Source: an uncultured Gammaproteobacteria bacterium
GTDB taxonomy: Bacteria > Patescibacteriota > Patescibacteriia > CAZGFX01
Length of the DNA: 64,000 nt
Assembly: GCA_964524845.1 (NCBI GenBank)
Contig: CAZGFX010000003.1
Coordinates: 31,051-95,050 of the forward strand
Direction of reading: 5' to 3'
Shown here: positions 1 to 64,000 of the stretch, piece by piece
Layout: every line of letters begins with the position of its first letter
How positions within the stretch are numbered: the stretch's first letter is position 1
The notes under the pieces: model-generated
Seen by the model: the letters and a program-made list of their open reading frames with translations, nothing else
What the model was told of the DNA's origin: nothing
The model's database searches: none
Position numbers and translations under genes: made by a program

Positions 1-10
1 ACTGTATCAC

Positions 11-439
11 GTGTTCATGCTTTTACTTCTTAATATTGCGGAACCGGGACAGTACATAATCGGAATACTCGGAAGTCTGCTTTACGTTACACTATCTATT
101 TTCTTCTACAAAAAAACTAGTAAAGAAAGAGTATTTTCTTTTACCGAAAAGAAGCTGGACAAAACGACCGGGAAGTTGATAAAAAAGGAACGATCTCACG
201 GGTGGATGCTTCCACTTGCAATGATTGCGAGTTTTTTACTTCTCAGTCTATTAAGGAACACGCCGGTGTTAGATATTGCAGAGATACTCTTTTATATTAC
301 GATTATTGTCTTTGTAATATATTTAAGAATTGAAAGGAAAAATAAAAAACTCCCTATAATATATTCAATAATCGAAGAAATGTATAAAAAATCGAAGAAA
401 TGTATAAAAAATTTCTTATGGAACAGTAAAGACAGCTAA
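11..439 (+). CDS. Hypothetical small membrane protein; its C-terminus is altered by a 20-bp tandem duplication
   Basis: The ORF has hydrophobic segments. A perfect 20-bp tandem repeat at 371-410 lies inside the reading frame. Confidence 0.45.
   Translation: MFMLLLLNIAEPGQYIIGILGSLLYVTLSIFFYKKTSKERVFSFTEKKLDKTTGKLIKKERSHGWMLPLAMIASFLLLSLLRNTPVLDIAEILFYITIIVFVIYLRIERKNKKLPIIYSIIEEMYKKSKKCIKNFLWNSKDS
371..410. repeat. Perfect 20-bp tandem duplication (atcgaagaaatgtataaaaa x2) inside a CDS
   Basis: Positions 371-390 and 391-410 are identical by direct reading. A 20-nt unit shifts the downstream frame. Confidence 0.9.
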
Positions 440-556
440 AACAAAAGGCTTCTAAGCCTGTTAATAAGTCAATCGCTAAAAACGATTGACTTTTTTATTA
501 CTTTATGGTAAGAATTAAGGATTTAAATAAAACAAAAAAATAAAAAAGGAGAAAAA

Positions 557-1861
557 ATGTACAATTCAATTAATGAGCTTTTGCTCTTTTCAATCAACAG
601 CGACACGTTCATTAGTTTGAGCATAATTGTCGCAATATTTATTGTCTTCATATGGTGTCTTCTTATTCTCACATCAAAAAAAGATCTTGGTCTTGAGTAT
701 GTTGTTGGGTTTATTGTTTTAATATACGGAATATTTGTTTTTTATCCGTATATGCAAAACTCAATTAAAAATTCTTTTTTGCTGTTCGATAGTCCAGCGA
801 AAAACATTGGACTCACGGCAAACGACCTGCTCGTCCCTGTGATACTTGTCGTAATATCGCTCATGATCATGACTCTTGTCAGACCAGCGATTGACAAGTT
901 TTACAGAATTTATGGACACCAGACATTTTTATGGATTTCGTTCCGAAAAAAAGTCATAGACTTGATCGTTTCTGGAAAGACCAAAAAGACAGACAAGCAA
1001 AATGAGTTTCGTTTTTGGAAGTTCTGGAAAACGTTTCAAGTGATGTTTTATACATCCTTGTCTCTTTTTTTGGTATATGGATTATTGGACGGCTGTATGA
1101 ACGGCATATGGTTAGCAACACAGATAAACAACTTGTTTTATGTCGTTGTAATGATTCTCCTTTTCAATTTATTGTATAAAATAATAGGAGGAATTTACAT
1201 GTCTGGATTTGTAAATCAACCATTCAAAAGGCTTCCAATCAGATTTCAAAAAAGAGAAGAACTGCTGGCTTTCGTATCAAACAACACGGAACAAGATACG
1301 AAAAACAGAGGAGATAATCCATTATATGTCTGGCCACTGAAGATAATAATCGCTCTTGCCTCTATTATTGTCATGTGGTTCCTATATGAAGTATGGAAGG
1401 CCGGTATAACAAGGTTTTTCGGGAACTATCAGGAATTTGTCAGACTGAGTATATATGGTATTGGTGACAGAGGAGGATTAGACTTTATTATCCACTTCCT
1501 TTGGTTCCCGTTCAAATCTGTTGCAATAATACTTTTTAGTATTATAACTTTAAACAAGTTTATAATACCTGATATGCGTATTATTTCTAACTTGAAAGAT
1601 TCTGGAATTGTTGGACCAAAATCCATTTACAATACCAGGGGTGTAATAGAATATTGCGACTTCGAACACTCTTCGAGTTCCATCCTCGCAATATTCGGGT
1701 GGATTATCGCTTCTGTTGGGATATTTTATCCCGTTGTACTCGGAATATTCATGTTTTTCATGATATTCAGAAGTTACAGCGCGATAGACTTGTATAATCT
1801 ATCTCAACCTGAGCTATCTGAGAAGAAAAAAGCATCTTCTTCGAGGCTTGCGACAACTTAG
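557..1861 (+). CDS. Hypothetical polytopic membrane protein
   Basis: 434-aa ORF with many hydrophobic helices. An AGGAG RBS lies 8 nt upstream. No recognisable catalytic motif. Confidence 0.6.
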   Translation: MYNSINELLLFSINSDTFISLSIIVAIFIVFIWCLLILTSKKDLGLEYVVGFIVLIYGIFVFYPYMQNSIKNSFLLFDSPAKNIGLTANDLLVPVILVVISLMIMTLVRPAIDKFYRIYGHQTFLWISFRKKVIDLIVSGKTKKTDKQNEFRFWKFWKTFQVMFYTSLSLFLVYGLLDGCMNGIWLATQINNLFYVVVMILLFNLLYKIIGGIYMSGFVNQPFKRLPIRFQKREELLAFVSNNTEQDTKNRGDNPLYVWPLKIIIALASIIVMWFLYEVWKAGITRFFGNYQEFVRLSIYGIGDRGGLDFIIHFLWFPFKSVAIILFSIITLNKFIIPDMRIISNLKDSGIVGPKSIYNTRGVIEYCDFEHSSSSILAIFGWIIASVGIFYPVVLGIFMFFMIFRSYSAIDLYNLSQPELSEKKKASSSRLATT

Positions 1862-1933
1862 TGCAAACAAAAACATCAAAAGCTTGGAAATATCTTCCAA
1901 GCTTTTTTATTTGTTCAATTATGTTTTTCTAAA

Positions 1934-2620
1934 TTATTTTTTGATTAAAAATGTTTTTCCACTAGGACAATATTTAAACAACTTGCACTCCAAACATCTC
2001 GGAGAGCGCGCCATACACACCCTCCTTCCATGATTCATAAACCAATGCGATATTATTCTCCAGTGTTTTTTTGGTATGATCTTCATCAAGTCCAATTCAA
2101 TTTTTACAGGATTTTTGTGTTGAGTAAGACCAAGCCGCTGAGAAAGACGTATTACATGTGTATCAACAACGATCCCGACAGGAGTACCAAACCCGTCTCC
2201 AAGAACAACGTTTGCGGTTTTTCTAGCGACTCCTCGAAGCGTAAGAAGCTCTTCCATCGTAGATGGAACCTTGTTGTCATATTCTTCAACGATGCGCGCG
2301 CACGCCTCGTGAATCGCACGAGCTTTCATATTGAAAAAATTAATCGAGGAGATATCGCGAGCTATTTTTTTCACGGGCGTGCGCGCGAAATCCCCAGGTG
2401 ATTTATATTTTTTAAAAAGTTCCTTTGTTACAATATTAACTCGAGTATCCGTACATTGAGCCGATAGTATAACCGCTATAAGCAATTGAAATACGTTTTT
2501 GTAATTAAGTGCAGTATGAGTATCCGGGTATAATCTATTTAAAATATTAATAATAGATACAATTCTTTTTTTCTTCGATTGTTTTTTATTTATAACTGAT
2601 TTATTTCTTTTTTTATTCAT
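1934..2620 (-). CDS. nth: Endonuclease III (HhH-GPD DNA glycosylase with 4Fe-4S cluster loop)
   Basis: Contains LLIAVILSAQCTD...HhH...CxxxxxxCxxCxxxxxC (CMARSPRCLECKLFKYC), typical of Nth. The start was moved to the internal Met MNKKR, because the 2677 start would overlap the upstream gene by 65 bp. Confidence 0.85.
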   Translation of the reverse strand: MNKKRNKSVINKKQSKKKRIVSIINILNRLYPDTHTALNYKNVFQLLIAVILSAQCTDTRVNIVTKELFKKYKSPGDFARTPVKKIARDISSINFFNMKARAIHEACARIVEEYDNKVPSTMEELLTLRGVARKTANVVLGDGFGTPVGIVVDTHVIRLSQRLGLTQHKNPVKIELDLMKIIPKKHWRIISHWFMNHGRRVCMARSPRCLECKLFKYCPSGKTFLIKK

Positions 2621-4109
2621 ATCTTGTCTCCGTAAATCTACGAACAAGAGCATCGGAATTATCAATCGGAAGTCCATATCTGGAAAAAACCTCGTTTACA
2701 TCATATCTATCACCTTCTTTCCAAAGCAAAACCAAAAATTCGGATGCTGATGGATTTTCAAACCACAAATCTCCAAAAGTGTTTTTAAGATATTCCGCGA
2801 GCGTTACTTCATTCATCCATGCTCGAAGATAATCTGCCGAATAAAAACCATCATCTTGATCAAATAAATAACTCTCTGCATCATATGTAAGTCCGGTATA
2901 TGCATTGAGTTTTGTCGTATAAAAATCACTATCAGAAAAATCGCCTTTCGCGAAGAAATCGAGCTCCGCCTCAAGAATACCTATATAACGTATAAACACC
3001 ATTAAATTAAAAAATGTATATCTGGAATTAATAATCCTCGCTGTTTCTTTGTTAATTGAGAATGTTTTTTCAAGCCACAATGGATCAATTGAGAGGTTTT
3101 CAAACAAAAAAGAAAAAACCTCGCTGAAAACATTCGTTCGACCAAGATTTTTTTCTGCAAAAGAAAGAGATGGGGATGCATGTGAATAATGAAGACCGTG
3201 ACCAAGTTCATGCATGAGGTCCATAACATCATCAAAACCACCCTCTGATTTTGTAAGCACACGAACATCGTGAGGAGGATTAACAGGCCAACACGAAGCG
3301 CGCGCACTCTTCCCTTCTCTAAACTCACTATCTACACGAAGTCCTGGAATTTTAGACAGATCAAAACTTTGACGTAAAAAAGCCGAGGAAATGGCAGGAA
3401 AAATTTTTTCTTTTGAAAAAAGCCCATCAAAAGAGTCTTCGTACATTATATAAAGTACGTGCGCGCGAGACAAGCCTCGAAAAGATCTTCCTGTTTTTTT
3501 ATTAGAAACGATCTCCATTTGTTCTTCGTATATTGATTTGAGCTTTTTGTAAGTTTCTCGCATATTAATACGAACATCCTCGTGAGAGTATTTTTTCATT
3601 ACATCATTGCATTCGATAATTGAATTGGTATTTGTTAAACGCAACAACTCTGGAACCTGAATTTCAAGTGTTTTTTTGTTTAATTCAGTATATTCTTTTT
3701 TATAAGGTATCAAACTATTATACAAAACTTCTCGCTCAGAAAAATCATTTGTTTTTCGAAGTAATGTTGGAACATCTTGTACGTGCAAAGTTGAATCATT
3801 GTATTCTACTACGCTATTTGCTGAAAGTTCTGATAATTTTTGCTCCATATCAGCAGTCTTTGAATCAATAATATGTCCCATGACAGCGTAATAAAGGCGT
3901 TCGCTGTTTTCTCTTTGTCTAGAATTTGAACATTCCTCAATCTCTTTTTTCAAATCAACAAGTTTTTTCTCATCGGCAATATCTTCATACTTTTTCATTA
4001 TTGATTCGTATGAGCTCTCTTTCGATATACCCGCAACAAGATCATATTCATCATTCATGATCTCTTCTTGAAGTTCTTGCAAACGCTTTTCAATTGTATC
4101 GCTTATCAT
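2613..4109 (-). CDS. M3-family zinc oligoendopeptidase (PepF-like)
   Basis: HELGHGLH (HEXXH) zinc motif, about 500 aa, overall M3 architecture. Confidence 0.75.
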   Translation of the reverse strand: MISDTIEKRLQELQEEIMNDEYDLVAGISKESSYESIMKKYEDIADEKKLVDLKKEIEECSNSRQRENSERLYYAVMGHIIDSKTADMEQKLSELSANSVVEYNDSTLHVQDVPTLLRKTNDFSEREVLYNSLIPYKKEYTELNKKTLEIQVPELLRLTNTNSIIECNDVMKKYSHEDVRINMRETYKKLKSIYEEQMEIVSNKKTGRSFRGLSRAHVLYIMYEDSFDGLFSKEKIFPAISSAFLRQSFDLSKIPGLRVDSEFREGKSARASCWPVNPPHDVRVLTKSEGGFDDVMDLMHELGHGLHYSHASPSLSFAEKNLGRTNVFSEVFSFLFENLSIDPLWLEKTFSINKETARIINSRYTFFNLMVFIRYIGILEAELDFFAKGDFSDSDFYTTKLNAYTGLTYDAESYLFDQDDGFYSADYLRAWMNEVTLAEYLKNTFGDLWFENPSASEFLVLLWKEGDRYDVNEVFSRYGLPIDNSDALVRRFTETRYE

Positions 4110-4147
4110 AATATATATGTGTATAGTGTAACAATATCATAAATTTC

Positions 4148-4181
4148 TAAAACAAAAAACCGCAAAATTTTTAATTTGCGG
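4148..4181 (-). terminator. Intrinsic terminator after tRNA-Cys
   Basis: Hairpin ccgcaaaatttttaatttgcgg followed by a T-run when read on the minus strand. Confidence 0.6.
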
Positions 4182-4267
4182 AGCGAGTGGTGACGTGACG
4201 GGGCGAGAATCCTAGAAAAAATATTAAATTATGTTGCTGTGCCATCCGTAGCGCGAAGCGCGTAGGA

Positions 4268-4343
4268 TGGAGGCATGGACGGGATTCGAACCCGTGATAG
4301 AGGTTTTGCAGACCTCGGCCTTAACCAACTTGGCTACCATGCC
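4268..4343 (-). tRNA. tRNA-Cys (GCA)
   Basis: Cloverleaf GGCATGG...CTGCAAA anticodon loop...GGTTCGAATCC...CCATGCC-T-CCA. CCA is encoded. Confidence 0.9.
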
Positions 4344-4358
4344 ATAAAAAACAAATCT

Positions 4359-4387
4359 ATTATATATAAGAAAGTGTGTAAAATCAA
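4359..4387 (-). promoter_or_regulatory. Sigma70-like promoter for tRNA-Cys (TTGATT-17-TATAAT)
   Basis: On the minus strand: TTGATT, a 17-nt spacer, TATAAT, then about 14 nt to the tRNA 5' end. Confidence 0.55.
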
Positions 4388-4408
4388 CACAAATCAATGC
4401 TTTACATA

Positions 4409-4437
4409 TTGAATATATATATTATATTCGCTATTAT
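4409..4437 (+). promoter_or_regulatory. Sigma70-like promoter for tRNA-Gly (TTGAAT-17-TATTAT), divergent from the tRNA-Cys promoter
   Basis: TTGAAT at 4409-4414, a 17-nt spacer, TATTAT at 4432-4437. The tRNA starts at 4449. Confidence 0.5.
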
Positions 4438-4448
4438 ATACACGTTAT

Positions 4449-4523
4449 GCGAGTGTCGTATAGCGGTTATTATGCCTGCCTTCCAAGCAGGCGACGGCGG
4501 TTCGACTCCGCTCACTCGCTCCA
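4449..4523 (+). tRNA. tRNA-Gly (TCC)
   Basis: GCGAGTG acceptor, CTTCCAA anticodon loop, GGTTCGACTCC T-arm, CACTCGC-T-CCA. Confidence 0.9.
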
Positions 4524-4611
4524 AAAGACCGTAAGCTTTCCTAAGCTAACGGTTTTTTGTTACAAAAACACAAAAGAACATGATATACTGAGCCCATAAT
4601 ATGTCTAAATT

Positions 4612-5793
4612 ATGACAAAGATTTTTATAAGTATTGGTATTACACTTTTTCTAACAGGATGTTTTGGAGCTGACTTTTCTCTTTTTTCTTCAATTGAAAA
4701 AGAAACACTTGCTTCTGATGTTACTAAACAGTTGGAAAACAAAACACTTACCACCACCCAAAAAACAGAAATACCAGTTGTAATAAAACGAGTTCCACTT
4801 CCGGAAGAAGTTCGCGGTATGTATTGGACAGTAACTACAGCCGGATCAACAAAACGAGCTGATCAGCTTATTTCATATATGGAAAAATACGGTTTAAATA
4901 CCGTCGTCATAGATCTAAAAGCAGATGATGGATCTCTTGGTTTTGTGCCAAACACAGACTCAATAAAAAAATATAAAGCAAAAAATACTATAATAAAAGA
5001 TCTTGATGGTTTACTATCCAAGCTTGCCGACAAAAATATTTATCGTATAGCTCGCATCGCTATCATGCGCGACAACATGTTCGCTACCAAAAATCCCGCG
5101 GTCTCGCTTCATACAAAAAACGGAAAGATTTGGTATGACAAAATAGGATCTCTCTGGCTCGATCCGGCCGCACCTGAGGTTATAGAATACGCCCGCCTCC
5201 TAGCAGAAGAAGCGTATGCTCGTGGATTTGATGAAATACAGTTTGATTATGTCAGATTCCCTTCTGACGGAAGTATTTCATCTATCGTATATCCTGTATA
5301 TAACTCCGCGACACAAACAAAAATAGGTGTGATGCAGAATTTTTTTAAAACACTCGGGGGAGGTTTGCAAGCCAAAAAAATACCCGTTTCATTCGATGTG
5401 TTTGGTATGACATTCTGGTCAACAAATGATTACGGCATCGGCCAACGCCTGATTGATGTATATCCATACACTGACTTTGTATCTCCGATGCCATACCCTT
5501 CTCACTATCCAAATGGCTTCGAAGGATACAAAAACCCAGCTCTTTATCCTTATGAAATTATAAAAAAGACTCTTGATAAAGGAGTTGAAATGATCCAAAA
5601 AGAAATTGGCGCACCTCCTGAGGAGATAAAGAAAAAAATACGACCGTGGCTTCAAGACTTTGATCTTGGCGCAGTATACACAGCGGAACGAATCGAGGCC
5701 GAAATAAAAGCATCGCGTGATGCAGGCTCGTCCGGTTGGATACTCTGGAACGCCCGTAACGTCTACGAACCCGCGAATTACACAAAAAAGTAA
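4612..5793 (+). CDS. Lipoprotein with a putative glycoside-hydrolase-like TIM-barrel domain (DUF4015-like)
   Basis: Lipobox LFLTGC. The domain assignment rests on overall similarity to GH-like family proteins and is tentative. Confidence 0.5.
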   Translation: MTKIFISIGITLFLTGCFGADFSLFSSIEKETLASDVTKQLENKTLTTTQKTEIPVVIKRVPLPEEVRGMYWTVTTAGSTKRADQLISYMEKYGLNTVVIDLKADDGSLGFVPNTDSIKKYKAKNTIIKDLDGLLSKLADKNIYRIARIAIMRDNMFATKNPAVSLHTKNGKIWYDKIGSLWLDPAAPEVIEYARLLAEEAYARGFDEIQFDYVRFPSDGSISSIVYPVYNSATQTKIGVMQNFFKTLGGGLQAKKIPVSFDVFGMTFWSTNDYGIGQRLIDVYPYTDFVSPMPYPSHYPNGFEGYKNPALYPYEIIKKTLDKGVEMIQKEIGAPPEEIKKKIRPWLQDFDLGAVYTAERIEAEIKASRDAGSSGWILWNARNVYEPANYTKK

Positions 5794-5967
5794 CAGAAAA
5801 ACACCATGTGTTTTTGATAATGTTTTTACATTATTTGGCTAATAATAGTCACGACTTTAATATTGACAAAAAGGCATAATTTGTATTATCATTACACGAT
5901 TGCTCATTGAAAGAAAATAAATAAACAAAAATTAAATTGTCTTTATAGACAAGAAAGCGAGGCTATT

Positions 5968-7371
5968 ATGTCACTGTGTCCGGATAATATCGGTGGTTCG
6001 TCTCATGAAGAAAAACTAGAAACAACCACACAGCAAGAATCATTTAATTATGAACGCGGTGTGTCACTGACAATCAATGGCGGAAAGAACGAACTTGATT
6101 CCGCGACCATCCCTATACAGTGGTGGTTTGATAAAAAGACAATAAAAAAGAAGCCGAAATACGTTCTGATTATAGAACAAAACGAAAAAGAATCTCGTTC
6201 TTCTGCCAACTGTAAAAACGGAAGAAGATATTTATGCGAAGTAACAGAAGGAGTAAAATATTTACAAATATTCTCTTCCGGATATCACAGATTAATGGTA
6301 ATTGTGTTTGATTCTTCTGTAAAACTATCAGAAATTCAACGCTTAATAGCAAAAGAAAAAAACATATATACTGATCTTTTTTATGAATATCACTTATATT
6401 TCAGAGCCGAAAACGACCATGAAGAAATAACCGGTTTAAGTTTAACTGATAACAAATACATTTCATGGGCGGTAACAGAATTTACAGTTCCAGAAGAATT
6501 GTTTGCCAAAAGACCAAGTACAAAAACGGGTGGATGGATATGGAACTGGGCAAATGAGTGGTACAAAAAGGATCCAATTGATGAATGCGCTTACAGAAAA
6601 AGGAAAATATTCGCATTCACATTAAAACCACTTTTGGTCCTCTTTTTTTCTGTGCTTAAGCTTACATGGTTCTTAATAAAAAACAGTATGTTTTGGTCGA
6701 TATACGGATTGATGTGGCTCTTGTATTTCTTCTTTGGATGCAGAATGGTTGGGCCGCAAGATTTTAAAGAATGTTTTGATGGAGGAATTCCCGGATTAAA
6801 AGAACTTCTTTATATCCAGCAGAAATATTTAGAAAAATCTGATGGTAACACTGACTGGACAAAACCCGTTAAAAAATACAAAAGCTGGAGTATTGTAAAA
6901 GACAAAAATGGAAATGAAAGAATTAGAAAAATGCCATTTTCTCCATTTGAGTTATCTGTCTTCACCGGGGTATTAATGTTCTTTATCTTTGTTCTTCCAA
7001 AAATTGATATTTCGATATCGGTAGCTGATGAGACGCTTTTGATGGCTTTGTTAATCATTATTGGAATCTCTGTCTTATTTTTTATCATTACTATGTATGT
7101 GAAAAATCTTTTCAATTTCAAAATAAACATCAAAGAATATAAGAAGGACAGGAGACTCAAAAAGGAACAAGAAAAAGAAAAAAGAATTGTTTTAGCGGTA
7201 AGTGCATATGAGAATTGGCTTGAAAAATATATGAATCGGGTACAAAAAACGGAAATCGTCGACATAAGACATCTTCCTCCTCCGCCACAAAAAACAGAAA
7301 GGATCATCCGAGCTTTTAGGGTTGCTTTTTGGGCAACTAAGGCAAAAGTATGTAAACCATACGCCAAATAA
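5968..7371 (+). CDS. Hypothetical membrane protein (about 210-aa soluble N-terminal region, then several TM helices)
   Basis: 467-aa ORF. A TTGACA-18-TATCAT promoter-like sequence and a TTGTCTttatAGACAA palindrome lie upstream. Confidence 0.55.
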   Translation: MSLCPDNIGGSSHEEKLETTTQQESFNYERGVSLTINGGKNELDSATIPIQWWFDKKTIKKKPKYVLIIEQNEKESRSSANCKNGRRYLCEVTEGVKYLQIFSSGYHRLMVIVFDSSVKLSEIQRLIAKEKNIYTDLFYEYHLYFRAENDHEEITGLSLTDNKYISWAVTEFTVPEELFAKRPSTKTGGWIWNWANEWYKKDPIDECAYRKRKIFAFTLKPLLVLFFSVLKLTWFLIKNSMFWSIYGLMWLLYFFFGCRMVGPQDFKECFDGGIPGLKELLYIQQKYLEKSDGNTDWTKPVKKYKSWSIVKDKNGNERIRKMPFSPFELSVFTGVLMFFIFVLPKIDISISVADETLLMALLIIIGISVLFFIITMYVKNLFNFKINIKEYKKDRRLKKEQEKEKRIVLAVSAYENWLEKYMNRVQKTEIVDIRHLPPPPQKTERIIRAFRVAFWATKAKVCKPYAK

Positions 7372-7494
7372 AAAACAATTTTGCAATCAAACTACACTCG
7401 TCCTATAACACAGGACGAGTTTTTTTATTTTTATTACATAAATAAGTTTCGTAAAACAAAAAAGGGTGGTAATTTACCACCCCTTTTTAATTAA

Positions 7495-8073
7495 TTAAAA
7501 CAATTTTGTTTTTTCAATTTTATCGATAAATCCCATTTTTAGCGCATTTTCAGGAGTAATTCTCTCCCTAAGCTTATCTCCACGACGCATGAGCTGTTTA
7601 ATGGTTTTAATGCTTTGTCCAGATCGATCTGAAAGAATTGAGTTTAGTCTTTTTTGTAGGTAAAGGCTTCTTGTAAAGTTAATTTCTATTTTTTTTCTAT
7701 ATTCTGGCGCTAAACGCACTTTTAATTCACTTTCAATCTCGTGAAAAAACAACCAACTACTAGGATAGAGTATTCTTGTTGTACACGCTTGCAAAATAGT
7801 AACTGCAATCGAAGCACATTGTCCGTTAACAATTCCAATTACTTGTTTCTGTGACAAACTAATAATATCATACAAAGCGAGTCCTGCATCAACTGATCCA
7901 CCACTAGAATCAATAAATAATTTAATGTCTTTGTGTTTTGTGATATTTTGCAAAATAAATAATTTTGATCTTATCGTGTCCAACAATTCCTTATTAACTT
8001 CTCCTTGTAATATAATTACACCTTTTTCGAACAAAAGATCTTCTGCCTGTTCATTTAATTTTTGCTTATCCAT
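7495..8073 (-). CDS. Divergent ClpP-family (S14) serine peptidase paralogue
   Basis: FIDSSGGSVDAGLALYDI (Ser), FFHEIE (His) and a downstream Asp align with the ClpP catalytic triad. The start was set at MDKQKL, which has a GGAG RBS. Confidence 0.65.
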   Translation of the reverse strand: MDKQKLNEQAEDLLFEKGVIILQGEVNKELLDTIRSKLFILQNITKHKDIKLFIDSSGGSVDAGLALYDIISLSQKQVIGIVNGQCASIAVTILQACTTRILYPSSWLFFHEIESELKVRLAPEYRKKIEINFTRSLYLQKRLNSILSDRSGQSIKTIKQLMRRGDKLRERITPENALKMGFIDKIEKTKLF

Positions 8074-8087
8074 TTTGTAACTCCTTG

Positions 8088-8112
8088 CCCCGCCAGAGGC
8101 GGTGTTTTTTTT
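8088..8112 (+). terminator. GC hairpin (ccccgccagaggcggtg) plus T8 run; by form a plus-strand intrinsic terminator, located in the 5' UTR of the minus-strand clpP-like gene
   Basis: Directly read stem-loop followed by tttttttt. Confidence 0.4.
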
Positions 8113-8254
8113 AATAAATGTGTATTTTAATATTCGCATTTTTATCATACTAATGTACACTAATAATATCCATAAGTCAATAGTTTAAAATGGCTTAAAC
8201 AAGAAAAAATACACCTTTTCAAAAAGATGTATTTTTTAATTTAGTTTGAGTGTT

Positions 8255-9325
8255 TTACGCTACGACAGGAGGAACTTCAGGCTCTTCTATGGATTTCTCC
8301 GTCTTAACATTTGGTTTGAATCCTTCTGTTTTTACAACTTGAGCAACGTCTTTCATAATGCGTTCAAATGCCTTCTTGTCCTCTTTCAAGAAGATTCGCA
8401 CCGCCTCTCTGCCAACACCAAGCTTCTCTTCTTTATATGTGTAACTGTTTCCTGATTTCTTGATCGTCCCATACTTCACTCCGAGATCTAAAAGATCACC
8501 TGACAATGAAATGCCTTCGTCAAACATAATATCAAACTCTGTTGTACGGAACGGTGGCGCGACTTTATTTTTAACCACTTTTACCTTCACCCTGCTTCCA
8601 ACAATGTCATCTCCTCTTTTTATCTGCGCGGCCTTTCTGATCTCTAGACGTACAGTCGCATAAAACTTGAGAGCATTTCCACCTGTGGTCGTCTCAGGAT
8701 TTCCGAAAAACACTCCTATCTTCATGCGTGTCTGATTGATAAACACTACGATCGTCTTCGTCTTATTAACTATACCGGCCAACTTACGAAGTGCTTGTGA
8801 CATAAGACGAGCCTGAAGTCCCATGTGCTGATCTCCCATCTCACCTTCGATTTCCGCCTTCGGCACAAGTGCCGCTACAGAATCAACAACGATCACATCA
8901 ACGCTATTTGAACGAACAAGCGTCTCAACGATTTCGAGAGCCTGCTCACCATTATCAGGTTGTGAGATATATAAATTATTTATATTGACTCCGATCTTCT
9001 TCGCATAATCAGGGTCAAGTGAGTTCTCCGCGTCAACATACGCCGCGAGTCCTCCTTGTCTCTGTACTTCAGAAACGATATGGAGCGCGAGTGTCGTCTT
9101 ACCGGAACTCTCCGGACCATATACCTCAATTATACGACCTCTCGGAACTCCCATAACTCCGAGCGCGAGATCAAGTGACAGACAGCCTGTCGATACAGCA
9201 TCAACACTCATCGCTTTTGCATCGCCAAGCTTCATGATCGCTCCATCACCAAAACGTTGTTTGATTTGATCCATCGCCTGCTCAGCAACGGATAATTTAG
9301 TTGAAACTTCTTCTTTTTTTACCAT
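8255..9325 (-). CDS. recA: Recombinase RecA
   Basis: [13 protein letters not shown] Walker A, and RecA signature regions throughout the 356 aa. Confidence 0.95.
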
Positions 9326-9485
9326 ATATATTTAGATTTTACACCACGCTTTCACGGAAAACAAACGCACGATATTTTTTTGATACAAAAAAAGACGCTC
9401 GTGTCAGTTTGATATACCATACGAAAAGAATGGTCATACCGAATTAGACTTAAGCCTCATTAATATAAGTATACACCAAAACAAA

Positions 9486-9515
9486 AAAATCAGCCAATAC
9501 AGGCTGAGTTGCAAT
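9486..9515 (-). terminator. Intrinsic terminator after the RodZ-like gene
   Basis: tcagcctgtattggctga hairpin plus a T-run on the minus strand. Confidence 0.55.
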
Positions 9516-9545
9516 GTAACAATAAGCTTTTTTAAATAAAAAGCA

Positions 9546-10256
9546 TCACTTCTTCGTCAAAAGATCAGTTCCCATGCCGTTCATTACCATAATCTGAATC
9601 GTCTTCACTTGAGTTCTGCTGTACTTCGTGCGAGCTTCAATTGTCAGCGCATGGTGGCCGGTAACAAAATATACTGTTTCTGAAAATTTTCCTTGTTCAT
9701 CAATATATATTACCTTACCATTGATTGTAAGTTGTGCCTCAGGCTTTGTCTTGCCTGTAATTATAACCGATGTGTCTGTTGTTTTATAATTATCAGCTGG
9801 AGAATATATATCAAGAACCGGTGGCGTCGTAATTGTATATATCTGCCATCCGAGATATCCGAAACATAATACTGATGCGACCGCAATCTGCGCCTTGCGC
9901 CAAAAATCAGGCGTGAAGCCTTTGCGTACCACATTGATTTTTGAAATATGATTATTCTGCTGAGAAGTAGTATGACGAACAACGTGTGTCTCCTCATTAA
10001 ACTTCTGCATCAGAATATTTTCTTCAATCGAATACATCGACGCGATTTTTTTCAGGAAATTTTTTGTGTAAATATCTCCGGGAAGCGTATTAAACGAATT
10101 GTTTTCAAGCGCGTTCAAAAATCTTTCCGGTATCAGTGTCTTTCCGGCAACATAAGAAACAGACCAACCGCATTGCGAGCGGCGATTCCTGATCATTTCT
10201 CCGAATGTTCTGCTAGATAAAATAGTACTCATGGCATGGATGCTTATTGAAAACAA
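9546..10256 (-). CDS. RodZ-like protein (N-terminal HTH, single TM, C-terminal DUF4115-like domain)
   Basis: The N-terminus matches the RodZ HTH pattern (...LPGDIYTKNFLKKIA...), followed by one hydrophobic helix. Confidence 0.5.
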   Translation of the reverse strand: MFSISIHAMSTILSSRTFGEMIRNRRSQCGWSVSYVAGKTLIPERFLNALENNSFNTLPGDIYTKNFLKKIASMYSIEENILMQKFNEETHVVRHTTSQQNNHISKINVVRKGFTPDFWRKAQIAVASVLCFGYLGWQIYTITTPPVLDIYSPADNYKTTDTSVIITGKTKPEAQLTINGKVIYIDEQGKFSETVYFVTGHHALTIEARTKYSRTQVKTIQIMVMNGMGTDLLTKK

Positions 10257-10426
10257 TCGTATAAAGTATAATACATTAGAAAACGGGACACCACTGCCCC
10301 TTCCTCTCCTTATAATACAACATTTTTGCTAACTTATCCACAATCTTATCCACTTAATATTTCTAGTATAAAAAAAGCGTTACCCGATTGTCGAATAACG
10401 CTTATGATACAAGGGACAAAATTTAA

Positions 10427-10506
10427 ATGTAGTTAAAAGTTACACGGCAGATGCTGAAATGGTGCAGATTCTGAGACAAACTCAGGATTAAAGATTCGGC
10501 ATGACA
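10427..10506. repeat. Family-A palindromic element (inverted copy)
   Basis: Reverse-complement match to TGTCATGCTGAAC...TTTCAGCATCTGCCGTGTAACTTTTAACTACAT, the same element found at 15195 and 41411. Confidence 0.8.
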
Positions 10507-10535
10507 GTGTGTAATATAATCCGCAATTCTCCTTC

Positions 10536-10600
10536 TCGTAATTTCCTCCTCTCATAATTCGTAATTCGCAATCTCCCTCTCGTAATTCGTTCACCCTGTG
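10536..10600. repeat. Family-C microsatellite-like repeat (CTCGTAATTCG units)
   Basis: Repeated cgtaattcg units. The same motif array recurs at 21258-21340. Confidence 0.75.
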
Positions 10601-10640
10601 AAATAAGATTCGAAACAGGTTGAGGTTTTGTTTATAAATT

Positions 10641-10662
10641 AATCAAAAATAATTGATTAAAC
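10641..10662. promoter_or_regulatory. Perfect palindrome TTAATCAA-N6-TTGATTAA, an operator-like site
   Basis: Directly read inverted repeat in the 475-bp intergenic region. It sits between a 13-bp inverted repeat, ccctgtgaaataa at 10596 and ttatttcacaggg at 10718. Confidence 0.35.
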
Positions 10663-10732
10663 ATATATAATAGTAAAAATTAATCCGAATCTTAATTTCA
10701 GGATGAAATTATTTCACAGGGTAAATTCGCAA

Positions 10733-13132
10733 TTATCTCTCCTCCTCTTTACGAGTATTGTCATCTTCGTCTTCTTCTTTTGTTGATACAAAAGCATCCT
10801 CTCTCTCATCATTTATCTCATCATAAGGTGAGTCGCCGCGCGCGTCGCCACGGCCTTCAGAAATAACCTCGCTCACATCTTCTGTATTAAACATCGAGTT
10901 AAGTTGATCCATCGAAACAAGCACGTCGCGCGGTTTAGCTCCGCTTCCAGGACCAACGACGCCAGACTCCTCTAGCAAGTCAATAATTCGCGACGCGCGC
11001 GAGTATCCTATTCGAAAACGTCTTTGTAAATATGATGCGGACGCCTTGCCTGTCTTCACGCACAGTTCAGCGGCCTCCTGCAAAAATTCATCTCCTCCTT
11101 CATCAAAACCCATACTGCTTGTTCCATTTCCATATGCAGACGTTTTCTTTTCCGTTACTTCATCATTATATTGCGGATCACCTCCTTGAGATCGAAGCTC
11201 ATCTGTAACGCGTCGTACTTCTTCTTCGCTAATAAAAGCGCCTTGAAGACGCACAGGATTTGGCATGCTCGACGACATGAAAAGCATATCTCCTTTACCA
11301 AGAAGTTTCTCAGCTCCAGACCTGTCGAGAATTGTTCTGGAATCAACCAATGATGCAACAGCAAACGCTATACGACTGGGTACGTTTGCCTTGATAAGGC
11401 CTGTAATAATGTTTACTGACGGCCGCTGTGTAGCGAGAATCAAATGAATTCCGACAGCACGTGCCATTTGTGATAGACGAATTATAGATCCCTCGACTTC
11501 TTTTGCAGCTATCTGCATGATATCCGCAAGCTCATCAATAATAAAAATAATATGTGGAAGAGATTTGTCAGGACGCTTTTCATTATAAGATGAAATATTG
11601 CGCGCGCCTGCATGAGCAAGCACCTTGTACCTATTATCCATCTCCGCGACAGTCCAACGAAGTGCGTTAATCGTCTTGTCAGCATCATTCACAACAGGAC
11701 ACAATAGGTGCGGAATACCATTATAAACAGAAAGCTCTACACGCTTAGGATCAACGAGAACGAGACGAAGCTCGTCAGGAGTGTTTTCATATAATAATGA
11801 AATTATAATATCATTAATACAAACTGATTTTCCTGAATTAGTCGCTCCAGCGATCAATAAGTGAGGCATATCAGCAAGGTTTGTAAGCATTGGTACTCCG
11901 GCAACATCCTTACCGAGCGCCATAAATAAATTTCCTGTACGCGATCGAAACTGTGGCGTATCAATAACATCACGAAGACGAACCATGCTTGCAACAGTAT
12001 TTGGTATCTCTATACCGACAAGTGATCGCCCTGGAATCGGAGCTTCGATACGAACAGATTTTGATGCAAGTGCAAGCGCGAGATCGTTTTGCAATGCACT
12101 TATGCGCGAAAGCTTTATTCCTTCCGCTGGCTTAAATGAAAATCGCGTAACAGTAGGACCAACTTCGGTCGGACCCATGGTCACAGGAATACCGAAGTGC
12201 TGAAGTGTTTTTCTTATCTTTTCAGTATACTCGGCAACATTAATCTGGCTTGTCGCTCCATTATTTTCATCGAGAAGATTGATATCGAGTCGAGTAACTA
12301 TTCCTGTTCGTTTTATTTCTTCTCGTTCAGGAAGATTCTTGTTTATAGGAGAAAAAGAAGAATGGGCGGGCGCGGGAGTGCGCAAAGAGTCGTCTGATTC
12401 ATCATCAATGTCTCTTTCCTTAAAATCAAATGTTTCATCAGAATCATCATTCTCATCATTTAATTCCTCTCCTTGCACATATTTTTGAGCCCTTACCAAC
12501 TCGTTCATCTCTTTCTCTCGACGCGCTTCATCACGAGCAATGGCACGTTCTTCCGATTTACGTTTCCACCACTCAATAATTCCAACATATTCTAGAACTG
12601 AACGCGGAGTAGTATTAAAAAGTATAAGAAGCCCAACAACAAAAAGTGTGGAAACTATCAAAAGTGTTACCCAAAACCCCGCGGCATTCACAACATAATA
12701 TGAAACAATATATCCAAACACTCCCGCGCCCGCCCCATGTTTTGCAAGAGTATATTCAGGAACTCCTGATATAAGATGAGTTATCCCTACAACACCAAGA
12801 AACGAGAACGCTAGTCCGAGATATCTTGTTGGAGACACTCTGTATTCTTCTGGCAATAACATAGCGATACCAGCCCATATAAAAAATATTGGAAATATGA
12901 TTCGAATAGTACCAAGAAGAAACTTCATTCCTGCATCAATGTTTTCTCCAAACACCCCAGCAAGTCCGAAAAAACTCAGAAGCATAATAAACCCAATTAG
13001 AAATATTATGACAATGTTTATGCCATGCCATACTTCCGGTGATATATCAAAAGGAAGATCTGCGGGAGAACGACGTTTTTTCCTATTTTCGTCCTGTACC
13101 TTAACATTTACTTTCTTATTCTTCTTACTCAT
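10733..13132 (-). CDS. ftsK: DNA translocase FtsK/SpoIIIE
   Basis: N-terminal TM segments, a linker, and a motor domain with IAGATNSGKSV Walker A and a C-terminal gamma-like region. Confidence 0.9.
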   Translation of the reverse strand: MSKKNKKVNVKVQDENRKKRRSPADLPFDISPEVWHGINIVIIFLIGFIMLLSFFGLAGVFGENIDAGMKFLLGTIRIIFPIFFIWAGIAMLLPEEYRVSPTRYLGLAFSFLGVVGITHLISGVPEYTLAKHGAGAGVFGYIVSYYVVNAAGFWVTLLIVSTLFVVGLLILFNTTPRSVLEYVGIIEWWKRKSEERAIARDEARREKEMNELVRAQKYVQGEELNDENDDSDETFDFKERDIDDESDDSLRTPAPAHSSFSPINKNLPEREEIKRTGIVTRLDINLLDENNGATSQINVAEYTEKIRKTLQHFGIPVTMGPTEVGPTVTRFSFKPAEGIKLSRISALQNDLALALASKSVRIEAPIPGRSLVGIEIPNTVASMVRLRDVIDTPQFRSRTGNLFMALGKDVAGVPMLTNLADMPHLLIAGATNSGKSVCINDIIISLLYENTPDELRLVLVDPKRVELSVYNGIPHLLCPVVNDADKTINALRWTVAEMDNRYKVLAHAGARNISSYNEKRPDKSLPHIIFIIDELADIMQIAAKEVEGSIIRLSQMARAVGIHLILATQRPSVNIITGLIKANVPSRIAFAVASLVDSRTILDRSGAEKLLGKGDMLFMSSSMPNPVRLQGAFISEEEVRRVTDELRSQGGDPQYNDEVTEKKTSAYGNGTSSMGFDEGGDEFLQEAAELCVKTGKASASYLQRRFRIGYSRASRIIDLLEESGVVGPGSGAKPRDVLVSMDQLNSMFNTEDVSEVISEGRGDARGDSPYDEINDEREDAFVSTKEEDEDDNTRKEEER

Positions 13133-13235
13133 GTGATATAAAAATACGATGGAATTATAGCATATAAAGAAACTTTTCGGATAATTTTAATATTGAAAAA
13201 TAAAAATCCCTCTTTAATAAATAAGAGAGATTCTT

Positions 13236-13314
13236 ATGGTGGGCGATTAGGGATTCGAACCCCAGACCCTCTCGGTGTAAACGAGATGCTCTAACCAGAC
13301 TGAGCTAATCGCCC
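13236..13314 (-). tRNA. tRNA-Val (TAC)
   Basis: GGGCGAT acceptor, TTTACAC anticodon loop, GGTTCGAATCC, CCA encoded. Confidence 0.9.
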
Positions 13315-13315
13315 A

Positions 13316-13392
13316 TGGTGGAGAATAAGGGAGTCGAACCCTTGACCTCCTCGGTGCAAACGAGGCGCTCTAGCCAACTGAGCTAATTCCCC
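13316..13392 (-). tRNA. tRNA-Ala (TGC)
   Basis: GGGGAAT acceptor, TTTGCAC anticodon loop. Only a 1-nt spacer separates it from tRNA-Val. Confidence 0.9.
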
Positions 13393-13440
13393 ATGAAAAA
13401 TTTTTATACGAGACTTGTATAAAACAAAAAATACAGGAGA

Positions 13441-13469
13441 AATATATCAAACACACACAACAAAGTCAA
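13441..13469 (-). promoter_or_regulatory. Promoter for the tRNA-Ala/tRNA-Val pair (TTGACT-17-TATATT)
   Basis: Read on the minus strand upstream of tRNA-Ala. Confidence 0.45.
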
Positions 13470-13532
13470 TCATATTTTTTGTTTAAAAATGAATATTTTT
13501 GTATACTAAATACAGTTTAAATGTAAAATCAT

Positions 13533-13796
13533 ATGCGTTTTTTTCTTAGTTTGTTGGGAATTGTTGCGGGATTTATGGTTACTTACAAAGCCGATGCTAT
13601 CATGCGCGCATTCGGACGCATTCCATGGGCGGAAGAAAAACTTGGTGTTGAAGGAGGAACAAGGCTTTTTTGGAAACTTATTGGTATCATCATTATTTTG
13701 TTCGCAATCATGTATCTCGTCGGTGCCGAGGCTGGATTTTTCGGAATGTTTGGCAGACTCTTCGGCGGAGCACAAACAATTGAACCGGTGGAATAA
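13533..13796 (+). CDS. Hypothetical small two-helix membrane protein
   Basis: 87-aa ORF with two hydrophobic helices. No clear RBS. The ORFs overlapping it look spurious. Confidence 0.35.
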   Translation: MRFFLSLLGIVAGFMVTYKADAIMRAFGRIPWAEEKLGVEGGTRLFWKLIGIIIILFAIMYLVGAEAGFFGMFGRLFGGAQTIEPVE

Positions 13797-14165
13797 TTTT
13801 CACGTCTTATTTCATGAATGAAAAAATCCGTACACTTGTCTATTTTGTTTTATTTGTCAGTAAACAACGAAATAAACGAATAGAAGTGTGGATAACTTCT
13901 TGTTCATCTTTTTGATATAAATGTTCGATTTTCTCTTTTTTAATGTTTAAACAGTTTTATAAAAACCCAATTACTCGCTTAAAAGGCTGTTAAGCGGGTT
14001 TATTTATTTTTGTTTTTAAATTATATTTTTTTCTTGTACCAAAAAATAATTTCTGTGAATTGCTTAACAAAGCAAAAAAGTATTTAAAAAAATACACGAT
14101 GTTCTATACTTACATATGTAAGGATCAAAACAATCCTACATATCTAATTAAATAATATTACTTCT

Positions 14166-14303
14166 ATGGCAAAAGCAAAAAAAGCCACTTCAAAAGCAAG
14201 AGAGGCTCGCAAGGGCGGTTCAAAAGCTCGCCCAAAAAAAGCAAAATCAGCTACACGAAAAGCTGTTAAAGTTCGTTCAAAAGGTCGAAAAGAAAGCAGA
14301 TAA
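14166..14303 (+). CDS. Small Lys/Ala-rich basic protein (45 aa), paralogue 1 of 3
   Basis: MAKAKKATSKAREARKGGSKARPKKAKSATRKAVKVRSKGRKESR. Own terminator at 14321-14353. A conserved 5' hairpin AGGAT-N7-ATCCT lies upstream. Confidence 0.55.
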   Translation: MAKAKKATSKAREARKGGSKARPKKAKSATRKAVKVRSKGRKESR

Positions 14304-14320
14304 TTTTTTCAAATAAAAAA

Positions 14321-14353
14321 ACAATCCCGAAATTATTTCAGGGTTGTTTTTTT
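14321..14353 (+). terminator. Intrinsic terminator after K/A-rich gene 1
   Basis: caatcccgaaattatttcagggttg hairpin plus a T-run. Confidence 0.55.
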
Positions 14354-14537
14354 ATTAAAAATTTTTCATATATAAAAAATATTTACATGTAATTTTACAA
14401 AATACAAACACCTAAAAATGCTCTTATATAAGCGATTAAATTGCATTTTTAATAAAAAAATATTTTTTTAATCATTTTACAAAAAATTTTGAAAAAACAT
14501 GATATGTGTATAATTATTTATATATTGCACAAATTTA

Positions 14538-14566
14538 TTCACAAATTGCAAAAATAAGCGTATAAT
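14538..14566 (+). promoter_or_regulatory. Promoter for K/A-rich gene 2 (TTCACA-17-TATAAT)
   Basis: Directly read. Followed by the AGGATGAATAATCCT hairpin at 14573-14587. Confidence 0.45.
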
Positions 14567-14603
14567 TATATCAAGGATGAATAATCCTATTTTAATTACT
14601 TCT

Positions 14604-14720
14604 ATGGCTATGAAGAAAAAAGCAAAGAAAGTAGCAAAGCGAAAACCAGCTGCAAAGAAAAAGACAGCTAAAAAGGCAAAACGCTCTTCTAAGAAAAAGA
14701 CTGCTCGCCGTCGCAAATAA
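14604..14720 (+). CDS. Small Lys/Ala-rich basic protein (38 aa), paralogue 2
   Basis: MAMKKKAKKVAKRKPAAKKKTAKKAKRSSKKKTARRRK. Shares the upstream motif tacttctATGGC with paralogue 1. Own terminator at 14739-14765. Confidence 0.55.
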   Translation: MAMKKKAKKVAKRKPAAKKKTAKKAKRSSKKKTARRRK

Positions 14721-14879
14721 TACTTTCTTTACGAAAATCCCGTGCCGATCTTTGGTACGGTTTTTTCTTTTCTAAATATATTTTGTACACACAGATATGC
14801 ACTTCTCGCTTAAAAAAATTTTTTAAATGCTTTATAGTATGTTTGAGGATGAATAATCCGCTCTAACTAATTTTCATAA

Positions 14880-15143
14880 ATGAAACATATGGCAACGAAA
14901 AAGAAAGCTGTTAAAAAATCAGCGGCTAGAAAAGCCATTAAAAGAGTTCGAGCAAAAGGCAAAAAAACCACAAAAAAACGACCCGCGAAAAAAAGTGCCT
15001 CAAAAAAGACAACAAAAAAATGCTCCTGTTGCGGAATGCCGATGTCGCGATGCATAAAAAAAGCTATGAAAAACACAATGTCAGTTGAACCAACTCTTAT
15101 AGCATTTCCTCGAGCAAGTGATACTCCCGATACACAATTTTAA
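14880..15143 (+). CDS. Lys-rich basic protein (87 aa), paralogue 3, with a Cys-containing C-terminal extension
   Basis: K/A/R-rich N-terminal 50 aa. Same GGATGAATAATCC upstream hairpin. Terminator at 15153-15193. Confidence 0.5.
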   Translation: MKHMATKKKAVKKSAARKAIKRVRAKGKKTTKKRPAKKSASKKTTKKCSCCGMPMSRCIKKAMKNTMSVEPTLIAFPRASDTPDTQF

Positions 15144-15194
15144 AAACACAAAACAACCCCGCCATCGCTAACGCTCGGCGGGGTTGTTTTTTTA

Positions 15195-15319
15195 TGTCAT
15201 GCTGAACCTTTAGTCCTGAGTTCGTCTCAAGATCTGAACTCGTTTCAGCATCTGCCGTGTAACTTTTAACTACATTGTCATGCTGAACTCGTTTCAGCAT
15301 CTGCCGTGTAACTTTTAAT
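15195..15319. repeat. Family-A palindromic element: one full copy plus one internally deleted copy
   Basis: TGTCATGCTGAACCTTTAGTCCTGAGTTCGTCTCAAGATCTG...TTTCAGCATCTGCCGTGTAACTTTTAACTACAT at 15195-15275. A 44-nt deleted version lies at 15276-15319. Confidence 0.85.
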
Positions 15320-15360
15320 AATATGGGTTATAAGTTTTCCTAGAAAACATTGTATCAAGG

Positions 15361-15440
15361 TAGATCCTGAAGGGAATATACAGATCCTGAAACAAGTTCA
15401 GGATGACATTGTTCAGGATAAAATTGTTCAGCATGACAAC
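15361..15440. repeat. 20-bp tandem YAGATCCTGAAR units with hairpin partners (ATCCTGAA...TTCAGGAT)
   Basis: Direct reading. The same arrangement recurs at 41575-41645 and 41741-41812. Confidence 0.8.
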
Positions 15441-15545
15441 ATTAATATTCCGCTCTCGTTCCGCTCAGCCGAACTTGTCACATCGAGCGACTATTGTAAT
15501 CTCAAACCAACATTGTCATCTCGAACGAAGTGAGAGATCCACAAA
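15441..15545. repeat. Family-B element (iterated TTGTCACMTCGA motifs ending ...CTCGAACGAAGTGAGAG)
   Basis: Matches copies at 38385, 55118 (reverse orientation) and 59925. Confidence 0.75.
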
Positions 15546-15568
15546 CAAAAAACCACCGCTAACGGTGG
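15541..15568 (-). terminator. Intrinsic terminator of the 23S-5S unit
   Basis: ccaccgttagcggtgg hairpin followed by tttttttgttt on the minus strand, immediately after the 5S gene. Confidence 0.7.
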
Positions 15569-15580
15569 TTCGTATGTATA

Positions 15581-15716
15581 GAAGACAAGGTATTGGCGAT
15601 TACCTACTCTCCCAGGTCATAAGACCTAGTACCATCGGCCCGCAAGGACTTAACTGCCGGGTTCGGAATGTGACCGGGTGTACCCCCTCTGGAAGTATCA
15701 CCAATACTCTGTCTTC
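15581..15716 (-). rRNA. rrf: 5S rRNA
   Basis: Helix I pairing gaagacagagtattggtga / tcgccaataccttgtcttc, and an internal CCGAACCCGGCAGTTAAG loop-B/C region. Ends are approximate. Confidence 0.8.
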
Positions 15717-15819
15717 TATAATTTTTGTGATGAATAAAAATGAAATATCACAAACGCATTTTTCGCACGCATACTGAAAAAGAAAGAATGAATCGTATTA
15801 TATACTCATATATATGTGC

Positions 15820-18905
<3,086 letters not shown>

Positions 18906-19071
18906 ACATATACGAGTAGATACTTACTCACTTCTTTACTTTTACTAATTTGTATGCGCGCGAAAATTACGTTTGTAATTTTCGCACGTTTATTCAACTG
19001 TCAACGAACCCTTATGTTGAATGACAATCAACTTTTATATATTATTCAAAAAATTCAACAAAAGCTCTCAT

Positions 19072-19100
19072 ATGATAGAGCAAAAAAAGGGCTAGGTCAA
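19072..19100 (-). promoter_or_regulatory. Promoter of the 23S-5S unit (TTGACC-17-TATCAT)
   Basis: Read on the minus strand about 160 nt upstream of the mature 23S 5' end. Confidence 0.45.
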
Positions 19101-19470
19101 GTGTATAAACCTCACATGTTGTTCACAGGATACATATTAATAAATAGCTTTGTTGACAGTCTTTTTTTAATTTTTTAATTTTAATCATAATAAAAAACAT
19201 AATAAAAACAAAAAACCCGCTCCATTAAGCGTGTTTTAAACAAATAATCTTTTTACTATTTTTTTTATTATCGGCCCCCCACTGTGCCTTACGGTATATT
19301 ATTCTTGAAAAATTGTCAAGTAGGTGGTGTCAATAACTTGTTTATAACTATTTTTTGTCGTTTTTTCAAGGTTTTTATTGGTTTTTTAGTGTTGACTTTT
19401 TACCGAAAATAAGATATTATTTAATGAAAAAACAAAATAAATTAAAAACAAAAAAATACGGGGGTACGCG

Positions 19471-20097
19471 ATGTACGAAATAATTGTCGTCTGCTCGAGC
19501 GCACTATTCTTTGCATCTGCTATAGATTATGTACGATGCGCATGGACCGAAAAAACAAAACCGGTTCCAGCAACATGGATACTTATGATGACAACTATGA
19601 GCTTGTCGTTCTGGATGTATTGGAATAGCCCGAACAAATCATGGACTGGAAACATTGGAGTTACAGCAGGATTAATGGCAAATTTTATAATTTTCAGTGG
19701 AGTTATTTTAAAGCACATTAAAAACAACACTCTTCATATCATGTTTGATACAGTACAAAAATGTTGTCTAGCCGGAGGATTTAGCACTGTAATTGTTTGG
19801 ATCATCACGAAAGATCCTTTGTTGTCATATGTTCTTGTACAAGGTATTGCTGTTATAGGGTATTTTGCGACAATAAAAAGATTATGGAGGGCACCATCAA
19901 GCACAGAACCGATGTTTTTGTGGATTGCAGTTGTATTTGCAAACTTACTTGCATTATATCCTGCATTCATAAAAGATGATGTATTTTCTTGGATATATCT
20001 TTCTCGTACAATACCATCAAGTATATTCATGGTATATCTCATAAAAAAAATAAATCGTCGTTCCATACAAAATAATTTTTCTTCAGAGTTGTCGTAA
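19471..20097 (+). CDS. Hypothetical six-helix membrane protein (tandem paralogue A)
   Basis: 208 aa, hydrophobic throughout. No family could be assigned with confidence. Confidence 0.55.
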   Translation: MYEIIVVCSSALFFASAIDYVRCAWTEKTKPVPATWILMMTTMSLSFWMYWNSPNKSWTGNIGVTAGLMANFIIFSGVILKHIKNNTLHIMFDTVQKCCLAGGFSTVIVWIITKDPLLSYVLVQGIAVIGYFATIKRLWRAPSSTEPMFLWIAVVFANLLALYPAFIKDDVFSWIYLSRTIPSSIFMVYLIKKINRRSIQNNFSSELS

Positions 20098-20179
20098 TAA
20101 AAGATTACGACACCTTTATAAGAAAAATAAACTAAAAACAAAAAAACACTCACCTATTTTTAGGTGAAAAGGAGGATTC

Positions 20180-20776
20180 ATGATTAGTCTCATATCAGGA
20201 ATTATTGTCTGCGCAAGTATAATTCCTTATGTAATCCGCACATATCAGAAAAAAATTGAGCCAAACATCGTATCGTGGTCGATATGGTCGATAATCGGAA
20301 TATCTTTGTTATTAAATTCTATCGCTGCAAAAACATTTGAAAATAATCCGTGGCCACTTGTTTTTAACACGATAAATCCAACTATAATTGCAATCATGGT
20401 CGCGATCAGATGGCATCGCGAACCATTATATCTGTATGAAAAAATATCCGGTATTATTGGAATCATTTCAATTGTGTTGTGGTTCATATTTCAAAACAAT
20501 CCATCACTTGCTGTTTTTTCACTAATACTGGCACTTGTTGCTGATATAGCGGCTGGTATCCCTACTTTTTTGTTTGTTATTAAAAAACCAGATAAAGAAC
20601 GTCCTTTCGTTTGGTTTATATTCGGAGTAGGATATGGTCTTTCTATATTTATACTTGGAAACGATTGGGTTGAATATCTTGTTCCGGGATATATGACACT
20701 TGCCGGAATTGCAATATCAATTCCTCCTATCATCTACAGAATAAAAAACTCAATCCCATTAAAAGAATGGGTTTGA
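20180..20776 (+). CDS. Hypothetical six-helix membrane protein (tandem paralogue B)
   Basis: 198 aa with similar topology. GGAGG RBS. Confidence 0.6.
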   Translation: MISLISGIIVCASIIPYVIRTYQKKIEPNIVSWSIWSIIGISLLLNSIAAKTFENNPWPLVFNTINPTIIAIMVAIRWHREPLYLYEKISGIIGIISIVLWFIFQNNPSLAVFSLILALVADIAAGIPTFLFVIKKPDKERPFVWFIFGVGYGLSIFILGNDWVEYLVPGYMTLAGIAISIPPIIYRIKNSIPLKEWV

Positions 20777-20838
20777 AAAATTTCACAAAACAAAAAAACA
20801 CCTCGCGAAATAGCTTGGTGTTTTTTAATTAGTATAAA

Positions 20839-21192
20839 TTATTTTTTATTTATTATTTCCGTCATCCATAAAACATTACCTTCGGAATCAATAAATTTAG
20901 TTATTAAGAAACTTTTTTGTTTTTTACATCGTTCTATAATTTTTACATTTTTTGATTCAAGTATTTCTGTTGCTTTTTTTATATTACGAACAGAAAAACC
21001 AATTCCAGCATGACTTTTGTTATTATTGTTTTTTATCTTCATCAAAGCAATATTAATTCCATTTGCACACGTCAGTTCGGACCATACCTTTGTATTATAA
21101 AGCTGTTTTAAGCCTAGTATATCTCTATAAAAAACGAGTGCTTTTTCCATATTGTGTACAGGAATACAGAAATGATTAATATGTTCAAACAT
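20839..21192 (-). CDS. VOC/glyoxalase-family protein
   Basis: N-terminal HxxIPVxNMEKALxFYRDILGL pattern typical of glyoxalase/bleomycin-resistance folds. Confidence 0.6.
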   Translation of the reverse strand: MFEHINHFCIPVHNMEKALVFYRDILGLKQLYNTKVWSELTCANGINIALMKIKNNNNKSHAGIGFSVRNIKKATEILESKNVKIIERCKKQKSFLITKFIDSEGNVLWMTEIINKK

Positions 21193-21257
21193 AATATTTT
21201 TAAATTATTACTTATATCTATATTTTATCATAAACCACAAAAAAACAATTGTTTTCT

Positions 21258-21340
21258 TCTCGTAATTCGTAATTCGTAATTCGTAATTATTATTTCTTCT
21301 CGTAATTCTCTCCTCTCGTAATTCGTAATTCGTAATTTCC
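21258..21340. repeat. Family-C CGTAATT(CG) microsatellite array
   Basis: cgtaattcgtaattcgtaattcgtaatt ... ctcgtaattcgtaattcgtaatt. Same motif as at 10536-10600. Confidence 0.8.
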
Positions 21341-22113
21341 TATTTGCTTCCCTTCACCACGACCTTCGTTCCAACATCGGCCCACGCATAGAGTTTTTCT
21401 ATTTCTCCATCTGGAACACGAACACAGCCATTTGTGCGCGGTTCTCCAACAATATTAATACCCAAAACACCGGTTGGCTTGATTGTTCTTCCGTGAATTC
21501 CATATTTTCCATTTGAAAAATCCATCCACCATGGCATCCATACTTTTCCGACTCGCGACCACGCTTTCGTAATCTTGTTGCGAACGGAGAATTCTCCCTT
21601 TGGTGTTTTCTGATCCGGTTTCCCTGTTGATACATAAAAAGAACCAACTTCTATATCACTGAGAAAATAAGTGAGTGTTTGTTTATCTGTATTTATAATA
21701 ATTTGTTTTTCGAGTTTTATTTCACCTTTGATTCGCGGATCGTATCCATTATCAATTTCTGTCTTATCATAATGTCCGTCGCCATCCGTATCCCGATTAA
21801 TCATTGATAATTTGTTTTTGAGTTCCATCGCATCCGAAAGCCCGTCACCATCAAAATCAGTTTCATCAAGACGCTTTCCGGCGCTATGTGGACTGTATCC
21901 ACTGGCAATTTCCACATTATCATCATATCCGTCACAATCCGTGTCTTTCTGATTCGGATTCGTTCCATAAACAGTTAACTCTATTTGATCGGATATCGTA
22001 TCGCCATCAGAATCTATTGAAACAACATCTTCTTGAGCAAAACAAAACACAGGTAATATACACAACAACCCGCATACAAATAAATTTTTAATCAAGAATT
22101 GGACCAACTTCAT
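21340..22113 (-). CDS. Secreted L,D-transpeptidase (YkuD domain) with thrombospondin type-3-like Ca-binding repeats
   Basis: Signal peptide. DxDxDG-type repeats (DSDGDTISD, DTDCDGYDD, DFDGDGLSD, DTDGDGHYD). C-terminal ...HGT...TNGCVRV catalytic Cys motif. Confidence 0.75.
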   Translation of the reverse strand: MKLVQFLIKNLFVCGLLCILPVFCFAQEDVVSIDSDGDTISDQIELTVYGTNPNQKDTDCDGYDDNVEIASGYSPHSAGKRLDETDFDGDGLSDAMELKNKLSMINRDTDGDGHYDKTEIDNGYDPRIKGEIKLEKQIIINTDKQTLTYFLSDIEVGSFYVSTGKPDQKTPKGEFSVRNKITKAWSRVGKVWMPWWMDFSNGKYGIHGRTIKPTGVLGINIVGEPRTNGCVRVPDGEIEKLYAWADVGTKVVVKGSK

Positions 22114-23113
22114 ATCGTTCTAATGTTCGAGGAGAAATGTTTTTAATCGGACCGGATTGATATTTTTTAAGCACCTCCGGCGAAGGAATGTATCGTAAAA
22201 CATCTTTTTCTATCATATATATTCGCTTTGTCTCCGTGTTACGAACAAGCATACCGCTTTGTATGGATCGTTCGTTAACGATAGGATTATATCCACTTGC
22301 AATCTCAGCACCATCCGAATATCCATCGTTATCCGTATCTGCAACAAATAAGTTTGTTTTGTGTTTCAGCTCTTCTTTTTTTGTTAAACCATCCTTATCG
22401 CCATCTGTATCTACGGATTTCGAAAGTTTGTTTGTTGTAAACAGCACAACCGGACTTCCTGTCTTTGTCTTTTTCGGATGCACATAATTACGAAGAGAAT
22501 TCATAATCACAGTGTATGAATATACATAATTCTTACCGCGGCGCGTGCCAGGTTCCTGTGTAATAAACTCCTGTTTTGTGTCATCATATCCTGAAATGAC
22601 GAACACATGATAATCCGGTCCTCCGTTTCGAAAGTTTGGGTTTTTGAGATCCTTGCCATGCGCTAGCGCTATAACTGGTCGACCTTCGTCAATTTCTTTT
22701 TTTATATCATCAAGCGTAGGCTTTTCTTTTATAATCGTCTCGAAAGAGAAAAAATTGCTTGCGAGCATATCTATATCTTTTGCATCGGTATCCTCATAAT
22801 ATCCTAGAACATTTTTTTGTATATCAACAATTGAAAGAATATCACGCGCCGCCGTATCCACATCAAGTGCGTTCCCAGTATAAAAATGTTCCACCATGAC
22901 AAGAGTCGCCTCCTCACACGCCTCATGCCATGGGGCTGACCAGTCTCCTTTTGGCGCTTGTACAGTAAAAGGAACCGGTAGGTTTTTCGGCTTGGAAATG
23001 ACTTTTTCTTTTTGTTCAGATGGCTTTGTTGGAATAACTACATTGGTCGCCTTCGTATAGTTTCCATACAAAAAAAACACAGGAAAAACAATAATGAAAA
23101 CAAGATATTTCAT
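22088..23113 (-). CDS. Secreted C39-like (papain-fold) peptidase-domain protein with TSP3-like repeats
   Basis: WHEACEEA Cys and DYHVFVISGYDD His in the expected order. DTDGDKDG and DTDNDGYSDG repeats. Overlaps the downstream LDT gene by 26 bp. Confidence 0.55.
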   Translation of the reverse strand: MKYLVFIIVFPVFFLYGNYTKATNVVIPTKPSEQKEKVISKPKNLPVPFTVQAPKGDWSAPWHEACEEATLVMVEHFYTGNALDVDTAARDILSIVDIQKNVLGYYEDTDAKDIDMLASNFFSFETIIKEKPTLDDIKKEIDEGRPVIALAHGKDLKNPNFRNGGPDYHVFVISGYDDTKQEFITQEPGTRRGKNYVYSYTVIMNSLRNYVHPKKTKTGSPVVLFTTNKLSKSVDTDGDKDGLTKKEELKHKTNLFVADTDNDGYSDGAEIASGYNPIVNERSIQSGMLVRNTETKRIYMIEKDVLRYIPSPEVLKKYQSGPIKNISPRTLERYEVGPILD

Positions 23114-23191
23114 ACACTAAGTATATCAAAACATTAGAAAACAAAAAAGGAACACACAACACAATGTATTCCTTAAAATATTGTTTTGTAA

Positions 23192-23734
23192 TTATTGTAT
23201 CTGAAGAGTTTCTAACATCTTCATATGCGCATCATCAGATGCATCGAAATAAATTTCGTAATTATAATTTGATCCAATAACCAAATAAATATCAAGTTTG
23301 TTCTCCGTTCCTCCTGCAGTACCCAAAAACTGATATGCGACATGTCCTGCTATTGTTGTTTTCTTCTCGCTCAAAATTTTGGAAATAACAGATCCATCTT
23401 CCTGTTTTCCTTGAGATTCATAATATTTTTTGTAATCATCGAGTTTCATATGGTGCGCATATATCATAAGCGGTCTATGCTGTCCCTCAAATCCTTCAAA
23501 AAAGAAAAATATACGGTCTTTTCCATTGCTTTCTGAAACTCGTGAACCACACTTGTTAATTGAAAACTTAAAATCAGCGCTCGTATACAACTGATCACTC
23601 GTGCATGAAACTTTTTTCAAACTCTCATCAATAGGTTTTGGATCGGTGTTCGTATCAACTGGTTTATCCGTATTAAAAAGAGAGCACGACGCAAGAAACA
23701 CGGAAAGAAACGAGAATAAAAATATTTTTTTCAT
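23192..23734 (-). CDS. Hypothetical lipoprotein
   Basis: Start reset to MKKIFLFSFLSVFLASC, which has a lipobox. A TTGCAA-17-TATTAT promoter lies upstream. Confidence 0.55.
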   Translation of the reverse strand: MKKIFLFSFLSVFLASCSLFNTDKPVDTNTDPKPIDESLKKVSCTSDQLYTSADFKFSINKCGSRVSESNGKDRIFFFFEGFEGQHRPLMIYAHHMKLDDYKKYYESQGKQEDGSVISKILSEKKTTIAGHVAYQFLGTAGGTENKLDIYLVIGSNYNYEIYFDASDDAHMKMLETLQIQ

Positions 23735-23785
23735 ATGATTATAATGATAATACGAAAAAAACACCTTTTTTGCAAATAAAAAACA

Positions 23786-23818
23786 ACTCTTAAAAACTGA
23801 GTTGTGTTTACATAACAA
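23786..23818 (-). terminator. Intrinsic terminator ending the 16S/tRNA-Ile transcription unit
   Basis: acaactc...gagttgt hairpin followed by ttttttattt on the minus strand. Confidence 0.5.
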
Positions 23819-23916
23819 AATGAAAAACAAAAGATAGTCTGCCATCCGTAGCGCGAAGAGTGAATTGGTGGATTTCAGTGGCCCCGCCACGAGTGAGAAG
23901 CGAAGCGACGAACGAG

Positions 23917-23993
23917 TGGTGGGCGTACCAAGAATCGAACTTGGGACCTCAACATTATCAGTGTTGCGCTCTAACCAGCTGAGCTATACGCCC
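23917..23993 (-). tRNA. tRNA-Ile (GAT)
   Basis: GGGCGTATAGCTCAGCTGGTTAGAGC...CTGATAA anticodon loop...GGTTCGATTC...CCA. Confidence 0.9.
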
Positions 23994-24170
23994 GTGAAAA
24001 ATATTTTATAAGTCTAATACTATATACTATTTGATTAAACATCAATAGTTTGGTAACCCGCCCTGCAGACGAACGAAGTGAGTCGTGCAGGGAGCTATAC
24101 GCCCGTGAAAAATATATTCTAAATAAATAGTATTGAACCTTGAAAAAAACATCAATGGCTTGGTAACCCG
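23978..24170. repeat. Tandem roughly 115-bp duplication in the 16S/tRNA-Ile spacer, including a 24-bp copy of the tRNA-Ile 5' end
   Basis: gagctatacgcccgtgaaaaatat occurs at 23978 and 24093. catcaatNGNttggtaacccg occurs at 24050 and 24150. The hairpin ccctgcagacgaacgaagtgagtcgtgcaggg lies between them. Confidence 0.8.
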
Positions 24171-24624
24171 AATATTACAAAATACTGCTCAATGATAATA
24201 TATTTTTTTATCTTTTTCAATACTATGGACTTTGAACTGTTTTATATTACTTGAAATATTTGAGACAAACGCGTTTTTAATAAAAAACGACACCTTCCAT
24301 AAAGAAAGATACCGTTCACGTATAGTGTTATTATTATATCTAATTTTATACTTTTGTCGAGATTATTTTGATTTTATAATCTCCATATACAACCAATAAA
24401 ACATTTTTAGAAACAAAAAACGCCAGATTTCGATAATTCACAAGCAAAAAATTAAAAACTCATACAAAATAAAAAATGTTAGATTTCGCAAAATCTAACA
24501 TTTTTTTAACAACAGAATATAATAACCAGACTACTGTCCCACTTCCGATCATCCGTCTGTACAGAGCGGACAATCTCGACCTGCTTCGTAAAAGCAAGTT
24601 TGCTTTCACACCATATATCCCTAG

Positions 24625-26122
<1,498 letters not shown>

Positions 26123-26275
26123 CAAAACATCTGCCGCGAAAAAAATCGCGAAAGATATCAAATTTTGGTTTATAAAGGAATTGGGACCGTAATATCTCAA
26201 ACCAAGATATTGACGGTCTGGTTATTATATTCTGCTGTCAACGTACCAAATTGACCTCTTACGAAGTCGTGTGTG

Positions 26276-26303
26276 ATTTTAGCAAAAATAAGCTTCTAGT
26301 CAA
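26276..26303 (-). promoter_or_regulatory. Candidate 16S promoter (TTGACT-16-TAAAAT)
   Basis: Read on the minus strand about 160 nt upstream of the 16S 5' end. Confidence 0.35.
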
Positions 26304-26456
26304 TAGTATAGATGGGTAATCGACACTTTGTGCACAGTAAAACAGCTTATAAATAAGCAATTTTTTTCATATTGACTGTTTTTTTTAAAACAAATACCGT
26401 ATTATAAATAAAAAATAAAAACTTAAAATACTTATAACAAATAAAAAGGAGGTCTT

Positions 26457-26834
26457 ATGAATGATATTTTGCCTGAACAAGATTGTGTTATTTCAGAAAA
26501 AGTAAAAAAAGCAGTAAAACATGCGGACGGACTATTGTTCGTAAAAGTCACATCAAGAAACCCAAGGATAATGCCAGTTAAAAATGCAAGTAAAATATTT
26601 TTGTTTTTAACAGGCGACGATAAAAAACCAATTGAATTATCAATTTCAAATGTTTGTTCTATTCTTGGAAAAGACACGTTCAACACGCAAGATATGTGGC
26701 ATAATACATGCGAACAAGACACAAAAAAACTATGTCAAGAAGTTGCGAATCTTCTTGGAAAAGAAATATACCATCAAACCGGATTCGTTCAAGACAATGG
26801 TCTTAGCGCATTAGGTCCTTTTATTCCAGAATAA
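26457..26834 (+). CDS. Hypothetical protein
   Basis: GGAGG RBS. Terminator at 26846-26880. Confidence 0.55.
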   Translation: MNDILPEQDCVISEKVKKAVKHADGLLFVKVTSRNPRIMPVKNASKIFLFLTGDDKKPIELSISNVCSILGKDTFNTQDMWHNTCEQDTKKLCQEVANLLGKEIYHQTGFVQDNGLSALGPFIPE

Positions 26835-26935
26835 ACAATTTAATAAATAAACATCCTTCGATAAACTCAGGATGTTTTTTATTACAATCAAAATAATATT
26901 TTTAAAAGTAATTGTTCTATCCCTCACGTCATTTA

Positions 26936-27766
26936 TCAATCGATCTTCTTAATCAAACGAACGAGTGTTTTTGCTTTTATTCCATTGCCTTTATTATCTC
27001 TATTTGCGTCAAAAATGACCGTTTCTTTATTTTTTCTATTTTCTTCTCTCCATTTTTTTATCTTTGCATGATCGCCAGAAAGAAGCACATCAGGTACTGA
27101 TAATTTTTTATTTCCTATTTTAATCTCAGCCGGCTTCGTATACTGCGGATATTCGAGATAACCTTCGACACCATGCGACTCTTCATCAAGAGAACACTTC
27201 TCTCCTAGCACCCCGGGAACAAGCCGTGCCATCACATCAACAATAACGGCGGCGCCAAGCTCTCCTCCTGTCATAACATAATCACCAATACGAATCGCAC
27301 CATCAATACACTCATAAATTCGATGATCGACTCCTTCATATCTTCCGCAAATCAAAATAATCCGATCATATTTTTTCACAAAATGACAAGCTGTTTTTTG
27401 ATTAAAAGAATCACCGTTCGCAGCAAGAAGGAAGATACCCGTCCTCATGAGGGCGCGCGCGGACTTTTCTGTCCGTAGAGATTTTTCCATCTTATGAAAT
27501 TTTTTCCAAGCTTGTGATCCATATGGACGAAGCTTTTTGAGTGTTTTGTATATCACGTCGAAAGAGATGATCATTCCAGCACCGCCGCCATATGGAGTGT
27601 CATCAACATGTCTATATCGTCCTTTCCCAAATTCGCGCATATCATGAAAATATAACTGTATTTTCTTCTCTTTCCGCGCGCGCCCTAGAATAGACTCGTT
27701 TATATATGAATCAAGTGAATGAGGGAACAACGTAACTATATCGAACCGCAAAGATTTCTTTTTCAT
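26936..27766 (-). CDS. trmD: tRNA (guanine37-N1)-methyltransferase TrmD
   Basis: MKKKSLRFDIVTLFP N-terminus and SPOUT-knot C-terminal region typical of TrmD. Confidence 0.85.
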   Translation of the reverse strand: MKKKSLRFDIVTLFPHSLDSYINESILGRARKEKKIQLYFHDMREFGKGRYRHVDDTPYGGGAGMIISFDVIYKTLKKLRPYGSQAWKKFHKMEKSLRTEKSARALMRTGIFLLAANGDSFNQKTACHFVKKYDRIILICGRYEGVDHRIYECIDGAIRIGDYVMTGGELGAAVIVDVMARLVPGVLGEKCSLDEESHGVEGYLEYPQYTKPAEIKIGNKKLSVPDVLLSGDHAKIKKWREENRKNKETVIFDANRDNKGNGIKAKTLVRLIKKID

Positions 27767-27834
27767 ATACTAATGGTATAAAAAAAACGAGACATTGTCA
27801 CCCACACAACTAATTCGCAATTTAAAAAGAAAAA

Positions 27835-28701
27835 TTGTATAATATAGGTACAATAATAAAAACAATTATGAAACCTCTTCCACACGTATTGATATTAATA
27901 AAAAGATCATTGGAGCTGATATTTGAATATCCGAAAATAAGTTTTTTCTTTGGAGGTGTTCTTGCCATTCTTTCTTCAAAGACATTTACTCAATATATTA
28001 TGAATGGTGGCACAAACACCCCAAAAGGAATCGAACAAACAATATTCGTTATCGTTATAATGACAATTCTTTATTTAATTTTTTCTCTCTCGTTGCTCGT
28101 TTTCACAGGTAATGAGAAAAAAGAGGACAGCAACGCGACACGAGAGGAGTGTTTTTGTGTACTTATTCGTAACGCTCTTTTTATTATTCCAAAATTCATA
28201 GGAACAATATTTATGAGTATTTGGTATGTAGCGACCATGGCTTGGCCATATCTTATTGCCGGATCTTTGGCAATGATTCTTGCTTATGCTTATGGATTTA
28301 CCGCCTCTACCGCTCCGACAATGCCATTGGTTCAACTTCTTTTTACATCCGGGTTCATACTTGTTTGTATTTCATCAGCATACTACGGACTCAAAACATT
28401 TTTTGCCAGTATTGATGCAATTGCCGGAAAACAACCATCTTCTTGCATGGTTCATGTCACACGAAGTGTTGCAATGACACAACATCGTCTATGGGAACTG
28501 TTTCTTGATTTGACTGCGTTTGTTCTTATTATTGCAACAAGTATTTCAATTATTGCGTTTATATTTGTATCAATTATTGGTAATGATCCTGATATTGATC
28601 TATATATTGATATTTTTGACACATTTATAAATACACTGCTTCTTCCACTTCATATATACTTCTTGTATTTCCTATACAAAAAATATCGCGATTCACAATA
28701 A
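27835..28701 (+). CDS. Hypothetical polytopic membrane protein
   Basis: 288-aa hydrophobic ORF inserted between the KH-protein gene and trmD. Confidence 0.5.
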   Translation: MYNIGTIIKTIMKPLPHVLILIKRSLELIFEYPKISFFFGGVLAILSSKTFTQYIMNGGTNTPKGIEQTIFVIVIMTILYLIFSLSLLVFTGNEKKEDSNATREECFCVLIRNALFIIPKFIGTIFMSIWYVATMAWPYLIAGSLAMILAYAYGFTASTAPTMPLVQLLFTSGFILVCISSAYYGLKTFFASIDAIAGKQPSSCMVHVTRSVAMTQHRLWELFLDLTAFVLIIATSISIIAFIFVSIIGNDPDIDLYIDIFDTFINTLLLPLHIYFLYFLYKKYRDSQ

Positions 28702-28740
28702 TTGTTTTTTAATCTGACAAAAAGGATATTGAAAAACAAA

Positions 28741-28776
28741 AAAACACCCTTCGATAAACGAAAGGTGTTTTTGTAA
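28741..28776. terminator. Bidirectional intrinsic terminator between convergent genes
   Basis: acacccttcgataaacgaaaggtgt hairpin flanked by an A-run and a T-run. It shares the ccttcgataaac core with the terminator at 26852. Confidence 0.6.
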
Positions 28777-28788
28777 TGATTAAGTTTT

Positions 28789-29082
28789 TTATTCTTCATC
28801 ATCACCGACAATCTGACCACCGTCAGGCTTGTTCGGCTCGTATATTTTCAGGTTTACACGAGCATTATGGCGTGCACCAAACACACGTGCAAGTGTTCTG
28901 ATCGCACGTGCTGTTCGACCCATACGACCGATAATCTGACCCATATCAGCCTGGTTCAAATGCAACGTGATAAGAACACCTCGCTCATCAACTGTGCGTT
29001 CGGTCTTTACGTCATTCGGATTATCAACTAGAGGCTTAATAATATCCTCCACGTATTTTTGATCTACTTCCAATGCCATATG
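28789..29082 (-). CDS. KH-domain RNA-binding protein (YlqC/UPF0109-like)
   Basis: QIIGRMGRTARAIRTLARV matches a KH GxxG loop (GRMG). It lies in the conserved rpsP neighbourhood. Confidence 0.65.
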   Translation of the reverse strand, partial: HMALEVDQKYVEDIIKPLVDNPNDVKTERTVDERGVLITLHLNQADMGQIIGRMGRTARAIRTLARVFGARHNARVNLKIYEPNKPDGGQIVGDDEE

Positions 29083-29220
29083 CTTTTTTGATCTTATCTG
29101 TTTAGTATACGGAGCCTTAAAAAAATAAAACTCCAAGTCAATTATACACTAAATAATGAAATACGTCAAGTGTCAAGAATCTGAATATCAACAAGTAATC
29201 AACAAGTGTTTTTTTACAAC

Positions 29221-29265
29221 AAAAAACAGAGATTCATTTGGAAATGCTTCTCTGTTTTTAAAAGA
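29221..29265 (-). terminator. Intrinsic terminator (aacagaga...tctctgtt type), copy 1 of 3
   Basis: Near-identical hairpin plus T-run structures occur at 29221, 30486 and 30897. Confidence 0.6.
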
Positions 29266-29273
29266 AAAAACTA

Positions 29274-30410
29274 TCAATCATTCAACAATATAAACTCACC
29301 ATTAATTACTTTTTGAAACCGGTAGGTCAAACCAGAGATATCTCCATCTGAATTAAAACCATATTGCCCTAATCCACCATTATAAGCTTTTAAACTAGCT
29401 ATATAATCTTTTAATTTATCCGTATTTAGACCATTTTTTTTAATTCCTTCATATATAATATTCACTGCATCATATGCAGCAACTGTATTATATGGATATA
29501 CGGTCTGATGGCCATATTTTTTTTCAAAATGAGAAAGAACTTCTTTTGCCAAAGGATTATTGGGGAACGGCAGATTAATAGCAATGACTCCATCCGAAAA
29601 ATTACCAGCCGCCTCTAAAAAAGCAGGAGTTAAATGATATGCTAAAAATATCTGTTTTTTTAAATCAAGTTCCCCTGCCTGTTTTACAAAAAGACCAGCA
29701 ATTTTTGGTGTATTAGGATTAACAAAAATGGCATCAATCTCTAGGGATTTAAGTTTGGTAATAACAGAACGGTAATCAAAAGAATTAAGTGGTATTTCCT
29801 CATCAAAAACAACAGTGCCATTTAAATTAGAAAACTCTCTAATGAAAGAGTTCTTAAAACCCCTAGAATAATCTGTTGGTTCGGAAATAACGGCAATTTT
29901 CTTATAACTATTATTTAAGACGTAACGAGCAAGCTCTTTACCAGTAACAGAATCGCTTGCCGCATTTCTAAAAACAAAATCACTTGCACCAGTAATATCA
30001 GGGCTCGACGCACCAGAAGATAATACTAACACCTTGTTTTCATCTACAATCGGCACAATTGAAGAAATTTCACTACTACAACCACCACCAATAATTATTT
30101 TTACATTATCAATATTGATTAGTTTTTGAGCTGCACTGACCGAGAGTTTAGAATCGATGCATTTTCCATCTTCGTATATTACTTTTAATTGTTTACCATT
30201 TACACCACCCTCACTGTTGATTTTTTCTACAGCAATTTCTACGCCCCCTTTCATTGCTTCTCCATAATCAGGATCTACACCCGTAAGAGAACCTATGAAT
30301 CCGATTCGAACTTCTTGTGAATTTTGACGAGTGGAAATAAAAGCTATAAAAAAAATAACCAAAATTAAAAGACCAACAACTAATAATAAATTCTTCTTAA
30401 CAAATGACAT
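29274..30410 (-). CDS. Periplasmic substrate-binding protein (type-I PBP, LivK-like), orphan with no permease nearby
   Basis: Signal anchor, then IGFIGSLTG...YGEAMKGGVEIAVEKIN, typical of branched-chain-amino-acid-type SBPs. Confidence 0.65.
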   Translation of the reverse strand: MSFVKKNLLLVVGLLILVIFFIAFISTRQNSQEVRIGFIGSLTGVDPDYGEAMKGGVEIAVEKINSEGGVNGKQLKVIYEDGKCIDSKLSVSAAQKLINIDNVKIIIGGGCSSEISSIVPIVDENKVLVLSSGASSPDITGASDFVFRNAASDSVTGKELARYVLNNSYKKIAVISEPTDYSRGFKNSFIREFSNLNGTVVFDEEIPLNSFDYRSVITKLKSLEIDAIFVNPNTPKIAGLFVKQAGELDLKKQIFLAYHLTPAFLEAAGNFSDGVIAINLPFPNNPLAKEVLSHFEKKYGHQTVYPYNTVAAYDAVNIIYEGIKKNGLNTDKLKDYIASLKAYNGGLGQYGFNSDGDISGLTYRFQKVINGEFILLND

Positions 30411-30558
30411 AACTGTTTTTTAAAAATATTTATCTGCCACTAAGTGGTGTAAGTTTATCATTTTGTTAAAAATTAACAAATTATATAAACAAAAAACAGA
30501 GATTCATTAAAAATGTTTCTCTGTTTTCTTAAATATTAGATTCTTGTTTTGGTCTCTA

Positions 30559-30741
30559 TTATTCTTTTGGTTGTTCTGGTGTTTGTTCCTCAGAAGAAGC
30601 TCCTTCAACAACTGGTTGTGCACTCATTTCAGTTGTTTCTGTTTCTGTGGTCTCATGACCAGCTTCTACGTTGGTTTGTACTTTTTCTTCGGCTACGTTT
30701 CCTGCGGTTACAGGATTCTGTGTATTCTGTTCTTCTGTCAT
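30559..30741 (-). CDS. Small acidic protein duplicating the C-terminal tail of S16
   Basis: ...ASSEEQTPEQPKE matches ...ASEEQTPEQSKE at the rpsP C-terminus. It has its own terminator copy at 30486-30530. Confidence 0.4.
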   Translation of the reverse strand: MTEEQNTQNPVTAGNVAEEKVQTNVEAGHETTETETTEMSAQPVVEGASSEEQTPEQPKE

Positions 30742-30950
30742 ATTTTTTTGTTACTGATTATACGGAGCCTTAAAGACAATAAAACTCCTGATCGATTATA
30801 CACAAAACTATGAAATAAGCTAATTATTTAAATAATTTATGTAAAAACAAACCTTATAAATTAGTATATGGGTAAATAATCTATAATTTTTTTATTTAAA
30901 AACAGAGAGACACTGAATTTGTTCCTCTGTTTTTAAAAAATATCCTCTTC

Positions 30951-31568
30951 TTATTCCGGTTTCTCTTCTTCTTTAGGAGTTTCTTCTTTTGATTGTTCTG
31001 GTGTTTGTTCCTCTGAAGCTTTTTCTTCAACGATAGGTTCTTCTACAACTGAAGGTGTTTCAGCAACAGGTTGTTCTTGGGTTTTTTCTTCAACAACAAC
31101 TTGTTCTTCTGTCTTTGCTTCCTCAGCTACGCGAGCAGCTTCTGCATCGGATTTTGCTTTTTCTTCTGCCTCCTTCTTAGCTACTTCAGCATCGCGCTTT
31201 GCTTGTTCCTCAGCTTCTTTTGCAGCAATTGCCGCTTCTTTTTTCGCTTGTTCCGCTTCTTCAGCTTTCTTCTTTTCTTCAACGATGAGATTCTTGCGAC
31301 GGGTTGTCATTGTAATTACATTCTTCTTCTCTCCTTTTATAATTCCTTGATTAACGAGCATATTATGCATCGAATCCGAAGGTTGGGCGCCTTTCCTAAT
31401 CCACTCTTGAATTCTTTCTGTTTTCAAAACAACTTGTTTTGTTCGAGGATCATAATTTCCTACAATCTCAATATAATCTCCCCATGGATCTTTTGCTTTA
31501 TCCTGGACGATTATTCTATATGTTGGTTTCTTACGGCGACCAACTCTTGTCATTCTTATAACTACCAT
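30951..31568 (-). CDS. rpsP: 30S ribosomal protein S16 with a roughly 120-aa K/E/A-rich C-terminal extension
   Basis: MVVIRMTRVGRRKKPTYRIIVQD... is canonical S16. It is followed by a low-complexity EAxKKEA tail. Confidence 0.85.
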   Translation of the reverse strand: MVVIRMTRVGRRKKPTYRIIVQDKAKDPWGDYIEIVGNYDPRTKQVVLKTERIQEWIRKGAQPSDSMHNMLVNQGIIKGEKKNVITMTTRRKNLIVEEKKKAEEAEQAKKEAAIAAKEAEEQAKRDAEVAKKEAEEKAKSDAEAARVAEEAKTEEQVVVEEKTQEQPVAETPSVVEEPIVEEKASEEQTPEQSKEETPKEEEKPE

Positions 31569-31957
31569 ACCTAAATTTAGTTAAACTAGCCTAAAAATTA
31601 ATTAAAGACAGAGGAATAATAGAGAGTGAAATGAGTTTTGTCAATAATAAGCCATCTACATGTTACGAAACAACCTTCCGTATCGTATAATCGTATATAA
31701 TAGTATATAAAGACTGAAAAATATTGATTATTTAGAAAAAACGCTCTTATCTATCTAAAAACCTCTGTTTACAAGATTTTTTTAACTTAAACACAACTAG
31801 GGCTTGACAAATCCAACCAAATAGTATATCATTATAAGATTTAAAAGTAATTTAAATAACACACACTAATCGAGAAGTTGGTGTGAAAACAATAAACGAA
31901 AACAAGGCATAGAATTTTATGAGGCGGAAGTAAATTACATTTTTTAAACCCGTCCTG

Positions 31958-32003
31958 ATGGATAACTTCATCGGGACAGGAATAAAGAAAATAATTAACA
32001 GTA
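31958..32003. repeat. 45-bp element, copy 1 of 2, flanking the surface-protein gene
   Basis: ccgtcctgatggataacttcatcgggacaggaataaagaaaat here versus cgccctgatagaattatctatcggggcaagaataaagaaaat at 34512. Confidence 0.7.
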
Positions 32004-32075
32004 TTTAAAAACAGACATCGCTTTAGTTGTGCGGTGTCAAAAACTTAAAACGTGCCAAAAGCACAGGAGGTTACT

Positions 32076-34469
32076 ATGTTAACTCGTACATTAAAAACAA
32101 TTGGAATGATTGTTTTGTTTGCTCTGTTAGTCGGAGCTTATAAGACAAAGAGTTTCGGTCAGACAGTATCGATAACGAAAGATGTTTCCTTAGGAAATAA
32201 CAATATCGTTGCCGGTTCGGTATCTGCCGCTCTCGGACAATTTTTCGTTCGTGCGAACGCCGATAGTATTGCTGTTGAAAGCATTACGATCGGAACAGGA
32301 ACTACGAACACCTTTCCCTACAGTGTCGGAAATATAAACGCATTCGCTGGAAACAAAATTTCCAACGTACGTTTATATAAGTGGACGGGTTCTGTTTGGT
32401 CGCAAGTCGGACCAACGATATCAACTCCTTCCACATCACCAGTTTTTTCAGGATTAGGACTGCTCGTACCAGCGAACGATAGTGTTCGCATCAGAATAAT
32501 TGGAAACATTGCTGTCAGTGGTGTTTCTGAATCTGTCTTGCAATTAGGGGACGAAACTGTCACTGGAACAATAATCAGCTCTGGTAATCCGTACCAAACG
32601 GAATGCCTGACTGATTTGCAACAGATGATGATAAGTGTAGAACCCGGTCAGCTCACAGCGAGTATCGATCATACATCAGGACCAGCTAGTCAGATTCTTG
32701 TGGCAAGTGAGACGTATGCGACAATTGCTGATATGAAATTTTCAGCAAACATCGTAGAAAATATTGAATTGACGAAGATTGTTGTAGGCGGACTTGGTTT
32801 CTCAACCAATGTTACCCGTGTATATTTATATGACGGGGCTACGAAGATTGGTGAACAGCCTCTCACGCTCGATCCGGCAACAAGCGAGTATTACGCTGTC
32901 TTTGACAGTATGAATATAGCCATCTCAAAAGGATCATCAAAAATATTGACCTTAAAAGTCGATATTTCGGCAATTCAAGCACTCGCTACAAATTCCGAAT
33001 CCACACGATATCTCGCTCCGTTTATTATGTCAGCCGACGCCATTGGTATTGAATCGGTTTTACCGATAAAAGCATCGATGACACCTGTTAATGCAGATAA
33101 CTTTGCTCCCAATGGAACTCAGTCTTCTGTGTTTTATGAATTTGTTTATTCATCAGACGCTTTAAGCGGAACGACATATCCGACATTCGGATTTACAACA
33201 AATACAGATAATTTCACTAGTGGTAATGTTGTGTTAAATGGCGTTACAACTCTTTGGGATTCGACTAATAGAATTTCAAGACTTGGTTATGCAGATGCGA
33301 CAAGCACAACCGCTAATGTCAATTACGACGTAGGGGATATAGTGTATGTATATGACGGAAATGGTTTGGTAAAAGGAGCTGGGTTTGCAATCGTAAAAGT
33401 TCCTGTTGCTATAGGACAAGGACTTTCAGGTATTTGTATTAATCGCTTAATTGGCGACGATGTCGGACTTGGTGGAACTACGCCGAGTGTAAACATATTG
33501 GTAATTAATATAACGAAGAATACCAGTAACACACCCGGATCTCTCTATTTGTATCCTCGTATTGCGCCACGACCTTTCAGGTGTGACGATGTTGAAATCG
33601 GATTATCAAATGCGATGACAAACACTACACTGCCTCCTCAGGCTAATCAGATGATCGGGAGGTTCAACGTACAAGCCAGATGGCAACGCGATCTGACGAT
33701 TTCTAAAATCAAGGTTGTGGTAAACGGAGATAATAATCCGTTTTCGCCATACACTGTTGGCGCCATTTGTTCGAACGACGATCAAAGTGGGTGCAAGGTG
33801 AATAGCCTTGTATTAAAAGATGCGAACGATGTAGTTGTTCCTTCTGTTATCTCTTATTATATAGTTGATAACAAGATTGAGTTCGAACTTGTTGGTCCGA
33901 TTACGATCACCCAAGGACAATCGAAGGAGTTTCGGGTTTATGCGAACACATCGAACGTCAAAATGAACGGAAATGGCGTTCCTGTTACTTCTCAGGTTAA
34001 TCTTACAACTCAGATTCCTGGTGAACCCGGACCATTCCCTTGGATACAAGGTGGTATAATCGGATCATATGTTTCGGCATACGATAATTCAACAACAGTT
34101 GTTCTTGATATATCAGACGATCTTCCTCTTTATGGAGCAACTATTTCGTACGGTGGGTCAACTGATATTAAAGAAGGTGTTACACCGAAAGTAATCCGTC
34201 TCAATCAGAACTATCCGAACCCGTTCAATCCGACCACAACCATCAGTTATGAACTTCCGATCTCCGGTGTTGTAAGCGTCAAAGTATATAACACGCTTGG
34301 TCAGGAAGTACGAACTCTTGTGAACAATTCTGCTAAAATGGCAGGATTTCACTCGGTAACGTGGGATGGTAAAGATAACTCAGGAAAAGAGGTTTCAAGC
34401 GGAATATACTTATACCGCTTACAAACCGGAAACACCATAATTAACAAAAAAATGTTGTTCGTGAAGTAA
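32076..34469 (+). CDS. Large secreted protein with a T9SS-type C-terminal sorting domain
   Basis: AGGAGG RBS and signal peptide. C-terminus NQNYPNPFNPTTTISYELP...VKVYNTLGQEV...GFHSVTWDGKDNSGKEVSSGIYLYRLQTG...KKMLFVK matches the Por-secretion tail consensus. Confidence 0.75.
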   Translation: MLTRTLKTIGMIVLFALLVGAYKTKSFGQTVSITKDVSLGNNNIVAGSVSAALGQFFVRANADSIAVESITIGTGTTNTFPYSVGNINAFAGNKISNVRLYKWTGSVWSQVGPTISTPSTSPVFSGLGLLVPANDSVRIRIIGNIAVSGVSESVLQLGDETVTGTIISSGNPYQTECLTDLQQMMISVEPGQLTASIDHTSGPASQILVASETYATIADMKFSANIVENIELTKIVVGGLGFSTNVTRVYLYDGATKIGEQPLTLDPATSEYYAVFDSMNIAISKGSSKILTLKVDISAIQALATNSESTRYLAPFIMSADAIGIESVLPIKASMTPVNADNFAPNGTQSSVFYEFVYSSDALSGTTYPTFGFTTNTDNFTSGNVVLNGVTTLWDSTNRISRLGYADATSTTANVNYDVGDIVYVYDGNGLVKGAGFAIVKVPVAIGQGLSGICINRLIGDDVGLGGTTPSVNILVINITKNTSNTPGSLYLYPRIAPRPFRCDDVEIGLSNAMTNTTLPPQANQMIGRFNVQARWQRDLTISKIKVVVNGDNNPFSPYTVGAICSNDDQSGCKVNSLVLKDANDVVVPSVISYYIVDNKIEFELVGPITITQGQSKEFRVYANTSNVKMNGNGVPVTSQVNLTTQIPGEPGPFPWIQGGIIGSYVSAYDNSTTVVLDISDDLPLYGATISYGGSTDIKEGVTPKVIRLNQNYPNPFNPTTTISYELPISGVVSVKVYNTLGQEVRTLVNNSAKMAGFHSVTWDGKDNSGKEVSSGIYLYRLQTGNTIINKKMLFVK

Positions 34470-34511
34470 AAACACTTCGCAAAACAACAAAAAAGTTTAT
34501 TAACTTTAACA

Positions 34512-34556
34512 CTCGCCCTGATAGAATTATCTATCGGGGCAAGAATAAAGAAAATT
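34512..34556. repeat. 45-bp element, copy 2 of 2
   Basis: See 31958-32003. Followed by the terminator hairpin ccgccgagaacaaagtctcggcgg plus T-run at 34561-34592. Confidence 0.7.
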
Positions 34557-34612
34557 CAAACCGCCGAGAACAAAGTCTCGGCGGATTTTTTATTTTCCAA
34601 AAAAATCATTTC

Positions 34613-35605
34613 TTATTCCGCCAATTTTATAATACGAGAAATAAGTTTTTTATAAGAAACTCCTTCTGCTTCCATAAGCATCGGATACATTGATATATTG
34701 GTAAAGCCGGGAAGCGTATTGATTTCATTTATATATACATTGTTATTTTTAAGAAAAAAATCTATCCTGGCAAATCCAGTACAATCACAAAGCTTATATA
34801 CACGACTGGCTAAATCCCTTATTTCTTTCTCCTGTTTTTTCGTTATTTGCGCAGGAATCTGTGTCTTAGTCATTCCTTTTTTATATTTGTCATCATAATC
34901 ATAAAACTCTTTCGTAAGAATCAATTCTCCCGGACAAGAAATAACCAAATCATTGTTTCCAAGAACAGCAACCTCAAGCTCTCTATGACCGACAAGACCT
35001 TCTTCTATTATAATCTTTGAATCATGTTGATAAGCTTCGTGTATAGCGTAATTAATTTTCGAAAAATTACTGATTTTTGTAATTCCAACTGAAGAACCAG
35101 AATTTGCTGGTTTGACATACAAAGGAAATGAAAAACTGTTTTTAATTTCTTTTAGAATTCCGGTGATTTCGCTTTTTGAATTTCGAATAAAATCAATTAT
35201 TTTAAATTTTGTTTGTGGAACAAGATGTCCTAAAAGATGAGCTTTAAAAACGCCCTTATCCATACATAATGCGGAACTTAAAACACGACAACCACAATAC
35301 GGAATCTTTTGAATTTCAAACAATGATTGCAAAATTCCATCTTCTCCATATTTTCCATGTGTTACAGGAAATGCGATATCAAAATATTTTTTGAAATTAC
35401 TTGGTGTTATTTCTTTTCTTTCACTTATGTCCTTATATTTATCAATCGATTTTACTATAAAAAAACCTCCTTTTTTGTCCCAAAAAACACAAATTGGAAT
35501 ATATTTGTTTTTATCAATGTTTTTATAAACATTCTGAGCAGACGATAAAGAAACGTCAAACTCATTACTCATTCCACCAAAAAATATTCCTATCTTTTTT
35601 TTCAT
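34613..35605 (-). CDS. ddl: D-alanine--D-alanine ligase
   Basis: MKKKIGIFFGGMSNEFDVSLSSA N-terminus and ATP-grasp architecture. The start codon lies 1 nt after the smc stop. Confidence 0.85.
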   Translation of the reverse strand: MKKKIGIFFGGMSNEFDVSLSSAQNVYKNIDKNKYIPICVFWDKKGGFFIVKSIDKYKDISERKEITPSNFKKYFDIAFPVTHGKYGEDGILQSLFEIQKIPYCGCRVLSSALCMDKGVFKAHLLGHLVPQTKFKIIDFIRNSKSEITGILKEIKNSFSFPLYVKPANSGSSVGITKISNFSKINYAIHEAYQHDSKIIIEEGLVGHRELEVAVLGNNDLVISCPGELILTKEFYDYDDKYKKGMTKTQIPAQITKKQEKEIRDLASRVYKLCDCTGFARIDFFLKNNNVYINEINTLPGFTNISMYPMLMEAEGVSYKKLISRIIKLAE

Positions 35606-35606
35606 A

Positions 35607-38270
35607 TTATTCCGCCATCTTCTCTGCGTCGCGAAGTGCGAGAGAGATAAGTTGAGATGTTCCATCCGTACCCATTGTAACTCCGTACAGAGAACTTGCC
35701 GCGTGCATCACAGCTCTATTATGTGTAATACAAATAAATTGTGTGTTTGAAACTAGGTGCTGAAGAATATCAGAAAAACGATCTGAATTCGCCTCATCGA
35801 GCGCCGCATCAACCTCATCAAGTATAACAAATGGCGGTGGATTTGTGGCTATAATAGCACAAATAAGCGCGATAGAAGTCATCGTCTTCTCACCCCCTGA
35901 AAGAACTGATATGTTCATGATCTTTTTTCCAGGAGGCGTCGCCACAATCTCGATGCCCATACGAGAAAGCTTCGATTCTTTTTCAACTAAAGACTTTTTC
36001 TCTTCTGTTTGCTCCTCATCTCCCGTTGATGCGGCGCTCTCAGCCTCCTCGCCAACAACAATTTCTTCTTCTTTCTTTTCCTCAATTTCAACAAGTTTCA
36101 AATGAGCCTTTCCACCATTAAATAACTGTCGGAAATAAAGAGAAAAACTTTCATTAATACGTTTGAAGTTTTCATTAAACTTTTTCTCAATTATAACATC
36201 AAGCTCGCGAACAATGGCCTCAAGGTGTCCGAGAGATGTATTAAGATCTTCTGACTGTGTTTTCAAAAACGTATAACGCTCGGATACTTCTGTGAATTCT
36301 TTCGTAACTTCGGTATCAATACCACCAATATGTTGCAAACGCGCCTTTGTTTTTTGTATTTGATGTTTTAGCTCATCAACAGAAAGATGTGTTTCTTTCA
36401 TTTCAATATTAAAAGAATCCATTTCTTCTGGTAAACACATCTCTTGCTTTATTTCTCTGAGAAGATCTTCTTTGCGTTGTTCAAGTCTGGCTACCTCTAT
36501 TTTTATTTCGTTTGTATTAGATACGGCTTTATTAAATTCATTGGTAAGATTCTTCAAGTCTTCTTGGAGGGTAAATATTTTTTCTCTTTTTCTGTCTTCT
36601 TCTGCATTAAGCTCATCAATTTCCTTACGTTTTGACAACAATTGAATATCAATCTCCTCTATTTGTTTAGTGATATGATCACGATCACGTTGAAGCCCAG
36701 CAATAGCTTCGGTCTGATTCTCCGGTGTAATTTGGGATGCTTTAAGCTCCATTTCTGAACGCTCGAGTGCGCTTCTAGCTTCTGCGAGTCCCGTTTCAGA
36801 CTCAGAAAATTTATTTTGCAAAACCTCAACAGCAACACGTGCATCTGCAAATTTCACATTAAGCGAATCCTTTTCGTGATTTAATTTTTCAAAAACCCCA
36901 TTGAGTTCCGCCCTCTTATCTTCGTGCGATGTATCTGCATCAAGCATCTTATAAATCGTCTCGACCGAATCCAATATTAGACGTGCATCGTCTCTCAACA
37001 CAAAAAACTCATCTAGTGTCTCCGCTGATTCTATTCGAGACACAAAAGAAAATTGTAACTCTTTCACCTTTGCTGCGCTCTCTTTGATTTTCGGAAGTGT
37101 TACAATATTAGAAACAGCGCTTTCTGCGATTGAAATATGATGTTTTACCTCTGAAATTTGCGCATATATTTGATCCTTCATTTCTGTTAGTTCAGAAAGA
37201 TGGTTTTCCGCTTCTTTAAGTCGCGAGATAAAAGAAGAGTGTTCAAATTCTTTCGTACGAACACTTTCTTTCAAATCTTGTATTCTACGTTCAAGCCACC
37301 CGAGATCAGAAGCACCTTTCTGAACGTATTCGCTTTCGAGTTTTACCTGAATAATATTAAGGCTCTGTGCAAGTTGTGTACGAGATGTTTGAAGTCGTTG
37401 ATACTCGTTTTGAATTGTATCGAAAATATCTGATCTTTTTTTCTCTAAAGAAAATTCTTTTAAATGAGACTCTATTGTTTCAATGTCTTTTTTTATCAAT
37501 TCTTGCTCGTTTTGAGCTTTTATTGAAGCTTCAAAATTTTCAGTAAGTTGTTCACTAACGCCATTCCAAAGTATTGAATAATATGTTGTTTGAAGATCTA
37601 TTAATGTTTTTTCAATCATCTCTCTTTCCTCCAAACGCTTCACTTGTCTCGAAAGCATTTTCATACGAGGTTCAAGTTCAGCAAGCGTCAATGAAATTTG
37701 TTCAAGATTGTCACGAGTCAAACCAAGTTTACCTACGGTCTTGTCGCGTTTGATTTGATATTCTCGCACACCTGTCGCCTCATCAAAAAACACTCGTCTG
37801 TCATAAGAACTTGATTTCAAAACTCCATCAATCATTCCTTGTCCTACAATTCCATACGACTTTTGTCCCACGTTTGCACGAGCAAGTAGCAATATAACAT
37901 CGATGAGACGCACTTTTGAATTATTAATATAATATTCTCCTTCTCCTCCGCGAAACACACGACGAGTTAGAACAATCTCGCTGTATTCCATATCCTGTAA
38001 AGATCTGTCTTCGTTGTTTAAATACAATGACACCTCCGCCATATTAAGACGACCTTTTGATTCTGATCCAGCAAAAATAACGTCGTCTCCCTTTTTCGAA
38101 CGCAAAAGCTGCATACTCTGTTCTCCGAGCACCCAACGCATCGCATCAGCAATATTAGACTTACCGGATCCGTTTGGTCCAACCACTGCTGTAATATCTT
38201 TTTTGAACGTAAGAACGGTCTTTTTCGCGAAAGACTTAAATCCTTGAATTTCTATTTTTTGTAGATACAT
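35607..38270 (-). CDS. smc: SMC-family chromosome condensation ATPase (short, about 890 aa)
   Basis: IEIQGFKSF...VVGPNGSGKSNIADAMRWVLGEQS Walker A, coiled coils, C-terminal LSGGEK signature and DE Walker B. Confidence 0.85.
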   Translation of the reverse strand: MYLQKIEIQGFKSFAKKTVLTFKKDITAVVGPNGSGKSNIADAMRWVLGEQSMQLLRSKKGDDVIFAGSESKGRLNMAEVSLYLNNEDRSLQDMEYSEIVLTRRVFRGGEGEYYINNSKVRLIDVILLLARANVGQKSYGIVGQGMIDGVLKSSSYDRRVFFDEATGVREYQIKRDKTVGKLGLTRDNLEQISLTLAELEPRMKMLSRQVKRLEEREMIEKTLIDLQTTYYSILWNGVSEQLTENFEASIKAQNEQELIKKDIETIESHLKEFSLEKKRSDIFDTIQNEYQRLQTSRTQLAQSLNIIQVKLESEYVQKGASDLGWLERRIQDLKESVRTKEFEHSSFISRLKEAENHLSELTEMKDQIYAQISEVKHHISIAESAVSNIVTLPKIKESAAKVKELQFSFVSRIESAETLDEFFVLRDDARLILDSVETIYKMLDADTSHEDKRAELNGVFEKLNHEKDSLNVKFADARVAVEVLQNKFSESETGLAEARSALERSEMELKASQITPENQTEAIAGLQRDRDHITKQIEEIDIQLLSKRKEIDELNAEEDRKREKIFTLQEDLKNLTNEFNKAVSNTNEIKIEVARLEQRKEDLLREIKQEMCLPEEMDSFNIEMKETHLSVDELKHQIQKTKARLQHIGGIDTEVTKEFTEVSERYTFLKTQSEDLNTSLGHLEAIVRELDVIIEKKFNENFKRINESFSLYFRQLFNGGKAHLKLVEIEEKKEEEIVVGEEAESAASTGDEEQTEEKKSLVEKESKLSRMGIEIVATPPGKKIMNISVLSGGEKTMTSIALICAIIATNPPPFVILDEVDAALDEANSDRFSDILQHLVSNTQFICITHNRAVMHAASSLYGVTMGTDGTSQLISLALRDAEKMAE

Positions 38271-38384
38271 TAGCCAAAAATTACAACACCGATACTTTAA
38301 CACGTATTTTGTTAAATTTCTATACCAACGTGGGGATTGTTATTAATAAACAAAAAAGAGATTTAACAAAAACCTCTTTTTTGC

Positions 38385-38530
38385 ACACTCGCTTCGCTCA
38401 ACCCCCGCAAAGCGGGATCCCGTCTTGCGGGAATTGTCACCTCGAACAAAGTAGCCTGTCCCGACGAATGTCGGGAAGAAGTCTTCTTGCTCCATGACTT
38501 TTGACTTTTGACACATTCGCTTCGCTCAGT
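38385..38530. repeat. Family-B element bounded by CGCTTCGCTCA direct repeats
   Basis: cactcgcttcgctcaacccccgcaaagcgggatcccgtcttgcgggaattgtcacctcgaac...cattcgcttcgctcag. It shares about 40 nt almost exactly with 59990-60040. Confidence 0.8.
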
Positions 38531-38556
38531 GCAAGCTTTTGATTTTTAATTTTGTC

Positions 38557-39309
38557 TTATAACCACCCTTTCTTAACAAGTCCTTTGCGAGCGGCTTCGA
38601 CTTGTGCGTCTTGCTTGCTCGATCCCTCTCCTTCGGCAAGTAGTTCATCGGCTAAATATATTCCTACAATAAAATGTTTTTTGTGATCTGGACCTGTTTC
38701 AGAAAGCACCTTATAAGAAGGTGTTACACCAATTTTGTCTTGTGCCGCCTCTTGAAATAAACTTTTTGGATCAAGATACGATTTTTCTTCAAGAATATTC
38801 GAGAGATGTACAAGTATATGCATTTTTATGAATTCCTGACACGGACGATATCCCTGGTCGAGATACAATCCACCTATAATCGCTTCCATCGCATCAGCCA
38901 TAATATATTGACGAGCTTTTGAATTTGAATCCTTGGCCTCGCCTTTACTGAGATACAGATGTGGTTCCACATCTAGTTTTGTCGCAACCTCCGCGAGCAT
39001 GTTTGCATTAACAAGTGCGGCTCTCCAGTTTGTAAGTTCTCCTTCCGAATTCGGATAATTATGATAAAGATATTCGGTAATAACGAGTTCGAGTACGGCA
39101 TCACCTAAAAATTCGAGACGCTCATTGTGGTTGAGTTCGAATCCTGGGTGCTCATTAATATATGAGCGATGCACAAGTGCTTGGCGCAATAAATCTTTGT
39201 TTTTGAAAACAACTTTTAAGTTATTCTCTAGTAATATAATATCTTGCATACATGTGGTTGCATTAATGTTTTCTACTGATCTTTTCTTCTTTTTGTTTCG
39301 CATTTTCAT
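38557..39309 (-). CDS. rnc: Ribonuclease III
   Basis: ERLEFLGDAVL signature plus a dsRBD-like C-terminus. The true start may be the internal Met at 39249. Confidence 0.85.
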   Translation of the reverse strand: MKMRNKKKKRSVENINATTCMQDIILLENNLKVVFKNKDLLRQALVHRSYINEHPGFELNHNERLEFLGDAVLELVITEYLYHNYPNSEGELTNWRAALVNANMLAEVATKLDVEPHLYLSKGEAKDSNSKARQYIMADAMEAIIGGLYLDQGYRPCQEFIKMHILVHLSNILEEKSYLDPKSLFQEAAQDKIGVTPSYKVLSETGPDHKKHFIVGIYLADELLAEGEGSSKQDAQVEAARKGLVKKGWL

Positions 39310-40198
39310 CCGCAGGGTGTGTTTCTACTTTGAACCCAAGTCTTCTTAGACCATCGCGAAAAATATCTTTTGTATTTTCATATCCCAAAAGTCCAAGTGC
39401 CGCACCGGCATCAAACCAACGCGCATCCTGTAATTCTGGCTCTTTTGGAATTGTGAGTTTTACATCTGTTGCCTCAATGAGATAATAATGGACTGTTTTT
39501 GGTATTGGGGCTTTGTTCGGTTCATTAACAATAATCGAAATTGTTCCCAATTTTTCACGTACAACGAGGTTTTTCAAACCAACCTCTTCACCTATTTCGC
39601 GTTGAGCCGCATCTTCCAAGTCTTCGCCCTCGTTCATTTTTCCCTTCGGAAACGTCCATCGTCCTATCGCGTCTTTAATGAGCACAAATTTATATCCATC
39701 TGAATCTTTGTGATAAACCATTCCTCCTGCAGAAATCTGTCTCTCTCCTCCGTCCGAAAGTATTTTACGTATTTCGATTCCACCTTTTGTTTCTATATTT
39801 TTCAAAAGAGATCCCAAAACACCGTTCACAAATTTACTCGATGAAGGTGAACCAAATGTTTTCGCTAGTTCGATCGCTTCATTAATCGCAACTTTTGGTG
39901 GAATATCGTGAACATAGCGCAACTCATATACACCAATACGAAGTACGTTTCGATCTACGTTTGATATATGATCGATTGGCCACGCCGGTGCATACTGTGC
40001 AATTAAAGAATCAATTTCTACACGGTGCTCCAAAACTCCTTTGAGAAGGTTTTTAATAAATCCATTATCCCGATATCCGACCGCAAATTCACGAACATTG
40101 CGATCAAGAAGTATCTGGGCATCTACTTCAAAATTATTAAAATCACACTCAAACAAAGTTTGAAGAACCAAAGAACGAGCAAGGTGCCTATTTGACAT
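39263..40198 (-). CDS. NusB-like N-terminal domain fused to a C-terminal Nudix hydrolase domain
   Basis: N-terminus SLVLQTLFECDF...NAIELAKTFG is NusB-like. C-terminus GKMNEGEDLEDAAQREIGEEVGL is a Nudix box (GX5EX7REUXEEXGU). Confidence 0.7.
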   Translation of the reverse strand: MSNRHLARSLVLQTLFECDFNNFEVDAQILLDRNVREFAVGYRDNGFIKNLLKGVLEHRVEIDSLIAQYAPAWPIDHISNVDRNVLRIGVYELRYVHDIPPKVAINEAIELAKTFGSPSSSKFVNGVLGSLLKNIETKGGIEIRKILSDGGERQISAGGMVYHKDSDGYKFVLIKDAIGRWTFPKGKMNEGEDLEDAAQREIGEEVGLKNLVVREKLGTISIIVNEPNKAPIPKTVHYYLIEATDVKLTIPKEPELQDARWFDAGAALGLLGYENTKDIFRDGLRRLGFKVETHPADENAKQKEEKISRKH

Positions 40199-40293
40199 AT
40201 GTGCAAAGAATGAACAATTATTTAATTTTAAAGCTTTTAAAAAGCATTAATGAACAAACAGAAAATAATCGTACAAAAATATGAACGATTTAT

Positions 40294-40491
40294 TTACTTG
40301 TTGGTATTGAGATTCGCTTTGACGTTTACCTTAACGTCTTTTTTGTAGTATCCGCACGCAGAACACGCATGATGAGGTAGTGTTGATGTTCCGCATTGCG
40401 AACATATGTTAACGGAAACAGTTTCAAGCGCATGATGACCTCGACGAGCTCGAGTTCTTCGTTTTGAATATCGTTTTGACGGAAGACCCAT
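40294..40491 (-). CDS. rpmF: 50S ribosomal protein L32
   Basis: Basic N-terminus and a CxxC...CxxC zinc ribbon (CSQCG...CSACGYY). Confidence 0.75.
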   Translation of the reverse strand: MGLPSKRYSKRRTRARRGHHALETVSVNICSQCGTSTLPHHACSACGYYKKDVKVNVKANLNTNK

Positions 40492-40845
40492 ATACTAAGA
40501 TCATTACTGATTAATCTGATGCTATGTGTATATTTTTATATAAAAACACACATCTGCACCGCAACTATATACGTTATTTCGGTCTTTGTAAAGCCTAAAA
40601 AACGCCAAAGTGTTTGAAAAAATATGTTTTTTTATAAAATCATATTAAAAGTGCATAAACTATGGACAAAGTGTGGATAATATGTGATTATAATTAAATT
40701 AAAATAAACAGTTATTTGGCTAAGGTAAGACGATAAATCGTATTTTTCTTATTTTTAACATCTTCTTTGAAATTGACATTTTCTTTTTATGATGCTAACA
40801 TAAACATGCTCGTTAAAAAGGAATTCTGATACGTGCTTTTATATG

Positions 40846-41057
40846 TGTGTTGACGACAAGCATGGAAGTTTTTCTCTAAGTACATCCGGCTCAGGCTTGA
40901 TGTCGCTAGAGAAAAGTTTTCTTCAACACACATATGAGTGCGTGTTTCATAAGTAAAGCAGCTTAGGAAGTGTGTTGACGACAAGCATGGAAGTTTTTCT
41001 CTAAGTACATCCGGCTCAGGCTTGATGTCGCTAGAGAAAAGTTTTCTTCAACACACC
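40846..41057. repeat. Two 86-bp palindromic MITE-like copies (TIR GTGTGTTGA...TCAACACAC) separated by 38 bp
   Basis: 40846-40931 and 40970-41055 are near-identical. Each is a long imperfect hairpin with 9-bp terminal inverted repeats. Confidence 0.85.
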
Positions 41058-41085
41058 TCCCAGGCTGTTTTTTTGTTTTACAATA

Positions 41086-41402
41086 AATTGAAGCGAGCCG
41101 AAGTGCTCGCATCAAATTGGATGAGACATCTTCCTGACATCCGTCAGGACAGGCGCTTTCGTGCTCGATGTGACAAGCTCCATAAAGCGATAGCGTGCGG
41201 GGTATGTAGAGATATTTTTGGATGAAAAGGATAAGCGACTTGTTCGAGAGAACATAAAAATATAAATCATGAAGCGAGCCGAAGTGCTCGCATCAAATTG
41301 GATGAGACATTTTCCTGACATCCGTCAGGACAGGCGCTTTCGTGCTCGATGCGACAATGTTGGTCGAGGTGACAAGTTCCGCAAAGCGATAGCGTGCGGG
41401 GT
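41086..41402. repeat. Two roughly 120-bp direct repeats (gaagcgagccgaagtgctcgcatcaaattggatgagaca...gcgatagcgtgcgggg)
   Basis: Copies at 41086-41205 and 41270-41402. The second carries a 21-nt insertion resembling family B (gtcgaggtgacaag). Confidence 0.85.
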
Positions 41403-41410
41403 GTTAATAT

Positions 41411-41575
41411 TGTCATGCTGAACCTTTAGTCCTGAGTTCATCTCAGGATCTGCGCCCTTTCAGCATCTACCGTGTAATTTTTAACTACATTGTCATGCTG
41501 AACCTTTAGTCCTGAGTTCATCTCAGGATCTGCGCCCTTTCAGCATCTGCTGTGTGACTTTTGATAATATGAGTA
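41411..41575. repeat. Two tandem family-A palindromic elements
   Basis: Copies at 41411-41490 and 41491-41575. They match 15195-15275 at about 90% identity. Confidence 0.85.
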
Positions 41576-41812
41576 GATCCTGAAACAGGTACATAGATCC
41601 TGAAAGGAATACATAGATCCTGAAATAAATTCAGGATGACAAGGTCAGTTCAGAATGACACAGGCACATTGTATCAAGGAAGATTCTGAAACGAGTTCAG
41701 AATGACACAGGCACATTGTATCAAGGAAGATTCTGAAACAGATATATAGATCCTGAAAGGAATACACAGATCCTGAAATAAATTCAGGATGACATTGTTC
41801 AGGATGGTGGTG
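41575..41812. repeat. GATCCTGAAA 20-mer arrays flanking two 45-bp tandem copies (gttcagaatgacacaggcacattgtatcaaggaagattctgaaac)
   Basis: 20-mers at 41581-41640 and 41746-41800. 45-mers at 41648-41692 and 41695-41739. Confidence 0.85.
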
Positions 41813-41816
41813 CAAA

Positions 41817-43703
41817 TTACTGTGACAAAGCACCCGAAGAATCATTGGTATTTGATAACCCTGGGTTGTTGTTCTCTCCATTTTCATCAACAGATATCAC
41901 ATCTGTAGAAACAGTTGGTGCATTTGGATCTTTTCCTCTCATGCATATCGCGGGCCATGCTTTATAATTACTGAAAAAGGTTTCTTTTTCTTCGTGTCCA
42001 TCAGAATATTTTACAACATAATCAAAAGATGCCTTGACTCCTTTATGAGCCCTCTCTGTACACTTCTCTTCTCCAAATTTTAACTCATCTGTTTCCACAT
42101 ATTGAACTGGGCCTGGGTCAGTCCACCCCCATACAGACGGTGTTGTTCTATATGCTGTTCGCCCATCTTTTGTTCCCCAAAAATCAAAAAATACATTTGT
42201 TCCCTCAACACGTCCACTTATTAATATATAATTACCTGTATCATTTAAAAATCTTAAATCTGGTTTCGGATAATATATTGTGGCATCAACCCCCGGAAGC
42301 CCATCTTCGAGATAATAAGTAACATTATACGAGTGGTTTCTTCGCTCAAGAATTTTGAGTCCTGATGAAAGCGCGGCTCGAAAAACAGTTGTTCCAATCT
42401 GACATAGTCCACCACCATATTCTTTCTGTGTTTTATTTCCTTTTATAACCAACTCTGGTAAATATCCTTGTTCCGCAGTCGTACTACCAAGAAGCGCTAT
42501 AAGAGAAAACTCCTCGTTCGGAGCAAGAAGTGTTCCATCAACCGTATGAACACCTATTTTTATATTATGAATACGATTTGCTGGTGATCCTGCAAAATTT
42601 GATTCACCAGTTCCAACAACCTCTGTAATACCTAATGTATTAACATCTTTGGTGTGTATTTTTGGCAAAGCCTCTTTCACAATAAGTGAAACTGAATTTG
42701 TACGAGTATTAAACAAGGACTCTGTGATCGACTCAACTAAGTTGTCCATATCAATTTCTCGTCCGTTTCTTGAAGGAATAAACTCCTTAACCTTATTATC
42801 TTTTATTTCAAGTTTGGCATCCTGTGGAGCACGCTCAATTACAGAACGCATTTCTTTAATAGATTCGTATAACTTTTCTTTCGATATGTTTAGAGCCGGT
42901 TTTTTTGTTTCTTCATTAAAAGACAGAACTATCCATTTGATATATTCTTTATAAAAGAACTTCCATTTTTGCTTCTCATATATTAAAGAAATTGCTGGGA
43001 GTACTGATTTTAGTTCATCAAAAACAGTTAGAAGCGGGGACGCATCGCTTTCAGAAAAACGAGGATCAGTATTTTTTTTGATCAAGTTGATCGGTGTTAT
43101 TGAAAAAGAAGAAACCATTGAACGAGTGTCTATTAAAGCCGCGTCCAGATCAAACTCGATTCCTTTTTGAGCCCGTGTTATTTCATATGAACCGTCTTCG
43201 TGCCACAAGAGTTCAGGCTCTGTTCCTTTTTGAACAAGTGTTTCGAGACTTTCTTCCATTGTCATGCGCCACAAACTATCATTAATTGAATATATAAAAT
43301 TTGTTTTAATCGGAAAAATCATATGATTTAGACGTTCCCACATGGTGCCTGTTCTACCTGTTTCATATGCAAGAAGAACTGTTTTTTGAATATCAACATC
43401 AACAATTTCCTGAGCAAGCGCTGGATCGTCTGTTAATATTCTTGATGGAATGTTTATAGGAGAATGCCCGTCAATTAAATATGTAAATCCTTTTGCAAGT
43501 GCTTCTTCTGTTTTTTCAGTCAAAAGTCTTTCCGCAGTCTCACTGCTCAAGCCACCAACGGCATATCCATCGACCGAAACATTTGGAAATATACGTCCTT
43601 CATACTGATATATATATAGGAAAACAACTAGAGATACAACAACAAGACACCCACACATTATAATGAGAGCATCGATAAAATATCTGACAAGTCGTTGAAT
43701 CAT
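41817..43703 (-). CDS. VanW-domain protein with an N-terminal membrane anchor
   Basis: ...EYGGGLCQIGTTVFRAALSSGLKILERRNHSY... matches the VanW conserved core. Confidence 0.7.
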   Translation of the reverse strand: MIQRLVRYFIDALIIMCGCLVVVSLVVFLYIYQYEGRIFPNVSVDGYAVGGLSSETAERLLTEKTEEALAKGFTYLIDGHSPINIPSRILTDDPALAQEIVDVDIQKTVLLAYETGRTGTMWERLNHMIFPIKTNFIYSINDSLWRMTMEESLETLVQKGTEPELLWHEDGSYEITRAQKGIEFDLDAALIDTRSMVSSFSITPINLIKKNTDPRFSESDASPLLTVFDELKSVLPAISLIYEKQKWKFFYKEYIKWIVLSFNEETKKPALNISKEKLYESIKEMRSVIERAPQDAKLEIKDNKVKEFIPSRNGREIDMDNLVESITESLFNTRTNSVSLIVKEALPKIHTKDVNTLGITEVVGTGESNFAGSPANRIHNIKIGVHTVDGTLLAPNEEFSLIALLGSTTAEQGYLPELVIKGNKTQKEYGGGLCQIGTTVFRAALSSGLKILERRNHSYNVTYYLEDGLPGVDATIYYPKPDLRFLNDTGNYILISGRVEGTNVFFDFWGTKDGRTAYRTTPSVWGWTDPGPVQYVETDELKFGEEKCTERAHKGVKASFDYVVKYSDGHEEKETFFSNYKAWPAICMRGKDPNAPTVSTDVISVDENGENNNPGLSNTNDSSGALSQ

Positions 43704-43894
43704 TGGTTTCCAAGAAGTGTGTTTAGAATGGCTTTTGAGAGATCTTCTGTCGTGGCGCCAATGTGTATAATAATTTCATCTCCTTCTTTAATTTGTTCCT
43801 TGAACAAAGATCTATCAATTTTAAGACTCTGACCATCAATAAATTCAATAATCACAGCGTGTTCGTCTATTTTACTAATACGGGCACGAAGCAT
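43700..43894 (-). CDS. Small hypothetical protein, translationally coupled to the VanW gene
   Basis: 64 aa with a 4-bp ATGA overlap with the downstream gene. Confidence 0.45.
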   Translation of the reverse strand: MLRARISKIDEHAVIIEFIDGQSLKIDRSLFKEQIKEGDEIIIHIGATTEDLSKAILNTLLGNQ

Positions 43895-43896
43895 AT

Positions 43897-44361
43897 TTAT
43901 TCTTCATCATTATCCACTCTAACGTTTACGGAGTGTGTTTTATTAATTTTTGGAATTTTGAGTGTTAGTATTCCATTTTTAAGCGTTGCTTCAGCTCTTG
44001 TTGAATCTAGATCAAATGGCAAAAGAATTGAACGAGAAAATGCTCCCCAATAACACTCTTGATACAAATAATTTTTATCTTTAACTGTATGATCAAGCGA
44101 GCGTTTACCACGAAGCGTTACCATATCTCCTTCTATTGCGATATCGAGATCCTCGGAAGTCACTCCGGCTATTGTTGATTTTATATAAACATATTGATCG
44201 TCATGATACACATCAACGGACAACTGGCCTTCATATTCGTCCTCAAAAGTATCAAGAAGATCTTTCTCAACATCCGGATAAGACACGGAAGAATTAAGCA
44301 TATCCTCTTCATCGGAATTGGTTGCTTTTTTGAATGAAAACAATTTTGTAAGTTTGGACAT
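43897..44361 (-). CDS. Hsp20/alpha-crystallin small heat-shock protein
   Basis: ACD pattern ...VYIKSTIAGV...GDMVTLRGKR...FSRSILLPFD...GILTLKIPK. Confidence 0.8.
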   Translation of the reverse strand: MSKLTKLFSFKKATNSDEEDMLNSSVSYPDVEKDLLDTFEDEYEGQLSVDVYHDDQYVYIKSTIAGVTSEDLDIAIEGDMVTLRGKRSLDHTVKDKNYLYQECYWGAFSRSILLPFDLDSTRAEATLKNGILTLKIPKINKTHSVNVRVDNDEE

Positions 44362-44544
44362 ATTTGTTTTTACAATATATCGGCACTATAGCGCATTTTT
44401 CGTCTAACCACAAGCAAAAATGTGAAGAATTATAATTAAAAGAACTTGCTCATTATACTGCTTTTTCATTCGTCTGCGGGTCACATCGCTCGCGAGCGAC
44501 GTGACGGGGCAAGGAACCCGCAAAATAAAATAACACCTTATTTC

Positions 44545-44620
44545 TGGTGCTGAGAGCGGGAGTTGAACCCGCGACACAAGGATTTTCAGTCCTTTGCTCT
44601 ACCAACTGAGCTATCTCAGC
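44545..44620 (-). tRNA. tRNA-Phe (GAA), embedded between 19-bp perfect inverted repeats
   Basis: GCTGAGATAGCTCAGTTGGTAGAGC...CTGAAAA anticodon loop...CCA. The flanks taacaccttatttctggtg and caccagaaataaggtgtt are exact reverse complements. Confidence 0.9.
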
Positions 44621-44654
44621 AGGAAAGCACCAGAAATAAGGTGTTGAATAAAAA

Positions 44655-44729
44655 TGGTGACCCGTAGGGGAATCGAACCCCTGTTGCCAGGATGAAAACC
44701 TGGTGTCCTAACCCCTAGACGAACGGGCC
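44655..44729 (-). tRNA. tRNA-Glu (TTC)
   Basis: GGCCCGTTCGTCTAGGGGTTAGGACACC...TTTTCAT anticodon loop...GGTTCGATTCCCC...CCA. Confidence 0.85.
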
Positions 44730-44911
44730 GCGCAAGTCTTCATTCAAGACAAAGCTTTCTTATAATAAGGTGTTTTTTGATTCGCGTCAATGTATAAAAA
44801 CAATAAAAACAGGTCTTTTTTATACTTGATAATTTTATACGAAAATGATAAAAATATATGACAAATATGTACGATCAAATTATTGAAATAACATAAATAA
44901 AGGAGTTTCTT

Positions 44912-45388
44912 ATGAAACAAGTGCCAGATAAACATAAAAAGACAATCAAACGAATTTTGTGGACCGCGTGTTTTATTGACGAAGACGATTTGGAAAAAAT
45001 TAAAAACCATAGTCCATCTGTTCGAAAATCCTGCAAAAAAATACTTGCCCCAATTATGGAGCTTGTAGAATTCATATTTAAAACAATGGACCACAATCTT
45101 CTTATGCCTGCCGTAGAAGAAAATTGTAGCGAGTACATAAACAAATTTCTATCTTCCGAAGATGAACAAAAACCAACCCCAGAAGATTTTGCAAACATTA
45201 TTACTGCGTGCGAACAAACAGGAATAAGATTGCAAAAAGCATGGGCTCGGTACACCGAAAAACAAACCATTGAATTCATTATAGACAATCTTCGTTTACT
45301 TGAAACAATCGAAAGAGACAAAATAGAAGAAGGCATGAAACAACAAAAATTATTCAAGGACATCGAAGATTTTATATCAGAAAAATAA
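44912..45388 (+). CDS. Hypothetical cytoplasmic protein
   Basis: AAGGAG RBS. 158 aa with no recognisable motif. Confidence 0.55.
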   Translation: MKQVPDKHKKTIKRILWTACFIDEDDLEKIKNHSPSVRKSCKKILAPIMELVEFIFKTMDHNLLMPAVEENCSEYINKFLSSEDEQKPTPEDFANIITACEQTGIRLQKAWARYTEKQTIEFIIDNLRLLETIERDKIEEGMKQQKLFKDIEDFISEK

Positions 45389-45449
45389 CGAACTTATTTT
45401 AAAAGCTTGGGAAACACCCCAAGCTTTTTTTATAAAAACACTTTAAATA

Positions 45450-46523
45450 TTAAAAAGATCCGTACAATGTATATGTAACTGTATCAGTATAATCAGACGC
45501 CGCAACTGTTAAATTACCAATAGCCGCTTTATAAGTCACAACAGTTGATTCGCTCGTTACGGGTCCTGTGTTTGTACAAAAATTAGCTTCCGCAAGAGGA
45601 AGTATTCCTACGTCATTTCCTGTTTTATCATACACCGCATCCACATCGGCCGTAGACGATGTTCCTTGAACACCATAACCTTCTGTTCCTGCAACTAGTG
45701 TTGTTGTTGAGCTCTGTATCAAATGCGATGTGCCGGAACTATACATTCCGGGATTTGATCCACTTCCTGCGCCATTCACTTTCAGTGTATAGCCATTTTG
45801 AGCGTTTGTCGTAACAGCGATCGATGTGGTCGATGACGCAGTATTAACACTGGTTGTACTTAACGACCCAAATGCAATCGTATCTCCAGTAATCTCAAGA
45901 GTTAAAATAGGAGACGATGTACCGGCGTTTACAACAGGACCGAAACGAGACTGTGTGAATGCCCCTTGGCGAGACGAAGCTTTTACATAATACGTCGTCC
46001 CTGAATCAAGTCCCAAAATATTTACGCCACTAGCACCTCCCCACCCTCCTGTTCCTGAGTATGTACGAAAATCCTCAATACCAAGAGTCGCTCCTACAGT
46101 ATTATCGTCTTGAACATAGCGTGTATCAGCGACAAAATTATCGTCAGATATCGCCACAGCGAACTTATAATCAGATGCCTTATCTCCTCCGTTTACAACT
46201 AGTTTTAATCGATCATAATATGTTGAAGGATTGGAAAGTGTGAGCGTGACTACATCTGCTGTAATTGTATTCTCAAAACCAGCATCGGCTCCATAATTTG
46301 ATGAATCTGTATTTGTCGAAGCAACCGGGCGCACGCCGCCTTGTTCTTTATAATTATCCGACGCAGAATCATCGAAACCACCACCAATAGATGATGTTTG
46401 AATTTTATAATTATCACTCGATGCTTCTTCTGCATATACGTGTATAATCGGCATGCACAATGAAACGAAAAAGATAAAAAGTGTTAGACGAGTTGTTATA
46501 AAAAATATTTTTTTCATAAACAT
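45450..46523 (-). CDS. Secreted Thr/Ser/Gly-rich surface protein
   Basis: Signal peptide, then low-complexity T/S/G-rich sequence with beta-rich repeats. No catalytic motif. Confidence 0.55.
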   Translation of the reverse strand: MFMKKIFFITTRLTLFIFFVSLCMPIIHVYAEEASSDNYKIQTSSIGGGFDDSASDNYKEQGGVRPVASTNTDSSNYGADAGFENTITADVVTLTLSNPSTYYDRLKLVVNGGDKASDYKFAVAISDDNFVADTRYVQDDNTVGATLGIEDFRTYSGTGGWGGASGVNILGLDSGTTYYVKASSRQGAFTQSRFGPVVNAGTSSPILTLEITGDTIAFGSLSTTSVNTASSTTSIAVTTNAQNGYTLKVNGAGSGSNPGMYSSGTSHLIQSSTTTLVAGTEGYGVQGTSSTADVDAVYDKTGNDVGILPLAEANFCTNTGPVTSESTVVTYKAAIGNLTVAASDYTDTVTYTLYGSF

Positions 46524-46903
46524 GAAATTATTTTCTCTTTCATTGAAACAAGCTCCTCATCTGAGACGGCGTGCGCCCGATGCGGATCAAGTTCATGCGG
46601 ATTATTGATTGGAATAAGATGAATATGCGCATGAGGAACACCAAATCCTTCCACAACAATTCCAACTCGACTGGAACCTGTTGCTTTTTTCAAAGCGGGA
46701 GCAAAAGACTTAGCATACGCGAACAACGCATTATATACTTCATCATCCAAATCAAAAATATAATCAACTTCTTTTCTCGGAATAACCAAAACATGCCCTG
46801 GATTTACCGGCCGAATATCAAGAATGCAAAAAAAATTCTCATTCTCATGAATAATATGACCGGGTATTTCTTTGTTGATAATTCTCGTAAAAATCGATGG
46901 CAT
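46514..46903 (-). CDS. HIT-family (histidine triad) nucleotide hydrolase
   Basis: HAHIHLIP histidine-triad motif near the C-terminus. Confidence 0.8.
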   Translation of the reverse strand: MPSIFTRIINKEIPGHIIHENENFFCILDIRPVNPGHVLVIPRKEVDYIFDLDDEVYNALFAYAKSFAPALKKATGSSRVGIVVEGFGVPHAHIHLIPINNPHELDPHRAHAVSDEELVSMKEKIISCL

Positions 46904-47032
46904 ATGTGTTTATAAAGAATCAAATCTACATATAGTGTAGCACAAAAAGAATATCGGCCAAAGACTGACCTACCTTTGATCAAAACAAAAAACGCCTTTT
47001 ATTAAAAAGGCGTTTCTTTATATGACGTACTA

Positions 47033-47500
47033 TTATTGATTAAAATTTATTTTTATTTTTGATTCGAGATACTTGTTCTCGCCACACTCTTCGCAATGAA
47101 CAATTATGTTTAGATATTTGGCTTCTTTCGGTATTTCATTTATAGGATAATTGATCTTTTCACTCTGATCTTCTATGACATGACTACCAAAACGCAAAAG
47201 TCCGAATACTGTTTCATTTACACCGCGCGAAAGAAATTTATTATCACTATCCCCATACCAATACTCAACCGGCGCTTTTATAAGATCACCTTCTTTTTTA
47301 TTAAATATGAGCGTTGCACGACCGGAAATAGTTATGACAACCGAAAATCTTTTTCCAAGTAATTTTTCTTTAATTGTTTTTCCTTTGTTTGCTTCATATA
47401 TCATTAATTTCGGAACGACACCGTCATTGTTTTGCGCATTGATAATCGTTTCTCCGAAAAATAACAAGATCAAAACAAAACACAATATGACAATCTTCAT
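47033..47500 (-). CDS. Hypothetical secreted protein
   Basis: Signal peptide. 155 aa. Confidence 0.5.
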   Translation of the reverse strand: MKIVILCFVLILLFFGETIINAQNNDGVVPKLMIYEANKGKTIKEKLLGKRFSVVITISGRATLIFNKKEGDLIKAPVEYWYGDSDNKFLSRGVNETVFGLLRFGSHVIEDQSEKINYPINEIPKEAKYLNIIVHCEECGENKYLESKIKINFNQ

Positions 47501-47514
47501 GGTACCCCCTTTTG

Positions 47515-47850
47515 TTATCTTGTTCGTCCGATGAGGTTTCCATATTGTTTAAAAACAAGACCCCAACGACTACGTGTATAATTATTTATACGAATCGTTT
47601 TCGGAACAATCTTTTTAAAAAATAATTTAAAATTTTTTTGTTGCTTTTTGCCATTAGGGCCATCAAAAAGCTGATATAGAATCTCTGGTTCAGCTCCGAC
47701 TTTCAAATAACCCTGTATCGTATTAAGCATGTGTTTGACCGATACGACAAAAACTCTTTTGTCTTCTTTATCACCATTCTTAACGGAAGAGCCTCGGCGT
47801 TTCATTTTTCCTCTTCCAAAATGATTTGAAAGAAAATCTTTCTTACTCAT
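47515..47850 (-). CDS. Hypothetical small basic protein
   Basis: 111-aa Lys/Arg-rich ORF with no assignable family. Confidence 0.45.
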   Translation of the reverse strand: MSKKDFLSNHFGRGKMKRRGSSVKNGDKEDKRVFVVSVKHMLNTIQGYLKVGAEPEILYQLFDGPNGKKQQKNFKLFFKKIVPKTIRINNYTRSRWGLVFKQYGNLIGRTR

Positions 47851-48052
47851 AAAACCTCCGTATGTTAGTTCGTGTTATGTGTTTTTTATGTATGTTATTT
47901 AATGTATTATTTTGTAAAAATGATACTATAATGTTCTTCTTGTGTCAAATTATCCCAATATATAAGCCATTTCCAGATATTGACTTTATAAATTATTAAA
48001 TGTATAGTAGATTGAAAATAACAAAACAAAAAACAAACAAGGAGAAGGCGTT

Positions 48053-49093
48053 ATGACACCGTGTTTAGTATCTACGAAAGCCATTCCCGGCAAAACAAAA
48101 ATCATTCTCTTTGACAGTAAAAGCACACACTGGTTTCTGGGATTGAGTCCTCATATGCTGAAGAAAAAAGAACGGCTGGAATCAAGTTATTCCATTGTTG
48201 AGTTTTTCAACAAAAACAATTTTTTCTTTAAAACCGAATTCATTGATGGAATCATAAAAGAAAAAAGATTTTCTTCTATGATAAACAGGAGTTATGAATC
48301 CGTTAACGATAAGAAACACTACAGCAAAAGACAAATTCTTATCGCTACCGGAATTTTTGAAGACTATCCTATGAGTATTGTATCAATCGGGACAAATCCG
48401 ATACACACTGTACGACAAGAAAAAGACAAATATGTGTTCGCTGAGATAAAAAAATTTCAATGGCACCATATGAAACTCGGAGACGGAATTGTCTTTCCTT
48501 GGAGAGAAAAAGCTTCGGAAGAAGATCGAGAAAAAGAAATTTATTATCTTCATGATTATGCTTTTCTAAAAAAAGTCTCCTCTAACAAGGTGTTTACAAG
48601 ATTGACAGAATTTCCTTCCGACGAAGGAACGATGGTCATCGAAGAACCACCTGAAATTTTTGGGACAGACTCAATATCAGTAAGCGAGGAAAACGAAACA
48701 TTTGTTCTTCCTCCAACAATTGAACAGGAATTTTCATCTGAGAAAAGATCATACAGTCTTCCCTGTCTCATGGAGACGTTCGGTATGTCTGGATACAAAG
48801 GAGTTGTAACCGTATACGATGATCGGAAAAACTCAATAGGATTTTTCTCTATCAATGAATGTAAAATCCTAGACGCAGAGATCAGAAAACCAAAAAAGAA
48901 TGGGATGGATGCGATGGAACACCTTGTTCTGTTTCCAAAAGGAATTGCAATACTCGACACCAGAGCAACTCCGATTAAAAAAATGAACGTTCAACTTCCA
49001 GGAGGATTGTACGAAATAATGATGTCCGCGGAACGTAAACGCGAAGGCATTATAAAAGACGAAAACGAATTTCGTGCGGCCGCTATAAAATAA
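48053..49093 (+). CDS. Hypothetical cytoplasmic protein (346 aa)
   Basis: AAGGAGAAGG RBS. No recognisable motif. Confidence 0.55.
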   Translation: MTPCLVSTKAIPGKTKIILFDSKSTHWFLGLSPHMLKKKERLESSYSIVEFFNKNNFFFKTEFIDGIIKEKRFSSMINRSYESVNDKKHYSKRQILIATGIFEDYPMSIVSIGTNPIHTVRQEKDKYVFAEIKKFQWHHMKLGDGIVFPWREKASEEDREKEIYYLHDYAFLKKVSSNKVFTRLTEFPSDEGTMVIEEPPEIFGTDSISVSEENETFVLPPTIEQEFSSEKRSYSLPCLMETFGMSGYKGVVTVYDDRKNSIGFFSINECKILDAEIRKPKKNGMDAMEHLVLFPKGIAILDTRATPIKKMNVQLPGGLYEIMMSAERKREGIIKDENEFRAAAIK

Positions 49094-49226
49094 TTATCAA
49101 AATTAACCAATATACCAATATACAGAGGGGAAAACTCCCCTCTTTTTTATTCACAATACAAAAAACTCGACAAAACTGTTTTTGTAATATATTATGTTTT
49201 AGAAAAAACAATCACAAAAAGGAGGT

Positions 49227-49598
49227 TTGGCGATGAAAAAGAAAATAGAAGAAATTGTTTTGAAAAACAAGGAGATAAAAAACACACGCCTTGCATTTTA
49301 TGAAGAGCTTGCCATCATGCTCAGTGGTAAACGCAGTCCTTATCTACAAGGATTAAGTCTTTCAAAAGCAATTCATAATAGAACGATAAAAAAGAAGTTC
49401 CTATGGATTCCTTTTTTTTACAAACCTCACCTACTCCCGGAAAACATCGACGATCTGCTTGAAAAACTCATGGCGTGCAATAATAACACATGGCACGAAT
49501 TACTGCACAAATTAAAAGACGACGACAAGTTGTTTTTAAAATTTTCCGAACTCCGTCGGGAAAAATATCCCGCATCAAACGCACAAGTATTTATGTAA
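49227..49598 (+). CDS. Hypothetical protein (123 aa)
   Basis: GGAGG RBS. Confidence 0.5.
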   Translation: MAMKKKIEEIVLKNKEIKNTRLAFYEELAIMLSGKRSPYLQGLSLSKAIHNRTIKKKFLWIPFFYKPHLLPENIDDLLEKLMACNNNTWHELLHKLKDDDKLFLKFSELRREKYPASNAQVFM

Positions 49599-49643
49599 TT
49601 TTTACAAAAAACCGGTTCAAAGAGCCGGTATTTTTTATTGAAA

Positions 49644-50792
49644 TTATTTATTTCCAAGATCAGGAAGTTTTTGACGAATCTCTTCGAGAATCGAATACAA
49701 TGCTTGCTCAATATCTTCTTTTGTAAAAACAGAACAATGGTTTGGAGCTCCGATTGGGTTAAATACTCTGAGTGCTGACAAAATATTAATCGATTTATTG
49801 CTGTACACAACAACTTCCTTTTCCTCTTTTCCTGAGTCTATACCGACAATGGTTACGAGAACTCCTTGGGCCGTGCTTATAAGTTCCGACACGACATACT
49901 CTATATCTCTGCGATCAGCGTGAGACGCTTCCATATCCTCCTTTGTTAAGTGCGTCCACAAAATTCCACGAGGCATATCATAAGCTATGCGCGCGAGCGC
50001 CTTGCCCCAAAGCTTCATCTGACTTACAGACTTATTACGATACAGATGATGCACGATTCCGTTTCGATCAGCGCCTTTCGTGACCAAGGCGCTCGCGCAC
50101 TCCATTGTTCTCGGAGTAACATCGCTCGAACGGAATGAACGTGTTCCTGATATAATTCCTGCCAGAAGTCCTGTTGCGTTTTCCGCGGTAAGAAACTCAG
50201 GATATCCTCCTACAATAAGTTCATAAAAAATCTCAGCGATGGTGCTTGCTGTAGCATCAACTAGAGCGAGCTGCCCGTAATGAGCATTGTTTGTCGTAAT
50301 TCCAATATTAATAATCGGTGTCGTATAAAAAAGATCTGTGGCGCGAGTAAAAACATTTCCAAGATCACCGAGCTCAGGAGTGTTAATCGTAATAATCAAA
50401 TCATATTTATATTCAGTAGTACCAACAACGACGTCTTCCGGACGAAACGACCCATCGCGCGGTTCGAAATAACAAATAACCGAATCAGAAGTTGTGTCAT
50501 AATAAAAATTTTTCAGACCATTGTTTTTTGTATTCACTGATACCGAAAGTTTCCTTGCAACGGGCAGCTCGCTTTTTATTTCTCCATGTCCTGATAAAAA
50601 ACTCATATGAGGCACATCAAACCCATCACATATGACATCAACATTCGGAGTGATTTTTTTACAAATAGAAAAACAAACGAGGCCGGAAGCAACCACATCT
50701 CCATTTGCATTCTTCGGTAATACAATAAGTATTGAACTGTGTTTTCTGATTAAATCCCAAAAATGAGAAACATCAGCATGATACAACGCCAT
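49644..50792 (-). CDS. DHH/DHHA1-fold paralogue with substituted catalytic motifs (probably non-catalytic)
   Basis: NANGD stands where NPDGD is expected (motif I), NNAH where DHH is expected (motif III), and GAPNH where GGGH is expected (DHHA1). The canonical copy at 53522 provides the comparison. Confidence 0.5.
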   Translation of the reverse strand: MALYHADVSHFWDLIRKHSSILIVLPKNANGDVVASGLVCFSICKKITPNVDVICDGFDVPHMSFLSGHGEIKSELPVARKLSVSVNTKNNGLKNFYYDTTSDSVICYFEPRDGSFRPEDVVVGTTEYKYDLIITINTPELGDLGNVFTRATDLFYTTPIINIGITTNNAHYGQLALVDATASTIAEIFYELIVGGYPEFLTAENATGLLAGIISGTRSFRSSDVTPRTMECASALVTKGADRNGIVHHLYRNKSVSQMKLWGKALARIAYDMPRGILWTHLTKEDMEASHADRRDIEYVVSELISTAQGVLVTIVGIDSGKEEKEVVVYSNKSINILSALRVFNPIGAPNHCSVFTKEDIEQALYSILEEIRQKLPDLGNK

Positions 50793-50993
50793 GTCCTTCC
50801 TTTGTTATTCAAAAAAGATATAAGAATATATCGTATAATTGTATATCATGAGAAAATTGTAGTCAATTTATTTATTGCTAAAACAAGAGAAATTATTGAC
50901 TTTATGTGGATATTTTATTACAACATACTTTTTTATCTTTTATTACTCAACAATCTTGACAGATGGCTTATTTTACAATAAAATCAGCGTGTT

Positions 50994-53006
50994 ATGAATG
51001 TCACTGAACTTGCCAGAATTTTAAATCTTCCAACCAAACTTCTCCTCAAAAAACTTCCGGAGCTTGGTTTTCATATTGGAACAAAAGCGATAAAAGTAAA
51101 TGACAAGCTCGTACCGAAAATTATGGAGGCTTTCAAAGGCGATGAAAAGCGCCAACGAGAGGCAGTTGAACAAGCGAAAATACGTGAAATAAGAAAAGAA
51201 AAACGCAGAAAAGGAGAATCTGTCGAATTTGAAAAACATGTTTCTATTCCGTCAAAAATATCCGTACGCGATTTTGCCACATCACTTAATTTACCAGTCG
51301 CGAAAGTAATAGGAGAACTCATGATGAATGGTGTCATGGCATCGCTCAATCAAGAAATTGATTTTGATATCGCGACAATCATCGCCGAGAATTTCGGATT
51401 TGGAGTATCTCGCGCAGAAGACACGGAGAAAATTGACACTCGTGAAGAAACCGCGGCGAAAAGAATCACCGACATAAAAATGGAAGACCTCGAAAAAGGC
51501 GTCTCTCGTCCCCCTGTTATAGTTATTATGGGACATGTTGATCATGGGAAGACATCGCTTCTCGATGCGATTCGTAGCACGGACGTAGTTGCTACTGAAA
51601 GCGGAGGAATTACACAACGTATCGGAGCATATCAAATTCACAAGAATGGACGTTTAATTACATTTCTCGATACACCTGGACACGAGGCATTTCGTGCAAT
51701 GAGATCGCGCGGCGGAAGAATTGCCGACATAGCGATTCTTGTTGTGTCCGCAGATGATGGTATTCAACCACAAACACTCGAGTCGATTAATATTATTCAA
51801 AAAGAAAATCTGCCATACGTCGTAGCAATAAACAAAATAGATAAACCAGGAGCTGATATCGACAGAATAAAATCTCAACTCTCTGAAATTAACCTAACTC
51901 CAGATGATTGGGGAGGAAAAACAATGTGTGTTCCGATCTCGGCAAAGAAAAACGAGCACATTGATACACTGCTTGATACGGTGCTTATTGTGGCCGATAT
52001 TGAGAATTTTTTAGCCGACCCTGACAAGGGCGCTTTTGGCACTGTTATCGAATCTCACGTTGATAAAGGAGAAGGTCCTGTGGCTACAATTCTTGTTCAA
52101 TCAGGAACTCTTCGAATAGGAGATTTCGTAAGAGCGGGGAATGTTTTTGGAAAGGTAAAAACAATGATCGATTCTTTCGGAAAACAAGTTACAGAAGCAA
52201 CGCCATCCACTCCTGTTAAACTTCTTGGTTTAAAAGAAATACCTTCAGTCGGGGAACTTGTTGAAAGCACAAATAACGATGAACAAATTCGCGAATGGAA
52301 AAAGAATTCAAAAAACACAAAGAAAGTATTTAGAACAATGGAACACTCGCAAACAACATCGTCTCAACAAGAATGTGAAAACAAAGACGATGATCAAAAA
52401 AGACTAGCGGTTATCGTAAAAGGAGATGTGTTCGGATCGGTAGGCGCAATTGTCGATTCAATTAAAAAAATGGATACTCACAATATTATACGAGTTATCA
52501 AACAAGGGCTTGGAAATATAAATGATTCGGATATTATTGCCGCGGACACTTCACATGCGATCGTCGTTGGTTTCAAGGTGAAAATAGACCGAGATGTCGC
52601 TTTGTTCGCAAAAGAAAAGAAAGTTGATTGTCAAACATATGATGTCATTTATCAGTTGCTTGATTATGTGAAAACAGAAGCCGAAAAACTTCTTGAAAAA
52701 GAAATTGTACGCAAAGAAGTTGGCAAACTAAAGGTACTTGAGATCTTTCGAACAGAAAAGAAATTTGTTGTTATTGGAGGACAAGTCCTTGATGGTATTG
52801 TGTTCGCGAATTGCAAAGGAAAGATACTTCATAACAACGAGTGTGTTGGTTGGAGTACGATAGAATCTCTTCGATCAGGAAAAGAAGAGGTAAAAGAAGT
52901 CGCACAAGGAGCAGACGCTGGCATCAGACTTGCTTTCACTGATAAAATTATTCCAGGAGACATAATAGAATTTTTTACAGAAGAAGAAATTAAAAGGAAA
53001 TTATAG
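50994..53006 (+). CDS. infB: Translation initiation factor IF-2
   Basis: GHVDHGKTSLLD G1 motif, DTPGH and NKID, and IF-2 C-terminal domains. Confidence 0.95.
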   Translation: MNVTELARILNLPTKLLLKKLPELGFHIGTKAIKVNDKLVPKIMEAFKGDEKRQREAVEQAKIREIRKEKRRKGESVEFEKHVSIPSKISVRDFATSLNLPVAKVIGELMMNGVMASLNQEIDFDIATIIAENFGFGVSRAEDTEKIDTREETAAKRITDIKMEDLEKGVSRPPVIVIMGHVDHGKTSLLDAIRSTDVVATESGGITQRIGAYQIHKNGRLITFLDTPGHEAFRAMRSRGGRIADIAILVVSADDGIQPQTLESINIIQKENLPYVVAINKIDKPGADIDRIKSQLSEINLTPDDWGGKTMCVPISAKKNEHIDTLLDTVLIVADIENFLADPDKGAFGTVIESHVDKGEGPVATILVQSGTLRIGDFVRAGNVFGKVKTMIDSFGKQVTEATPSTPVKLLGLKEIPSVGELVESTNNDEQIREWKKNSKNTKKVFRTMEHSQTTSSQQECENKDDDQKRLAVIVKGDVFGSVGAIVDSIKKMDTHNIIRVIKQGLGNINDSDIIAADTSHAIVVGFKVKIDRDVALFAKEKKVDCQTYDVIYQLLDYVKTEAEKLLEKEIVRKEVGKLKVLEIFRTEKKFVVIGGQVLDGIVFANCKGKILHNNECVGWSTIESLRSGKEEVKEVAQGADAGIRLAFTDKIIPGDIIEFFTEEEIKRKL

Positions 53007-53134
53007 TTTCATATATTTTTTATTATCTTGAGACATAAGAGGCGTATAACAACGTCTTTTTTCGTAAATATAATCACATAGTCGGCTCTTTTTTTGCTGG
53101 ACAAACCCGAAACAAGATAGTAATATCAATTATT

Positions 53135-53509
53135 ATGAATGACCGAGTCGAAAAATTAAATTCGTTTTTTTATCACGAACTCACGGAACTGTGCGCTCGA
53201 GAACTTGAAATTCCATCTGATGCACTTCTATCAATAACACGAGTAGACATAAGCGGAGGATTGGAATCTGGCACCGTATATATCAGTGTCCTTCCTAAAA
53301 GCAAAGAAGAAGAGGTTGTTTCGATTCTAAAAAGAGACTGGAAGAAAATTACGCATCTTCTCGCAAAAAAAACATCTTTCCTCAGACGTCTTCCACACTT
53401 AATGTTTGAGATAGACAAAGAAGCTGCAAAAATTTATGTGGTCGAGGAAATCATAACAAAAATAAACAAGCCTGAAACAAGAAAAAAAATAAAGCGAGCA
53501 AAAAAATGA
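53135..53509 (+). CDS. rbfA: Ribosome-binding factor A
   Basis: Position after infB, the right size, and a KH-like ...ITRVDISGGLESGTVYISVL... core. Confidence 0.65.
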   Translation: MNDRVEKLNSFFYHELTELCARELEIPSDALLSITRVDISGGLESGTVYISVLPKSKEEEVVSILKRDWKKITHLLAKKTSFLRRLPHLMFEIDKEAAKIYVVEEIITKINKPETRKKIKRAKK

Positions 53510-53521
53510 TGGAACGCGCAT

Positions 53522-54466
53522 ATGTTTCATACTGATATTCGAAAATGTTTAACTGCAATAAACACGGCACACTCCGTGCTTTTGATCATGCACAAAAACC
53601 CAGACGGGGACACGACCGGATCAGCTCTTGCACTGGCACAGTACTGCGATAAAATAGGAGTTATTTTTGATATTATTTGTAAAGATATTGCTCCCGAACA
53701 TTTTTCTTTTCTGCCTTTGTTTTCTCGCATCAAACTTCCAAATGAAGTTTCGATAAAAACATACGATACTATTATCGTATGCGATTCCGGATCTCTTTCT
53801 TTTGCAGGCGTTGAAGAAATCATTACACCCATGAAAGGTGTTGCGACAATTATTAATATTGATCACCACGCGACAAACGATATGTTTGGAAATATTAATA
53901 TAGTCATGTCTGAAAAAAGCTCAACATGCGAAGTTGTTTCGTATATTTTTAATGAAACAGGAGTCGAAGTCTCCTCCGGAATTGCGACTTGCTTACTGAA
54001 CGGAATTATTACAGATACAGGATTTTTCAATAATGCAAACGCGAGTGCTGAAACACTTGCGTGCGCTGCCAAATTACTAAAAGCAGGTGCACGATACAAT
54101 ACCATTACGAAAAAAATATTTGAGGACAAAAATCAAGAAACACTTCTCGCTTGGGGAGATGTACTTAGTAATATAGAGATCAATAAAAAATATAATACTG
54201 CTTTTTTGTGTATACCTTTTGAGCTTGGCGAACAAACCTCAGGACTTTCAAATTTTCTTATGAACATAGACGGCGTGGAAAGAGTTTTGGTATTAAAAGA
54301 TCTCGGAAATGGCACCATCAAAGGCAGTTTACGAACAACAAATACTCGCGGAAACGTGAAAAAGCTCGCTGAGTTTCTTGGTGGCGGAGGGCATGTGATG
54401 GCTTCTGGTTTTGTAATTCCTGGAAAACTCGTATCCGACGAGACCGGTAAATGGCGTGTCGAATAG
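53522..54466 (+). CDS. nrnA: DHH-family phosphoesterase (NrnA-like nanoRNase / pAp phosphatase)
   Basis: HKNPDGDTTGSALAL, DHHATN and GGGGHVMASG (DHHA1) motifs are all intact. Confidence 0.8.
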   Translation: MFHTDIRKCLTAINTAHSVLLIMHKNPDGDTTGSALALAQYCDKIGVIFDIICKDIAPEHFSFLPLFSRIKLPNEVSIKTYDTIIVCDSGSLSFAGVEEIITPMKGVATIINIDHHATNDMFGNINIVMSEKSSTCEVVSYIFNETGVEVSSGIATCLLNGIITDTGFFNNANASAETLACAAKLLKAGARYNTITKKIFEDKNQETLLAWGDVLSNIEINKKYNTAFLCIPFELGEQTSGLSNFLMNIDGVERVLVLKDLGNGTIKGSLRTTNTRGNVKKLAEFLGGGGHVMASGFVIPGKLVSDETGKWRVE

Positions 54467-54523
54467 CCTTTTTGCTCCATAAATATTTTTATGATACAGT
54501 ACGCTTACATTATTTAAAAACGT

Positions 54524-55105
54524 ATGAATCTTATACCAACAGTTATAGAAAAAACCCACGAAGGAGAGCGTGCTTATGATATTTACTCTCGCCTTCTTAA
54601 GGATCGAATCATTATACTTACAGGGCCCATCAATGATGTTGTCGCGAGCACTGTCATAGCTGAGCTTCTATATCTCGAATCACTTGATCAAAAATCAGAT
54701 ATAAAAATGTACATTCAAAGCCCAGGCGGATCAGTAAGTGCCGGACTTGCTATATTCGACACGATGAATCTCATTAAATGCGATGTATCGACTATTTGTA
54801 TAGGATTTTGCGCAAGTATGGCATCGCTACTTCTTGCAAATGGAAAAAAAGGAAAGCGCTTCGTGCTTCCAAACGCAGAAATTATGATTCATCAACCATG
54901 GGGCGGTATGGAAGGAACTGCTTCTGATATACAGATTCACGCAGAAAATATTATAAATACGAAAAAGAAACTTAACGAACTTCTTTCGAAGATCACAGGA
55001 CAAACATTTACAACTATTGAAAAGGACACTGATAGAGATAATTTTTTCTCAGCAAAGGATGCCATCAAGTATGGACTTGTTGATAAGATGATAGGAGGAA
55101 AATAG
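54524..55105 (+). CDS. clpP: ATP-dependent Clp protease proteolytic subunit
   Basis: Canonical [19 protein letters not shown] (Ser), MIHQP (His) and an Asp further downstream. Confidence 0.9.
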
Positions 55106-55117
55106 TTTTAAAAACTT

Positions 55118-55262
55118 ACACTGAACGAAGCGAACGCAGTAAGGATGAGACCTCTTCCTTCGGTCGAGGTGACAGTGTTGAGCGAAGCGAACGTAGTAAG
55201 GATGAGACCTCTCCCTTTGGTCGAGGTGACAATGTTGAGCGTAGCGAATGTGCCAAAAAAAA
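55118..55262. repeat. Family-B element: about 2.3 tandem 57-60-bp units
   Basis: AGCGAAGCGAACGYAGTAAGGATGAGACCTCTYCCTTYGGTCGAGGTGACARTGTTG repeated. It is the reverse complement of the 60070-60130 region. Confidence 0.85.
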
Positions 55263-55265
55263 TTG

Positions 55266-55300
55266 CCCAGTCTTTTTATAAGACTGGGCTTTGTTTTCTA
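55266..55300. terminator. Bidirectional intrinsic terminator
   Basis: gcccagtctttttataagactgggc hairpin flanked by A-runs and T-runs. Confidence 0.55.
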
Positions 55301-55308
55301 GAAGAAAT

Positions 55309-56097
55309 CTACACCTTTTGAGGCGCAGGTTTCTTTTTCACGATTTTTTCTTTCTTTTCGAGTTCGGTTTTTTTGACCTCTTCCGAAACAACCACAACAG
55401 GCGGAACAGGAGTGGTTTCAGCAACGGCTTTTTTAACGGCCGCGGAAACTTCTTCATCTCGTTGTTGCCCGAAAACACTTTTCATAAGTTTGTTTTCTGG
55501 AGATACGATTTTCTCGTATTTATCAGAGATGATAGTTTTGTCTCCGTTTCGCTCAAGAACCTTGATTTTGTTTTCCGAGTCCGTGAAAGAAAGGAACCCG
55601 AACTCAAAAAATTCTTTAGAAAAACCTTTGGTGGCCGAGAAAACCGCATCTTTGGAATCCAGGTCTTCAACAGATTTTTTGAGACATCTGCCGAGTGTCA
55701 GAATACCCGACGGCTTTTCGTTCGTGTCTTCAAGAAAAACTACATAGTCGCCGTAATCCTCATATATGGATGCGCGACACGGGTTTTTCCAAATTTCCGG
55801 CATTATGACGTCCAAAACACCACCGTGTTTTTTGATCGTCTTGAATTTCTTCAAAAAACCGGACCTTGTGTCATAAACAGTAGCAAAAACATCATCGGAT
55901 CCGTCTTTTTTTCTGATGACACAACGGTATCCAACCGCTTCGACCTCCTGTTTATTACCGGGAATGCGAACCATCCACGTGTCTTCCGAAAAAGACAGCG
56001 TGTCTTCATCTGTCTTTCTAAAAGGCTTGAAATAACAAATGAATCCACGAACAATAGTGTCTCGCATTTTCCTGAAATTCGCTTTTAAAGTTTCCAT
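55309..56097 (-). CDS. Hypothetical protein (262 aa, Lys/Pro/Val-rich C-terminal tail)
   Basis: Preferred over the antisense ORF 55291..56088, which is Phe-rich and AT-skewed and so looks like a shadow ORF. Confidence 0.5.
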   Translation of the reverse strand: METLKANFRKMRDTIVRGFICYFKPFRKTDEDTLSFSEDTWMVRIPGNKQEVEAVGYRCVIRKKDGSDDVFATVYDTRSGFLKKFKTIKKHGGVLDVIMPEIWKNPCRASIYEDYGDYVVFLEDTNEKPSGILTLGRCLKKSVEDLDSKDAVFSATKGFSKEFFEFGFLSFTDSENKIKVLERNGDKTIISDKYEKIVSPENKLMKSVFGQQRDEEVSAAVKKAVAETTPVPPVVVVSEEVKKTELEKKEKIVKKKPAPQKV

Positions 56098-56264
56098 GAC
56101 AAACTCCTTTTTTTGTTTGGTTTTTTGTTTGGTTTTTTTGTTTGTTTATTTTTCTTATAGAACCCTCAATCGTTTTTAGAGATTGAGGAGTCAAAAGATA
56201 AATAATTTTTTAAGGAACTAAGTGTCAAAGTTTTAACTAAGACACTAAGCTTCTGAGGACTTAA

Positions 56265-56828
56265 TTAGTCGCAAACACACAACAAACAGTGGCCGAACCA
56301 CTCGCTCCCGAAGTAACCGAGACGGAAGTCCGATGTACCATCTGAGCCGTGGTACACGTACGGCACCCTGTGGTTGCCATCGGTGTCTTGCCAAAGAACA
56401 TTTTTTTCATCGAAAGACAATATCTGTTTGTTTATTGGAAAAACATCTTTTTTCAAATCATATACAAGCAGAAGACCTTGTGCACCGACTAATAGTGCTT
56501 TTGTTTTTTTCAAGAAATCAATACAATCTTCAGTCGATACTGTTTGTAATATCGGGAAGATTTTTACTATATAGGTCTTTCCTGGTATGAGTTTGTACGA
56601 TACTTTCGAGAAGTTTTCATCTGTCAAACCATCACTGTAACAATACGTGTCTGATAAACCATTTGTTTTTTCAGCAAAAGCAGCGAGCCACGTATCGTGG
56701 TCATAGTCTGAGGGAATCGTGATTTTGAATTCATTAATTGCAGGACCGAAACACTCATCAACAGACGAATAACCAATAAACGACACAACAAACAATGTTG
56801 CGATAGTTAAGAACAACAGCTTTTTCAT
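56265..56828 (-). CDS. Hypothetical secreted protein
   Basis: Signal peptide. 187 aa. Confidence 0.5.
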   Translation of the reverse strand: MKKLLFLTIATLFVVSFIGYSSVDECFGPAINEFKITIPSDYDHDTWLAAFAEKTNGLSDTYCYSDGLTDENFSKVSYKLIPGKTYIVKIFPILQTVSTEDCIDFLKKTKALLVGAQGLLLVYDLKKDVFPINKQILSFDEKNVLWQDTDGNHRVPYVYHGSDGTSDFRLGYFGSEWFGHCLLCVCD

Positions 56829-56987
56829 TTCAATTCTCCTTTTTTTGGTTTTTTGGTTTTTTGTTTATTTTGTTATCGTGTAATGATAGCACGTTGGGAT
56901 ATTAATGTCAAGTGTATAAATATGGCTAAAAACAGCCTAGAAATACAGTACGGCTTTATAAAAAATATAAAATAGTATAAAATTCAA

Positions 56988-57482
56988 GTGACGAAAAGAC
57001 TCGAAATTCAAATAAAAAACAAGGTAGTAAAGATGAAGCCGTCTAATTCAAAAAAGGAAACCAAAATTCAATTCATCGGAAAAACAGACTTGATTGCAAA
57101 AGAAATTGGCATTTCAAAAAAAAACGTAGAATACTTTATTTCTTGCATGTACAACAGAGAACACCTAGATAATTTAGAACTGAGAGTTTTGTTTTATACC
57201 TTCAGAGTATGGTGTCCAGAACTTGGCATATGTCTCGAAAAACCACTATCAGAAAAAGCCACGGCAATTGCAATTCACGAAGAAATGGAAGCAGAGGATA
57301 TAATAAAAATAAAAAACCACGCGATTGAAAAAATAAAAACATATATCCGAATTACACGTAAATCAAGAGATGAAAACAAGTATGACATTTCGTTCGATGA
57401 CACTTTGTTGGAAAAAGAATTAGAAAGTATTCCTGCCCCAGAACAAAAAAGATTTTTTAAATTTATCGAACAATTCACTTAA
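56988..57482 (+). CDS. Hypothetical protein
   Basis: 164-aa ORF. The start may instead be the internal Met MKPSNS. Confidence 0.45.
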   Translation: MTKRLEIQIKNKVVKMKPSNSKKETKIQFIGKTDLIAKEIGISKKNVEYFISCMYNREHLDNLELRVLFYTFRVWCPELGICLEKPLSEKATAIAIHEEMEAEDIIKIKNHAIEKIKTYIRITRKSRDENKYDISFDDTLLEKELESIPAPEQKRFFKFIEQFT

Positions 57483-57550
57483 TAAATATTGAACATTATT
57501 TAAAATAAAAATACCATTTTATAAAAACGGTATTTTTTTATTTAAAAATT

Positions 57551-58870
57551 CTACAAAAAATACTTTTTAAAATACTCTATTCCCTCCTCCTTTGTAAAAA
57601 AACGTCTATCAAGCTGTGCTTCAAATACTCTCTCGAGCATATCTCCTAGCAGTGGGCCGGCGCCAACACCAAGCGGAATGATGTCTCGCCCCGAAACAAG
57701 CGGGAAAACAGGAGAAGACATAACACCAAGAAGTTTTGCTCTATTAATACAATCATCGACAACTGTCATTCTTGATGGACATTCGGTTTTCGCATATGCT
57801 CTCCATAATATTTCAACATCCGAAATAGTCGCTGGATTAAGGGACACGCTTATTTTCAATATTTCCGAATCAGACACAATCTCTCTTTTACAAGCATAAT
57901 CAACGTGCTGAGCAAGTTTCATTATTGATAGAAAACGATCTCTTGAAAAAACAAACTCGTGCAAAAACCTCTGCAAATATGATGAATCAAACAAACAACA
58001 AACAGCACATATAAGTACAGAAAACGGATCACGAGAAACTATTCCGTTCGCTATGTACTCAGCCGAATGATCAACAAACTTCTTTACACGATCCCAAACA
58101 TGCGGAACCTGTGCTATGTGTTTATAATATTCCGGATGTAGTTTTTCTAATATAGAAAGCTCTTTCATTGCTTCAAGACCAAGACTTGGTGTTCGTGATT
58201 TCAAAAGAAGCTTAAACCATTCTTCCGTCACTCTCTCACGAGACAGTTCATGAAGCGGCATTGTTCTACACAACTCCTTTGTTTTCTCATCTATTGTAAA
58301 ACCAAATCTTCCGGCAAATTGTGCGGCGCGGAGCGCGCGAAGTGGATCATCTCCGAACAACACAGAATCTACCGCTCTTATTATATGCGCGCGGATATCA
58401 TCGACTCCGCCATACTCATCAATAATAGCTCCGGACAGCGGATCAAAAAGAAGCGAGTTCATAGTGAAATCGCGCCTCCGCGCCGCATCTCTGTACTCCA
58501 TATACGGATCATAAGTTACGGTAAATCCGGTATGTCCGTGTCCTGATTTTGAATCGCGACGAGGCAATGAAACATCAATTTCTCCTACTTTTAAAACTCC
58601 GAAACTAGCTCCAATCATGTTCGTACCACCAAACAAAGATAGAATATCATGAAGTGTTTCCGGTGAAAGCCCATAAACTTCCAAATCAATATCCTTGTTT
58701 TCTATTTTATTACCCATCGTAGAAAGCACCTCATCTCGAACATATCCTCCAACAACAAAAGCCCTTCCGCCCTTATCGCGCACAAGTTCTGAAATACGAA
58801 TAACCAGCTCCAATAAACGAGAATATTCGGGATCTGTGCTATATACAAGCTTTTCTTTGAACGTTTGCAT
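57551..58870 (-). CDS. cca: CCA-adding enzyme / poly(A) polymerase-family tRNA nucleotidyltransferase with HD domain
   Basis: RAFVVGGYVRDEVL...DIDLEVYG nucleotidyltransferase head and a C-terminal HD-like region. Confidence 0.8.
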   Translation of the reverse strand: MQTFKEKLVYSTDPEYSRLLELVIRISELVRDKGGRAFVVGGYVRDEVLSTMGNKIENKDIDLEVYGLSPETLHDILSLFGGTNMIGASFGVLKVGEIDVSLPRRDSKSGHGHTGFTVTYDPYMEYRDAARRRDFTMNSLLFDPLSGAIIDEYGGVDDIRAHIIRAVDSVLFGDDPLRALRAAQFAGRFGFTIDEKTKELCRTMPLHELSRERVTEEWFKLLLKSRTPSLGLEAMKELSILEKLHPEYYKHIAQVPHVWDRVKKFVDHSAEYIANGIVSRDPFSVLICAVCCLFDSSYLQRFLHEFVFSRDRFLSIMKLAQHVDYACKREIVSDSEILKISVSLNPATISDVEILWRAYAKTECPSRMTVVDDCINRAKLLGVMSSPVFPLVSGRDIIPLGVGAGPLLGDMLERVFEAQLDRRFFTKEEGIEYFKKYFL

Positions 58871-58971
58871 GATATAAGTTTACAACAAAATACATAAATC
58901 AGCCACGAGCTAGATTATTAATTGTAAAAAATAAAAACGCCCATCGTGTATGAACGACGGGCATTATAAAA

Positions 58972-59706
58972 TTACAATGTCGCTTGACGCATAAACAAAG
59001 AACAATTTCGAAGAAATATTTCTTTCTCAAAACACTTAAATAATTCGCTCATGCTCGGACAATGAACAACGCAAGTTTTATTTGAAACAAAATTTCTTTC
59101 CGTAACGAGATAAACTGTTCCCTTGTACTCATAATGAATTGTTTCAGAAAGTCTCATACTGTCATCAACAATTCCTAGAATCGATGGAAACATGTCGTGT
59201 AATATAGATGATTTCCATTCCTCAATAAAATTAAATGGAACTGTGTTTGGACGTGCAATAATAGGAAGATCCGGATATCCATGATCAGACAAAAAACCTT
59301 TCGTTCCTTCTAAAACATCAACTGGTCGACCTGTAATATATGCAACAAATGGTACTCTGTGTTGATGAATACTCCAAATGATTTGCGGAACACCTAGTTT
59401 TACTGGAATAATTCTCTGTTCTTCATTATTAAACAATATCTGATATAAAAATGTATGTACTTTTTCTTTATTCCAATATGTAGGAGTAGGCTCCGTACCA
59501 TACCCATACTTTTTAAACATTTCTTCAGGGGACAATCTTTCGGGATTTCCAAACTTGTCCATTACTTTTTTAATCGAATGCTGTGGTGTATTTGTCAAAA
59601 TTCCATCAATATCGCATGCAAATCCTGCAGGAGCCAGCCCAAACTCATAATTCCTCTTTAAACCAGCGAGCACTTCTTTGTTGTGCTTATCAAAAAACTG
59701 TGCCAT
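58972..59706 (-). CDS. Hypothetical protein with a HAD-like motif I (CDIDGILT)
   Basis: DxDG(T/I)L motif near the N-terminus. The rest is unassigned. Confidence 0.4.
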   Translation of the reverse strand: MAQFFDKHNKEVLAGLKRNYEFGLAPAGFACDIDGILTNTPQHSIKKVMDKFGNPERLSPEEMFKKYGYGTEPTPTYWNKEKVHTFLYQILFNNEEQRIIPVKLGVPQIIWSIHQHRVPFVAYITGRPVDVLEGTKGFLSDHGYPDLPIIARPNTVPFNFIEEWKSSILHDMFPSILGIVDDSMRLSETIHYEYKGTVYLVTERNFVSNKTCVVHCPSMSELFKCFEKEIFLRNCSLFMRQATL

Positions 59707-59792
59707 TCAAGCCCCCTTTTTGTTATCTTAATTAATGTTTTTTAATAGATTACACTACGGATGATTTTAGGTCAAAGCGATTTTGGTTTCGT

Positions 59793-59821
59793 TTGATTTT
59801 TTGGCTGTTTATCAATACAAT
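59793..59821 (+). promoter_or_regulatory. Promoter for tRNA-Leu (TTGATT-17-TACAAT)
   Basis: Directly read, about 20 nt upstream of the tRNA 5' end. Confidence 0.5.
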
Positions 59822-59841
59822 ACACCTGTATTTCATACTAC

Positions 59842-59924
59842 GCCGCGGTGGTGAAATTGGTATACACGCATGCCTTAGGAGCATGTGCGAAAGCATGAGA
59901 GTTCGAGTCTCTCCCGCGGCACCA
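59842..59924 (+). tRNA. tRNA-Leu (TAG), class II with long variable arm
   Basis: GCCGCGG acceptor, CTTAGGA anticodon loop, variable arm TGCGAAAGCATG, GGTTCGAGTC T-loop, CCGCGGC-A-CCA. Confidence 0.85.
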
Positions 59925-60170
59925 TTCGATCGTCGCTCCGTTCCTCACTCATGGCAGAGCCACCAGAATTCATCGCTTTGCTCAACTCCCGCGAAGTGGG
60001 ATCCTACCTTGCGGGAATTGTCACCTCAGCCAACTTTGTCACATCGACCCACTTTGTCACCTCGACCAACATTGTCACCTCGAACGAATGTGAGAGGTCT
60101 CCCCCTCCGTATCACCTTGCCACATCTCGCTCGCACGAAAAAACTAAATTTTTCGTTCGAACGAGACGTT
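59925..60170. repeat. Family-B element immediately downstream of tRNA-Leu
   Basis: cgcgaagtgggatcctaccttgcgggaattgtcacctc, then iterated ttgtcacMtcgaNc motifs, then gtgagaggtctcc. The ORFs 59793..60208 and 59885..60208 inside it are spurious. Confidence 0.85.
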
Positions 60171-60218
60171 GCATAAACGGCGCACATTATCTGAAATTTT
60201 ATTTTTAATTTTAATAAC

Positions 60219-60617
60219 ATGGAAACAAACAAATTGCCACGCAACATAATTTTGGCTAGTATTTTATTAATAGCACTATCAATCAGCTATTATTATTTGA
60301 TTTTTCTGCCTCAAAAAGAAAATACTAGAATTAAAACCAACTGTATTGATAAGGTGCTTAAAGAAATGAAAGACGCTCATCCCAAAATGCAAACCGATGA
60401 GATTACTAATTTTAGAATTGCTAACGATAGAGGTTGCTTTATAGAGGCAGGTTGTATGCAAGGAGTACAAGATGCTAATTTCAAACCTAAATTTAGTGAA
60501 TGCAATAATGATTATTATAATTCTTGTTTATCTAATATAAAAAACCAGGCAGAAGAAATGATTCAGGCAGAAAAATCAAAAAGGATTAATGAATGCATTG
60601 ATCTTTATTCAAATTAA
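60219..60617 (+). CDS. Small secreted or anchored Cys-containing protein (AT-rich islet)
   Basis: N-terminal hydrophobic anchor and several Cys residues. The sequence is noticeably AT-richer than backbone genes. Confidence 0.5.
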   Translation: METNKLPRNIILASILLIALSISYYYLIFLPQKENTRIKTNCIDKVLKEMKDAHPKMQTDEITNFRIANDRGCFIEAGCMQGVQDANFKPKFSECNNDYYNSCLSNIKNQAEEMIQAEKSKRINECIDLYSN

Positions 60618-60806
60618 AATTAAAAGTAAAACATCATATAACACCAAATATACGACTATTCTTTTAAAAATATCTTAAATTTATTTTTCATTAATTATAG
60701 AGGGGTATAAGGTGTTTTCTCCGCGGAGTTTACCCCGCAACCAATGCGGGGCTACGAAAACGATTTATTTATAAGGGGAAAACAATTATAATAATTATAA
60801 CCAACC

Positions 60807-61925
60807 ATGAAAATTGCTATGAATAAAAAGAGTAAAAAGACAAAAAAATTAAACGTCGCTACGGTTTTTAGTGGTATCGGTGCTTTTGAACATGCGCTAG
60901 AAAGAATGAAAATTGAACATGAAATAATATTTGCTTGTGATAATGATGAACAATGTAAAAAAACATATTTTGCAAATTATAAGATACTGGAAGACAATTG
61001 GTATAATGATATTTTTTCTTTAAATGGTAAGAAATATAAAAATTGCGTAGACATTTTAATAGGAGGAAGTCCATGCCAATCATTTTCTATGGTTGGCAAA
61101 AGAAAAGGGCTAAAAGATGACAGGGGTAATTTAATATTTGAATATATTAAATTAATCAAAGACGTTGAACCAAATGTTTTTATTTTTGAAAATGTAAAAG
61201 GTTTATTAAATCATGAGCAAGGGAAAACATGGACATTTATTGAAAAATCATTTAAAAAGTTGGGGTATGTTGTTAAACATCAAGTTCTAAATGCAAAAAA
61301 TTATGGCATACCGCAAAACAGAGAAAGAGTATTTCTAGTTGGATTTAAAAACAAAAAAGTAAATTTTGAATTTCCAAATCCAGTTAAACTTGAAATTACA
61401 ATGCAGGATTTATTAGAAGATAATCTAGATTCTAAATATTATTTAGGGAATAAGGGCATAAGTTTTGTCACGAAACAAAAAAACCTAGATAAAAGATATA
61501 CACAAATTAATGGCAATATTGCGCTTTGCCAAAAAGCTAATCAACAATTTAATTGGCATGGGGATTTTATTCTAGAAAAAGCAAAAAAGGACGTTGAAAA
61601 TAAATACTATTTATCGGAGAAAGTTAAAGATTATGTTTTAAAAACCGGTACAAAAAATTTTTATTCAAAACCAAAAACAGATTTACCAGTAGCAAGACCA
61701 TTGTTACAAAGTATGCATAAGATGCATAGAGCTGGAGTTGACAATTACATAACCAAGGGTGAAAAAATAAGAAAGCTTACACCAAGAGAGTGTCACAGAT
61801 TAATGGGTTTTTCAGATAATTTTAAAATAGTTGTTAGCGACACGCAGGCTTATAGACAGGCTGGCAATAGTATCGTTGTCCCAGTTATTATTGAGGTATT
61901 AAAAAAAATATTATTACATTTATAA
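60807..61925 (+). CDS. DNA (cytosine-5)-methyltransferase
   Basis: Motif I FSGIGAF, motif IV GGSPCQSFS, motif VI ENVKGL, motif VIII QVLNAKNYGIPQNRERVF, motif X QAGNSIVVPV. Confidence 0.9.
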   Translation: MKIAMNKKSKKTKKLNVATVFSGIGAFEHALERMKIEHEIIFACDNDEQCKKTYFANYKILEDNWYNDIFSLNGKKYKNCVDILIGGSPCQSFSMVGKRKGLKDDRGNLIFEYIKLIKDVEPNVFIFENVKGLLNHEQGKTWTFIEKSFKKLGYVVKHQVLNAKNYGIPQNRERVFLVGFKNKKVNFEFPNPVKLEITMQDLLEDNLDSKYYLGNKGISFVTKQKNLDKRYTQINGNIALCQKANQQFNWHGDFILEKAKKDVENKYYLSEKVKDYVLKTGTKNFYSKPKTDLPVARPLLQSMHKMHRAGVDNYITKGEKIRKLTPRECHRLMGFSDNFKIVVSDTQAYRQAGNSIVVPVIIEVLKKILLHL

Positions 61926-61931
61926 TAATTT

Positions 61932-62903
61932 ATGAAATTACAAATACTAGGTAAAAATTACAAAGTACTTGATGCAAAAGAAAAAATAACAATAGCAGAT
62001 TCTTTTGTTGTAAGACAAAATAAAATAGGAACAGGAAACGGTGAAGCTAAGCTTTATGTTGGCAACGACAATGAAGAAGTGCGAAATTTTTTTGGCAGTA
62101 GCGGTTTTGCAGTCGACTGTTTCTTGTTAAAAAAAGACCTAATAAAATATTTAGAAGAAACTAAAGTTGAATATTTAAATCCAGAGCAACCCTATATCAA
62201 TAAAAGCAGTCTCCCTGAGTTATGGAAAACAAGAAAAGACAAAGTAAATTCATTGCCTGAAATTATAGAATTTACTGTTATAGAGCAAACTCAAATTGCG
62301 GGACCAAGGATATATATAAATTCTTCAGATGAAGCATATTCCTTGATAAGAGAATTATCTTTACCTAATGTAACATATATTTCAGTGATCAAACTTACAA
62401 ATGAAGACAATAAACTGTTTTATTATTTCCGTTTATTCGCAGACTATTTTGGTGAGGTAGAACATCCATTTTTAATTAAAAAAGAAAGTGATGAAATAAA
62501 AGATGCACAACTAGACATTGTTGAAAAAACACAATTATACAAGGCGAGGGTAGGGCAAGGAGAATATCGAAAAAAATTATTAGAACTTTGCCCATTTTGT
62601 CCAATTACTTTGGTTTCTGATGATAGGCTACTTATTGCAAGCCACATTAAACCATGGGCTTCTTCAAATAATTTTGAAAAAACAGATCCAATGAATGGTT
62701 TTATGCTTACTCCAACTTTTGATTTTCTTTTTGATAGAGGTTTTCTTTCTTTCACTGATGATAAAAAAACAATTTTATCGCCATTTCTTTCTAATATGAC
62801 ATATTCAAAAATTGGAATTTCTAATAATAAGTTAATACTTCATCTGAAAACAGAAGGACGTGAGAAGTACCTAGAATATCATAGAAAAAACATTTTTAAA
62901 TAA
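61932..62903 (+). CDS. HNH (His-Me finger) nuclease-domain protein; candidate Type II restriction endonuclease partner
   Basis: RVGQGEYRKKLLELCPFCPIT...LLIASHIKPWASS...NGFMLTPTFDFLFDRG is an HNH core with a CxxC zinc ligand pair. The start lies 7 nt after the MTase stop. Confidence 0.65.
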   Translation: MKLQILGKNYKVLDAKEKITIADSFVVRQNKIGTGNGEAKLYVGNDNEEVRNFFGSSGFAVDCFLLKKDLIKYLEETKVEYLNPEQPYINKSSLPELWKTRKDKVNSLPEIIEFTVIEQTQIAGPRIYINSSDEAYSLIRELSLPNVTYISVIKLTNEDNKLFYYFRLFADYFGEVEHPFLIKKESDEIKDAQLDIVEKTQLYKARVGQGEYRKKLLELCPFCPITLVSDDRLLIASHIKPWASSNNFEKTDPMNGFMLTPTFDFLFDRGFLSFTDDKKTILSPFLSNMTYSKIGISNNKLILHLKTEGREKYLEYHRKNIFK

Positions 62904-62905
62904 GG

Positions 62906-62975
62906 AGTTTTGGGCTTCGGGCATTCACCCCTTTAATTCCCCTCTGTCCTTCGCCCAAAACGAAAAAAGAAATTT
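62906..62975 (+). terminator. Long stem-loop (gttttgggc...gcccaaaac) after the nuclease gene
   Basis: Directly read inverted repeat followed by an A/T-rich stretch. Whether it terminates transcription is uncertain. Confidence 0.35.
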
Positions 62976-63083
62976 TAAAATTTTTAAAACAATTCCGACT
63001 GCTGTCGGAAAAAAGAAAAGGAATACATCAGCTAACACGGCATATCTAGTTACTGCTTTTATACAAAAGCCTCCGCCCATATT

Positions 63084-63725
63084 TTGTTCCGCTACGCTCC
63101 ACAAAACATCAGATATGCCAAAACGTTAGATGAAATTTTATTTTTTATGGATTATAATGATGTCCAAGCACGTCTAAAAAATATTTACTCGTCCATAGAC
63201 GAGCAATATTCTTATGGTCATGAGGCTCTTGGTATGGCTCATTGGGAACAAACTGACAATCAAATTAGCTTTTCCTTTCTTAATCCAAACAATAAACCAA
63301 GGGTTATAAATCAAATAAACAATGTCATTTCAAACCTTGCCAACATAAAAGATTGCCTAAAGAAAAAACTTCAAGACAGAGGCGACGATCCTCAAGCTAT
63401 TGAGTACGAAATTAACGACTCATTGTACTTGCAGTTGGTTCTCGATTTATCTAACCAAGAAAAGCACGGCTACCCGCTTACAAAAACTAGTCGATCTCAA
63501 AAAAACCCACTCATTAAAAACGTTAACCGAGGACTTTCACGCTCGAACAGACTAGACAATATTAGATATGAACAAAGCGACGGTTCTGTAATAGTTAATA
63601 TGATGATCATTATAACCGCAGACGTAACAGACTCTCAGGACAATCTTTTGTGTCGGCTTGATGAATTAGTAGAAAACGCTCTTAAGTTTTGGGAGAATAC
63701 TATAAAAAAATATAACATCGACTAA
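63084..63725 (+). CDS. Hypothetical protein (AT-rich islet)
   Basis: 213-aa ORF. A start at the internal Met MDYND is also possible. Confidence 0.45.
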   Translation: MFRYAPQNIRYAKTLDEILFFMDYNDVQARLKNIYSSIDEQYSYGHEALGMAHWEQTDNQISFSFLNPNNKPRVINQINNVISNLANIKDCLKKKLQDRGDDPQAIEYEINDSLYLQLVLDLSNQEKHGYPLTKTSRSQKNPLIKNVNRGLSRSNRLDNIRYEQSDGSVIVNMMIIITADVTDSQDNLLCRLDELVENALKFWENTIKKYNID

Positions 63726-63773
63726 CAAGGAATATCCGATTCGCGACCTAAATTAAATTATTTAAAATATTCT

Positions 63774-63989
63774 ATGAAAAAAACATTTATTACAATAGTA
63801 ATTATACTGATATTAATTATAATTTATCAATCACTACAAATTATTCGTTTAGAAAACTATCATTATGCTGTTCAAGTTGGTTTGTGTTCAGACATGGACG
63901 ATTTCATTAAAAAGGATGATTGTTTAAATAATACAAAAACCAGAACAAACCCTATCTATAATTTGCTGTATGGGCTTAAGATATTTTAA
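63774..63989 (+). CDS. Small hypothetical membrane protein
   Basis: 71 aa with one N-terminal TM helix. It lies at the window edge. Confidence 0.4.
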   Translation: MKKTFITIVIILILIIIYQSLQIIRLENYHYAVQVGLCSDMDDFIKKDDCLNNTKTRTNPIYNLLYGLKIF

Positions 63990-64000
63990 AAATAATTCAA

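Follow-up and report, generated by a model that had tools for sequence, protein, structure and literature searches.

Between a 5S rRNA gene on one side and tRNA-Ala/tRNA-Val genes on the other, the chromosome of a deeply branching, isolated lineage of Patescibacteria (CPR) carries three genuine genes (g1, g2 and g3), and not chance open reading frames, for tiny and extremely basic Lys/Ala-rich proteins. We tentatively favour, with a confidence just short of even, the reading that these proteins are H1/protamine-like charge-binding polycations, which probably compact or coat the chromosome, and that the leader of each mRNA acts as an RNA-level 5′ stabiliser. Positions refer to the 64-kb window, the whole stretch of DNA that was analysed.

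Three small basic genes beside the rRNA genes

The region 14083–15196 on the plus strand consists of three collinear units, each comprising a promoter-like site, a 5′ hairpin, an AU-rich leader lacking a Shine-Dalgarno (SD) sequence, a small ORF and a strong terminator. The 5S and 23S rRNA genes lie ~450 nt downstream in convergent orientation on the minus strand, in agreement with the rRNA proximity reported in a first-pass annotation of this DNA. A clpP-recA-rodZ-like-ftsK cluster is oriented divergently from g1–g3, a context that is weak support for a nucleic-acid-coating function. The neighbours comprise a small membrane protein, tRNAs, FtsK and rRNA. A ribosomal role would likewise fit this position beside the rRNA genes.

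Table 1 Features of the three units in the window.
Feature	Position	Strand	Description
g1 promoter-like site	14083..14110	+	−35 TTTAAA, 16-nt spacer, −10 TATACT; 9/12 positions
g1 leader hairpin	14116..14141	+	core AGGAT-CAAAACA-ATCCT at 14121-14137, extended by AUGU/ACAU
g1 coding sequence	14166..14303	+	45 aa, pI 12, 44% K+R, 64% K+R+A
g1 intrinsic terminator	14316..14352	+	−13.5 kcal/mol, z −4.8, 0/200 shuffles
g2 promoter-like site	14538..14566	+	−35 TTCACA, 17-nt spacer, −10 TATAAT; 11/12, best in region
g2 leader hairpin	14574..14588	+	AGGAT-GAATA-ATCCT, −5.2 kcal/mol
g2 coding sequence	14604..14720	+	38 aa, pI 12, 58% K+R, 79% K+R+A
g2 intrinsic terminator	14733..14770	+	core stem 14740-14760, then T-run; −17.2 kcal/mol, z −5.4, 0/200 shuffles
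g3 promoter-like site	14810..14838	+	−35 TTAAAA, 17-nt spacer, −10 TATAGT; 9/12 positions
g3 leader hairpin	14846..14859	+	(A)GGAT-GAATA-ATCC(G), 4 bp paired, −4.0 kcal/mol
g3 coding sequence	14889..15143	+	84 aa; alternative start 14880 gives 87 aa
g3 intrinsic terminator	15150..15196	+	−25.8 kcal/mol, z −6.4, 0/200 shuffles

Exactly three small K/R/A-rich basic ORFs occur in the window, all of them within this cluster, and none appeared in second-order Markov simulations of the window (n=100). The annotated frame scored best of six in every gene (+20.9 bits in g1 vs +2.7 and −16.6 in the remaining forward frames, +14.7 bits in g2 and +22.2 bits in g3), the other five being negative or lower; codon usage was in line with the genome, and a gene was also called at g1 on a Logan contig (L001). 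That the ORFs are untranslated, either as small non-coding RNAs or as fortuitous frames in A-rich, T-poor DNA, is very improbable. Stop codons are scarce in such sequence, the antisense frames are also open for 69–79 codons, and the genes lack an SD, a family match and homologues, all of which would suit this explanation, but the simulations and frame scores argue against it, as do the ATGGC start and the N-terminal MA-x-x-KKA conserved in all three, terminators that begin 6–19 nt past each stop codon, the lack of an Rfam family at threshold, and a host genome in which SD-less starts are the majority. A second strain also speaks for coding: in JGI sample 3300075153, a full-length g3 variant (P0002) of 92% identity, with mostly conservative substitutions (I/V, A/S, D/N), keeps the length and frame of g3 through a 40-residue non-repetitive C-terminal region, and a 38-aa gene call lies ~170 nt upstream of it, at the position equivalent to g2. 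Six of its seven changes fall in the basic half and one in the Cys half, a distribution that was not significant (estimated Fisher p ~0.1).

The three ORFs that the first-pass annotation placed at 14166–14303, 14604–14720 and 14880–15143 were borne out in position, and its lengths of 45 and 38 aa hold for g1 and g2, whereas g3 is more likely 84 than 87 aa (MATKKK, start at 14889), since 14889 is the start chosen by two gene callers and found in the related strain, and all N-termini then read MA-x-x-KKA. Similarly, an in-frame ATG at 14577, within the g2 hairpin loop, would yield a 47-aa version of g2, which is less likely. Leaderless translation from a loop AUG was rejected: this AUG is in frame in g2, opens a 5-codon mini-ORF in g3 and is missing in g1.

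With a pI of 12.0 (g1), 12.0 (g2) and 10.9 (g3), 44–58% K+R, 0–3 acidic residues and nearly no hydrophobic residues, which makes them neither amphipathic nor membrane-active, the proteins appear intrinsically disordered or helical. The K/A/R content had been put at about 50% and is in fact higher, at 64% in g1, 79% in g2 and 64–77% in the basic part of g3, falling to 45% over the entire g3 protein. Every protein contains AKK/KKA patches and a single [RK]-P-(A)(A)-K-K motif (RPKKAK, KPAAKKK and RPAKKS). In g3, a basic N-terminal half (1–44) is followed by a Cys4 cluster, CSCCGMPMSRC (45–55), a helix and a short non-basic tail; the AlphaFold2 model has a pLDDT of 83–86 over residues 41–60, a confidently modelled Cys cluster and helix, and a further helix at 12–24. 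More than 40% K+R, Ala richness, a pI above 10.5, P-K-K-type motifs and no hydrophobic core place the proteins by composition in an H1/protamine-like polycation class, which is a functional grouping and not a homology family.

Each gene had been credited with its own promoter and its own terminator, and both claims are supported, as is the view of real, independently transcribed genes, which the chance tests also favour. Promoter-like hexamers overall are at chance level in this AT-rich stretch (9 vs 8.3 expected), but the three candidates are followed at a consistent 7–10 nt by the hairpin (10 nt from the end of the −10 box in g1, 7 nt in g2 and g3), and an A-tract at the g1 −35 is conserved in the leader alignment. 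All three terminators are strong folds that no shuffle equalled. The g1 stem is flanked by an A-tract and a T-tract and is therefore potentially bidirectional, and the g3 terminator has perfect 14-bp arms, AAAACAACCCCGCC / GGCGGGGTTGTTTT (inverted repeat I13), followed by a T-run.

Shared DNA blocks suggest that the three units descend from a common ancestor or were homogenised by gene conversion. Non-low-complexity 12-mers were repeated seven times vs a shuffle mean of 0.2, with none of 500 shuffles reaching seven, and those common to the units sit at matching positions: g1 and g2 share 14 nt around the start codon, g2 and g3 an identical 14-nt hairpin sequence (repeat D11), and g1 and g3 a coding block and the terminator tail GGGTTGTTTTTTTAT (repeat D8). 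For the g2 promoter-like site, a duplicated GTATAATTAT (repeat D10) lies 52 nt upstream. At the protein level, paralogy by BLASTP was not significant once adjusted for composition (best E = 0.07), so the common origin rests on the DNA blocks.

Leader hairpins and the 16S rRNA tail

The AGGAT-N5-7-ATCC hairpin of the leaders lies 0–5 nt from the mRNA 5′ end set by the predicted promoters, and in g2 at or within ~2 nt of the predicted transcript start. The motif matched six times in the window vs 1.17 expected, a number reached in none of 100 shuffles; the six matches are the three leader sites, two of which are counted on both strands, and the 16S 3′ end, to which places the motif is confined. 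The hairpin is real but weak (4–5 bp, −4 to −6.2 kcal/mol). In g1 it folds at −6.2 kcal/mol with a z of −3.3, 1 of 200 shuffles being as stable, and the complete leaders fold no better than shuffles (z −0.35 to −1.5). The conserved AGGAT-N5-7-ATCCT described in the first-pass annotation stands for g1 and g2 but not for g3, in which the 3′ arm is ATCCG and the stem has 4 bp. Among the three paralogous copies, the arms are invariant save for this one broken pair, the loop differs between copies in both length and sequence, and neither compensatory changes nor covariation occur. A loop of 5 or 7 nt between preserved arms is more easily reconciled with an RNA hairpin than with a dimeric operator. 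Other details of the leaders turned out differently from that description: the hairpin ends 28, 15 and 29 nt before the ATG of g1, g2 and g3 rather than 20–25 nt, and the shared start context TACTTCTATGGC is found in g1 and g2 only, g3 sharing just TATGGC. The reported absence of an SD agrees with duplex energies of +0.2, +0.2 and −2.3 kcal/mol for the 20 nt before the ATGs, and since about two thirds of the genes in the window are likewise without an SD, this absence is not special to g1–g3.

The host 16S tail, GAUCAUAUCCUUU, is atypical in having AUCCUU in place of CCUCC. The 5′ arm of the hairpin, AAGGAU, is its exact complement and the 3′ arm copies the tail; AAGGAU (g1 and g2) and AGGAU (g3) pair with the tail at −5.7 to −6.9 kcal/mol, equal to genuine SDs in this genome. 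The SD-like arm lies 24–39 nt before the ATG and is thus too distant to act as an SD. Because an SD-like arm inside a hairpin forces an anti-SD-like other arm, the resemblance to the 16S tail is not independent evidence. The leaders thereby have the sequence hallmark of STAB-SD elements, a complement of the host's own 16S near the mRNA 5′ end and off the initiation position, with the 5′ end taken from predicted promoters, and by analogy we infer that the element may be a STAB-SD-like or stem-loop stabiliser. Given a stem that is weak and conserved without covariation, the shared post-transcriptional control suggested earlier is a conjecture. As a signal of the genome at large, AAGGAT was rejected (41 copies vs 44.8 expected). 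An Rfam scan at gathering thresholds returned rRNA and tRNA only and no cis-regulatory family, and a permissive Rfam scan of 13800–15600 gave only sub-threshold matches, which lay on terminator hairpins.

Homologue searches

A likeness to histone-H1/Hc-type or AlgP-like tails had been proposed for g1–g3, together with a search for Hc1/Hc2 and ribosomal-protein homologues, but the resemblance is one of composition with no detectable homology, and Pfam, NCBIfam and PDB sequences gave no family. A Pfam-A scan of the three proteins at E ≤ 0.1 found no family, Hc1/HC2 included, nor did any ribosomal-protein family in Pfam or NCBIfam match at E ≤ 0.1; a profile of four sequences had no match among PDB sequences at E ≤ 10, and Foldseek with the g3 model had none in the PDB. 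The sole family signal is a sub-threshold and compositional match of g3, in its basic region only, to NCBIfam NF038053 (Burkholderia H1-like; 18.7 bits, E = 0.0016, cut-off 80), which g1 and g2 did not match. Judged by sequence, membership in the Hc1/Hc2, Burkholderia H1-like or ribosomal-protein families is thus ruled out.

Beyond the one near-strain, no homologue of g1–g3 was found in the databases searched. A word-indexed search of 5.8 billion proteins found g3 itself only and nothing for g1, an exhaustive HMMER search with the g3 alignment against 1.84 billion representatives returned, apart from g3, a single 1605-aa protein of low complexity, and g2 had no exact record in its 38-aa or its 47-aa form. 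PHROGs, PADLOC and tblastn against phages and plasmids gave nothing for g1–g3. Scanning metagenome contigs with a protein pattern yielded 600 candidate stretches, of which none was related, and 17 matches to a back-translated CSCCGMPM pattern were rejected as chance, in GC-rich unrelated contigs with in-frame stops. FtsK-anchored loci of 80 genomes (~16 CPR) contained no analogous small basic genes; the small basic candidates there were alternate frames of real genes, such as uL4 in locus L024. The nearest FtsK anywhere is 46% identical, so that synteny is not expected to survive, and given the isolation of the host lineage, for which the near-strain is the one close relative sequenced, the absence of homologues is weak evidence against the genes. 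No publications were found on the source runs SRR12133403 and SRR12133404.

Proposed function, alternatives and known systems

From the features above we infer the transcription starts, the expression level, nucleic-acid binding, its DNA or RNA target and the role of the hairpin. In the favoured reading, g1–g3 would bind the phosphate backbone of nucleic acids largely irrespective of sequence, and neutralise its charge; most likely, the chromosome of an ultra-small cell would be compacted or coated as a result. DNA is the likelier target, and the ribosome or rRNA a serious rival: because Parcubacteria have an Ala/Lys-rich uS19 tail, Lys/Ala composition could equally indicate rRNA binding. The Cys4 module (CxCC-x6-C) and helix of g3 could serve for metal or partner binding, or confer redox sensitivity. 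Expression would be high and autonomous, each unit having its own promoter, an AU-rich SD-less leader and a strong terminator. AGGAU-loop-AUCC(U) at the mRNA 5′ end is most likely an RNA-level stabiliser, which might work as a 5′ stem-loop and/or as a STAB-SD-like site pairing with the variant 16S tail AUCCUU.

It is possible, though we consider it doubtful, that g1–g3 are instead proteins specific to this lineage that belong to or associate with the ribosome, or that serve as rRNA chaperones or assembly factors, comparable to bTHX, bS22, bL37 and eL41, with the hairpin (a GGAU/AUCC stem followed by U, like 16S GGAUCAUAUCCUUU) as an autoregulatory mimic of an rRNA site or a titrator of the 16S tail, and with g3 and g1/g2 analogous to Zn-binding C+ and non-binding C− ribosomal-protein paralogues. 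In size, pI and K/R content, g1–g3 fall within the range of the smallest ribosomal proteins, genes of which are often monocistronic and highly expressed, the genes lie between 5S rRNA and tRNA-Ala/tRNA-Val, and the leader stem is identical to the stem that the variant 16S tail could form. Parcubacteria, moreover, have a clade-specific Ala/Lys-rich uS19 tail and reduced ribosomes, and often lack the anti-SD (PMC9297842), and tiny ribosomal proteins of Mycobacterium were discovered by cryo-EM only (PMC5876184). By contrast, no ribosomal family emerged from Pfam/NCBIfam (E ≤ 0.1) or PDB sequences (E ≤ 10), three divergent tandem paralogues are unusual for a ribosomal protein, and A/K patches with few Arg/Gly and no aromatics or His are, on general knowledge, more H1-like; in addition, the 16S-tail likeness is automatic for an SD-like arm in a hairpin, and the upstream 16S GGAU, as we read the 16S sequence, is probably engaged in helix 45. 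An elaboration in which g1–g3 are new polycations associated with the ribosome or 16S 3′ end, with the hairpin circuit sensing the state of that end, strikes us as improbable. Here, with the anti-SD core changed from CCUCC to AUCCU, the hairpin would present the tail complement AAGGAU and its GGAU-loop-AUCCU would also mimic the tail (cf. 16S GGAUCAUAUCCU), and the circuit, autoregulatory or ribosome-titrating, would couple g1–g3 synthesis to the 16S 3′ end, with g3 (Cys4) as the metal-dependent and g1/g2 as the metal-independent paralogues. A bS21/anti-SD circuit has been described for Flavobacteria, of which this would be a lineage-specific counterpart.

The leader has an alternative of its own, which is compatible with either protein function: AGGAT-N5-7-ATCCT could be a DNA operator over the transcription start, through which one repressor controls three promoters. 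Its perfect 5-bp inverted repeat, 7–10 bp past the −10 box, is at a classical repressor position, and as RNA the stem is weak. We regard an operator as unlikely, however, as the half-sites are spaced by 7 bp in g1 vs 5 bp in g2 and g3, a rotation of ~70 degrees that would be expected to be unfavourable for a dimer, g3 has a degenerate 3′ half-site (ATCCG), the locus has no regulator gene beside it, the HTH_25 protein at 9546–10256 being RodZ-like, and the exact complementarity of the 5′ arm to the 16S tail would be left unexplained. Export of the products as cationic peptides (antimicrobial or directed at a host by an episymbiont), or g3 as a RiPP precursor, its basic part being the leader and its Cys-rich part the core, is the least probable reading. 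In its favour, an episymbiotic life is frequent among CPR bacteria, the products are short cationic peptides, and part of g3 is rich in Cys, Ser and Thr. Against it, g1–g3 have no signal peptide and no hydrophobic or amphipathic segment, none of the neighbours encodes a transporter, a protease or an enzyme of peptide modification (radical SAM, YcaO, LanM-type), and no PADLOC, PHROG, phage or plasmid match was obtained; as both partner genes and signal sequences are lacking, RiPP, bacteriocin and defence readings were rejected.

Few known cells are as small as those of CPR/Patescibacteria, and next to nothing of their biochemistry has been characterised; g1–g3 may bear both on how such cells package DNA and on reduced ribosomes that often lack an anti-SD. 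Should g1–g3 prove to be abundant polycations of protamine size, they would offer simple candidates, accessible to synthesis, for nucleoid-compacting or ribosome-coating factors, and the g1 and g2 peptides (38–45 aa) can be made chemically for direct DNA/RNA tests; if they are ordinary low-complexity nucleoid proteins, the addition is modest. Either way, tiny-protein genes of this kind are missing from family databases and need targeted annotation. The leader, whose SD-like sequence follows the mutation of the 16S tail, is a compact test case in which stabilisation or ribosome sensing can be set against initiation.

Chlamydia Hc1/Hc2, Pseudomonas AlgP, the Burkholderia/Bordetella H1-like proteins and the tails of HupB/MDP1 and Ku resemble g1–g3 in Lys/Ala low complexity, AKK/KKA patches and P-(A)-K-K motifs, as well as in very high pI, few hydrophobic residues and the expected neutralisation of backbone charge and compaction. 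In mycobacterial HupB/MDP1 and Ku the tails carry PAKKA repeats (PMC3553676), and Hc2 has lysine-rich pentamers (PMC2848022). Homology to these proteins was not detected, g1 and g2 (38–45 aa) are 3–5 times smaller, the PAKKA tails sit on a folded domain whereas g1–g3 are free-standing, and here there are three divergent tandem genes, one with a Cys4 module. Eukaryotic protamines and Coxiella ScvA/Hq1, of ~30–50 aa and mostly basic, are linked to highly compacted DNA in tiny or dormant cells; in size and basic make-up they are like g1 and g2, but protamines and ScvA are Arg-rich and not Lys/Ala-rich, and a relationship in sequence is not expected. Among ribosomal proteins, bTHX, bS22, bL37 and eL41 are similar in length, charge and monocistronic genes, and the Parcubacteria uS19 tail is an A/K-rich segment on a ribosomal protein from the same superphylum as the host (PMC9297842). 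The tiny ribosomal proteins have no family or PDB match to g1–g3, which form a tandem trio, and typical ribosomal proteins contain less Ala and more Arg and aromatics.

For the leader, the nearest parallels are mRNA stabilisers of Gram-positive bacteria, such as the STAB-SD of B. thuringiensis cryIIIA, the polypurine stabiliser of ermC, the 5′ stem-loop of aprE and hbs, in which 5′ protection depends on ribosomes and the product is an abundant nucleoid protein. In Bacillus, stabilisation by SD-like sequences and by stem-loops close to the 5′ end of an mRNA is established (Agaisse and Lereclus 1996; Hue et al. 1995; Hambraeus et al. 2002; cited in PMC5737220). In g1–g3 the SD-like arm is itself paired, in a stem of 4–5 bp downstream of predicted transcription starts; like the known STAB-SD and 5′ stem-loop systems, the leaders combine an SD-like sequence complementary to the host's own 16S, near the mRNA 5′ end and off the initiation distance, with a stem-loop right at that end.

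Three collinear gene units

Three genes for tiny polycationic proteins, g1, g2 and g3, form a real orphan tandem trio and share an SD-complementary 5′ hairpin. Their three collinear units span window positions 14083-15196 (+ strand), each consisting of a sigma-70-like promoter, the inverted repeat AGGAT-N5/7-ATCC(T), a leader, a small ORF and an intrinsic terminator. The first-pass annotation had assigned every unit its own promoter and terminator, and a promoter-like site and a strong terminator, 6-19 nt past the stop codon, were indeed found at all three. The three small ORFs also lie where it placed them, except that g3 had been given 87 aa; we prefer the start at 14889 (84 aa), 9 nt downstream of 14880, as this MATKKK/MAMKKK start is used by two independent gene calls and by a related strain, and yields the MA-x-x-KKA N-terminus common to all three products. 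The leaders are AU-rich (A+T 76-87%) and lack an SD, as had been proposed, with duplex energies revealing no SD potential in the 20 nt ahead of each ATG.

Positions of the small basic genes and neighbouring features in the window
Feature	Position	Strand	Remark
P0003 gene	13533-13796	+	87-aa predicted membrane protein
P0003 terminator	13973-13999
g1 ORF	14166-14303	+	product 45 aa
g2 ORF	14604-14720	+	product 38 aa
g3 ORF	14889-15143	+	product 84 aa
tRNA-Ala + tRNA-Val	13237-13392	minus	2.2 kb past 5S
23S rRNA	18909-15810	minus
YkuD and C39-like genes	21340-23113	minus	between 16S and 23S
16S rRNA	26123-24625	minus

The three-gene locus is more than chance. Run over the 64-kb window in all six reading frames, a composition filter passed exactly three ORFs, namely g1, g2 and g3; 100 second-order Markov simulations yielded no such ORF. 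Non-coding RNA or spurious ORFs are an unlikely account of sequences whose codon log-odds score, trained on long genes of the window, peaks in the annotated frame of each ORF (+20.9, +14.7 and +22.2 bits for g1, g2 and g3), and whose choice of Lys, Ala, Arg, Ser and Thr codons follows the genome pattern. The terminator folds (−13.5, −17.2 and −25.8 kcal/mol, respectively) were equalled in 0 of 200 shuffles, and AGGAT-N5-7-ATCC, also when searched for in a relaxed form, occurs in the window only in the three leaders and at the 16S 3′ end. The units share seven non-low-complexity 12-mers at matching positions (shuffle mean 0.2; reached in 0 of 500 shuffles), located around the start in g1/g2, in the hairpin in g2/g3 and in a coding block in g1/g3, and a 15-nt terminator tail is also common to g1 and g3. 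In DNA this AT-rich, promoter-like hexamers alone are about as frequent as chance predicts; the −10 boxes of g1-g3 lie at a constant 7-10 nt ahead of the hairpin, with 11 of 12 positions matched in the g2 promoter. The −10 region of g2 (GTATAATTAT, 14554-14569) is duplicated 52 nt upstream (repeat D10, 14502-14517) within the 185-nt AT-rich spacer following the g1 terminator, so g2 may have two tandem promoters.

Host, neighbourhood and relatives

The window has a G+C content of ~36%, and its FtsK finds its best matches in Parcubacteria-type Patescibacteria at only 43-48% full-length identity (GTDB species set; 5.8 billion proteins), which, on this sequence comparison, places the host on a deep CPR branch where no close relative has been sequenced. 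Its rRNA genes are unlinked, with 16S and tRNA-Ile separated by ~5 kb of protein genes from 23S and 5S (minus strand, 15591-26123). The g1-g3 block and the P0003 gene lie on the strand opposite to the rRNA, between 5S and tRNA-Ala/tRNA-Val, past which follow ftsK, a RodZ-like gene, recA and clpP. The 23S match extends over 3100 nt vs a 2925-nt model, and this length suggests that the gene may hold one or more small insertions. P0003, encoded directly ahead of g1 on the + strand and with its own terminator, is an orphan (one-member cluster; no Pfam, NCBIfam or PADLOC matches). The adjoining YkuD L,D-transpeptidase and C39-like peptidase genes overlap by 26 nt, and both products contain bacterial thrombospondin type-3 (TSP3) Ca-binding repeats. 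Intergenic DNA at 15195-15440 and 41396-41810 carries a MITE/REP-like repeat family, comprising two copies of a 36-nt repeat (CTGAACTCGTTTCAGCATCTGCCGTGTAACTTTTAA) spaced by 49 nt, three copies of a 15-nt unit (GTTCAGGATGACATT) and terminal inverted repeats (TTGTCATGCTGAAC / GTTCAGCATGACAA), with related copies 26 kb off at 86-89% identity that are accompanied by AGATCCTGAAA repeats.

An identical 1.9-kb contig is present in the Logan assemblies of SRR12133403 and SRR12133404, and JGI sample 3300075153 holds P0002, a g3 variant 92% identical to g3, with a 38-aa gene call ~170 nt upstream that reproduces the g2-g3 arrangement of the window. Six of the seven substitutions in P0002 fall in the basic half and the majority are conservative, the contrast with the Cys half being statistically non-significant with so few changes.

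Scans of g1-g3 against Pfam, NCBIfam, PHROGs and PADLOC gave no match above threshold, the sole family signal being a compositional one between g3 and the Burkholderia H1-like model (18.7 bits; cut-off 80 bits). Among 5.8 billion proteins g3 retrieved only itself and g1 nothing, an exhaustive HMMER search of 1.84 billion representatives added only one long low-complexity protein to g3 itself, and PDB sequences, Foldseek, phages and plasmids yielded no matches; FtsK-anchored loci in 80 other genomes contained no analogous small basic genes. The comparison with Hc1/Hc2 and ribosomal proteins proposed at first pass thus produced no family match, and membership in Hc1/Hc2, the Burkholderia H1-like family or any ribosomal-protein family is excluded by the absent matches. 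Because the lineage is isolated, missing homologues say little on whether the genes are real.

The leader hairpin and the variant 16S tail

The 16S rRNA 3′ end (24625-24642, minus strand) reads ...GGAUCAUAUCCUUU instead of ...GGAUCACCUCCUUU, so that the CCUCC anti-SD core is gone, and the variant tail could self-fold as GGAU-CAU-AUCC; anti-SD loss has been described before in Parcubacteria (PMC9297842; PMC10783764). AAGGAG-type SDs are still present on about a third of the window genes, with a mean pairing energy of −4.4 kcal/mol to a canonical tail vs −3.0 kcal/mol to the real one, and 14 vs 9 genes, respectively, at −6 kcal/mol or below. Many genes without an SD show a TATAAT-like box only ~8-30 nt ahead of the ATG (e.g. 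13132, 27868, 4109 and 23113), a pattern suggesting that initiation on short leaders, or without a leader, is widespread in this host.

With transcription starts predicted ~7 nt past each −10 box, at about 14116-14118, 14572-14574 and 14844-14846, the hairpin lies 0-5 nt from the mRNA 5′ end. It is present at all three genes, as first described, although AGGAT/ATCCT does not hold as a full 5-bp stem throughout, the stems of g1 and g2 having 5 bp and that of g3 4 bp (a bulge would let the g1 stem reach 9 bp), with weak energies of −6.2 (g1), −5.2 (g2) and −4.0 (g3) kcal/mol and no covariation among the three leaders. The arms are constant while the loop varies in sequence and in length (7 nt in g1, 5 nt in g2 and g3), favouring an RNA element over a dimer-binding operator. 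The g2 loop contains an AUG (14577-14579) from which a longer, in-frame version of the product, 47 aa, could start, and in g3 a loop AUG opens a 5-codon mini-ORF, MNNPL-stop (14849-14866); these could modulate g2 and g3, but a loop AUG is not a conserved feature, since the g1 loop shows AUC at the corresponding position.

The 5′ arm AAGGAU is the exact complement of the variant 16S tail, pairing at −5.7 to −6.9 kcal/mol, equal to the genuine SDs of this genome, and 24-39 nt separate the element from the start codon, a distance beyond initiation range. The 3′ arm AUCCU copies the 16S tail, a likeness that is not independent evidence because an SD-like arm in any hairpin forces an anti-SD-like partner. 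In Bacillus, mRNAs are known to be stabilised by SD-like sequences or stem-loops located at their 5′ ends, examples being STAB-SD, the ermC polypurine stabiliser, the aprE stem-loop and hbs (primary references as cited in PMC5737220). Like these, the g1-g3 leaders carry an SD-like sequence and a stem-loop at the predicted mRNA 5′ end, and by this analogy we infer that the hairpin may act as a 5′-terminal stabiliser or ribosome-docking element. The leader could serve as a tidy probe of the role of SD-like sequences under a mutated anti-SD.

Properties and candidate roles of the products

The description of the products as Lys/Ala-rich and basic was borne out, with K+R+A reaching 64-79% in the basic parts, Lys+Arg 44-58% and pI values of 12.0 (g1), 12.0 (g2) and 10.9 (g3). 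Each protein combines Lys/Ala patches with one [RK]-P-(A)(A)-K-K motif and virtually lacks hydrophobic residues. The Cys-containing C-terminal extension noted for g3 comprises the cluster CSCCGMPMSRC followed by a predicted helix and then a tail that is not basic. AlphaFold2, run on g3 with a two-sequence alignment, gave a mean pLDDT of 66 over the whole protein, with a helix predicted over the KSAARKAIKRVRAKG block and pLDDT values of 83-86 over the Cys cluster and the helix after it, a model compatible with a small metal-binding knuckle without proving one.

The Lys/Ala patches, the P-K-K-type motif, the paucity of hydrophobic residues and the lack of a signal peptide in all three suggest, as a matter of composition, that the products are non-specific polyanion binders, and the expression architecture suggests that they are abundant. 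With somewhat less than even confidence, we favour a nucleoid role, in which the products would compact DNA. A serious rival, which we regard as doubtful, holds that they are ribosomal or rRNA-related proteins; the genes adjoin rRNA and tRNA genes, the products are sized like small ribosomal proteins, and uS19 bears an Ala/Lys-rich tail specific to Parcubacteria (PMC9297842). Exported peptides or RiPPs are unlikely for proteins in which no signal peptide was found, as are mobile or defence genes, for which neither PADLOC nor the phage and plasmid searches gave a match. Taken together, the initial observation is confirmed with minor corrections and its interpretation is partly supported; the peptides are small enough for direct testing. 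The products of g1-g3 are best classed by composition, without family membership, with the H1/protamine-like basic proteins, bacterial H1-like proteins and protamine-sized DNA-compacting peptides being the closest known kinds.

Follow-up and report, generated by a model that had tools for sequence, protein, structure and literature searches.

Background

The CGTC REPs are short palindromic repeats with an unpaired CGTC or TGTC head, a stem of 8-9 bp with complementary A-T at its first two positions and a 3-nt tail, and they come without a transposase (PMC3733652). The families described by Di Nocera, De Gregorio and Rocco (BMC Genomics 2013; PMC3733652), CGTC-1 to CGTC-4, include the Rickettsia repeats RPE-4 and RPE-6 and the Neisseria dRS3; their loops have 4-5 nt, head-to-head dimers predominate, and TGTC is a frequent variant of CGTC. 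That survey did not report these repeats in bacteria of the CPR. Such hairpins are cut, as single-stranded DNA only, by the Ssn nucleases, GIY-YIG proteins of about 94 amino acids (Chenal et al., Nat Commun 2025; PMC11893778). Binding depends mainly on the C that follows the palindrome and cleavage on the three nucleotides upstream; the loop is irrelevant, and the genes of Ssn systems are arranged as NTS-ssnA-NTS (PMC11893778). In Neisseria, the cleavage restricts the integration of incoming DNA. For the split NTS, cutting has been shown with a 5' arm and a complementary 3' arm provided in trans.

Here we describe dispersed non-coding repeats in a window (the whole stretch of DNA that was analysed, 64 kb) of an uncultured CPR bacterium with a tiny genome. 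With a probability of roughly 0.7, we regard these repeats, termed family B, as mosaics of short hairpin repeats with a fixed TGTC tag that belong to the CGTC/TGTC-tagged REP superfamily ('Ssn-related motifs', SRM) and are putative targets of an Ssn nuclease. The repeat type is already known in bacteria, and the present case is another instance of it. The evidence comes from hairpin anatomy, covariation, spread across phyla, placement, and linkage to small GIY-YIG genes in other genomes, including those of Patescibacteria. The second repeat family of the window (family A, TGTC-ATGCTGAA...TTCAGCAT-C) is built like family B and belongs to the same superfamily.

Repeat loci and hairpin units in the window

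The initial annotation had named five loci with related elements, and the motif is indeed present at all five. With at most one mismatch, TTGTCACMTCGA has 12 matches in the window versus 0.60 expected (none of 100 shuffles reaches 12; the match at 16193, inside the 23S gene, is probably due to chance), and CGCTTCGCTCA has seven matches versus 0.58 expected. The view of a dispersed non-coding family with iterated 12-18-nt units, located at the 3' ends of transcription units and present in both orientations, was borne out. The family-B loci are as follows:

15441-15545, plus strand: cluster 1, a single complete tagged hairpin preceded by a degenerate boundary word (15455-15465) and two 5' half-sites
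38385-38530, plus strand: cluster 2, with boundary words (38390-38400 and 38518-38528), two hairpins and one nested hairpin
41085-41420, minus strand: two paralogous composite units, with outer B hairpins at 41123-41175 and 41304-41356
55118-55250, minus strand: cluster 3, 2.2 copies of a 57-nt unit, with complete hairpins at 55204-55231 and 55147-55174
59973-60102, plus strand: cluster 4, with a boundary word (59974-59984), a hairpin, three 18-nt half-sites and a complete hairpin

The iterated 12-14-nt word, previously taken for an iteron-type site rather than a hairpin, proved to be the 5' arm of a hairpin together with its tag, and the stem varies between copies and phyla yet stays complementary. 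The hairpin starts with TGTC and a 5-bp stem whose first base is A; after GA come a 2-bp stem and a GNA-type loop, then GA and the return stem, and finally C. The unit can be written as 5'-(T)TGTC, A-NNNN, GA, NN, GNA-type loop, NN, GA, NNNN-T, C(TC)-3'. Units occur complete, with extra 5' or 3' arms beside the complete unit, nested in each other's loops, or paired with an opposite-strand mini-hairpin, TGAGCGAAGCGA, which is the reverse complement of the word formerly described as a boundary. Some loci have two to three extra 5' arms with an 18-nt period; elsewhere, the loop encloses a second tagged hairpin.

Cluster 1 has half-sites at 15475-15491 (TTGTCACATCGAGCGAC) and 15493-15511 (degenerate), followed by the complete hairpin TGTC-ATCTC-GA-AC-GAA-GT-GA-GAGAT-CCA (15514-15541). 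Cluster 2 starts with a hairpin at 38401-38434 (ACCCCCGC...GCGGGAAT); the next one, a B hairpin at 38435-38485 (TGTC-ACCTC-GA...GAA-GAAGT-C), carries in its loop a nested tagged hairpin at 38457-38475 (TGTC-CCGAC-GAAT-GTCGG). Both outer hairpins of the 41-kb locus read TGTC-ACATC-GA...GAA-GATGT-CTC, and each nests the hairpin TGTC-CTGAC-GGAT-GTCAG. The insert that had been placed at 41340-41400 is real: the paralogous repeats 41089-41176 and 41270-41357 (98% identity) differ by exactly one 18-nt unit, a half-site found in the second unit alone (41358-41375, minus strand, TTGTCACCTCGACCAACA) and identical to 60054-60071. The tandem units reported after clpP were recovered by Tandem Repeats Finder at 55122-55248 (57 nt x 2.2); the hairpins of this cluster 3 read TGTC-ACCTC-GA-CC-AAA/GAA-GG-GA/AA-GAGGT-CTC, and the opposite-strand mini-hairpins lie at 55122-55132, 55179-55189 and 55236-55246. 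Cluster 4 contains a first hairpin at 59985-60018 (ACTCCCGC...GCGGGAAT), 5' half-sites at 60018-60035, 60036-60053 and 60054-60071, and the complete hairpin TGTC-ACCTC-GA-AC-GAAT-GT-GA-GAGGT-CTC (60073-60101); Tandem Repeats Finder gives an array of 18 nt x 3.7 at 60018-60083 with the consensus TTGTCACCTCGACCAACT. The cluster shows 87% identity with 38389-38443, and its 28-mer is identical to one in Dysgonomonas sp. 25 (28/28). Flanking copies of CGCTTCGCTCA, as claimed for the elements, occur on both sides only at 38385-38530 and in the 55-kb array; there is a single left copy with one mismatch at 59974, and at 15455-15465 only a 9/11 version.

Family A is found at three loci:

15193-15440, both strands: family-A cluster with short hairpins, a long form with a nested hairpin and 15-nt half-site repeats
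41409-41800, both strands: family-A cluster with long forms at 41411-41468 and 41491-41548 (plus) and short hairpins at 41614-41641, 41680-41707 and 41767-41794 (minus)
10411-10510, minus strand: family-A long-form region with the hairpin 10448-10506, TGTC-ATGCCGAA...TTCAGCAT-CTG

The first of these clusters includes TGTC-ATGCTGAA-ctcgt-TTCAGCAT-CTG (15276-15303, plus), the long form (15195-15254, plus), TGTC-ATCCTGAA-cttgt-TTCAGGAT-CTG (15381-15408, minus) and the half-site repeats at 15396-15438 (15 nt x 2.9). In the second, 3' half-sites are iterated with a 20-nt period at 41574-41630 (x 2.8) and 41728-41783. The family-A stem (ATGCTGAA or ATCCTGAA) has 8 bp and a loop of 5 nt, in agreement with the CGTC REPs. 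The family-B stem has nine positions, two of them G.A, with A-T as the first pair, C-G or T-A as the second, and a loop of 3-4 nt. All complete units in the window combine TGTC, a stem beginning with A, and C; the cytosine directly follows the palindrome in every complete A- and B-type unit, and the two inner nested hairpins have G there. We also observed that tagged hairpins create spurious small ORFs, such as 15097-15300 ('MLKRVQHD...').

RNA folding of the B units gives exactly the proposed shape (-4.9 to -10.3 kcal/mol). As DNA, single B hairpins are weak (-1.5 to -4.2 kcal/mol; z-scores from -1.1 to +0.7, not significant), and therefore the support for the fold rests on comparative data. 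Folding of whole elements of 100-330 nt gave uninformative global structures.

Similarities to and differences from described systems

With the SRM, including the Neisseria NTS/dRS3, the window repeats share an unpaired (C/T)GTC head followed by A-(T/C), a variable but pairing hairpin, a free loop and an invariant C after the stem, as well as the clustering of many copies around genes. In addition, the hairpin type of the window is linked in other genomes to genes for single-domain GIY-YIG proteins of about 95 amino acids, often on both sides. The SRM head HGTCWY is matched by 9/9 complete units of the window and the tail RNCYNB by 7/9. However, the family-B stems have 5 bp, a tandem G.A and 2 bp and carry a GNA loop, the family-A stems have 8 AT-rich bp, half-site arrays and nested units are prominent, the host belongs to the Patescibacteria/CPR, and no ssn gene lies in the 64-kb window. 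The full published SRM pattern, HGTCWYN(0-2)YYVSBRHN(0-5)WNVSBRGN(0-2)RNCYNB, has no matches on either strand of the window; the stems are AT-rich or contain G.A mismatches instead of the required GC-rich core.

The agreement with the CGTC REPs concerns the TGTC head, the 8-9 stem positions, a short unpaired tail starting with C, the lack of a transposase nearby, and a spread over several phyla with unusually similar sequences. The differences are the two G.A mismatches inside the '9-bp' stem of family B, its loops of 3-4 nt, tails of CTC or CTG rather than CCA, and the common head-to-tail arrays and half-sites, whereas the published families are mainly head-to-head dimers. The GTAG REP/BIME/REPIN repeats with their RAYT proteins (E. 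coli, Pseudomonas) are likewise tagged extragenic palindromes forming mosaics in 3' UTRs, with a tetranucleotide 5' of the hairpin foot and recognition as single-stranded DNA, the last being putative here; the window repeats differ by the TGTC tag and by a likely GIY-YIG rather than HUH/Y1 partner, and no RAYT was found in the window. The small dispersed repeats (SDR) of heterocystous cyanobacteria, reportedly described by Elhai et al. in Genome Res in 2008, resemble the window repeats in their very small units (about 20 nt) that are nested in one another without target-site duplications, but the sequence families differ, and we know of no link between SDR and a tagged hairpin or a nuclease.

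Covariation and distribution of the hairpin

For the covariation analysis, sequences were anchored on the unpaired features only (TGTC, GA, GA, C). A fully paired 5-bp lower stem was present in 32 of 63 distinct 28-mers versus about 0.5 expected by chance, and seven stems occur among the paired 28-mers (ACCTC, ATCTC, ATTTC, ATTCC, ACCCC, ACCCT and ATGCT). A wider sequence set gave 12 distinct complementary stems besides the seeded one, and the N of the loop varies as well (GAAG, GGAG, GCAG, GTAG). Across phyla and metagenomes, the stems differ but pair, and the GTC head and the C tail are constant.

The complete hairpin was identified in loci of Anaerolineales, Nitrospiraceae, Hydrogenedentota, Dysgonomonas, Deferribacteraceae and Sandaracinaceae, which represent at least six other phyla. 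The search of genome contigs (596 Gb) used a 16-nt pattern, and eight real hairpins in six loci were kept by requiring the 3' arm; most of the at least 120 genome-contig loci are chance matches inside genes because the pattern is too short for 596 Gb. The hairpin also occurs in at least 120 metagenome contigs with a GC content of 29-66%, where head-to-head partners are common in the flanks (...GAAATGACAgttttTTGTCACC...); the window retains only the mini-hairpin as such a partner and often has head-to-tail arrays. Carriage of the hairpins by phages was rejected, given one match among 2.9 million viral contigs (IMG/VR).

The only close sequence is contig L121 (run SRR12133404), which is 100% identical. 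In the four closest relatives available after it, whose RNase III is 67-69% identical, about 57 kb of non-redundant syntenic DNA was free of such hairpins; the elements are absent from the syntenic rpmF-nusB-rnc region of these relatives and, in L253, from the region upstream of rpmF. The elements had no Rfam match, either for the whole window at gathering thresholds or for 40200-41820 at E-values up to 10. A literature search by the literal repeat words returned primers only, and the supplements of PMC3733652 and PMC11893778 contained no sequences that could be matched to these repeats.

We consider it highly improbable that the direct repeats are iteron-like arrays to which a transcription factor or a protein of replication or partition binds. 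The regular spacing of 18 nt x 3.7 (60018-60083), 15 nt x 2.9 (15396-15438) and 20 nt x 2.8 (41574-41630) is what such arrays would look like, but every array is joined at its start or end to a complete hairpin, and the repeated word is an arm of that hairpin. Arrays of 5' arms and of 3' arms both exist, and neither a replication initiator gene nor a partition or regulator gene is next to them. Furthermore, an origin or an operator would not be expected at six or more dispersed chromosomal loci, with identical units in unrelated phyla, and only about 3% of the metagenome copies are preceded by extra 5' arms.

Placement relative to genes, terminators and tRNAs

Separate canonical terminators adjoin the clusters. 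Cluster 1 lies between the terminator of the plus-strand ORF 14880-15143 (hairpin at about 15156-15190) and the minus-strand rRNA-operon terminator 15571-15550. Cluster 2 is flanked by the rnc stop codon (38557) and the terminator 38384-38350, and is therefore within the rnc 3' UTR, in antisense; cluster 3 occupies the gap that separates the clpP stop codon (55105) from the bidirectional terminator 55265-55289. The family-A copy at 10448-10506 occupies the ftsK 3' UTR upstream of the terminator 10403-10375. In a terminator scan, no B unit was called as an intrinsic terminator, and three short A hairpins (15404, 41790, 41637) appeared among the weakest entries, with three G-C pairs followed by CTGT/CTAT and not by a T-run.

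Clusters 2 and 3 and the ftsK copy, being placed between stop codon and terminator, must be transcribed, and the units do fold as RNA. They could thus act at the RNA level, as hairpins of 3' UTRs or trailers that block 3' exonucleases or signal processing or termination, which is the classical role of REPs; it is established that E. coli REPs stabilise the upstream mRNA (PMC3733652). We nevertheless find such a role unlikely. The orientation is mixed; what the clpP and rnc mRNAs would contain is the complementary sequence, in which UC/CU replaces the conserved GA/GA. Cluster 1, between two convergent terminators, is expected to see little transcription. Among 137 metagenome copies compared with neighbouring ORFs (crude ORF calling), 13 were (+,+) versus 25 (-,-), i.e. 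without sense bias or any significant bias. A block to exonucleases would leave the conserved unpaired GTC head and C tail unexplained, and SsnA is inactive on RNA (PMC11893778). The lack of a T-tract in the units, the mixed orientation, the separate terminators and the occurrence in at least six other phyla also speak against the lineage-specific processing or termination signal suggested initially.

The shorter fragments beside tRNA genes that had been attributed to the same family are not copies of family B; these trailers share other repeats:

4185-4267, minus strand: tRNA-Cys trailer with two other GC-rich repeats, not family B proper
23840-23916, minus strand: tRNA-Ile trailer with TGCCATCCGTAGCGCGAAG, common to the tRNA-Cys trailer (19/19; 4240 and 23840)
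44461-44520, minus strand: palindrome beyond the tRNA-Phe terminator, CGTC-ACGTCGCTCG/CGAGCGATGT-GAC on the minus strand

The tRNA-Cys trailer carries CCATCC-GTA-GCGC-GAA-GCGC-GTA-GGATGG and a CGTC-tagged GACGTGACGGGGC, with a terminator at 4181-4160, and has GACGTGACGGGGCRAG (4192) in common with the tRNA-Phe-distal palindrome (44498). A GCGAAGC mini-hairpin was considered as a link between the tRNA trailers and family B and was rejected because the word is not enriched (6 versus 4.3 expected).

Family B is probably related to miniature mobile DNA. It is improbable, though, that the elements are miniature transposons in the strict sense that favour tRNA 3' flanks, namely a MITE or a REPIN moved by a transposase of the RAYT/IS200 type. 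Dispersed copies in both orientations, the 18-nt indel between the paralogues, units nested in loops, and a GC-rich repeat of some kind downstream of four of the six tRNA clusters in the window would agree with this. Against it, the tRNA-trailer repeats are of different families, and only one of the five family-B loci abuts a tRNA, the element start previously set at 59925 falling directly after tRNA-Leu (59842-59924); 60 metagenome loci with the hairpin hold two tRNAs, neither of them adjacent, which lends no support to a tRNA-targeting element. Alignments of the copies show neither terminal inverted repeats nor the target-site duplications that had been proposed as a check, and the 38-kb and 55-kb copies end in direct repeats of a module that is also present internally. 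Every unit is tagged with TGTC and not with the GTAG/GTGG of RAYT-associated REPs. Finally, no transposase was detected among 40 window ORFs scanned against Pfam, with no Y1_Tnp or DDE transposase matches, nor in the Pfam table of L121 (44584-59227).

Linkage to small GIY-YIG genes

The reading of family B as putative Ssn targets draws on loci from other genomes that contain seven independent small GIY-YIG genes. By a strict definition, all seven have a B-type hairpin 6-115 nt from a gene end, against a background in which only 3.4% of the bases in those loci are within 150 nt of such a hairpin. Two of the seven loci are from Patescibacteria and were retrieved by protein, not by hairpin; in both, every B-type hairpin in 20 kb lies within about 400 nt of the GIY-YIG gene, where A-type arms and a GAGCGAAGCG-loop hairpin are also present. 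The four proteins of the seven that were scanned against Pfam have 93-98 amino acids and match PF01541 with E-values of 3e-15 to 7e-19. By their 'EHxxG' motif, the linked proteins L135 and L172 presumably resemble the UPF0213 type more, and a PDB search with the L198 protein gave a weak match to the UPF0213 protein BH0048 (E 0.003). The PDB search returned no named Ssn structure, and NCBIfam no specific model. The partner genes are often on very short contigs, as expected if flanking repeats break assemblies. No GIY-YIG ORF, even a fragmentary one, lies within the 64-kb window, and the Ssn-type partner nuclease is therefore a putative one for this genome.

Proposed mechanism and implications

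We propose that the tagged strand would fold when the DNA is single-stranded, either on uptake in transformation or on exposure in replication or repair. A small single-domain Ssn-type GIY-YIG nuclease would then bind the hairpin foot, with the C after the stem being critical, and would cut a few nucleotides 5' of the GTC tag; cleavage of the window sites by this putative enzyme is thus a prediction. Clusters may build up where insertions are tolerated, i.e. from a stop codon or tRNA end to the intrinsic terminator, or between convergent terminators. The repeats would multiply, and clusters grow, probably via break and repair or slippage at the cut site, by one arm (18 nt) per step.

A far-reaching version of this proposal is speculative and, in our judgement, rather unlikely. 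The GA-bracketed TGTC hairpins with single-arm arrays and nested copies would represent a distinct and very widespread class of Ssn targets that current motif definitions miss; the nuclease itself would drive the multiplication, cutting just 5' of the tag, with repair adding or removing one 18-nt arm per step; and the nuclease-repeat pair would be, in DNA-scavenging CPR bacteria, a major control over recombination versus degradation of incoming single-stranded DNA.

By the present assignment, puzzling intergenic repeats of an uncultured bacterium with a reduced genome fall into a class whose biochemical partner was discovered recently, and therefore obtain a concrete, testable candidate function as sites of a single-stranded DNA nuclease. 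Hairpins with G.A-bracketed loops and those with AT-rich stems have the same head and tail, and in several phyla, the CPR among them, they adjoin small GIY-YIG genes of the same kind. As published, the search pattern for SRM is too narrow, and genome-wide surveys consequently undercount the Ssn system.

The dispersed repeats as clusters of tagged hairpins

The repeats that the initial annotation described at five non-coding loci (family B) are real. The word TTGTCACMTCGA occurs 12 times with at most one mismatch (0.6 expected) and the boundary word CGCTTCGCTCA seven times (0.58 expected), counts that no shuffle reached. Matches to the family-B word fall at the five named loci, and an extra one within the 23S gene is probably due to chance. 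Tandem Repeats Finder recovered, at 55122-55248, the tandem array that had been noticed (57 nt x 2.2), as well as an 18 nt x 3.7 array at 60018-60083. The reported ‘insert’ near 41340-41400 corresponds to a difference of exactly 18 nt between two paralogous repeats that share 98% identity, and the inserted unit (TTGTCACCTCGACCAACA) has the same sequence as 60054-60071.

When the copies were compared side by side, the iterated word proved to be a single hairpin arm. The iteration itself was correctly seen, but its reading as an iteron-type array fails on the defining tests. The units and clusters considered here are the following.

Hairpin clusters and complete family-B units in the window
15441-15545, cluster 1
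38385-38530, cluster 2
55118-55250, cluster 3
59973-60102, cluster 4
10411-10510, minus strand, long-form family-A hairpin (ftsK copy)
15514-15541, plus strand, complete B unit, TGTC-ATCTC-GA-AC-GAA-GT-GA-GAGAT-CCA
60073-60101, plus strand, complete B unit, TGTC-ACCTC-GA-AC-GAAT-GT-GA-GAGGT-CTC
55204-55231 and 55147-55174, minus strand, complete B units, TGTC-ACCTC-GA-CC-AAA/GAA-GG-GA/AA-GAGGT-CTC

Folded as RNA, as the initial annotation had proposed, complete B units adopt the tagged-hairpin shape (-4.9 to -10.3 kcal/mol): a lower stem of 5 bp and an upper one of 2 bp, separated by a 2x2 GA/GA internal loop and capped by a tri- or tetraloop. Their nearest-neighbour energies as DNA are weak and not significant, so single-sequence thermodynamics alone is insufficient to establish the fold. 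One to three extra 5' arms precede the complete unit in three clusters, with a period of 18-20 nt, and alignment identified 38435-38485, 41123-41175, and 41304-41356 as B hairpins with a second tagged hairpin inside the loop. Read on the opposite strand, the boundary word becomes its reverse complement TGAGCGAAGCGA, itself a minimal hairpin built to this design (GA-GC-GAA-GC-GA). Family A, the other TGTC-tagged family (10.4, 15.2-15.4, and 41.4-41.8 kb), is built on the same plan. Its two basic forms are TGTC-ATGCTGAA-ctcgt-TTCAGCAT-CTG and TGTC-AT(C/T)CTGAA-...-TTCAG(G/A)AT-CT. Long forms in which a hairpin is nested also occur, as do arrays made up of 5' arms (15396-15438) or of 3' arms (41574-41630).

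Covariation and distribution

In a covariation set anchored solely on unpaired features, the lower stem was fully paired in 32 of 63 distinct 28-mers, against about 0.5 expected, and these represented seven different stems; a wider set added twelve further complementary stems. No variation was seen in the GTC head, the closing A-T pair, either GA dinucleotide, or the C that follows the stem; the middle base of the hairpin loop was free.

Scanning a genome collection with a pattern that was too short gave mostly chance matches; once the 3' arm was also required, eight hairpins from six phyla proved true. One from Dysgonomonas is identical to 60073-60100 over 28 nt, and a Hydrogenedentota contig carries tagged hairpins in tandem and inverted pairs. 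Tandem arrays occur in Dysgonomonas sp. 25 (L040, 5650-6120, 189-nt period) and in a Hydrogenedentota MAG (L039, 1150-1500, 110-nt period). Each array unit joins two tagged hairpins with differing stems tail to tail, which shows the same modules built into larger repeats in unrelated phyla. The hairpin was found at no fewer than 120 metagenome loci, on contigs of 29-66% GC; of 2.9 million viral contigs, a single one carries it. In the four nearest relatives, about 57 kb of syntenic DNA contained none of these hairpins; this non-redundant figure counts one region, assembled as both L125 and L126, only once.

Host and genomic placement

The window is AT-rich, gene-dense bacterial DNA with eight tRNAs. 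In its split rRNA operon (15591-26123), protein genes spanning about 5 kb (glyoxalase, YkuD, C39-like peptidase, and others) separate 23S-5S (15591-18909, minus strand) from 16S (24625-26123, minus strand) and tRNA-Ile; tRNA-Ala and tRNA-Val lie 2 kb beyond the 5S. The 23S contains insertions, as its match is 3100 nt long and the model 2925 nt. A Pfam scan of 40 ORFs revealed content typical of Patescibacteria/CPR (VanW, YkuD, TSP3 repeats, and a NusB-NUDIX fusion), many proteins without a family match, and no transposase domain. Except for a single fragment of 100% identity, the RNase III has its best matches at 63-70% identity, and those named belong to Patescibacteria, Uhrbacteria, Falkowbacteria, Buchananbacteria, and Komeilibacteria. 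The segment 44584-59227 is 100% identical to a Logan contig from run SRR12133404.

The hairpin clusters adjoin separate canonical terminators and do not replace them. Cluster 1 is flanked by the terminator of a small ORF (14880-15143, plus strand) and that of the rRNA operon; clusters 2 and 3 and the ftsK copy have a stop codon on one side and a terminator on the other; cluster 4 follows tRNA-Leu. The main rival explanation is that the repeats act purely at the RNA level, stabilising 3' UTRs. We consider it improbable, because the hairpins point both ways relative to transcription, one copy sits between convergent terminators, and the unpaired head and tail are conserved; RNA-level stabilisation could be a side effect.

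Between tRNA-Ala and the hairpin cluster beyond it lie three small ORFs (45, 47, and 87 aa; 14166-15143, plus strand) that are extremely rich in lysine and arginine, each followed by a terminator-like hairpin. Directly downstream of cluster 4, a C-5 cytosine DNA methylase and, after it, an HNH-domain protein (60807-62903) are likely a restriction-modification pair. Spurious ORFs of 67-127 aa (for example, MLKRVQHDNVVKSYTADAETSS...) cross the clusters at 15097-15300 (minus strand), 15403-15777, and 59793-60176 (both plus strand). They are repeat artefacts that would be miscalled as hypothetical proteins.

Other repeats in the window

The short fragments assigned to the same family beside tRNA-Cys, tRNA-Ile, and tRNA-Phe do not belong to family B, since GCGAAGC, the word they have in common with that family, is not enriched. 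These trailers (all minus strand) have two further repeats in common: 4240-4258 / 23840-23858, identical at 19 of 19 positions, and 4192-4207 / 44498-44513, identical at 15 of 16, the 16th being the degenerate R of the search pattern. The latter is a CGTC-tagged palindrome on the tRNA strand. Some GC-rich repeat lies downstream of four of the six tRNA clusters in this window. The suggested preference for tRNAs was not borne out, since 60 loci with the tagged hairpins held two tRNAs, neither adjoining a hairpin; the tRNA-targeting and MITE readings both fail on their defining tests.

Two 100%-identical 87-nt direct repeats (40845-40931 and 40970-41056), 125 nt apart, lie upstream of rpmF. Both are long imperfect hairpins (GTGTGTTGA...TTCAACACAC around TTTTCTCTA...TAGAGAAAA) that have neither a TGTC tag nor an Rfam match, and they could be another kind of element or a small RNA. 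An array of eleven TCGTAAT heptamers occupies 21260-21337, and related CTCGTAATTCGTAATTCG words occur at intergenic 10520-10600, adjoining a family-A hairpin. A third dispersed repeat, of 51 nt (31942-31992, 34505-34555, and 34900-34950), flanks the gene of an 805-aa secreted protein; it has a hairpin core CCCGTCCTGATGG...CATCGGGACAGG and holds CGTC/TGTC-like words.

Probable relation to CGTC-REPs and Ssn-type nucleases

In the CGTC-tagged REPs defined by Di Nocera et al. 2013 (PMC3733652), the CGTC head (often TGTC) is unpaired, the stem has 8-9 bp and begins with A-T, the loop is 4-5 nt long, and the tail 3 nt. These REPs are mostly head-to-head dimers, lack a dedicated transposase, and occur in five phyla; they include Neisseria dRS3 and Rickettsia RPE-4/6 (PMC3733652). 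Their partner was identified by Chenal et al. 2025 (PMC11893778): the Neisseria NTS, generalised as Ssn-related motifs (SRM), serve as target sites for the Ssn proteins, GIY-YIG nucleases with a single domain and about 94 aa, which bind and cut the hairpins as single-stranded DNA only. Binding depends most on the C right after the palindrome, cleavage on the three bases before it, and the loop is dispensable; the ssn gene is typically repeat-flanked, and the system modulates natural transformation (PMC11893778). These published determinants are the invariants derived independently here. The SRM head is matched by 9/9 window units and the tail by 7/9; the full pattern has no match in the window, because it demands a GC-rich stem core.

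Hairpin-seeded loci contained five small GIY-YIG ORFs, four intact (93-98 aa; PF01541, E 3e-15 to 7e-19) and one (L157) that appears frameshifted. Homologues of one protein include Patescibacteria proteins (62-74% identity), whose loci were retrieved by protein and not by hairpin. In these Patescibacteria loci the gene is bracketed by TGTC-ACTTC-GA...GA-GAAGT-CTC, TGTC-ATTTC-GA...GA-GAAAT-CTC, TGTC-ATCGC-GAGCGAAGCGC-GGCGAT-CTC, an A-type arm TTCAGGATGACA, and a classical hairpin GTC-ATTCCGGG-cttga-CCCGGAAT-C. A strictly defined B-type hairpin lies 6-115 nt from one end of all seven small GIY-YIG genes (7/7), against a background of 3.4% of bases in these loci within 150 nt of such a hairpin. 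One GIY-YIG-bearing genome probably also encodes an RNase III 65% identical to that of the window, as both are on a contig of 960,449 bp and come from the same sample. Among the best 120 of 2,804 homologues, most are on contigs shorter than 2 kb, as expected if flanking hairpin repeats break metagenome assemblies. A profile built from the small GIY-YIG proteins found no such gene in the six frames of the window.

The best explanation, to which we give a probability of about 0.7, is that families B and A are clusters of TGTC-tagged hairpins of the CGTC-REP/SRM kind, sites for a putative Ssn-type nuclease. We infer that this genome has the nuclease and that it cuts these sites. Most likely, the folded tagged strand would be recognised by a nuclease encoded elsewhere in the genome; the clusters would survive at tolerated positions, the 3' ends of transcription units, and would lengthen and shorten by single arms. 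This would give repeats of the CGTC-REP/SRM kind a CPR host, with stem variants that escape the published motif.

Follow-up and report, generated by a model that had tools for sequence, protein, structure and literature searches.

Why should NusB, usually viewed as a small, purely RNA-binding adaptor, end in an enzyme domain and stand beside the gene for RNase III? The question is raised by one open reading frame in the window (the whole 64-kb stretch of DNA analyzed here), which starts at an ATG, runs through window positions 39263-40198 on the minus strand without an internal stop, and encodes 311 aa matched by two Pfam domains, NusB (aa 7-132, E 3.8e-36) and NUDIX (aa 156-267, E 8.4e-17). 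The frame and its parts, with the evidence used to place each, are as follows.

39263..40198, minus strand: nusB::nudix coding sequence (ORF list, Pfam NusB and NUDIX, same protein in an independent assembly)
39785..40198, minus strand: NusB domain, aa 1-138, seven helices (TIGR01951, alignment, Foldseek)
39740..39784, minus strand: inter-domain tether, aa 139-153, ~15 residues (AlphaFold pLDDT, alignment of relatives)
39338..39739, minus strand: Nudix domain, aa 154-287, NUDT2/Ap4A-hydrolase-like (Pfam, PDB sequence match, Foldseek)
39575..39643, minus strand: Nudix box G186-L208, GKMNEGEDLEDAAQREIGEEVGL (motif scan)
39266..39337, minus strand: C-terminal tail, aa 288-311, genome-specific, with pLDDT <50

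An assembly or frameshift error that joins two genes could produce such a frame, and we consider the chance of this negligible. The 311-aa protein recurs identically in an independent Logan assembly of SRR12133403, and both domains lie in one unbroken frame in 81 of 83 related, independent patescibacterial loci (the best 80 of at least 596, plus three further loci), so that a frameshift-merged pair is excluded for practical purposes. Further, all of the 120 best database relatives carry both NusB and NUDIX by Pfam, at lengths of 277-311 aa that nearly all fall within 285-305. The single NusB-Nudix frame claimed by the first-pass annotation is thereby confirmed, and the same fusion is found in nearly all of its closest related loci. 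The matching loci, at least 596, come from a collection of GTDB species-representative genomes, and the best 80 of them all have the Nudix part, fused to NusB in 78. Hence, nusB::nudix is a real and widely conserved fusion in the ultra-small Patescibacteria (CPR) and the main patescibacterial form of NusB. Public annotation labels these fused proteins of 287-311 aa simply "NusB", and no account of a NusB-Nudix fusion came up in our literature search, which also covered the full text of the Southlakia Cell paper.

The surroundings of the fusion gene, all on the same strand, consist of the following features, the last two of which come from consensus scans only.

38557..39249, minus strand: rnc (RNase III), directly downstream, alternative start at 39309 (Pfam Ribonuclease_3 and dsrm)
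35607-38303, minus strand: smc, the neighbor gene beyond rnc
40294..40491, minus strand: rpmF (ribosomal protein L32), directly upstream (Pfam Ribosomal_L32p)
40564..40592, minus strand: promoter-like site upstream of rpmF, TTTACA-17-TATAGT
38350..38384, minus strand: terminator-like hairpin between rnc and smc

The gene order rpmF - nusB::nudix - rnc (- smc) is conserved: among the best 80 of the at least 596 loci, rnc lies directly downstream in 78, with smc following in 64, while tblastn places rpmF upstream in 47, and the neighborhood described in the first pass is thus present. The rnc start at 39249 lies 13 nt past the nusB::nudix stop, whereas a start at 39309 would overlap the fusion gene, in the region that encodes its C-terminal tail; in the Logan contig with the identical protein, rnc is called as a 230-aa product, and the tail itself is missing or much shorter in 15 aligned relatives. 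In one related locus (L202), rpmF stops 2 nt ahead of nusB::nudix, and the gaps in the locus are 2 nt and 1 nt. By comparison, nusB in model bacteria is found in ribH-nusB or nusB-folD contexts.

The N-terminal half is a bona fide NusB by sequence and fold, as the first pass had proposed. It scored 128.3 bits against TIGR01951, the NCBIfam nusB equivalog (cut-off 88.35), and 124.8 bits against Pfam NusB (PF01029; 23.1), and could be aligned over its full length with NusB of Thermotoga maritima, Mycobacterium tuberculosis, and E. coli. Its AlphaFold model has seven helices at a pLDDT around 90, and Foldseek matched it to solved structures with TM scores of 0.85 (1tzt) and 0.91 (3imq), the rmsd being 1.5-1.8 for matches of TM 0.85-0.91, and with 0.82 for 1eyv. 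Residues 1-138 therefore share the complete NusB fold, and the antitermination factors of E. coli, T. maritima, M. tuberculosis, and A. aeolicus are their nearest known counterparts, which differ by the absence of the 170-aa C-terminal extension with an enzyme domain. The same half also matches the N-terminal region of RsmB models, and RsmB/Sun, the 16S rRNA m5C967 methyltransferase, offers a precedent for a NusB-fold N-terminal domain joined to an rRNA-directed enzyme; in RsmB, a diverged paralogue is attached to a methyltransferase, whereas here NusB proper is attached to a Nudix hydrolase.

NusB function appears to be retained, judging from conserved residues. F123 on helix alpha7 and D82 in the alpha4-alpha5 region are invariant among the 120 relatives and correspond to E. 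coli F122 and E81, which read boxA U8 (PMC3177189); D82 is a conservative Asp that also occurs in T. maritima and M. tuberculosis NusB. In the E. coli complex, the path of boxA across NusB leads from the N-terminus of the protein to F122 on alpha7, and S128, farther along alpha7, touches boxA C6 (PMC3177189). Helix alpha7 therefore heads C-terminally toward the 5' side of the RNA, which is where the tether begins. NusB is here extended past alpha7, the helix that contributes to boxA binding, by a flexible tether of ~15-20 residues and a Nudix domain of the NUDT2/Ap4A-hydrolase type; aa 139-151 have pLDDT <50 in both AlphaFold runs (pTM 0.47-0.48).

The two genes are also found apart. Saccharimonadia and some other lineages keep nusB, nudix, and rnc as adjacent separate genes in the same order as in the fused loci (L043, L079, L206/L207, L208-L210, and L212), so that the fusion represents one version of a nusB - nudix - rnc triad that is itself conserved, and the covalent link is not obligatory. 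In L043 and L079, nusB and nudix share a frame, with one TAA and 4-6 codons between them, and a single mutation could therefore fuse them. Such an event might have been accidental, with a stop codon lost between operon neighbors whose products are unrelated and the fusion harmless, as a disordered linker and the lack of a predicted interface between the domains would also allow. We regard this explanation as quite unlikely, since the gene pair, fused or not, is conserved over deep patescibacterial lineages, and since the linker itself is constrained: 98 of 120 relatives have precisely 19 aa between K133 and S156, and this stretch includes a GEK motif with at least 90% conservation in the same set.

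The nearest standalone relatives of the fused Nudix domain are the nusB-adjacent genes of such split loci (P0127 and P0128, at ranks 7-8, and P0134). In a neighbor-joining tree, the fused domains formed a nearly exclusive clade, in which 21 of the 31 tips are fusions and at least one of the others, P0134, is a split-type gene. When Saccharimonadia sequences were added, the neighbor-joining tree did not resolve a single clade of fused plus split forms.

The Nudix half has the intact Nudix box that the first pass reported: GKMNEGEDLEDAAQREIGEEVGL fits GX5EX7REUXEEXGU and is the sole match to this motif in the six frames of the window. K185, G186, E201, E204, and E205 are kept in all 120 relatives, the metal-binding glutamates included, and R200 in 116 of the 120. 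With its catalytic residues intact and invariant, the domain appears to have retained Nudix catalysis. In sequence and predicted structure, it comes closest to the Aquifex Ap4A hydrolase, Thermus Ndx1, human NUDT2, and Chlamydia CT771, with the mycobacterial MutT1/Rv2985 diadenosine polyphosphatase also among the best matches. The Aquifex enzyme was the top PDB sequence match (3i7u, 3.7e-13, full length), followed by Ndx1 (1vc8, 1.1e-10) and NUDT2 (3u53, 2.2e-8), and Foldseek gave TM 0.89, rmsd 1.4, and 32% identity for 3i7u, TM 0.88 for Ndx1, and TM 0.72-0.89 across characterized ApnA hydrolases. Both lines of comparison thus place the domain nearest to Ap4A-hydrolase/NUDT2-type enzymes. The match to these proteins (aq_158 3i7u, Ndx1 1vc8, NUDT2 3u53, and CT771 4ilq) runs end to end and includes SAGG, W-T/S-F-P-K-G, the Nudix box, a KTV.YYL strand, and a C-terminal Y..K.IF helix, although they are free-standing at 126-155 aa whereas the domain described here hangs from NusB by a tether. 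In place of the His of PKGH, which 89 of 120 relatives have, the window's protein has a Lys. A Tyr about 16-18 residues past the Nudix box is a proposed marker of ApnA hydrolases; no Tyr lies at that distance from L208, the relatives' consensus Tyr is at about +9 (GYLG), and Aquifex aq_158 has HYWY at +12 to +15 after its box. The same Nudix subfamily also occurs fused to RNase H, another nucleic-acid context.

The first-pass annotation had invoked RppH and the NAD-decapping enzymes for this half, and that family tie was not borne out. Scores fell far below the NCBIfam cut-offs for the RppH models (NF001934-NF001938, 24-26 bits against 116-259, with only the Nudix box aligning), YtkD/BsRppH (TIGR02705, 20 bits against 154.4), and the NudC NAD(+) diphosphatase (NF001299, 16.7 bits against 158), which rules out membership of the RppH or NudC families; the MutT 8-oxo-dGTPase model (TIGR00586) likewise gave 22.9 bits against 97.9. 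What the domain shares with RppH (E. coli NudH, B. subtilis YtkD, and the Bdellovibrio enzyme) is the Nudix fold and the catalytic box, and the activity on RNA 5' ends that we propose below would be chemistry of the same kind; similarity to these proteins is limited to the Nudix box (22-26 bits, E about 8e-4 over 35 residues).

Genetic information on the triad is available from the saccharibacterium Southlakia epibionticum, in which Tn-seq classed nusB, nudix, and rnc as essential: NusB SEML1_0594, the adjacent NUDIX SEML1_0593, and RNase III SEML1_0592 all scored GD/ES/ES (PMC10633639, Table S1). RNase J (SEML1_0095) scored ES in the same experiment, and the three other Southlakia Nudix genes that we looked up, two of them annotated as RNA pyrophosphohydrolase, scored NE (PMC10633639). 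Polarity onto rnc, an essential gene that lies downstream, could account for the essential score of the Nudix gene.

These data bear on what the Nudix domain hydrolyzes. Its substrates might be free nucleotides rather than RNA ends, with Ap4A/Np4N, (p)ppGpp, or damaged NTPs broken down locally at sites of rRNA transcription, for example to clear non-canonical initiating nucleotides or alarmones near RNA polymerase. The invariant catalytic residues would suit such a role, as would best matches made up of Ap4A/Ap6A hydrolases and the MutT1/Rv2985 diadenosine polyphosphatase, and the domain is acidic and lacks a basic surface, with a median pI of 5.2 among fused Nudix domains compared with 7.9 for standalone relatives; NUDT2-type enzymes are acidic as well. 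A house-cleaning enzyme, however, is not expected to hold a position between nusB and rnc across a phylum, nor to be the sole essential scorer among the four Southlakia Nudix genes looked up, and Nudix homologues outside Patescibacteria have no linkage to nusB or rnc. We therefore hold the free-nucleotide explanation to be a real but unlikely possibility.

Alternatively, the Nudix protein might be mainly a subunit of the rRNA antitermination complex, in which catalysis is dispensable. The model for this is SuhB, a protein with an enzyme fold that joins the Nus factors and boxA in the complex on E. coli rRNA operons and is described as an inositol monophosphatase acting as a transcription factor in rRNA synthesis (PMC6614801); its fold is not Nudix and it is not fused to NusB. 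The Southlakia annotation tables name no SuhB or inositol monophosphatase, and within Saccharimonadia the Nudix protein is about as conserved as its partners (82.5% between L079 and L206, compared with 80% for NusB and 82% for RNase III). Yet the metal-binding glutamates, invariant in 120 of 120 relatives, argue for selection on chemistry, and AlphaFold predicts no confident interface with NusB, so that a purely structural role seems to us improbable.

Candidate targets of the NusB half are found in the 16S and 23S rRNA leaders of the window, both of which contain boxA-like elements.

26235..26246, minus strand: boxA-like GTACGTTGACAG in the 16S leader, candidate NusB target, ~25 nt downstream of the predicted start
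26303-26276, minus strand: predicted promoter-like site of 16S
18998..19009, minus strand: boxA-like GTTCGTTGACAG in the 23S leader, ~57 nt downstream of the predicted start

A search with the E. coli boxA consensus GCTCTTTAACAA at up to 3 mismatches showed no enrichment in the window (93 matches versus 97 expected), and the boxA assignment was made by comparing leader with leader in place of that consensus. CGTTGACAG occurs just twice in the window, each time in an rRNA leader and on the rRNA strand, and an element similar to GTACGTTGACAG, GAACCTTAACAATTGAATA, occurs in the leader of the L141 16S, which is the closest found to the 16S of the window (79.6% identity). As a pairwise match, the 9-mer common to two leaders is not unusual, being reached by 411 of 2000 shuffles. 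A metagenome scan that used the 5' end of the 16S as its anchor returned 120 matches, mostly distant from the window's 16S, with the 25 best at about 73-80% identity (L141 at the top, then L135 at 78.8%); the commonest sequence following the anchor was CTTAACACATGC, which we take to be cyanobacterial or plastid-like. Of these matches, L141 and L135 alone had a patescibacterial look, and conservation of the boxA-like element thus rests on very few sequences. The 80 nusB-centered loci were found to contain no rRNA genes.

The position of the fusion beside RNase III suggests that rRNA transcription or processing may include an enzymatic step not yet described, and the 5'-end processing of boxA-bearing rRNA leaders put forward in the first pass is a plausible hypothesis for it. 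In the reading that we prefer, to which we assign a probability of roughly 40%, the NusB-tethered Nudix domain hydrolyzes the 5' end of the boxA-bearing leader. The NusB half, together with S10, would bind the boxA-like element in the short 16S and 23S leaders, and boxA-bound NusB would keep the Nudix domain beside the 5' part of the nascent leader, where it might reduce the 5' terminus, be it a triphosphate or an Np4N-type cap, to a monophosphate. The processing stems would be cut by RNase III, the partner encoded alongside, and the freed NusB-bound leader would then become a substrate of RNase J, a 5'-monophosphate-dependent exonuclease, after which the Nus factors might be recycled. RNA 5'-end chemistry of this kind has a precedent in the family, because NUDT2 converts PPP-RNA to P-RNA, on which a 5'-3' exonuclease then acts (PMC8616924). 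Several observations count against the mechanism, however: AlphaFold predicted no fixed NusB/Nudix interface even with a 120-sequence alignment (pTM 0.48), and the pI values did not point to an RNA-binding surface on the Nudix half of the fusions. Nudix substrate specificity, moreover, is not reliably readable from sequence.

An architectural analogy, and no more than that, is provided by Dcp2, in which a helical N-terminal regulatory domain is linked by a flexible hinge to a Nudix domain acting on RNA 5' ends. Foldseek alignments to Dcp2 covered 219-276 columns across both domains at rmsd 12-17 Å and 14-18% identity, and the Dcp2 helical domain is, to our knowledge, not a NusB fold. A broader proposal would be that the rRNA antitermination complex of Patescibacteria has an RNA 5'-end pyrophosphohydrolase or decapping enzyme as a built-in component, whether joined to NusB or specified by an adjacent gene. 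The boxA-bearing leader would then lose its 5' triphosphate or Np4N cap during transcription, in a step coupled to cleavage by RNase III and decay by RNase J, essential in these reduced genomes and without counterpart in model bacteria; taken in its entirety, we consider this proposal unlikely.

Across a very large radiation, then, NusB is coupled, covalently or genetically, to an apparently active Nudix domain and to RNase III, and such coupling suggests that their rRNA transcription or maturation includes an enzymatic step not seen in model organisms. A Nudix gene that scored as essential in the only patescibacterium so far amenable to genetics also gains a candidate function in this way. 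If the leader 5' end is indeed the substrate, a single module would join Nus-factor antitermination, RNA 5'-end chemistry on triphosphates or Np4N caps, and processing by RNase III and RNase J.

The first-pass annotation had read NusB and Nudix domains, the latter with an intact Nudix box, in a single ORF, and profile searches bear this reading out:

39263-40198, minus strand: nusB::nudix coding sequence, one 311-aa ORF without an internal stop
aa 7-132: NusB (Pfam, E 3.8e-36)
aa 156-267: NUDIX (Pfam, E 8.4e-17)
aa 186-208: Nudix box, fitting GX5EX7REUXEEXGU

The fused protein scores 128.3 bits against the NCBIfam NusB equivalog TIGR01951 (cut-off 88.35), and a motif scan found the Nudix box just once across all frames of the 64-kb window. 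Searching relatives for the same fusion recovered it widely: all 120 best matches in a 5.8-billion-protein collection carry both Pfam domains (277-311 aa, nearly all 285-305), and GTDB species-representative genomes hold at least 596 matching loci, with the Nudix part present in all of the best 80. An assembly artefact is ruled out by the identical protein on an independently assembled Logan contig and by an ORF-level check that placed both domains within one continuous ORF in 81 of 83 loci. Separately, the window protein ends in 24 residues (aa 288-311) that are missing or much reduced in aligned relatives; this C-terminal tail (region 39249-39337) overlaps an upstream in-frame rnc ATG at 39309. 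On the identical Logan contig, rnc is called from 39249, not 39309.

Organisms with the fusion are Patescibacteria (CPR), and those records that name a lineage give Komeili-, Uhr-, Nomura-, Lloyd-, Giovannoni-, Zambryski-, Ryan- or Niyogibacteria, Paceibacterota, or Minisyncoccia. The window itself looks patescibacterial by its GC content (31-44%), unlinked 16S and 23S genes, and identity to fused relatives, the nearest of which among the 120 best matches shares just 55-56% identity. NusB and Nudix domains are each well known, and fused proteins are already in public databases, where named records read "transcription antitermination factor NusB"; we found no paper in the literature mentioning either the fusion or the nusB-nudix-rnc triad.

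The N-terminal half is a genuine NusB: it aligns over its full length with solved NusB proteins, and its model has the NusB fold, with TM 0.85 and rmsd 1.5 to T. maritima NusB, and TM 0.91 and rmsd 1.8 to the E. coli NusB of the NusB-S10 complex. F123 and D82, equivalents of the E. coli F122 and E81 that read boxA U8 in the NusB-NusE-BoxA structure (PMC3177189), are invariant in 120 relatives. AlphaFold gave two confident domains separated by a disordered segment (pLDDT 83.9 and 86.2 with 16- and 120-sequence alignments; aa 139-151 below 50 and pTM 0.47-0.48 in both runs), predicting that the domains are tethered, not packed. The linker measures 19 residues in 98 of 120 relatives and contains a GEK motif at least 90% conserved.

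The tethered Nudix half is of NUDT2/Ap4A-hydrolase type with intact catalytic residues. Its closest match in both sequence (E 3.7e-13) and structure (TM 0.89, rmsd 1.4, 32% identity) is Aquifex Ap4A hydrolase 3i7u, followed by Thermus Ndx1, Chlamydia CT771, human NUDT2, and the Nudix domain of mycobacterial MutT1/Rv2985. Catalysis is almost certainly retained, because none of 120 sequences departs from K185, G186, E201, E204, or E205, and 116 of them keep R200. Membership of the RppH, NudC, MutT, and YtkD families was rejected, with scores far under cut-offs and alignment confined to the Nudix box. This Nudix subfamily is also joined to an N-terminal RNase H domain (among proteins P0267, P0240, and P0264), a further nucleic-acid-linked architecture, and elsewhere to PDZ domains, an EamA transporter, or a second Nudix domain.

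Candidate NusB targets were sought around the rRNA genes:

24625-26123, minus strand: 16S gene
23917-23993: tRNA-Ile
15810-18909, minus strand: 23S gene
15591-15705: 5S gene

16S and 23S lie ~5.7 kb apart as unlinked genes, each with its own promoter-like site; ~5 kb with ORFs (19471-23890) lies between 16S plus tRNA-Ile and 23S plus 5S, and the 23S match (3100 nt vs a 2925-nt model) may include an insertion of ~175 nt. The 9-mer CGTTGACAG has just two copies in the window, at 26243 and 19006 on the rRNA strand, both within the 16S and 23S leaders, ~25 nt (16S) and ~57 nt (23S) downstream of predicted starts. The extended boxA-like motifs, GTACGTTGACAGCAGAATA and GTTCGTTGACAGTTGAATA, are similar both to GAACCTTAACAATTGAATA, which lies in the leader of the closest 16S found (L141, 79.6% identity), and to the boxA consensus of other bacteria. 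A 9-mer common to two 200-nt AT-rich leaders arises in ~20% of shuffles, and we regard these elements as modest candidates for NusB targets.

In the mechanism we propose, NusB and S10 would bind the boxA-like element in the leader. In the Aquifex complex, alpha7 touches boxA U8 via F122 and then C6 via S128 (PMC3177189); since the tether would exit at the C-terminal end of alpha7, with the helix heading to the RNA 5' side, the Nudix domain would be held near the short 5' leader. There it would cleave the polyphosphate terminus (triphosphate or an Np4N-type cap), and the post-RNase III leader would be 5'-monophosphorylated and accessible to RNase J; a comparable reaction on PPP-RNA is performed by NUDT2 (PMC8616924). 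Two observations count against this 5'-end mechanism: the Nudix domain of the fusion is acidic, with no evident RNA-binding surface, and AlphaFold with the 120-sequence alignment predicted no inter-domain interface. Alternatively, the Nudix domain could hydrolyse free Np4N or other nucleotides locally, or the fusion could be functionally neutral. A third rival is a SuhB-like structural role; the Southlakia epibionticum tables (PMC10633639) contain neither SuhB nor inositol monophosphatase as a string.

Those Tn-seq data (Table S1, PMC10633639) score the adjacent SEML1_0594 (NusB), SEML1_0593 (NUDIX, 519 nt), and SEML1_0592 (RNase III) each GD/ES/ES (ES, essential), as they do RNase J (SEML1_0095), and score the other three Nudix genes looked up, SEML1_0092, 0518, and 0568, NE/NE/NE (non-essential), the latter two being named RNA pyrophosphohydrolase. 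From synteny and length we infer that SEML1_0593 is orthologous to the Nudix gene examined here, and its score could be due to polarity on rnc.

Pfam confirmed both neighbours named in the first-pass annotation, L32 (rpmF) on the upstream side and RNase III on the downstream side, and SMC follows RNase III. The arrangement rpmF - nusB::nudix - rnc - smc is strongly conserved: rnc comes directly after nusB::nudix in 78/80 loci, smc comes next in 64/80, and rpmF is ahead in at least 47/80. Genetic coupling to RNase III is likewise conserved. Gaps between the three genes are 2 nt and 1 nt in locus L202, and consensus matches in the window give a promoter-like site 5' of rpmF and a terminator-like hairpin 3' of rnc. 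Ahead of the triad, two genes turn up repeatedly: YceD (DUF177), followed by L32 in L208 (2791-3422), and a VanW-domain gene upstream of L32 in L202/L203, a position occupied in the window by a VanW-like 628-aa ORF (41817-43703, minus strand) with a tblastn match to the corresponding L001 ORF. Between rpmF and this ORF lies a 1.3-kb non-coding gap (40800-41800; ~310 nt in L202) holding six pairs of duplicated 42-88-nt segments (88-100% identity), several forming long hairpins (z ~ -4.5 for an 87-nt unit, either strand); they had no Rfam match and could be small mobile (MITE-like) repeats or structured RNAs.

The most informative result is the split form, in which nusB and nudix are two genes. 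At two such loci, the junction keeps the same reading frame at the DNA level, with a single TAA ending nusB and a separate 163-166-aa Nudix gene starting 4-6 in-frame codons on, followed by rnc:

L043 6481-6504: junction, with AAGGAAG ahead of the Nudix gene start
L079 6502-6519: junction

From these junction sequences, removing or adding a single stop codon would turn one form, fused or split, into the other. The L079 Nudix protein has 4,755 relatives, the best 120 of which are all Nudix-only (~160-171 aa, at least 81% identity to the query) and, where named, Saccharimonadia/Saccharibacteria. The nusB-adjacent Nudix genes are the closest standalone relatives of the window Nudix domain (an exhaustive representative search puts P0127 and P0128 at ranks 7-8; P0134 is another), and two homologues outside Patescibacteria, one from Omnitrophota, lie near neither nusB nor rnc. 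Split-form Nudix proteins have an N-terminal tail of 25-35 aa that is rich in K/R (e.g., at L208 3426-4386, L209 113-1064, and L206 4381-5501). At its C-terminus, NusB has a Lys-rich tail in the Saccharimonadia-type L079 and L206 and an acidic one in L208 (EPEQEQE) and L209 (EPEEDHQ); the split-form tails might mediate non-covalent pairing of the two proteins or RNA binding. Gene calls place NusB, NUDIX, and RNase III as separate genes on seven further contigs (including L206, L207, L208, L209, and L212; L210 is partial). Taken with the fused loci, these make the nusB-nudix-rnc triad the conserved unit, and covalent fusion is its most frequent form among recovered loci.

Follow-up and report, generated by a model that had tools for sequence, protein, structure and literature searches.

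Small REP-like DNA hairpins make up most of the rpmF-VanW spacer in a Patescibacteriota genome

In the window analysed here, i.e. the whole stretch of 64,000 nucleotides of Patescibacteriota DNA, rpmF and the VanW gene are separated by a gap of 1.3 kb, and approximately 1 kb of this gap consists of stacked small REP-like DNA hairpins. The gap is neither a gene nor a replication origin nor a known RNA. The repeat array itself (40845-41816, ~970 nt) is non-coding and contains five repeat pairs, mostly with 94-100% identity. We consider it probable that this array is a mosaic of small hairpin DNA repeats, most of which belong to the CGTC/TGTC-tagged REP superfamily and carry Ssn-type determinants. 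For most of the array, the better label is tagged REP-like (NTS/SRM-like) hairpins arranged in a BIME/NIME-type mosaic. The two D1 hairpins, together 174 nt, do not carry the tag signature and fall outside this explanation. The gap has the following parts:

40492-40844, no strand assigned: unique, non-repetitive AT-rich spacer adjoining rpmF
40845-40931, plus strand: D1a, long hairpin of 87 nt, inverted ends of 9 nt, 100% identical to D1b
40970-41056, plus strand: D1b, second 87-nt copy, 100% identical to D1a
41086-41205, minus strand (the strand reading GTC-A...T-C): D2a, unit of ~120 nt found by repeat comparison
41267-41404, minus strand: D2b, second unit of ~120 nt, matching D2a in two parts
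41409-41568, plus strand: D3a and D3b, 80-nt tandem pair, 95% identical (41409-41562)
41575-41641, minus strand: D4a, three AGATCCTGAA half-sites (20-nt array), then one complete hairpin
41647-41739, minus strand: D5, 47-nt tandem pair, 100% identical
41728-41816, minus strand: D4b, 94% identical to D4a

All repeat classes listed in a preliminary description of this DNA are present, with minor coordinate corrections from the repeat comparison. That description took the gap to consist entirely of repeats, which is valid only from 40845 onward because 40492-40844 is unique. The two long hairpins, given there as 86 bp at 40846-40931 and 40970-41055, do form an identical pair with 9-nt inverted ends and are 87 nt long. 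Likewise, the two direct repeats of roughly 120 bp were recovered as units that match at 98% in one part (41089-41176 versus 41270-41357) and at 88% in the other (41162-41203 versus 41361-41402), with an insert of 18 nt instead of the 21 nt described. The 20-mer arrays were found as described, at 41574-41630 and 41728-41783 within a 67-nt pair (94%), and the proposed 45-mer tandem array is a tandem pair with a unit of 47 nt.

The D1 hairpins have the ends GTGTGTTGA/TCAACACAC, and each forms the tip of a longer structure: D1a that of a hairpin at 40828-40945, the outer stem of which is unique sequence, and D1b that of another outer hairpin at 40948-41076, followed by a T-run (41071-41082). The fold of 40806-41085 has an energy of -104 kcal/mol (z = -8.25). 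D1a lacks the GTC...C tag, and no further copy of D1 was found in the 64-kb window. D2a comprises a GCGAGC/GCTCGC hairpin (41093-41110) and, at 41123-41175, a tagged hairpin with a short stem, GAGA-CATC...GATG-TGACA, whose loop encloses a CCTGAC/GTCAGG hairpin; the stem of this short-stem hairpin covaries with the copies at 55149, 60074, 15515 and 38436. In D2b, the tag is degraded (GCGACA) and the insert is an 18-nt orphan half-site, TGTTGGTCGAGGTGACAA (41358-41375); the 23-mer at 41353-41375, which overlaps this insert, is 100% identical to 60054-60076. Each D3 unit reads TGTC-ATGCTGAA-(36-nt loop with a second hairpin)-TTCAGCAT-C-T and has paralogues at 15193-15318 and 10426-10506. The complete hairpin of D4a (41615-41640; tag strand TGTC-ATCCTGAA-TTTAT-TTCAGGAT-C-T) also scored as terminator-like on the minus strand. 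Its counterpart in D4b (41768-41793) lies 24 nt beyond the VanW stop codon (41817) and is followed by an orphan GTTCAGGAT half-site (41798-41806), while the D5 junction holds a minimal complete hairpin (41681-41706) with the tag strand TGTC-ATTCTGAA-CTCGT-TTCAGAAT-C-T.

Most of the array hairpins share a signature on one strand, i.e. (T)GTC, a stem with A first and T last, and then C. The nine long-stem hairpins of the window that are complete all have the form TGTC-AT(N)CTGAA...TTCAG(N)AT-C-T, and the 8-bp stems of this class (ATGCTGAA, ATCCTGAA and ATTCTGAA) have A,T as their first two bases. In the short-stem class, the stem is A plus 4 bp only (ACCTC, ATCTC, ACATC), so a stem of 8-9 bp holds for one class alone. 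Among 23 short-stem hairpins from the window and the loci L020 and L046 described below, the flanks (G)A...TGAC are invariant and GTC is present in 23/23; the invariant columns of alignment A1 (G9, A10, T55, G56, A57 and C58) correspond to GTC-A...T-C on the tag strand. The two variable stem positions of these 23 hairpins are complementary (CC/GG, TT/AA, TA/TA, CA/TG, CT/AG, TC/GA), a covariation count that comes partly from sequences chosen with a pairing filter and that a test anchored on the 3' half corrects in part. With this 3'-half-only anchor, a complementary 5' partner was present in 23 of 32, and the remainder are mostly orphan half-sites or variants. The repeats are commoner than chance predicts: the motif AGA plus a stem of at least 5 plus TGAC gave 12 matches (10 of them repeat elements) versus 2.2 in shuffles, the short-stem regular expression 7 versus 0.44 in shuffles, and the core 12-mers 15 versus 4.4 and 15 versus 6.3 by chance. 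Minimal units have loops of 5 nt, CTCGT at 15277-15302 and 41681-41706 and TTTAT at 41615-41640 and 41768-41793, and the D3 and D2 loops are 36-40 nt long with nested hairpins. On the 3' side, nearly all copies end in a C-T-N tail, and CCA is found only at 15515-15539. Read on the tag strand, TTGTCATTCTGAACTCGTTTCAGAATCTTCC and TTGTCACCTCGACCGAAGGAAGAGGTCTCATCC are examples of tagged hairpins.

The tagged hairpins are dispersed in this genome. The 64 kb hold approximately 21 tagged arms, distributed over six loci that are all intergenic, namely the array and five further sites:

10426-10506, minus strand: solo D3-family copy between ftsK and rodZ-like genes
15186-15548, no strand assigned: downstream of 5S rRNA, a paralogous array that is collinear with the D3-D4 composite
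38389-38530, plus strand: tagged hairpin of the short-stem class that encloses a nested hairpin, plus GAGCGAAGCGA modules, between rnc and smc
55122-55250, minus strand: 57-nt tandem array of 2.2 copies with the minimal short-stem hairpin GGATGAGACCTCTYCC...GGTCGAGGTGACA
59930-60110, plus strand: array directly after tRNA-Leu with four orphan half-sites of 18 nt, TTGTCACCTCGACCAAC, plus a single complete short-stem hairpin

Over the six loci, the orientation of the repeats relative to the flanking genes is mixed. The array at 15186-15548 carries additional short-stem hairpins (15464-15492 and 15509-15547), and a composite of 250 nt is found collinearly at both 15.2 kb and 41.4 kb, with different flanks. 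Independent short-read contigs of the same organism end at 38513, 40874 and 41768, in every case within a repeat; for instance, contig L001 ends at 41768 within D4b and contig L002 at 38513 within the rnc/smc repeat. Repeat arrays break short-read assemblies, which helps to explain the fragmented genomes of the candidate phyla radiation, and a supposedly streamlined genome of this group tolerates dense arrays of the REP type.

The gene order HSP20-DUF3006-VanW-rpmF-nusB/nudix-rnc is kept in relatives at ~55% amino-acid identity. VanW and rpmF are adjacent even in distant relatives, which answers the synteny check suggested in the preliminary description, and the spacers between them measure ~310-400 nt (311 nt in L007/L008) and contain no repeat motifs. 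The unique spacer at 40492-40844 is about as large as the entire VanW-rpmF spacer of L007/L008. Because the relatives' spacer is ~310 nt, the ~1 kb of repeats found here is, judging from sequence comparison, a lineage-specific expansion. One relative has an extra gene with an HTH_38 domain (IS30-like N-terminal domain) inside the spacer. The short spacer of the relatives and this extra gene both agree with the earlier suggestion of a miniature-repeat pile-up at a place where insertions are tolerated. A search with the VanW protein found no close relative in GTDB species genomes.

Beyond the window, the exact D3-family probe had no match in GTDB species genomes, JGI metagenomes or viral contigs, and the short-stem probe had none in viral contigs. 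In JGI metagenomes, the short-stem probe matched 45 loci, 43 of which are chance or coding matches and two of which, L020 and L046, are real. D1 and the other probes had no match in viral contigs, one of these patterns being such that it would miss the window's own copy, and blastn against phage and plasmid collections had no match. Searches of the published literature by sequence string returned unrelated primers alone, and no relevant record on repeat elements in Patescibacteria was found. The two real loci carry 33-nt hairpins that are ~90% identical to those of the window, in a cluster of 10 (L020) and of 7 (L046, a Clostridia contig). L020 also carries a reverse transcriptase, apparently DGR-type by its motifs, adjoining such hairpins. 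One Clostridia genome has the hairpins in a spacer of 472 nt, whereas the orthologous spacer in other Clostridia genomes lacks them and measures 151 nt. In Clostridia contigs, the hairpins flank a GIY-YIG gene of 94-100 aa. In L058, L059 and L060 it is a single-domain gene of 98-100 aa at one shared position, and in L058 (6647-6949) hairpins of the window's type lie on both sides of it. Its identity to a gonococcal ORF of 94 aa that has 16 NTS copies around it is 45% (E 2e-25). In sequence terms, the Clostridia hairpins are associated with a predicted homologue of SsnA, the 94-aa GIY-YIG ssDNA nuclease that recognises the Neisseria NTS/dRS3 hairpin (Chenal et al. 2025, PMC11893778). No GIY-YIG gene (cd10448-type partner nuclease) was found within the 64-kb window.

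The lack of a credible ORF in the gap, noted earlier, holds: the small ORFs had no match in a Pfam search, and the genetic code is standard, with TGA terminating 7 of 50 genes and never seen in frame. An alternative translation table was rejected as well: reading with codes 4 and 25 gives open frames of at most 157 aa, solely within repeats. Several other candidates were rejected. D2a and D2b do not behave as a DGR template/variable pair, as their substitutions are mixed and not adenine-specific and no reverse transcriptase is encoded in the window, and the regular repeat-spacer pattern of a CRISPR is absent. The core of a hammerhead ribozyme needs A14, and a kink-turn needs GA following the 3-nt bulge. 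For GGAUGAG...UGACA, inspection by eye ruled out a hammerhead (A14 is missing), a kink-turn (no GA after the 3-nt bulge) and a box C/D motif, because essential core bases are absent.

Which process produced the repeats was considered from several sides. In REP/REPIN systems mobilised by a RAYT (Y1 HUH transposase), the mobile unit here would be the inverted D3/D4 doublet. The hairpins do lie in intergenic clusters and point in either direction. Together, D3 and D4 form an inverted doublet with the ends TTGTCATGCTGAAC...GTTCAGGATGACA, of which a second composite copy is found at 15.2 kb, and on the opposite strand GTAG or NNAG precedes the hairpin in some copies. However, instead of GTAG the conserved flank is GTC/TGAC, the tetranucleotide on the opposite strand is variable (GCAG, ATAG, GAAG, TGAG), a Y1_Tnp gene is absent among the ~50 ORFs of the window, and in Clostridia these hairpin types flank a GIY-YIG gene rather than a RAYT; we therefore regard mobilisation by a RAYT as unlikely. 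The preliminary description called the long hairpins MITE-like; MITEs are non-autonomous IS remnants moved by a classical DDE transposase. The 9-bp terminal inverted repeats of D1, the 14-bp inverted ends of the D3-D4 composite and the HTH_38 gene in a relative's spacer are consistent with such an origin, but neither D1 copy (flanks ATAT/ATAT in one and GGAA/CTCC in the other) nor the composite has a target-site duplication, and the window lacks any transposase or IS. Moreover, the inverted "ends" are mere arms of tagged hairpins, and cut-and-paste transposition does not yield tandem half-site arrays, making a MITE origin very unlikely. Finally, the tandem copy numbers could be an assembly artefact in which repeats were collapsed or expanded, given that short-read assemblies fail exactly at these repeats and that two pairs are 100% identical. 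This is extremely unlikely: the families join at unique junctions that are internally consistent, pairs that have diverged to 94-98% cannot be artefactual duplicates, and a second locus holds the D3-D4 composite with other flanks.

The remaining alternatives concern function. The preliminary description also considered a large structured RNA; a specific candidate would be a plus-strand sRNA of ~265 nt that starts from a promoter-like site (40773-40801; 10/12 positions matched, extended -10), spans the two D1 hairpins and ends in the T-run (41071-41082). Its fold is very stable and ends in a hairpin and U-run, and substitutions between D3 copies yield G-U pairs on one strand only (3/3). Against this, the scan found 5 promoter-like sites versus 5.4 expected by chance, a second one being TTTACA-17-TATAGT for rpmF (40592-40564, minus strand). 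Rfam 15 had no match at gathering score in 40200-42000, a permissive scan gave chance-level miRNA/snoRNA matches alone (E 0.03-7, far below threshold), and no homologue exists in relatives or any searched collection. The element orientation is mixed, and long perfect hairpins fold stably as DNA too. We judge a structured ncRNA locus to be decidedly unlikely. A replication origin, terminus or segregation site, likewise raised earlier, is hardly credible. The region has a single perfect DnaA-box 9-mer (40672-40680) and the GC skew is locally positive at 40-42 kb, but cumulative skew falls throughout the window without a switch at 41 kb, DnaA-like 9-mers number 19 versus 19.1 expected, the window gene map shows no nearby dnaA/dnaN, and the repeats are present at five other loci as well. 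The combination that marks an oriC (DnaA-box cluster, AT-rich unwinding element, skew turning point and nearby dnaA/dnaN) is thus absent.

To account for a mosaic of tagged REP-like hairpins, we propose the following model. The hairpins would fold whenever the array DNA is single-stranded, i.e. during replication, repair or DNA uptake. An Ssn-type nuclease, presumably encoded elsewhere in the genome, would bind them and nick beside them, and repair or template switching at clustered, nicked hairpins would duplicate whole units, half-sites and composites. Arrays would therefore grow where insertions into a spacer are harmless. To our knowledge, the mechanism by which CGTC/NTS repeats spread has not been demonstrated in any organism. 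The D4b hairpin just past the VanW stop codon may double as the 3'-end hairpin of the VanW mRNA. One prediction of the model is that this genome encodes a GIY-YIG nuclease of ~95 aa with cutting activity on the TGTC strand of the hairpins; if so, the system could bear on how DNA-scavenging symbionts handle incoming ssDNA. A bolder version, which we consider rather unlikely, is that this lineage possesses an Ssn-type nuclease and repeats of Clostridia-like specificity that gate ssDNA recombination, with D1 perhaps being a new sRNA. On the Ssn-nuclease reading, 33-nt hairpins that are ~90% identical across phyla would imply that a nuclease and its repeats were transferred horizontally as one system. 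As a possible benefit, arrays in an uptake-dependent episymbiont might then control which incoming ssDNA recombines near core genes.

The design of the array is overall similar to that of several known systems. As in CGTC/TGTC REPs, the hairpins carry TGTC, a listed variant of CGTC, as an unpaired tag on the 5' side, the long stems measure 8 bp and start with A,T, the minimal units have a 5-nt loop, and the repeats are multi-copy, intergenic, in both orientations and arranged in inverted doublets and clusters. We know of no dedicated transposase for these REPs, and the same applies here. In the part of the source used here, CGTC REPs are described with the tag CGTC, often TGTC and also CCTC, stems of 8-9 bp starting with A,T, loops of 4-5 nt and a tail that fits CCA, and as forming clustered mosaics in Neisseria, and Patescibacteria are not named there as hosts (Di Nocera, De Gregorio & Rocco 2013, PMC3733652). 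By contrast, the tail here is CT(N), many loops are 12-40 nt long and enclose further hairpins, and a second class with 4-5-bp stems and tandem arrays of orphan half-sites are present. REPINs and the GTAG REPs of RAYTs share the inverted hairpin doublet as a repeated composite unit; they differ in the tag, which is not GTAG here, and in the RAYT, which was not found in the window. As in NIMEs and E. coli BIMEs, spacers are filled with 47-120-nt units interleaved with several families of tagged hairpins and array length differs between lineages, whereas the sequence families are others, the nesting is deeper and perfect recent duplications are present.

With Neisseria NTS/dRS3, the array literally has GTCAT(T)C...GAATC in common. 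As in NTS/SRM, the palindrome is preceded by three invariant bases and followed by an invariant C, which give the hairpin an orientation, but the array stems are AT-rich and the loops longer. An Ssn system further comprises a single-domain GIY-YIG (cd10448) gene of ~94 aa, as a rule with the repeats on its flanks, and a nuclease that binds and cleaves the tag strand solely in single-stranded form. The SRM pattern, HGTCWYN(0-2)YYVSBRHN(0-5)WNVSBRGN(0-2)RNCYNB, had no match in the window, L020, L046, L054, L058 or L059 because of these differences, as it calls for G/C where A/T is found here, and it misses even the hairpins beside the Clostridia GIY-YIG gene. The array signature positions are those important for binding and cutting of the NTS/dRS3 hairpin by SsnA. 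Repeat-rich genomes often belong to symbionts (Chenal et al. 2025, PMC11893778), and two further features resemble the Ssn system, namely the SsnA homologue flanked by the array's hairpin types in Clostridia and the high repeat density in a host-dependent bacterium. These similarities suggest that the NTS/SRM class extends to AT-rich variants in Patescibacteria and Clostridia that the published pattern misses.

Between rpmF and the VanW-domain gene, the array at 40845-41816 most plausibly represents a BIME/NIME-like mosaic made of tagged, NTS/SRM-like hairpins (NTS is a Neisseria hairpin repeat, SRM the Ssn-related motif and the tag the unpaired bases 5' of the stem). The spacer, its flanks and the dispersed copies of the repeat families are as follows.

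40294-40491, minus strand: rpmF, flanking the array
40492-40844: unique AT-rich stretch of 353 nt adjoining rpmF, with a promoter-like site for rpmF
40845-41816: array of five direct-repeat pairs, D1-D5
D1: 87 nt, pair 100% identical
D2: about 120 nt, 98% and 88% identity in two parts, with an 18-nt insert within the second copy
D3: tandem pair, 80 nt, 95% identity
D4: 67 nt, 94% identity, with 20-nt arrays inside
D5: tandem pair, 47 nt, 100% identical
41817-43703, minus strand: VanW-domain gene, the other flank
10426-10506: intergenic copy of the repeat families
15186-15548: intergenic copies
38389-38530: intergenic copies
55122-55250: intergenic copies
59930-60110: intergenic copies

The preliminary description of nested repeat families at 40500-41815 agrees with this anatomy to within a base or two. 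Its interpretation is partly right: the insertion-prone spacer stands, and the replication- or segregation-related site does not. The small ORFs of the spacer matched no family and a search of Rfam found no match for the spacer above the gathering score. A coding gene hidden by another translation table is rejected: the genome uses the standard code, with TGA terminating 7 of 50 genes and occurring in frame in none.

Every complete hairpin, in D2-D5 as at the other loci, bears one signature: on a single strand, (T)GTC is followed by a stem with A first and T last, and then by C-T. In the long-stem class it takes the form TGTC-AT(G/C/T)CTGAA-loop-TTCAG(C/G/A)AT-C-T, with loops of 5 nt in minimal units, whereas the D3 loops measure about 36 nt and enclose a further hairpin; this motif has 12 matches (10 of them repeat elements) versus 2.2 in shuffles. 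The short-stem class, GTC-A-NN-TC...GA-N'N'-T-C, has 7 matches versus 0.44. Across 23 aligned short-stem hairpins the flanks are invariant, while NN/N'N' occurs in six complementary combinations. Because these sequences had been selected with a pairing filter, the pairing test was redone anchored on the 3' half only, and a complementary upstream partner was present in 23 of 32 cases, the exceptions being mostly orphan half-sites or variants.

At 15.2 kb and 41.4 kb, D3 followed by inverted D4 forms a collinear composite of about 250 nt. Independent short-read contigs from this organism match the window at 100% identity and end at 38513, 40874 and 41768, each within a repeat; one of them has its second end at 44613, within tRNA-Phe (44545-44620), a breakpoint for which the hairpin repeats do not account. 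At 59842-64000, tRNA-Leu is followed by a hairpin-repeat array and, after it, a low-GC stretch (29-32%) containing a C-5 cytosine DNA methylase (60807-61925), and this stretch looks like an island integrated beside the tRNA gene. Heptamer TCGTAAT arrays in two intergenic spacers (21260-21337, with 11 copies at 21.3 kb, and 10530-10600) are a separate repeat family with no relation to the tagged hairpins. Three successive small lysine-rich ORFs at 14167-15143 (about 44, 37 and 84 aa) each have a similar leader hairpin 5' (GGATGAATAATCC or GGATCAAAACAATCC) and their own terminator.

The window belongs to a Patescibacteria genome and covers a core part of the chromosome, where rRNA genes, recA, ftsK, smc, infB and clpP lie. 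Its rRNA genes are split: about 5 kb separates 16S (24625-26123) and tRNA-Ile (23917-23993) from 23S (15810-18909) and 5S, and the interval contains six protein ORFs, among them YkuD, a C39-like peptidase and a glyoxalase (15591-26123). At 3100 nt, the 23S match is longer than the 2925-nt model, suggesting an insertion. A NusB-Nudix fusion (39263-40198) has a best non-self match, 55% identical, named Patescibacteria. It matches >6000 proteins at E <= 1e-20; among the matches listed, 120 of 120 have this architecture and those bearing a name are Patescibacteria or plain "bacterium". In distant relatives the gene order HSP20, DUF3006, VanW, rpmF, nusB-nudix, rnc is maintained, and the repeat motifs were found in none of these relatives' five contigs (L004-L008). 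Their VanW-rpmF spacer is 311 nt in L007 and L008 and about 400 nt in L004; in L005 and L006 it reaches 1.9 kb because it holds an HTH_38-domain gene (329 aa, 6397-7386), and thus took a different insertion in another lineage. Given these shorter or differently filled spacers, about 1 kb of the spacer studied here is a lineage-specific expansion in an insertion-tolerant site.

We suggest that the array grew by local duplication, recent in that two pairs remain identical, and by insertion of units and half-units. Nicking by a partner Ssn-type nuclease would promote such duplications. Across the 64-kb window no GIY-YIG gene was found, including by Pfam, and we infer that this nuclease is encoded elsewhere in the genome. 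Element orientation is mixed relative to the flanking genes and to the negative-GC-skew strand, and a uniform cis-acting RNA role is therefore disfavoured; a hairpin copy 24 nt past the stop codon of VanW resembles a terminator, and its co-option is conceivable. The two D1 hairpins are without the tag signature and have no further copy within the window. Each is the tip of a longer hairpin with an outer stem of unrelated sequence, and a T-run follows the second. On structure, they may have inserted into palindromes already present or may belong to a small RNA read from the plus strand. CRISPR, DGR-repeat and ribozyme readings of the array were rejected, as was a replication origin or terminus: GC skew has no turning point, and DnaA-like 9-mers, allowing one mismatch, occur in the window at chance frequency. 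The perfect DnaA-box 9-mers TTATCCACA all lie in intergenic promoter-like regions (3/3; 10334-10354, 13887-13895, 40672-40680), one of them accompanied, at a distance of 12 nt, by another box with one mismatch.

A metagenome scan with a short-stem probe gave mostly chance matches, with real clusters on two contigs: 10 elements within 3 kb of L020, and 7 within 6.4 kb of L046, which belongs to Clostridia. Their 33-nt hairpins, GGATGAGACCTCTCC...GGTCGAGGTGACA (window 55141-55236, L020 432-471, L046 2067-2106), are about 90% identical to those of the window, which is unexpected for a non-coding repeat across phyla. On L020 (1-2825), a gene for a reverse transcriptase (971-2116; Pfam RVT_1) that looks DGR-type from its motifs has the same hairpins around it, and the adjoining ORF may encode an Avd-like four-helix-bundle protein. 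Upstream of an aminopeptidase gene, the L046 elements occupy a spacer of 472 nt; the corresponding spacer of a relative with an 89%-identical aminopeptidase is empty at 151 nt, a presence/absence polymorphism. In three related Clostridia contigs (L058-L060), a single-domain GIY-YIG gene of 98-100 aa is called at the same position; at the one locus inspected (L058), these hairpin types lie on both sides, with arrays of orphan half-sites and copies tagged CGTC among them. The protein shares 45% identity (E 2e-25) with a gonococcal ORF of 94 aa that has 16 NTS copies around it within 1.5 kb, which by size and context is the orthologue of SsnA, the NTS nuclease. The testable extension is a predicted Ssn system in Patescibacteria with a specificity shared with Clostridia.

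Two known repeat systems resemble the array. As characterised by Di Nocera et al. (PMC3733652), CGTC-tagged REPs frequently have the tag TGTC, stems of 8-9 bp starting A,T, loops of 4-5 nt and a short tail; they have no known dedicated transposase and, in Neisseria, cluster within extensive intergenic mosaics. Apart from the tail, all of these features are shared by the minimal long-stem units of the window. Chenal et al. (PMC11893778) showed that the 94-aa GIY-YIG protein SsnA binds the Neisseria NTS CGTCATTCCCGCGMAVGCGGGAATCYRG, with dRS3 within it, in single-stranded form and cuts it; hairpins of this kind typically flank ssnA genes. The published degenerate SRM pattern matched none of the window elements because it demands G/C where the stems carry A/T. 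GTCATTC...GAATC is common to NTS and D5. Cleavage by SsnA is governed by three bases 5' of the palindrome, and the most important base for binding is the C directly 3' of it (PMC11893778); these critical positions are exactly the invariant positions of the window hairpins.
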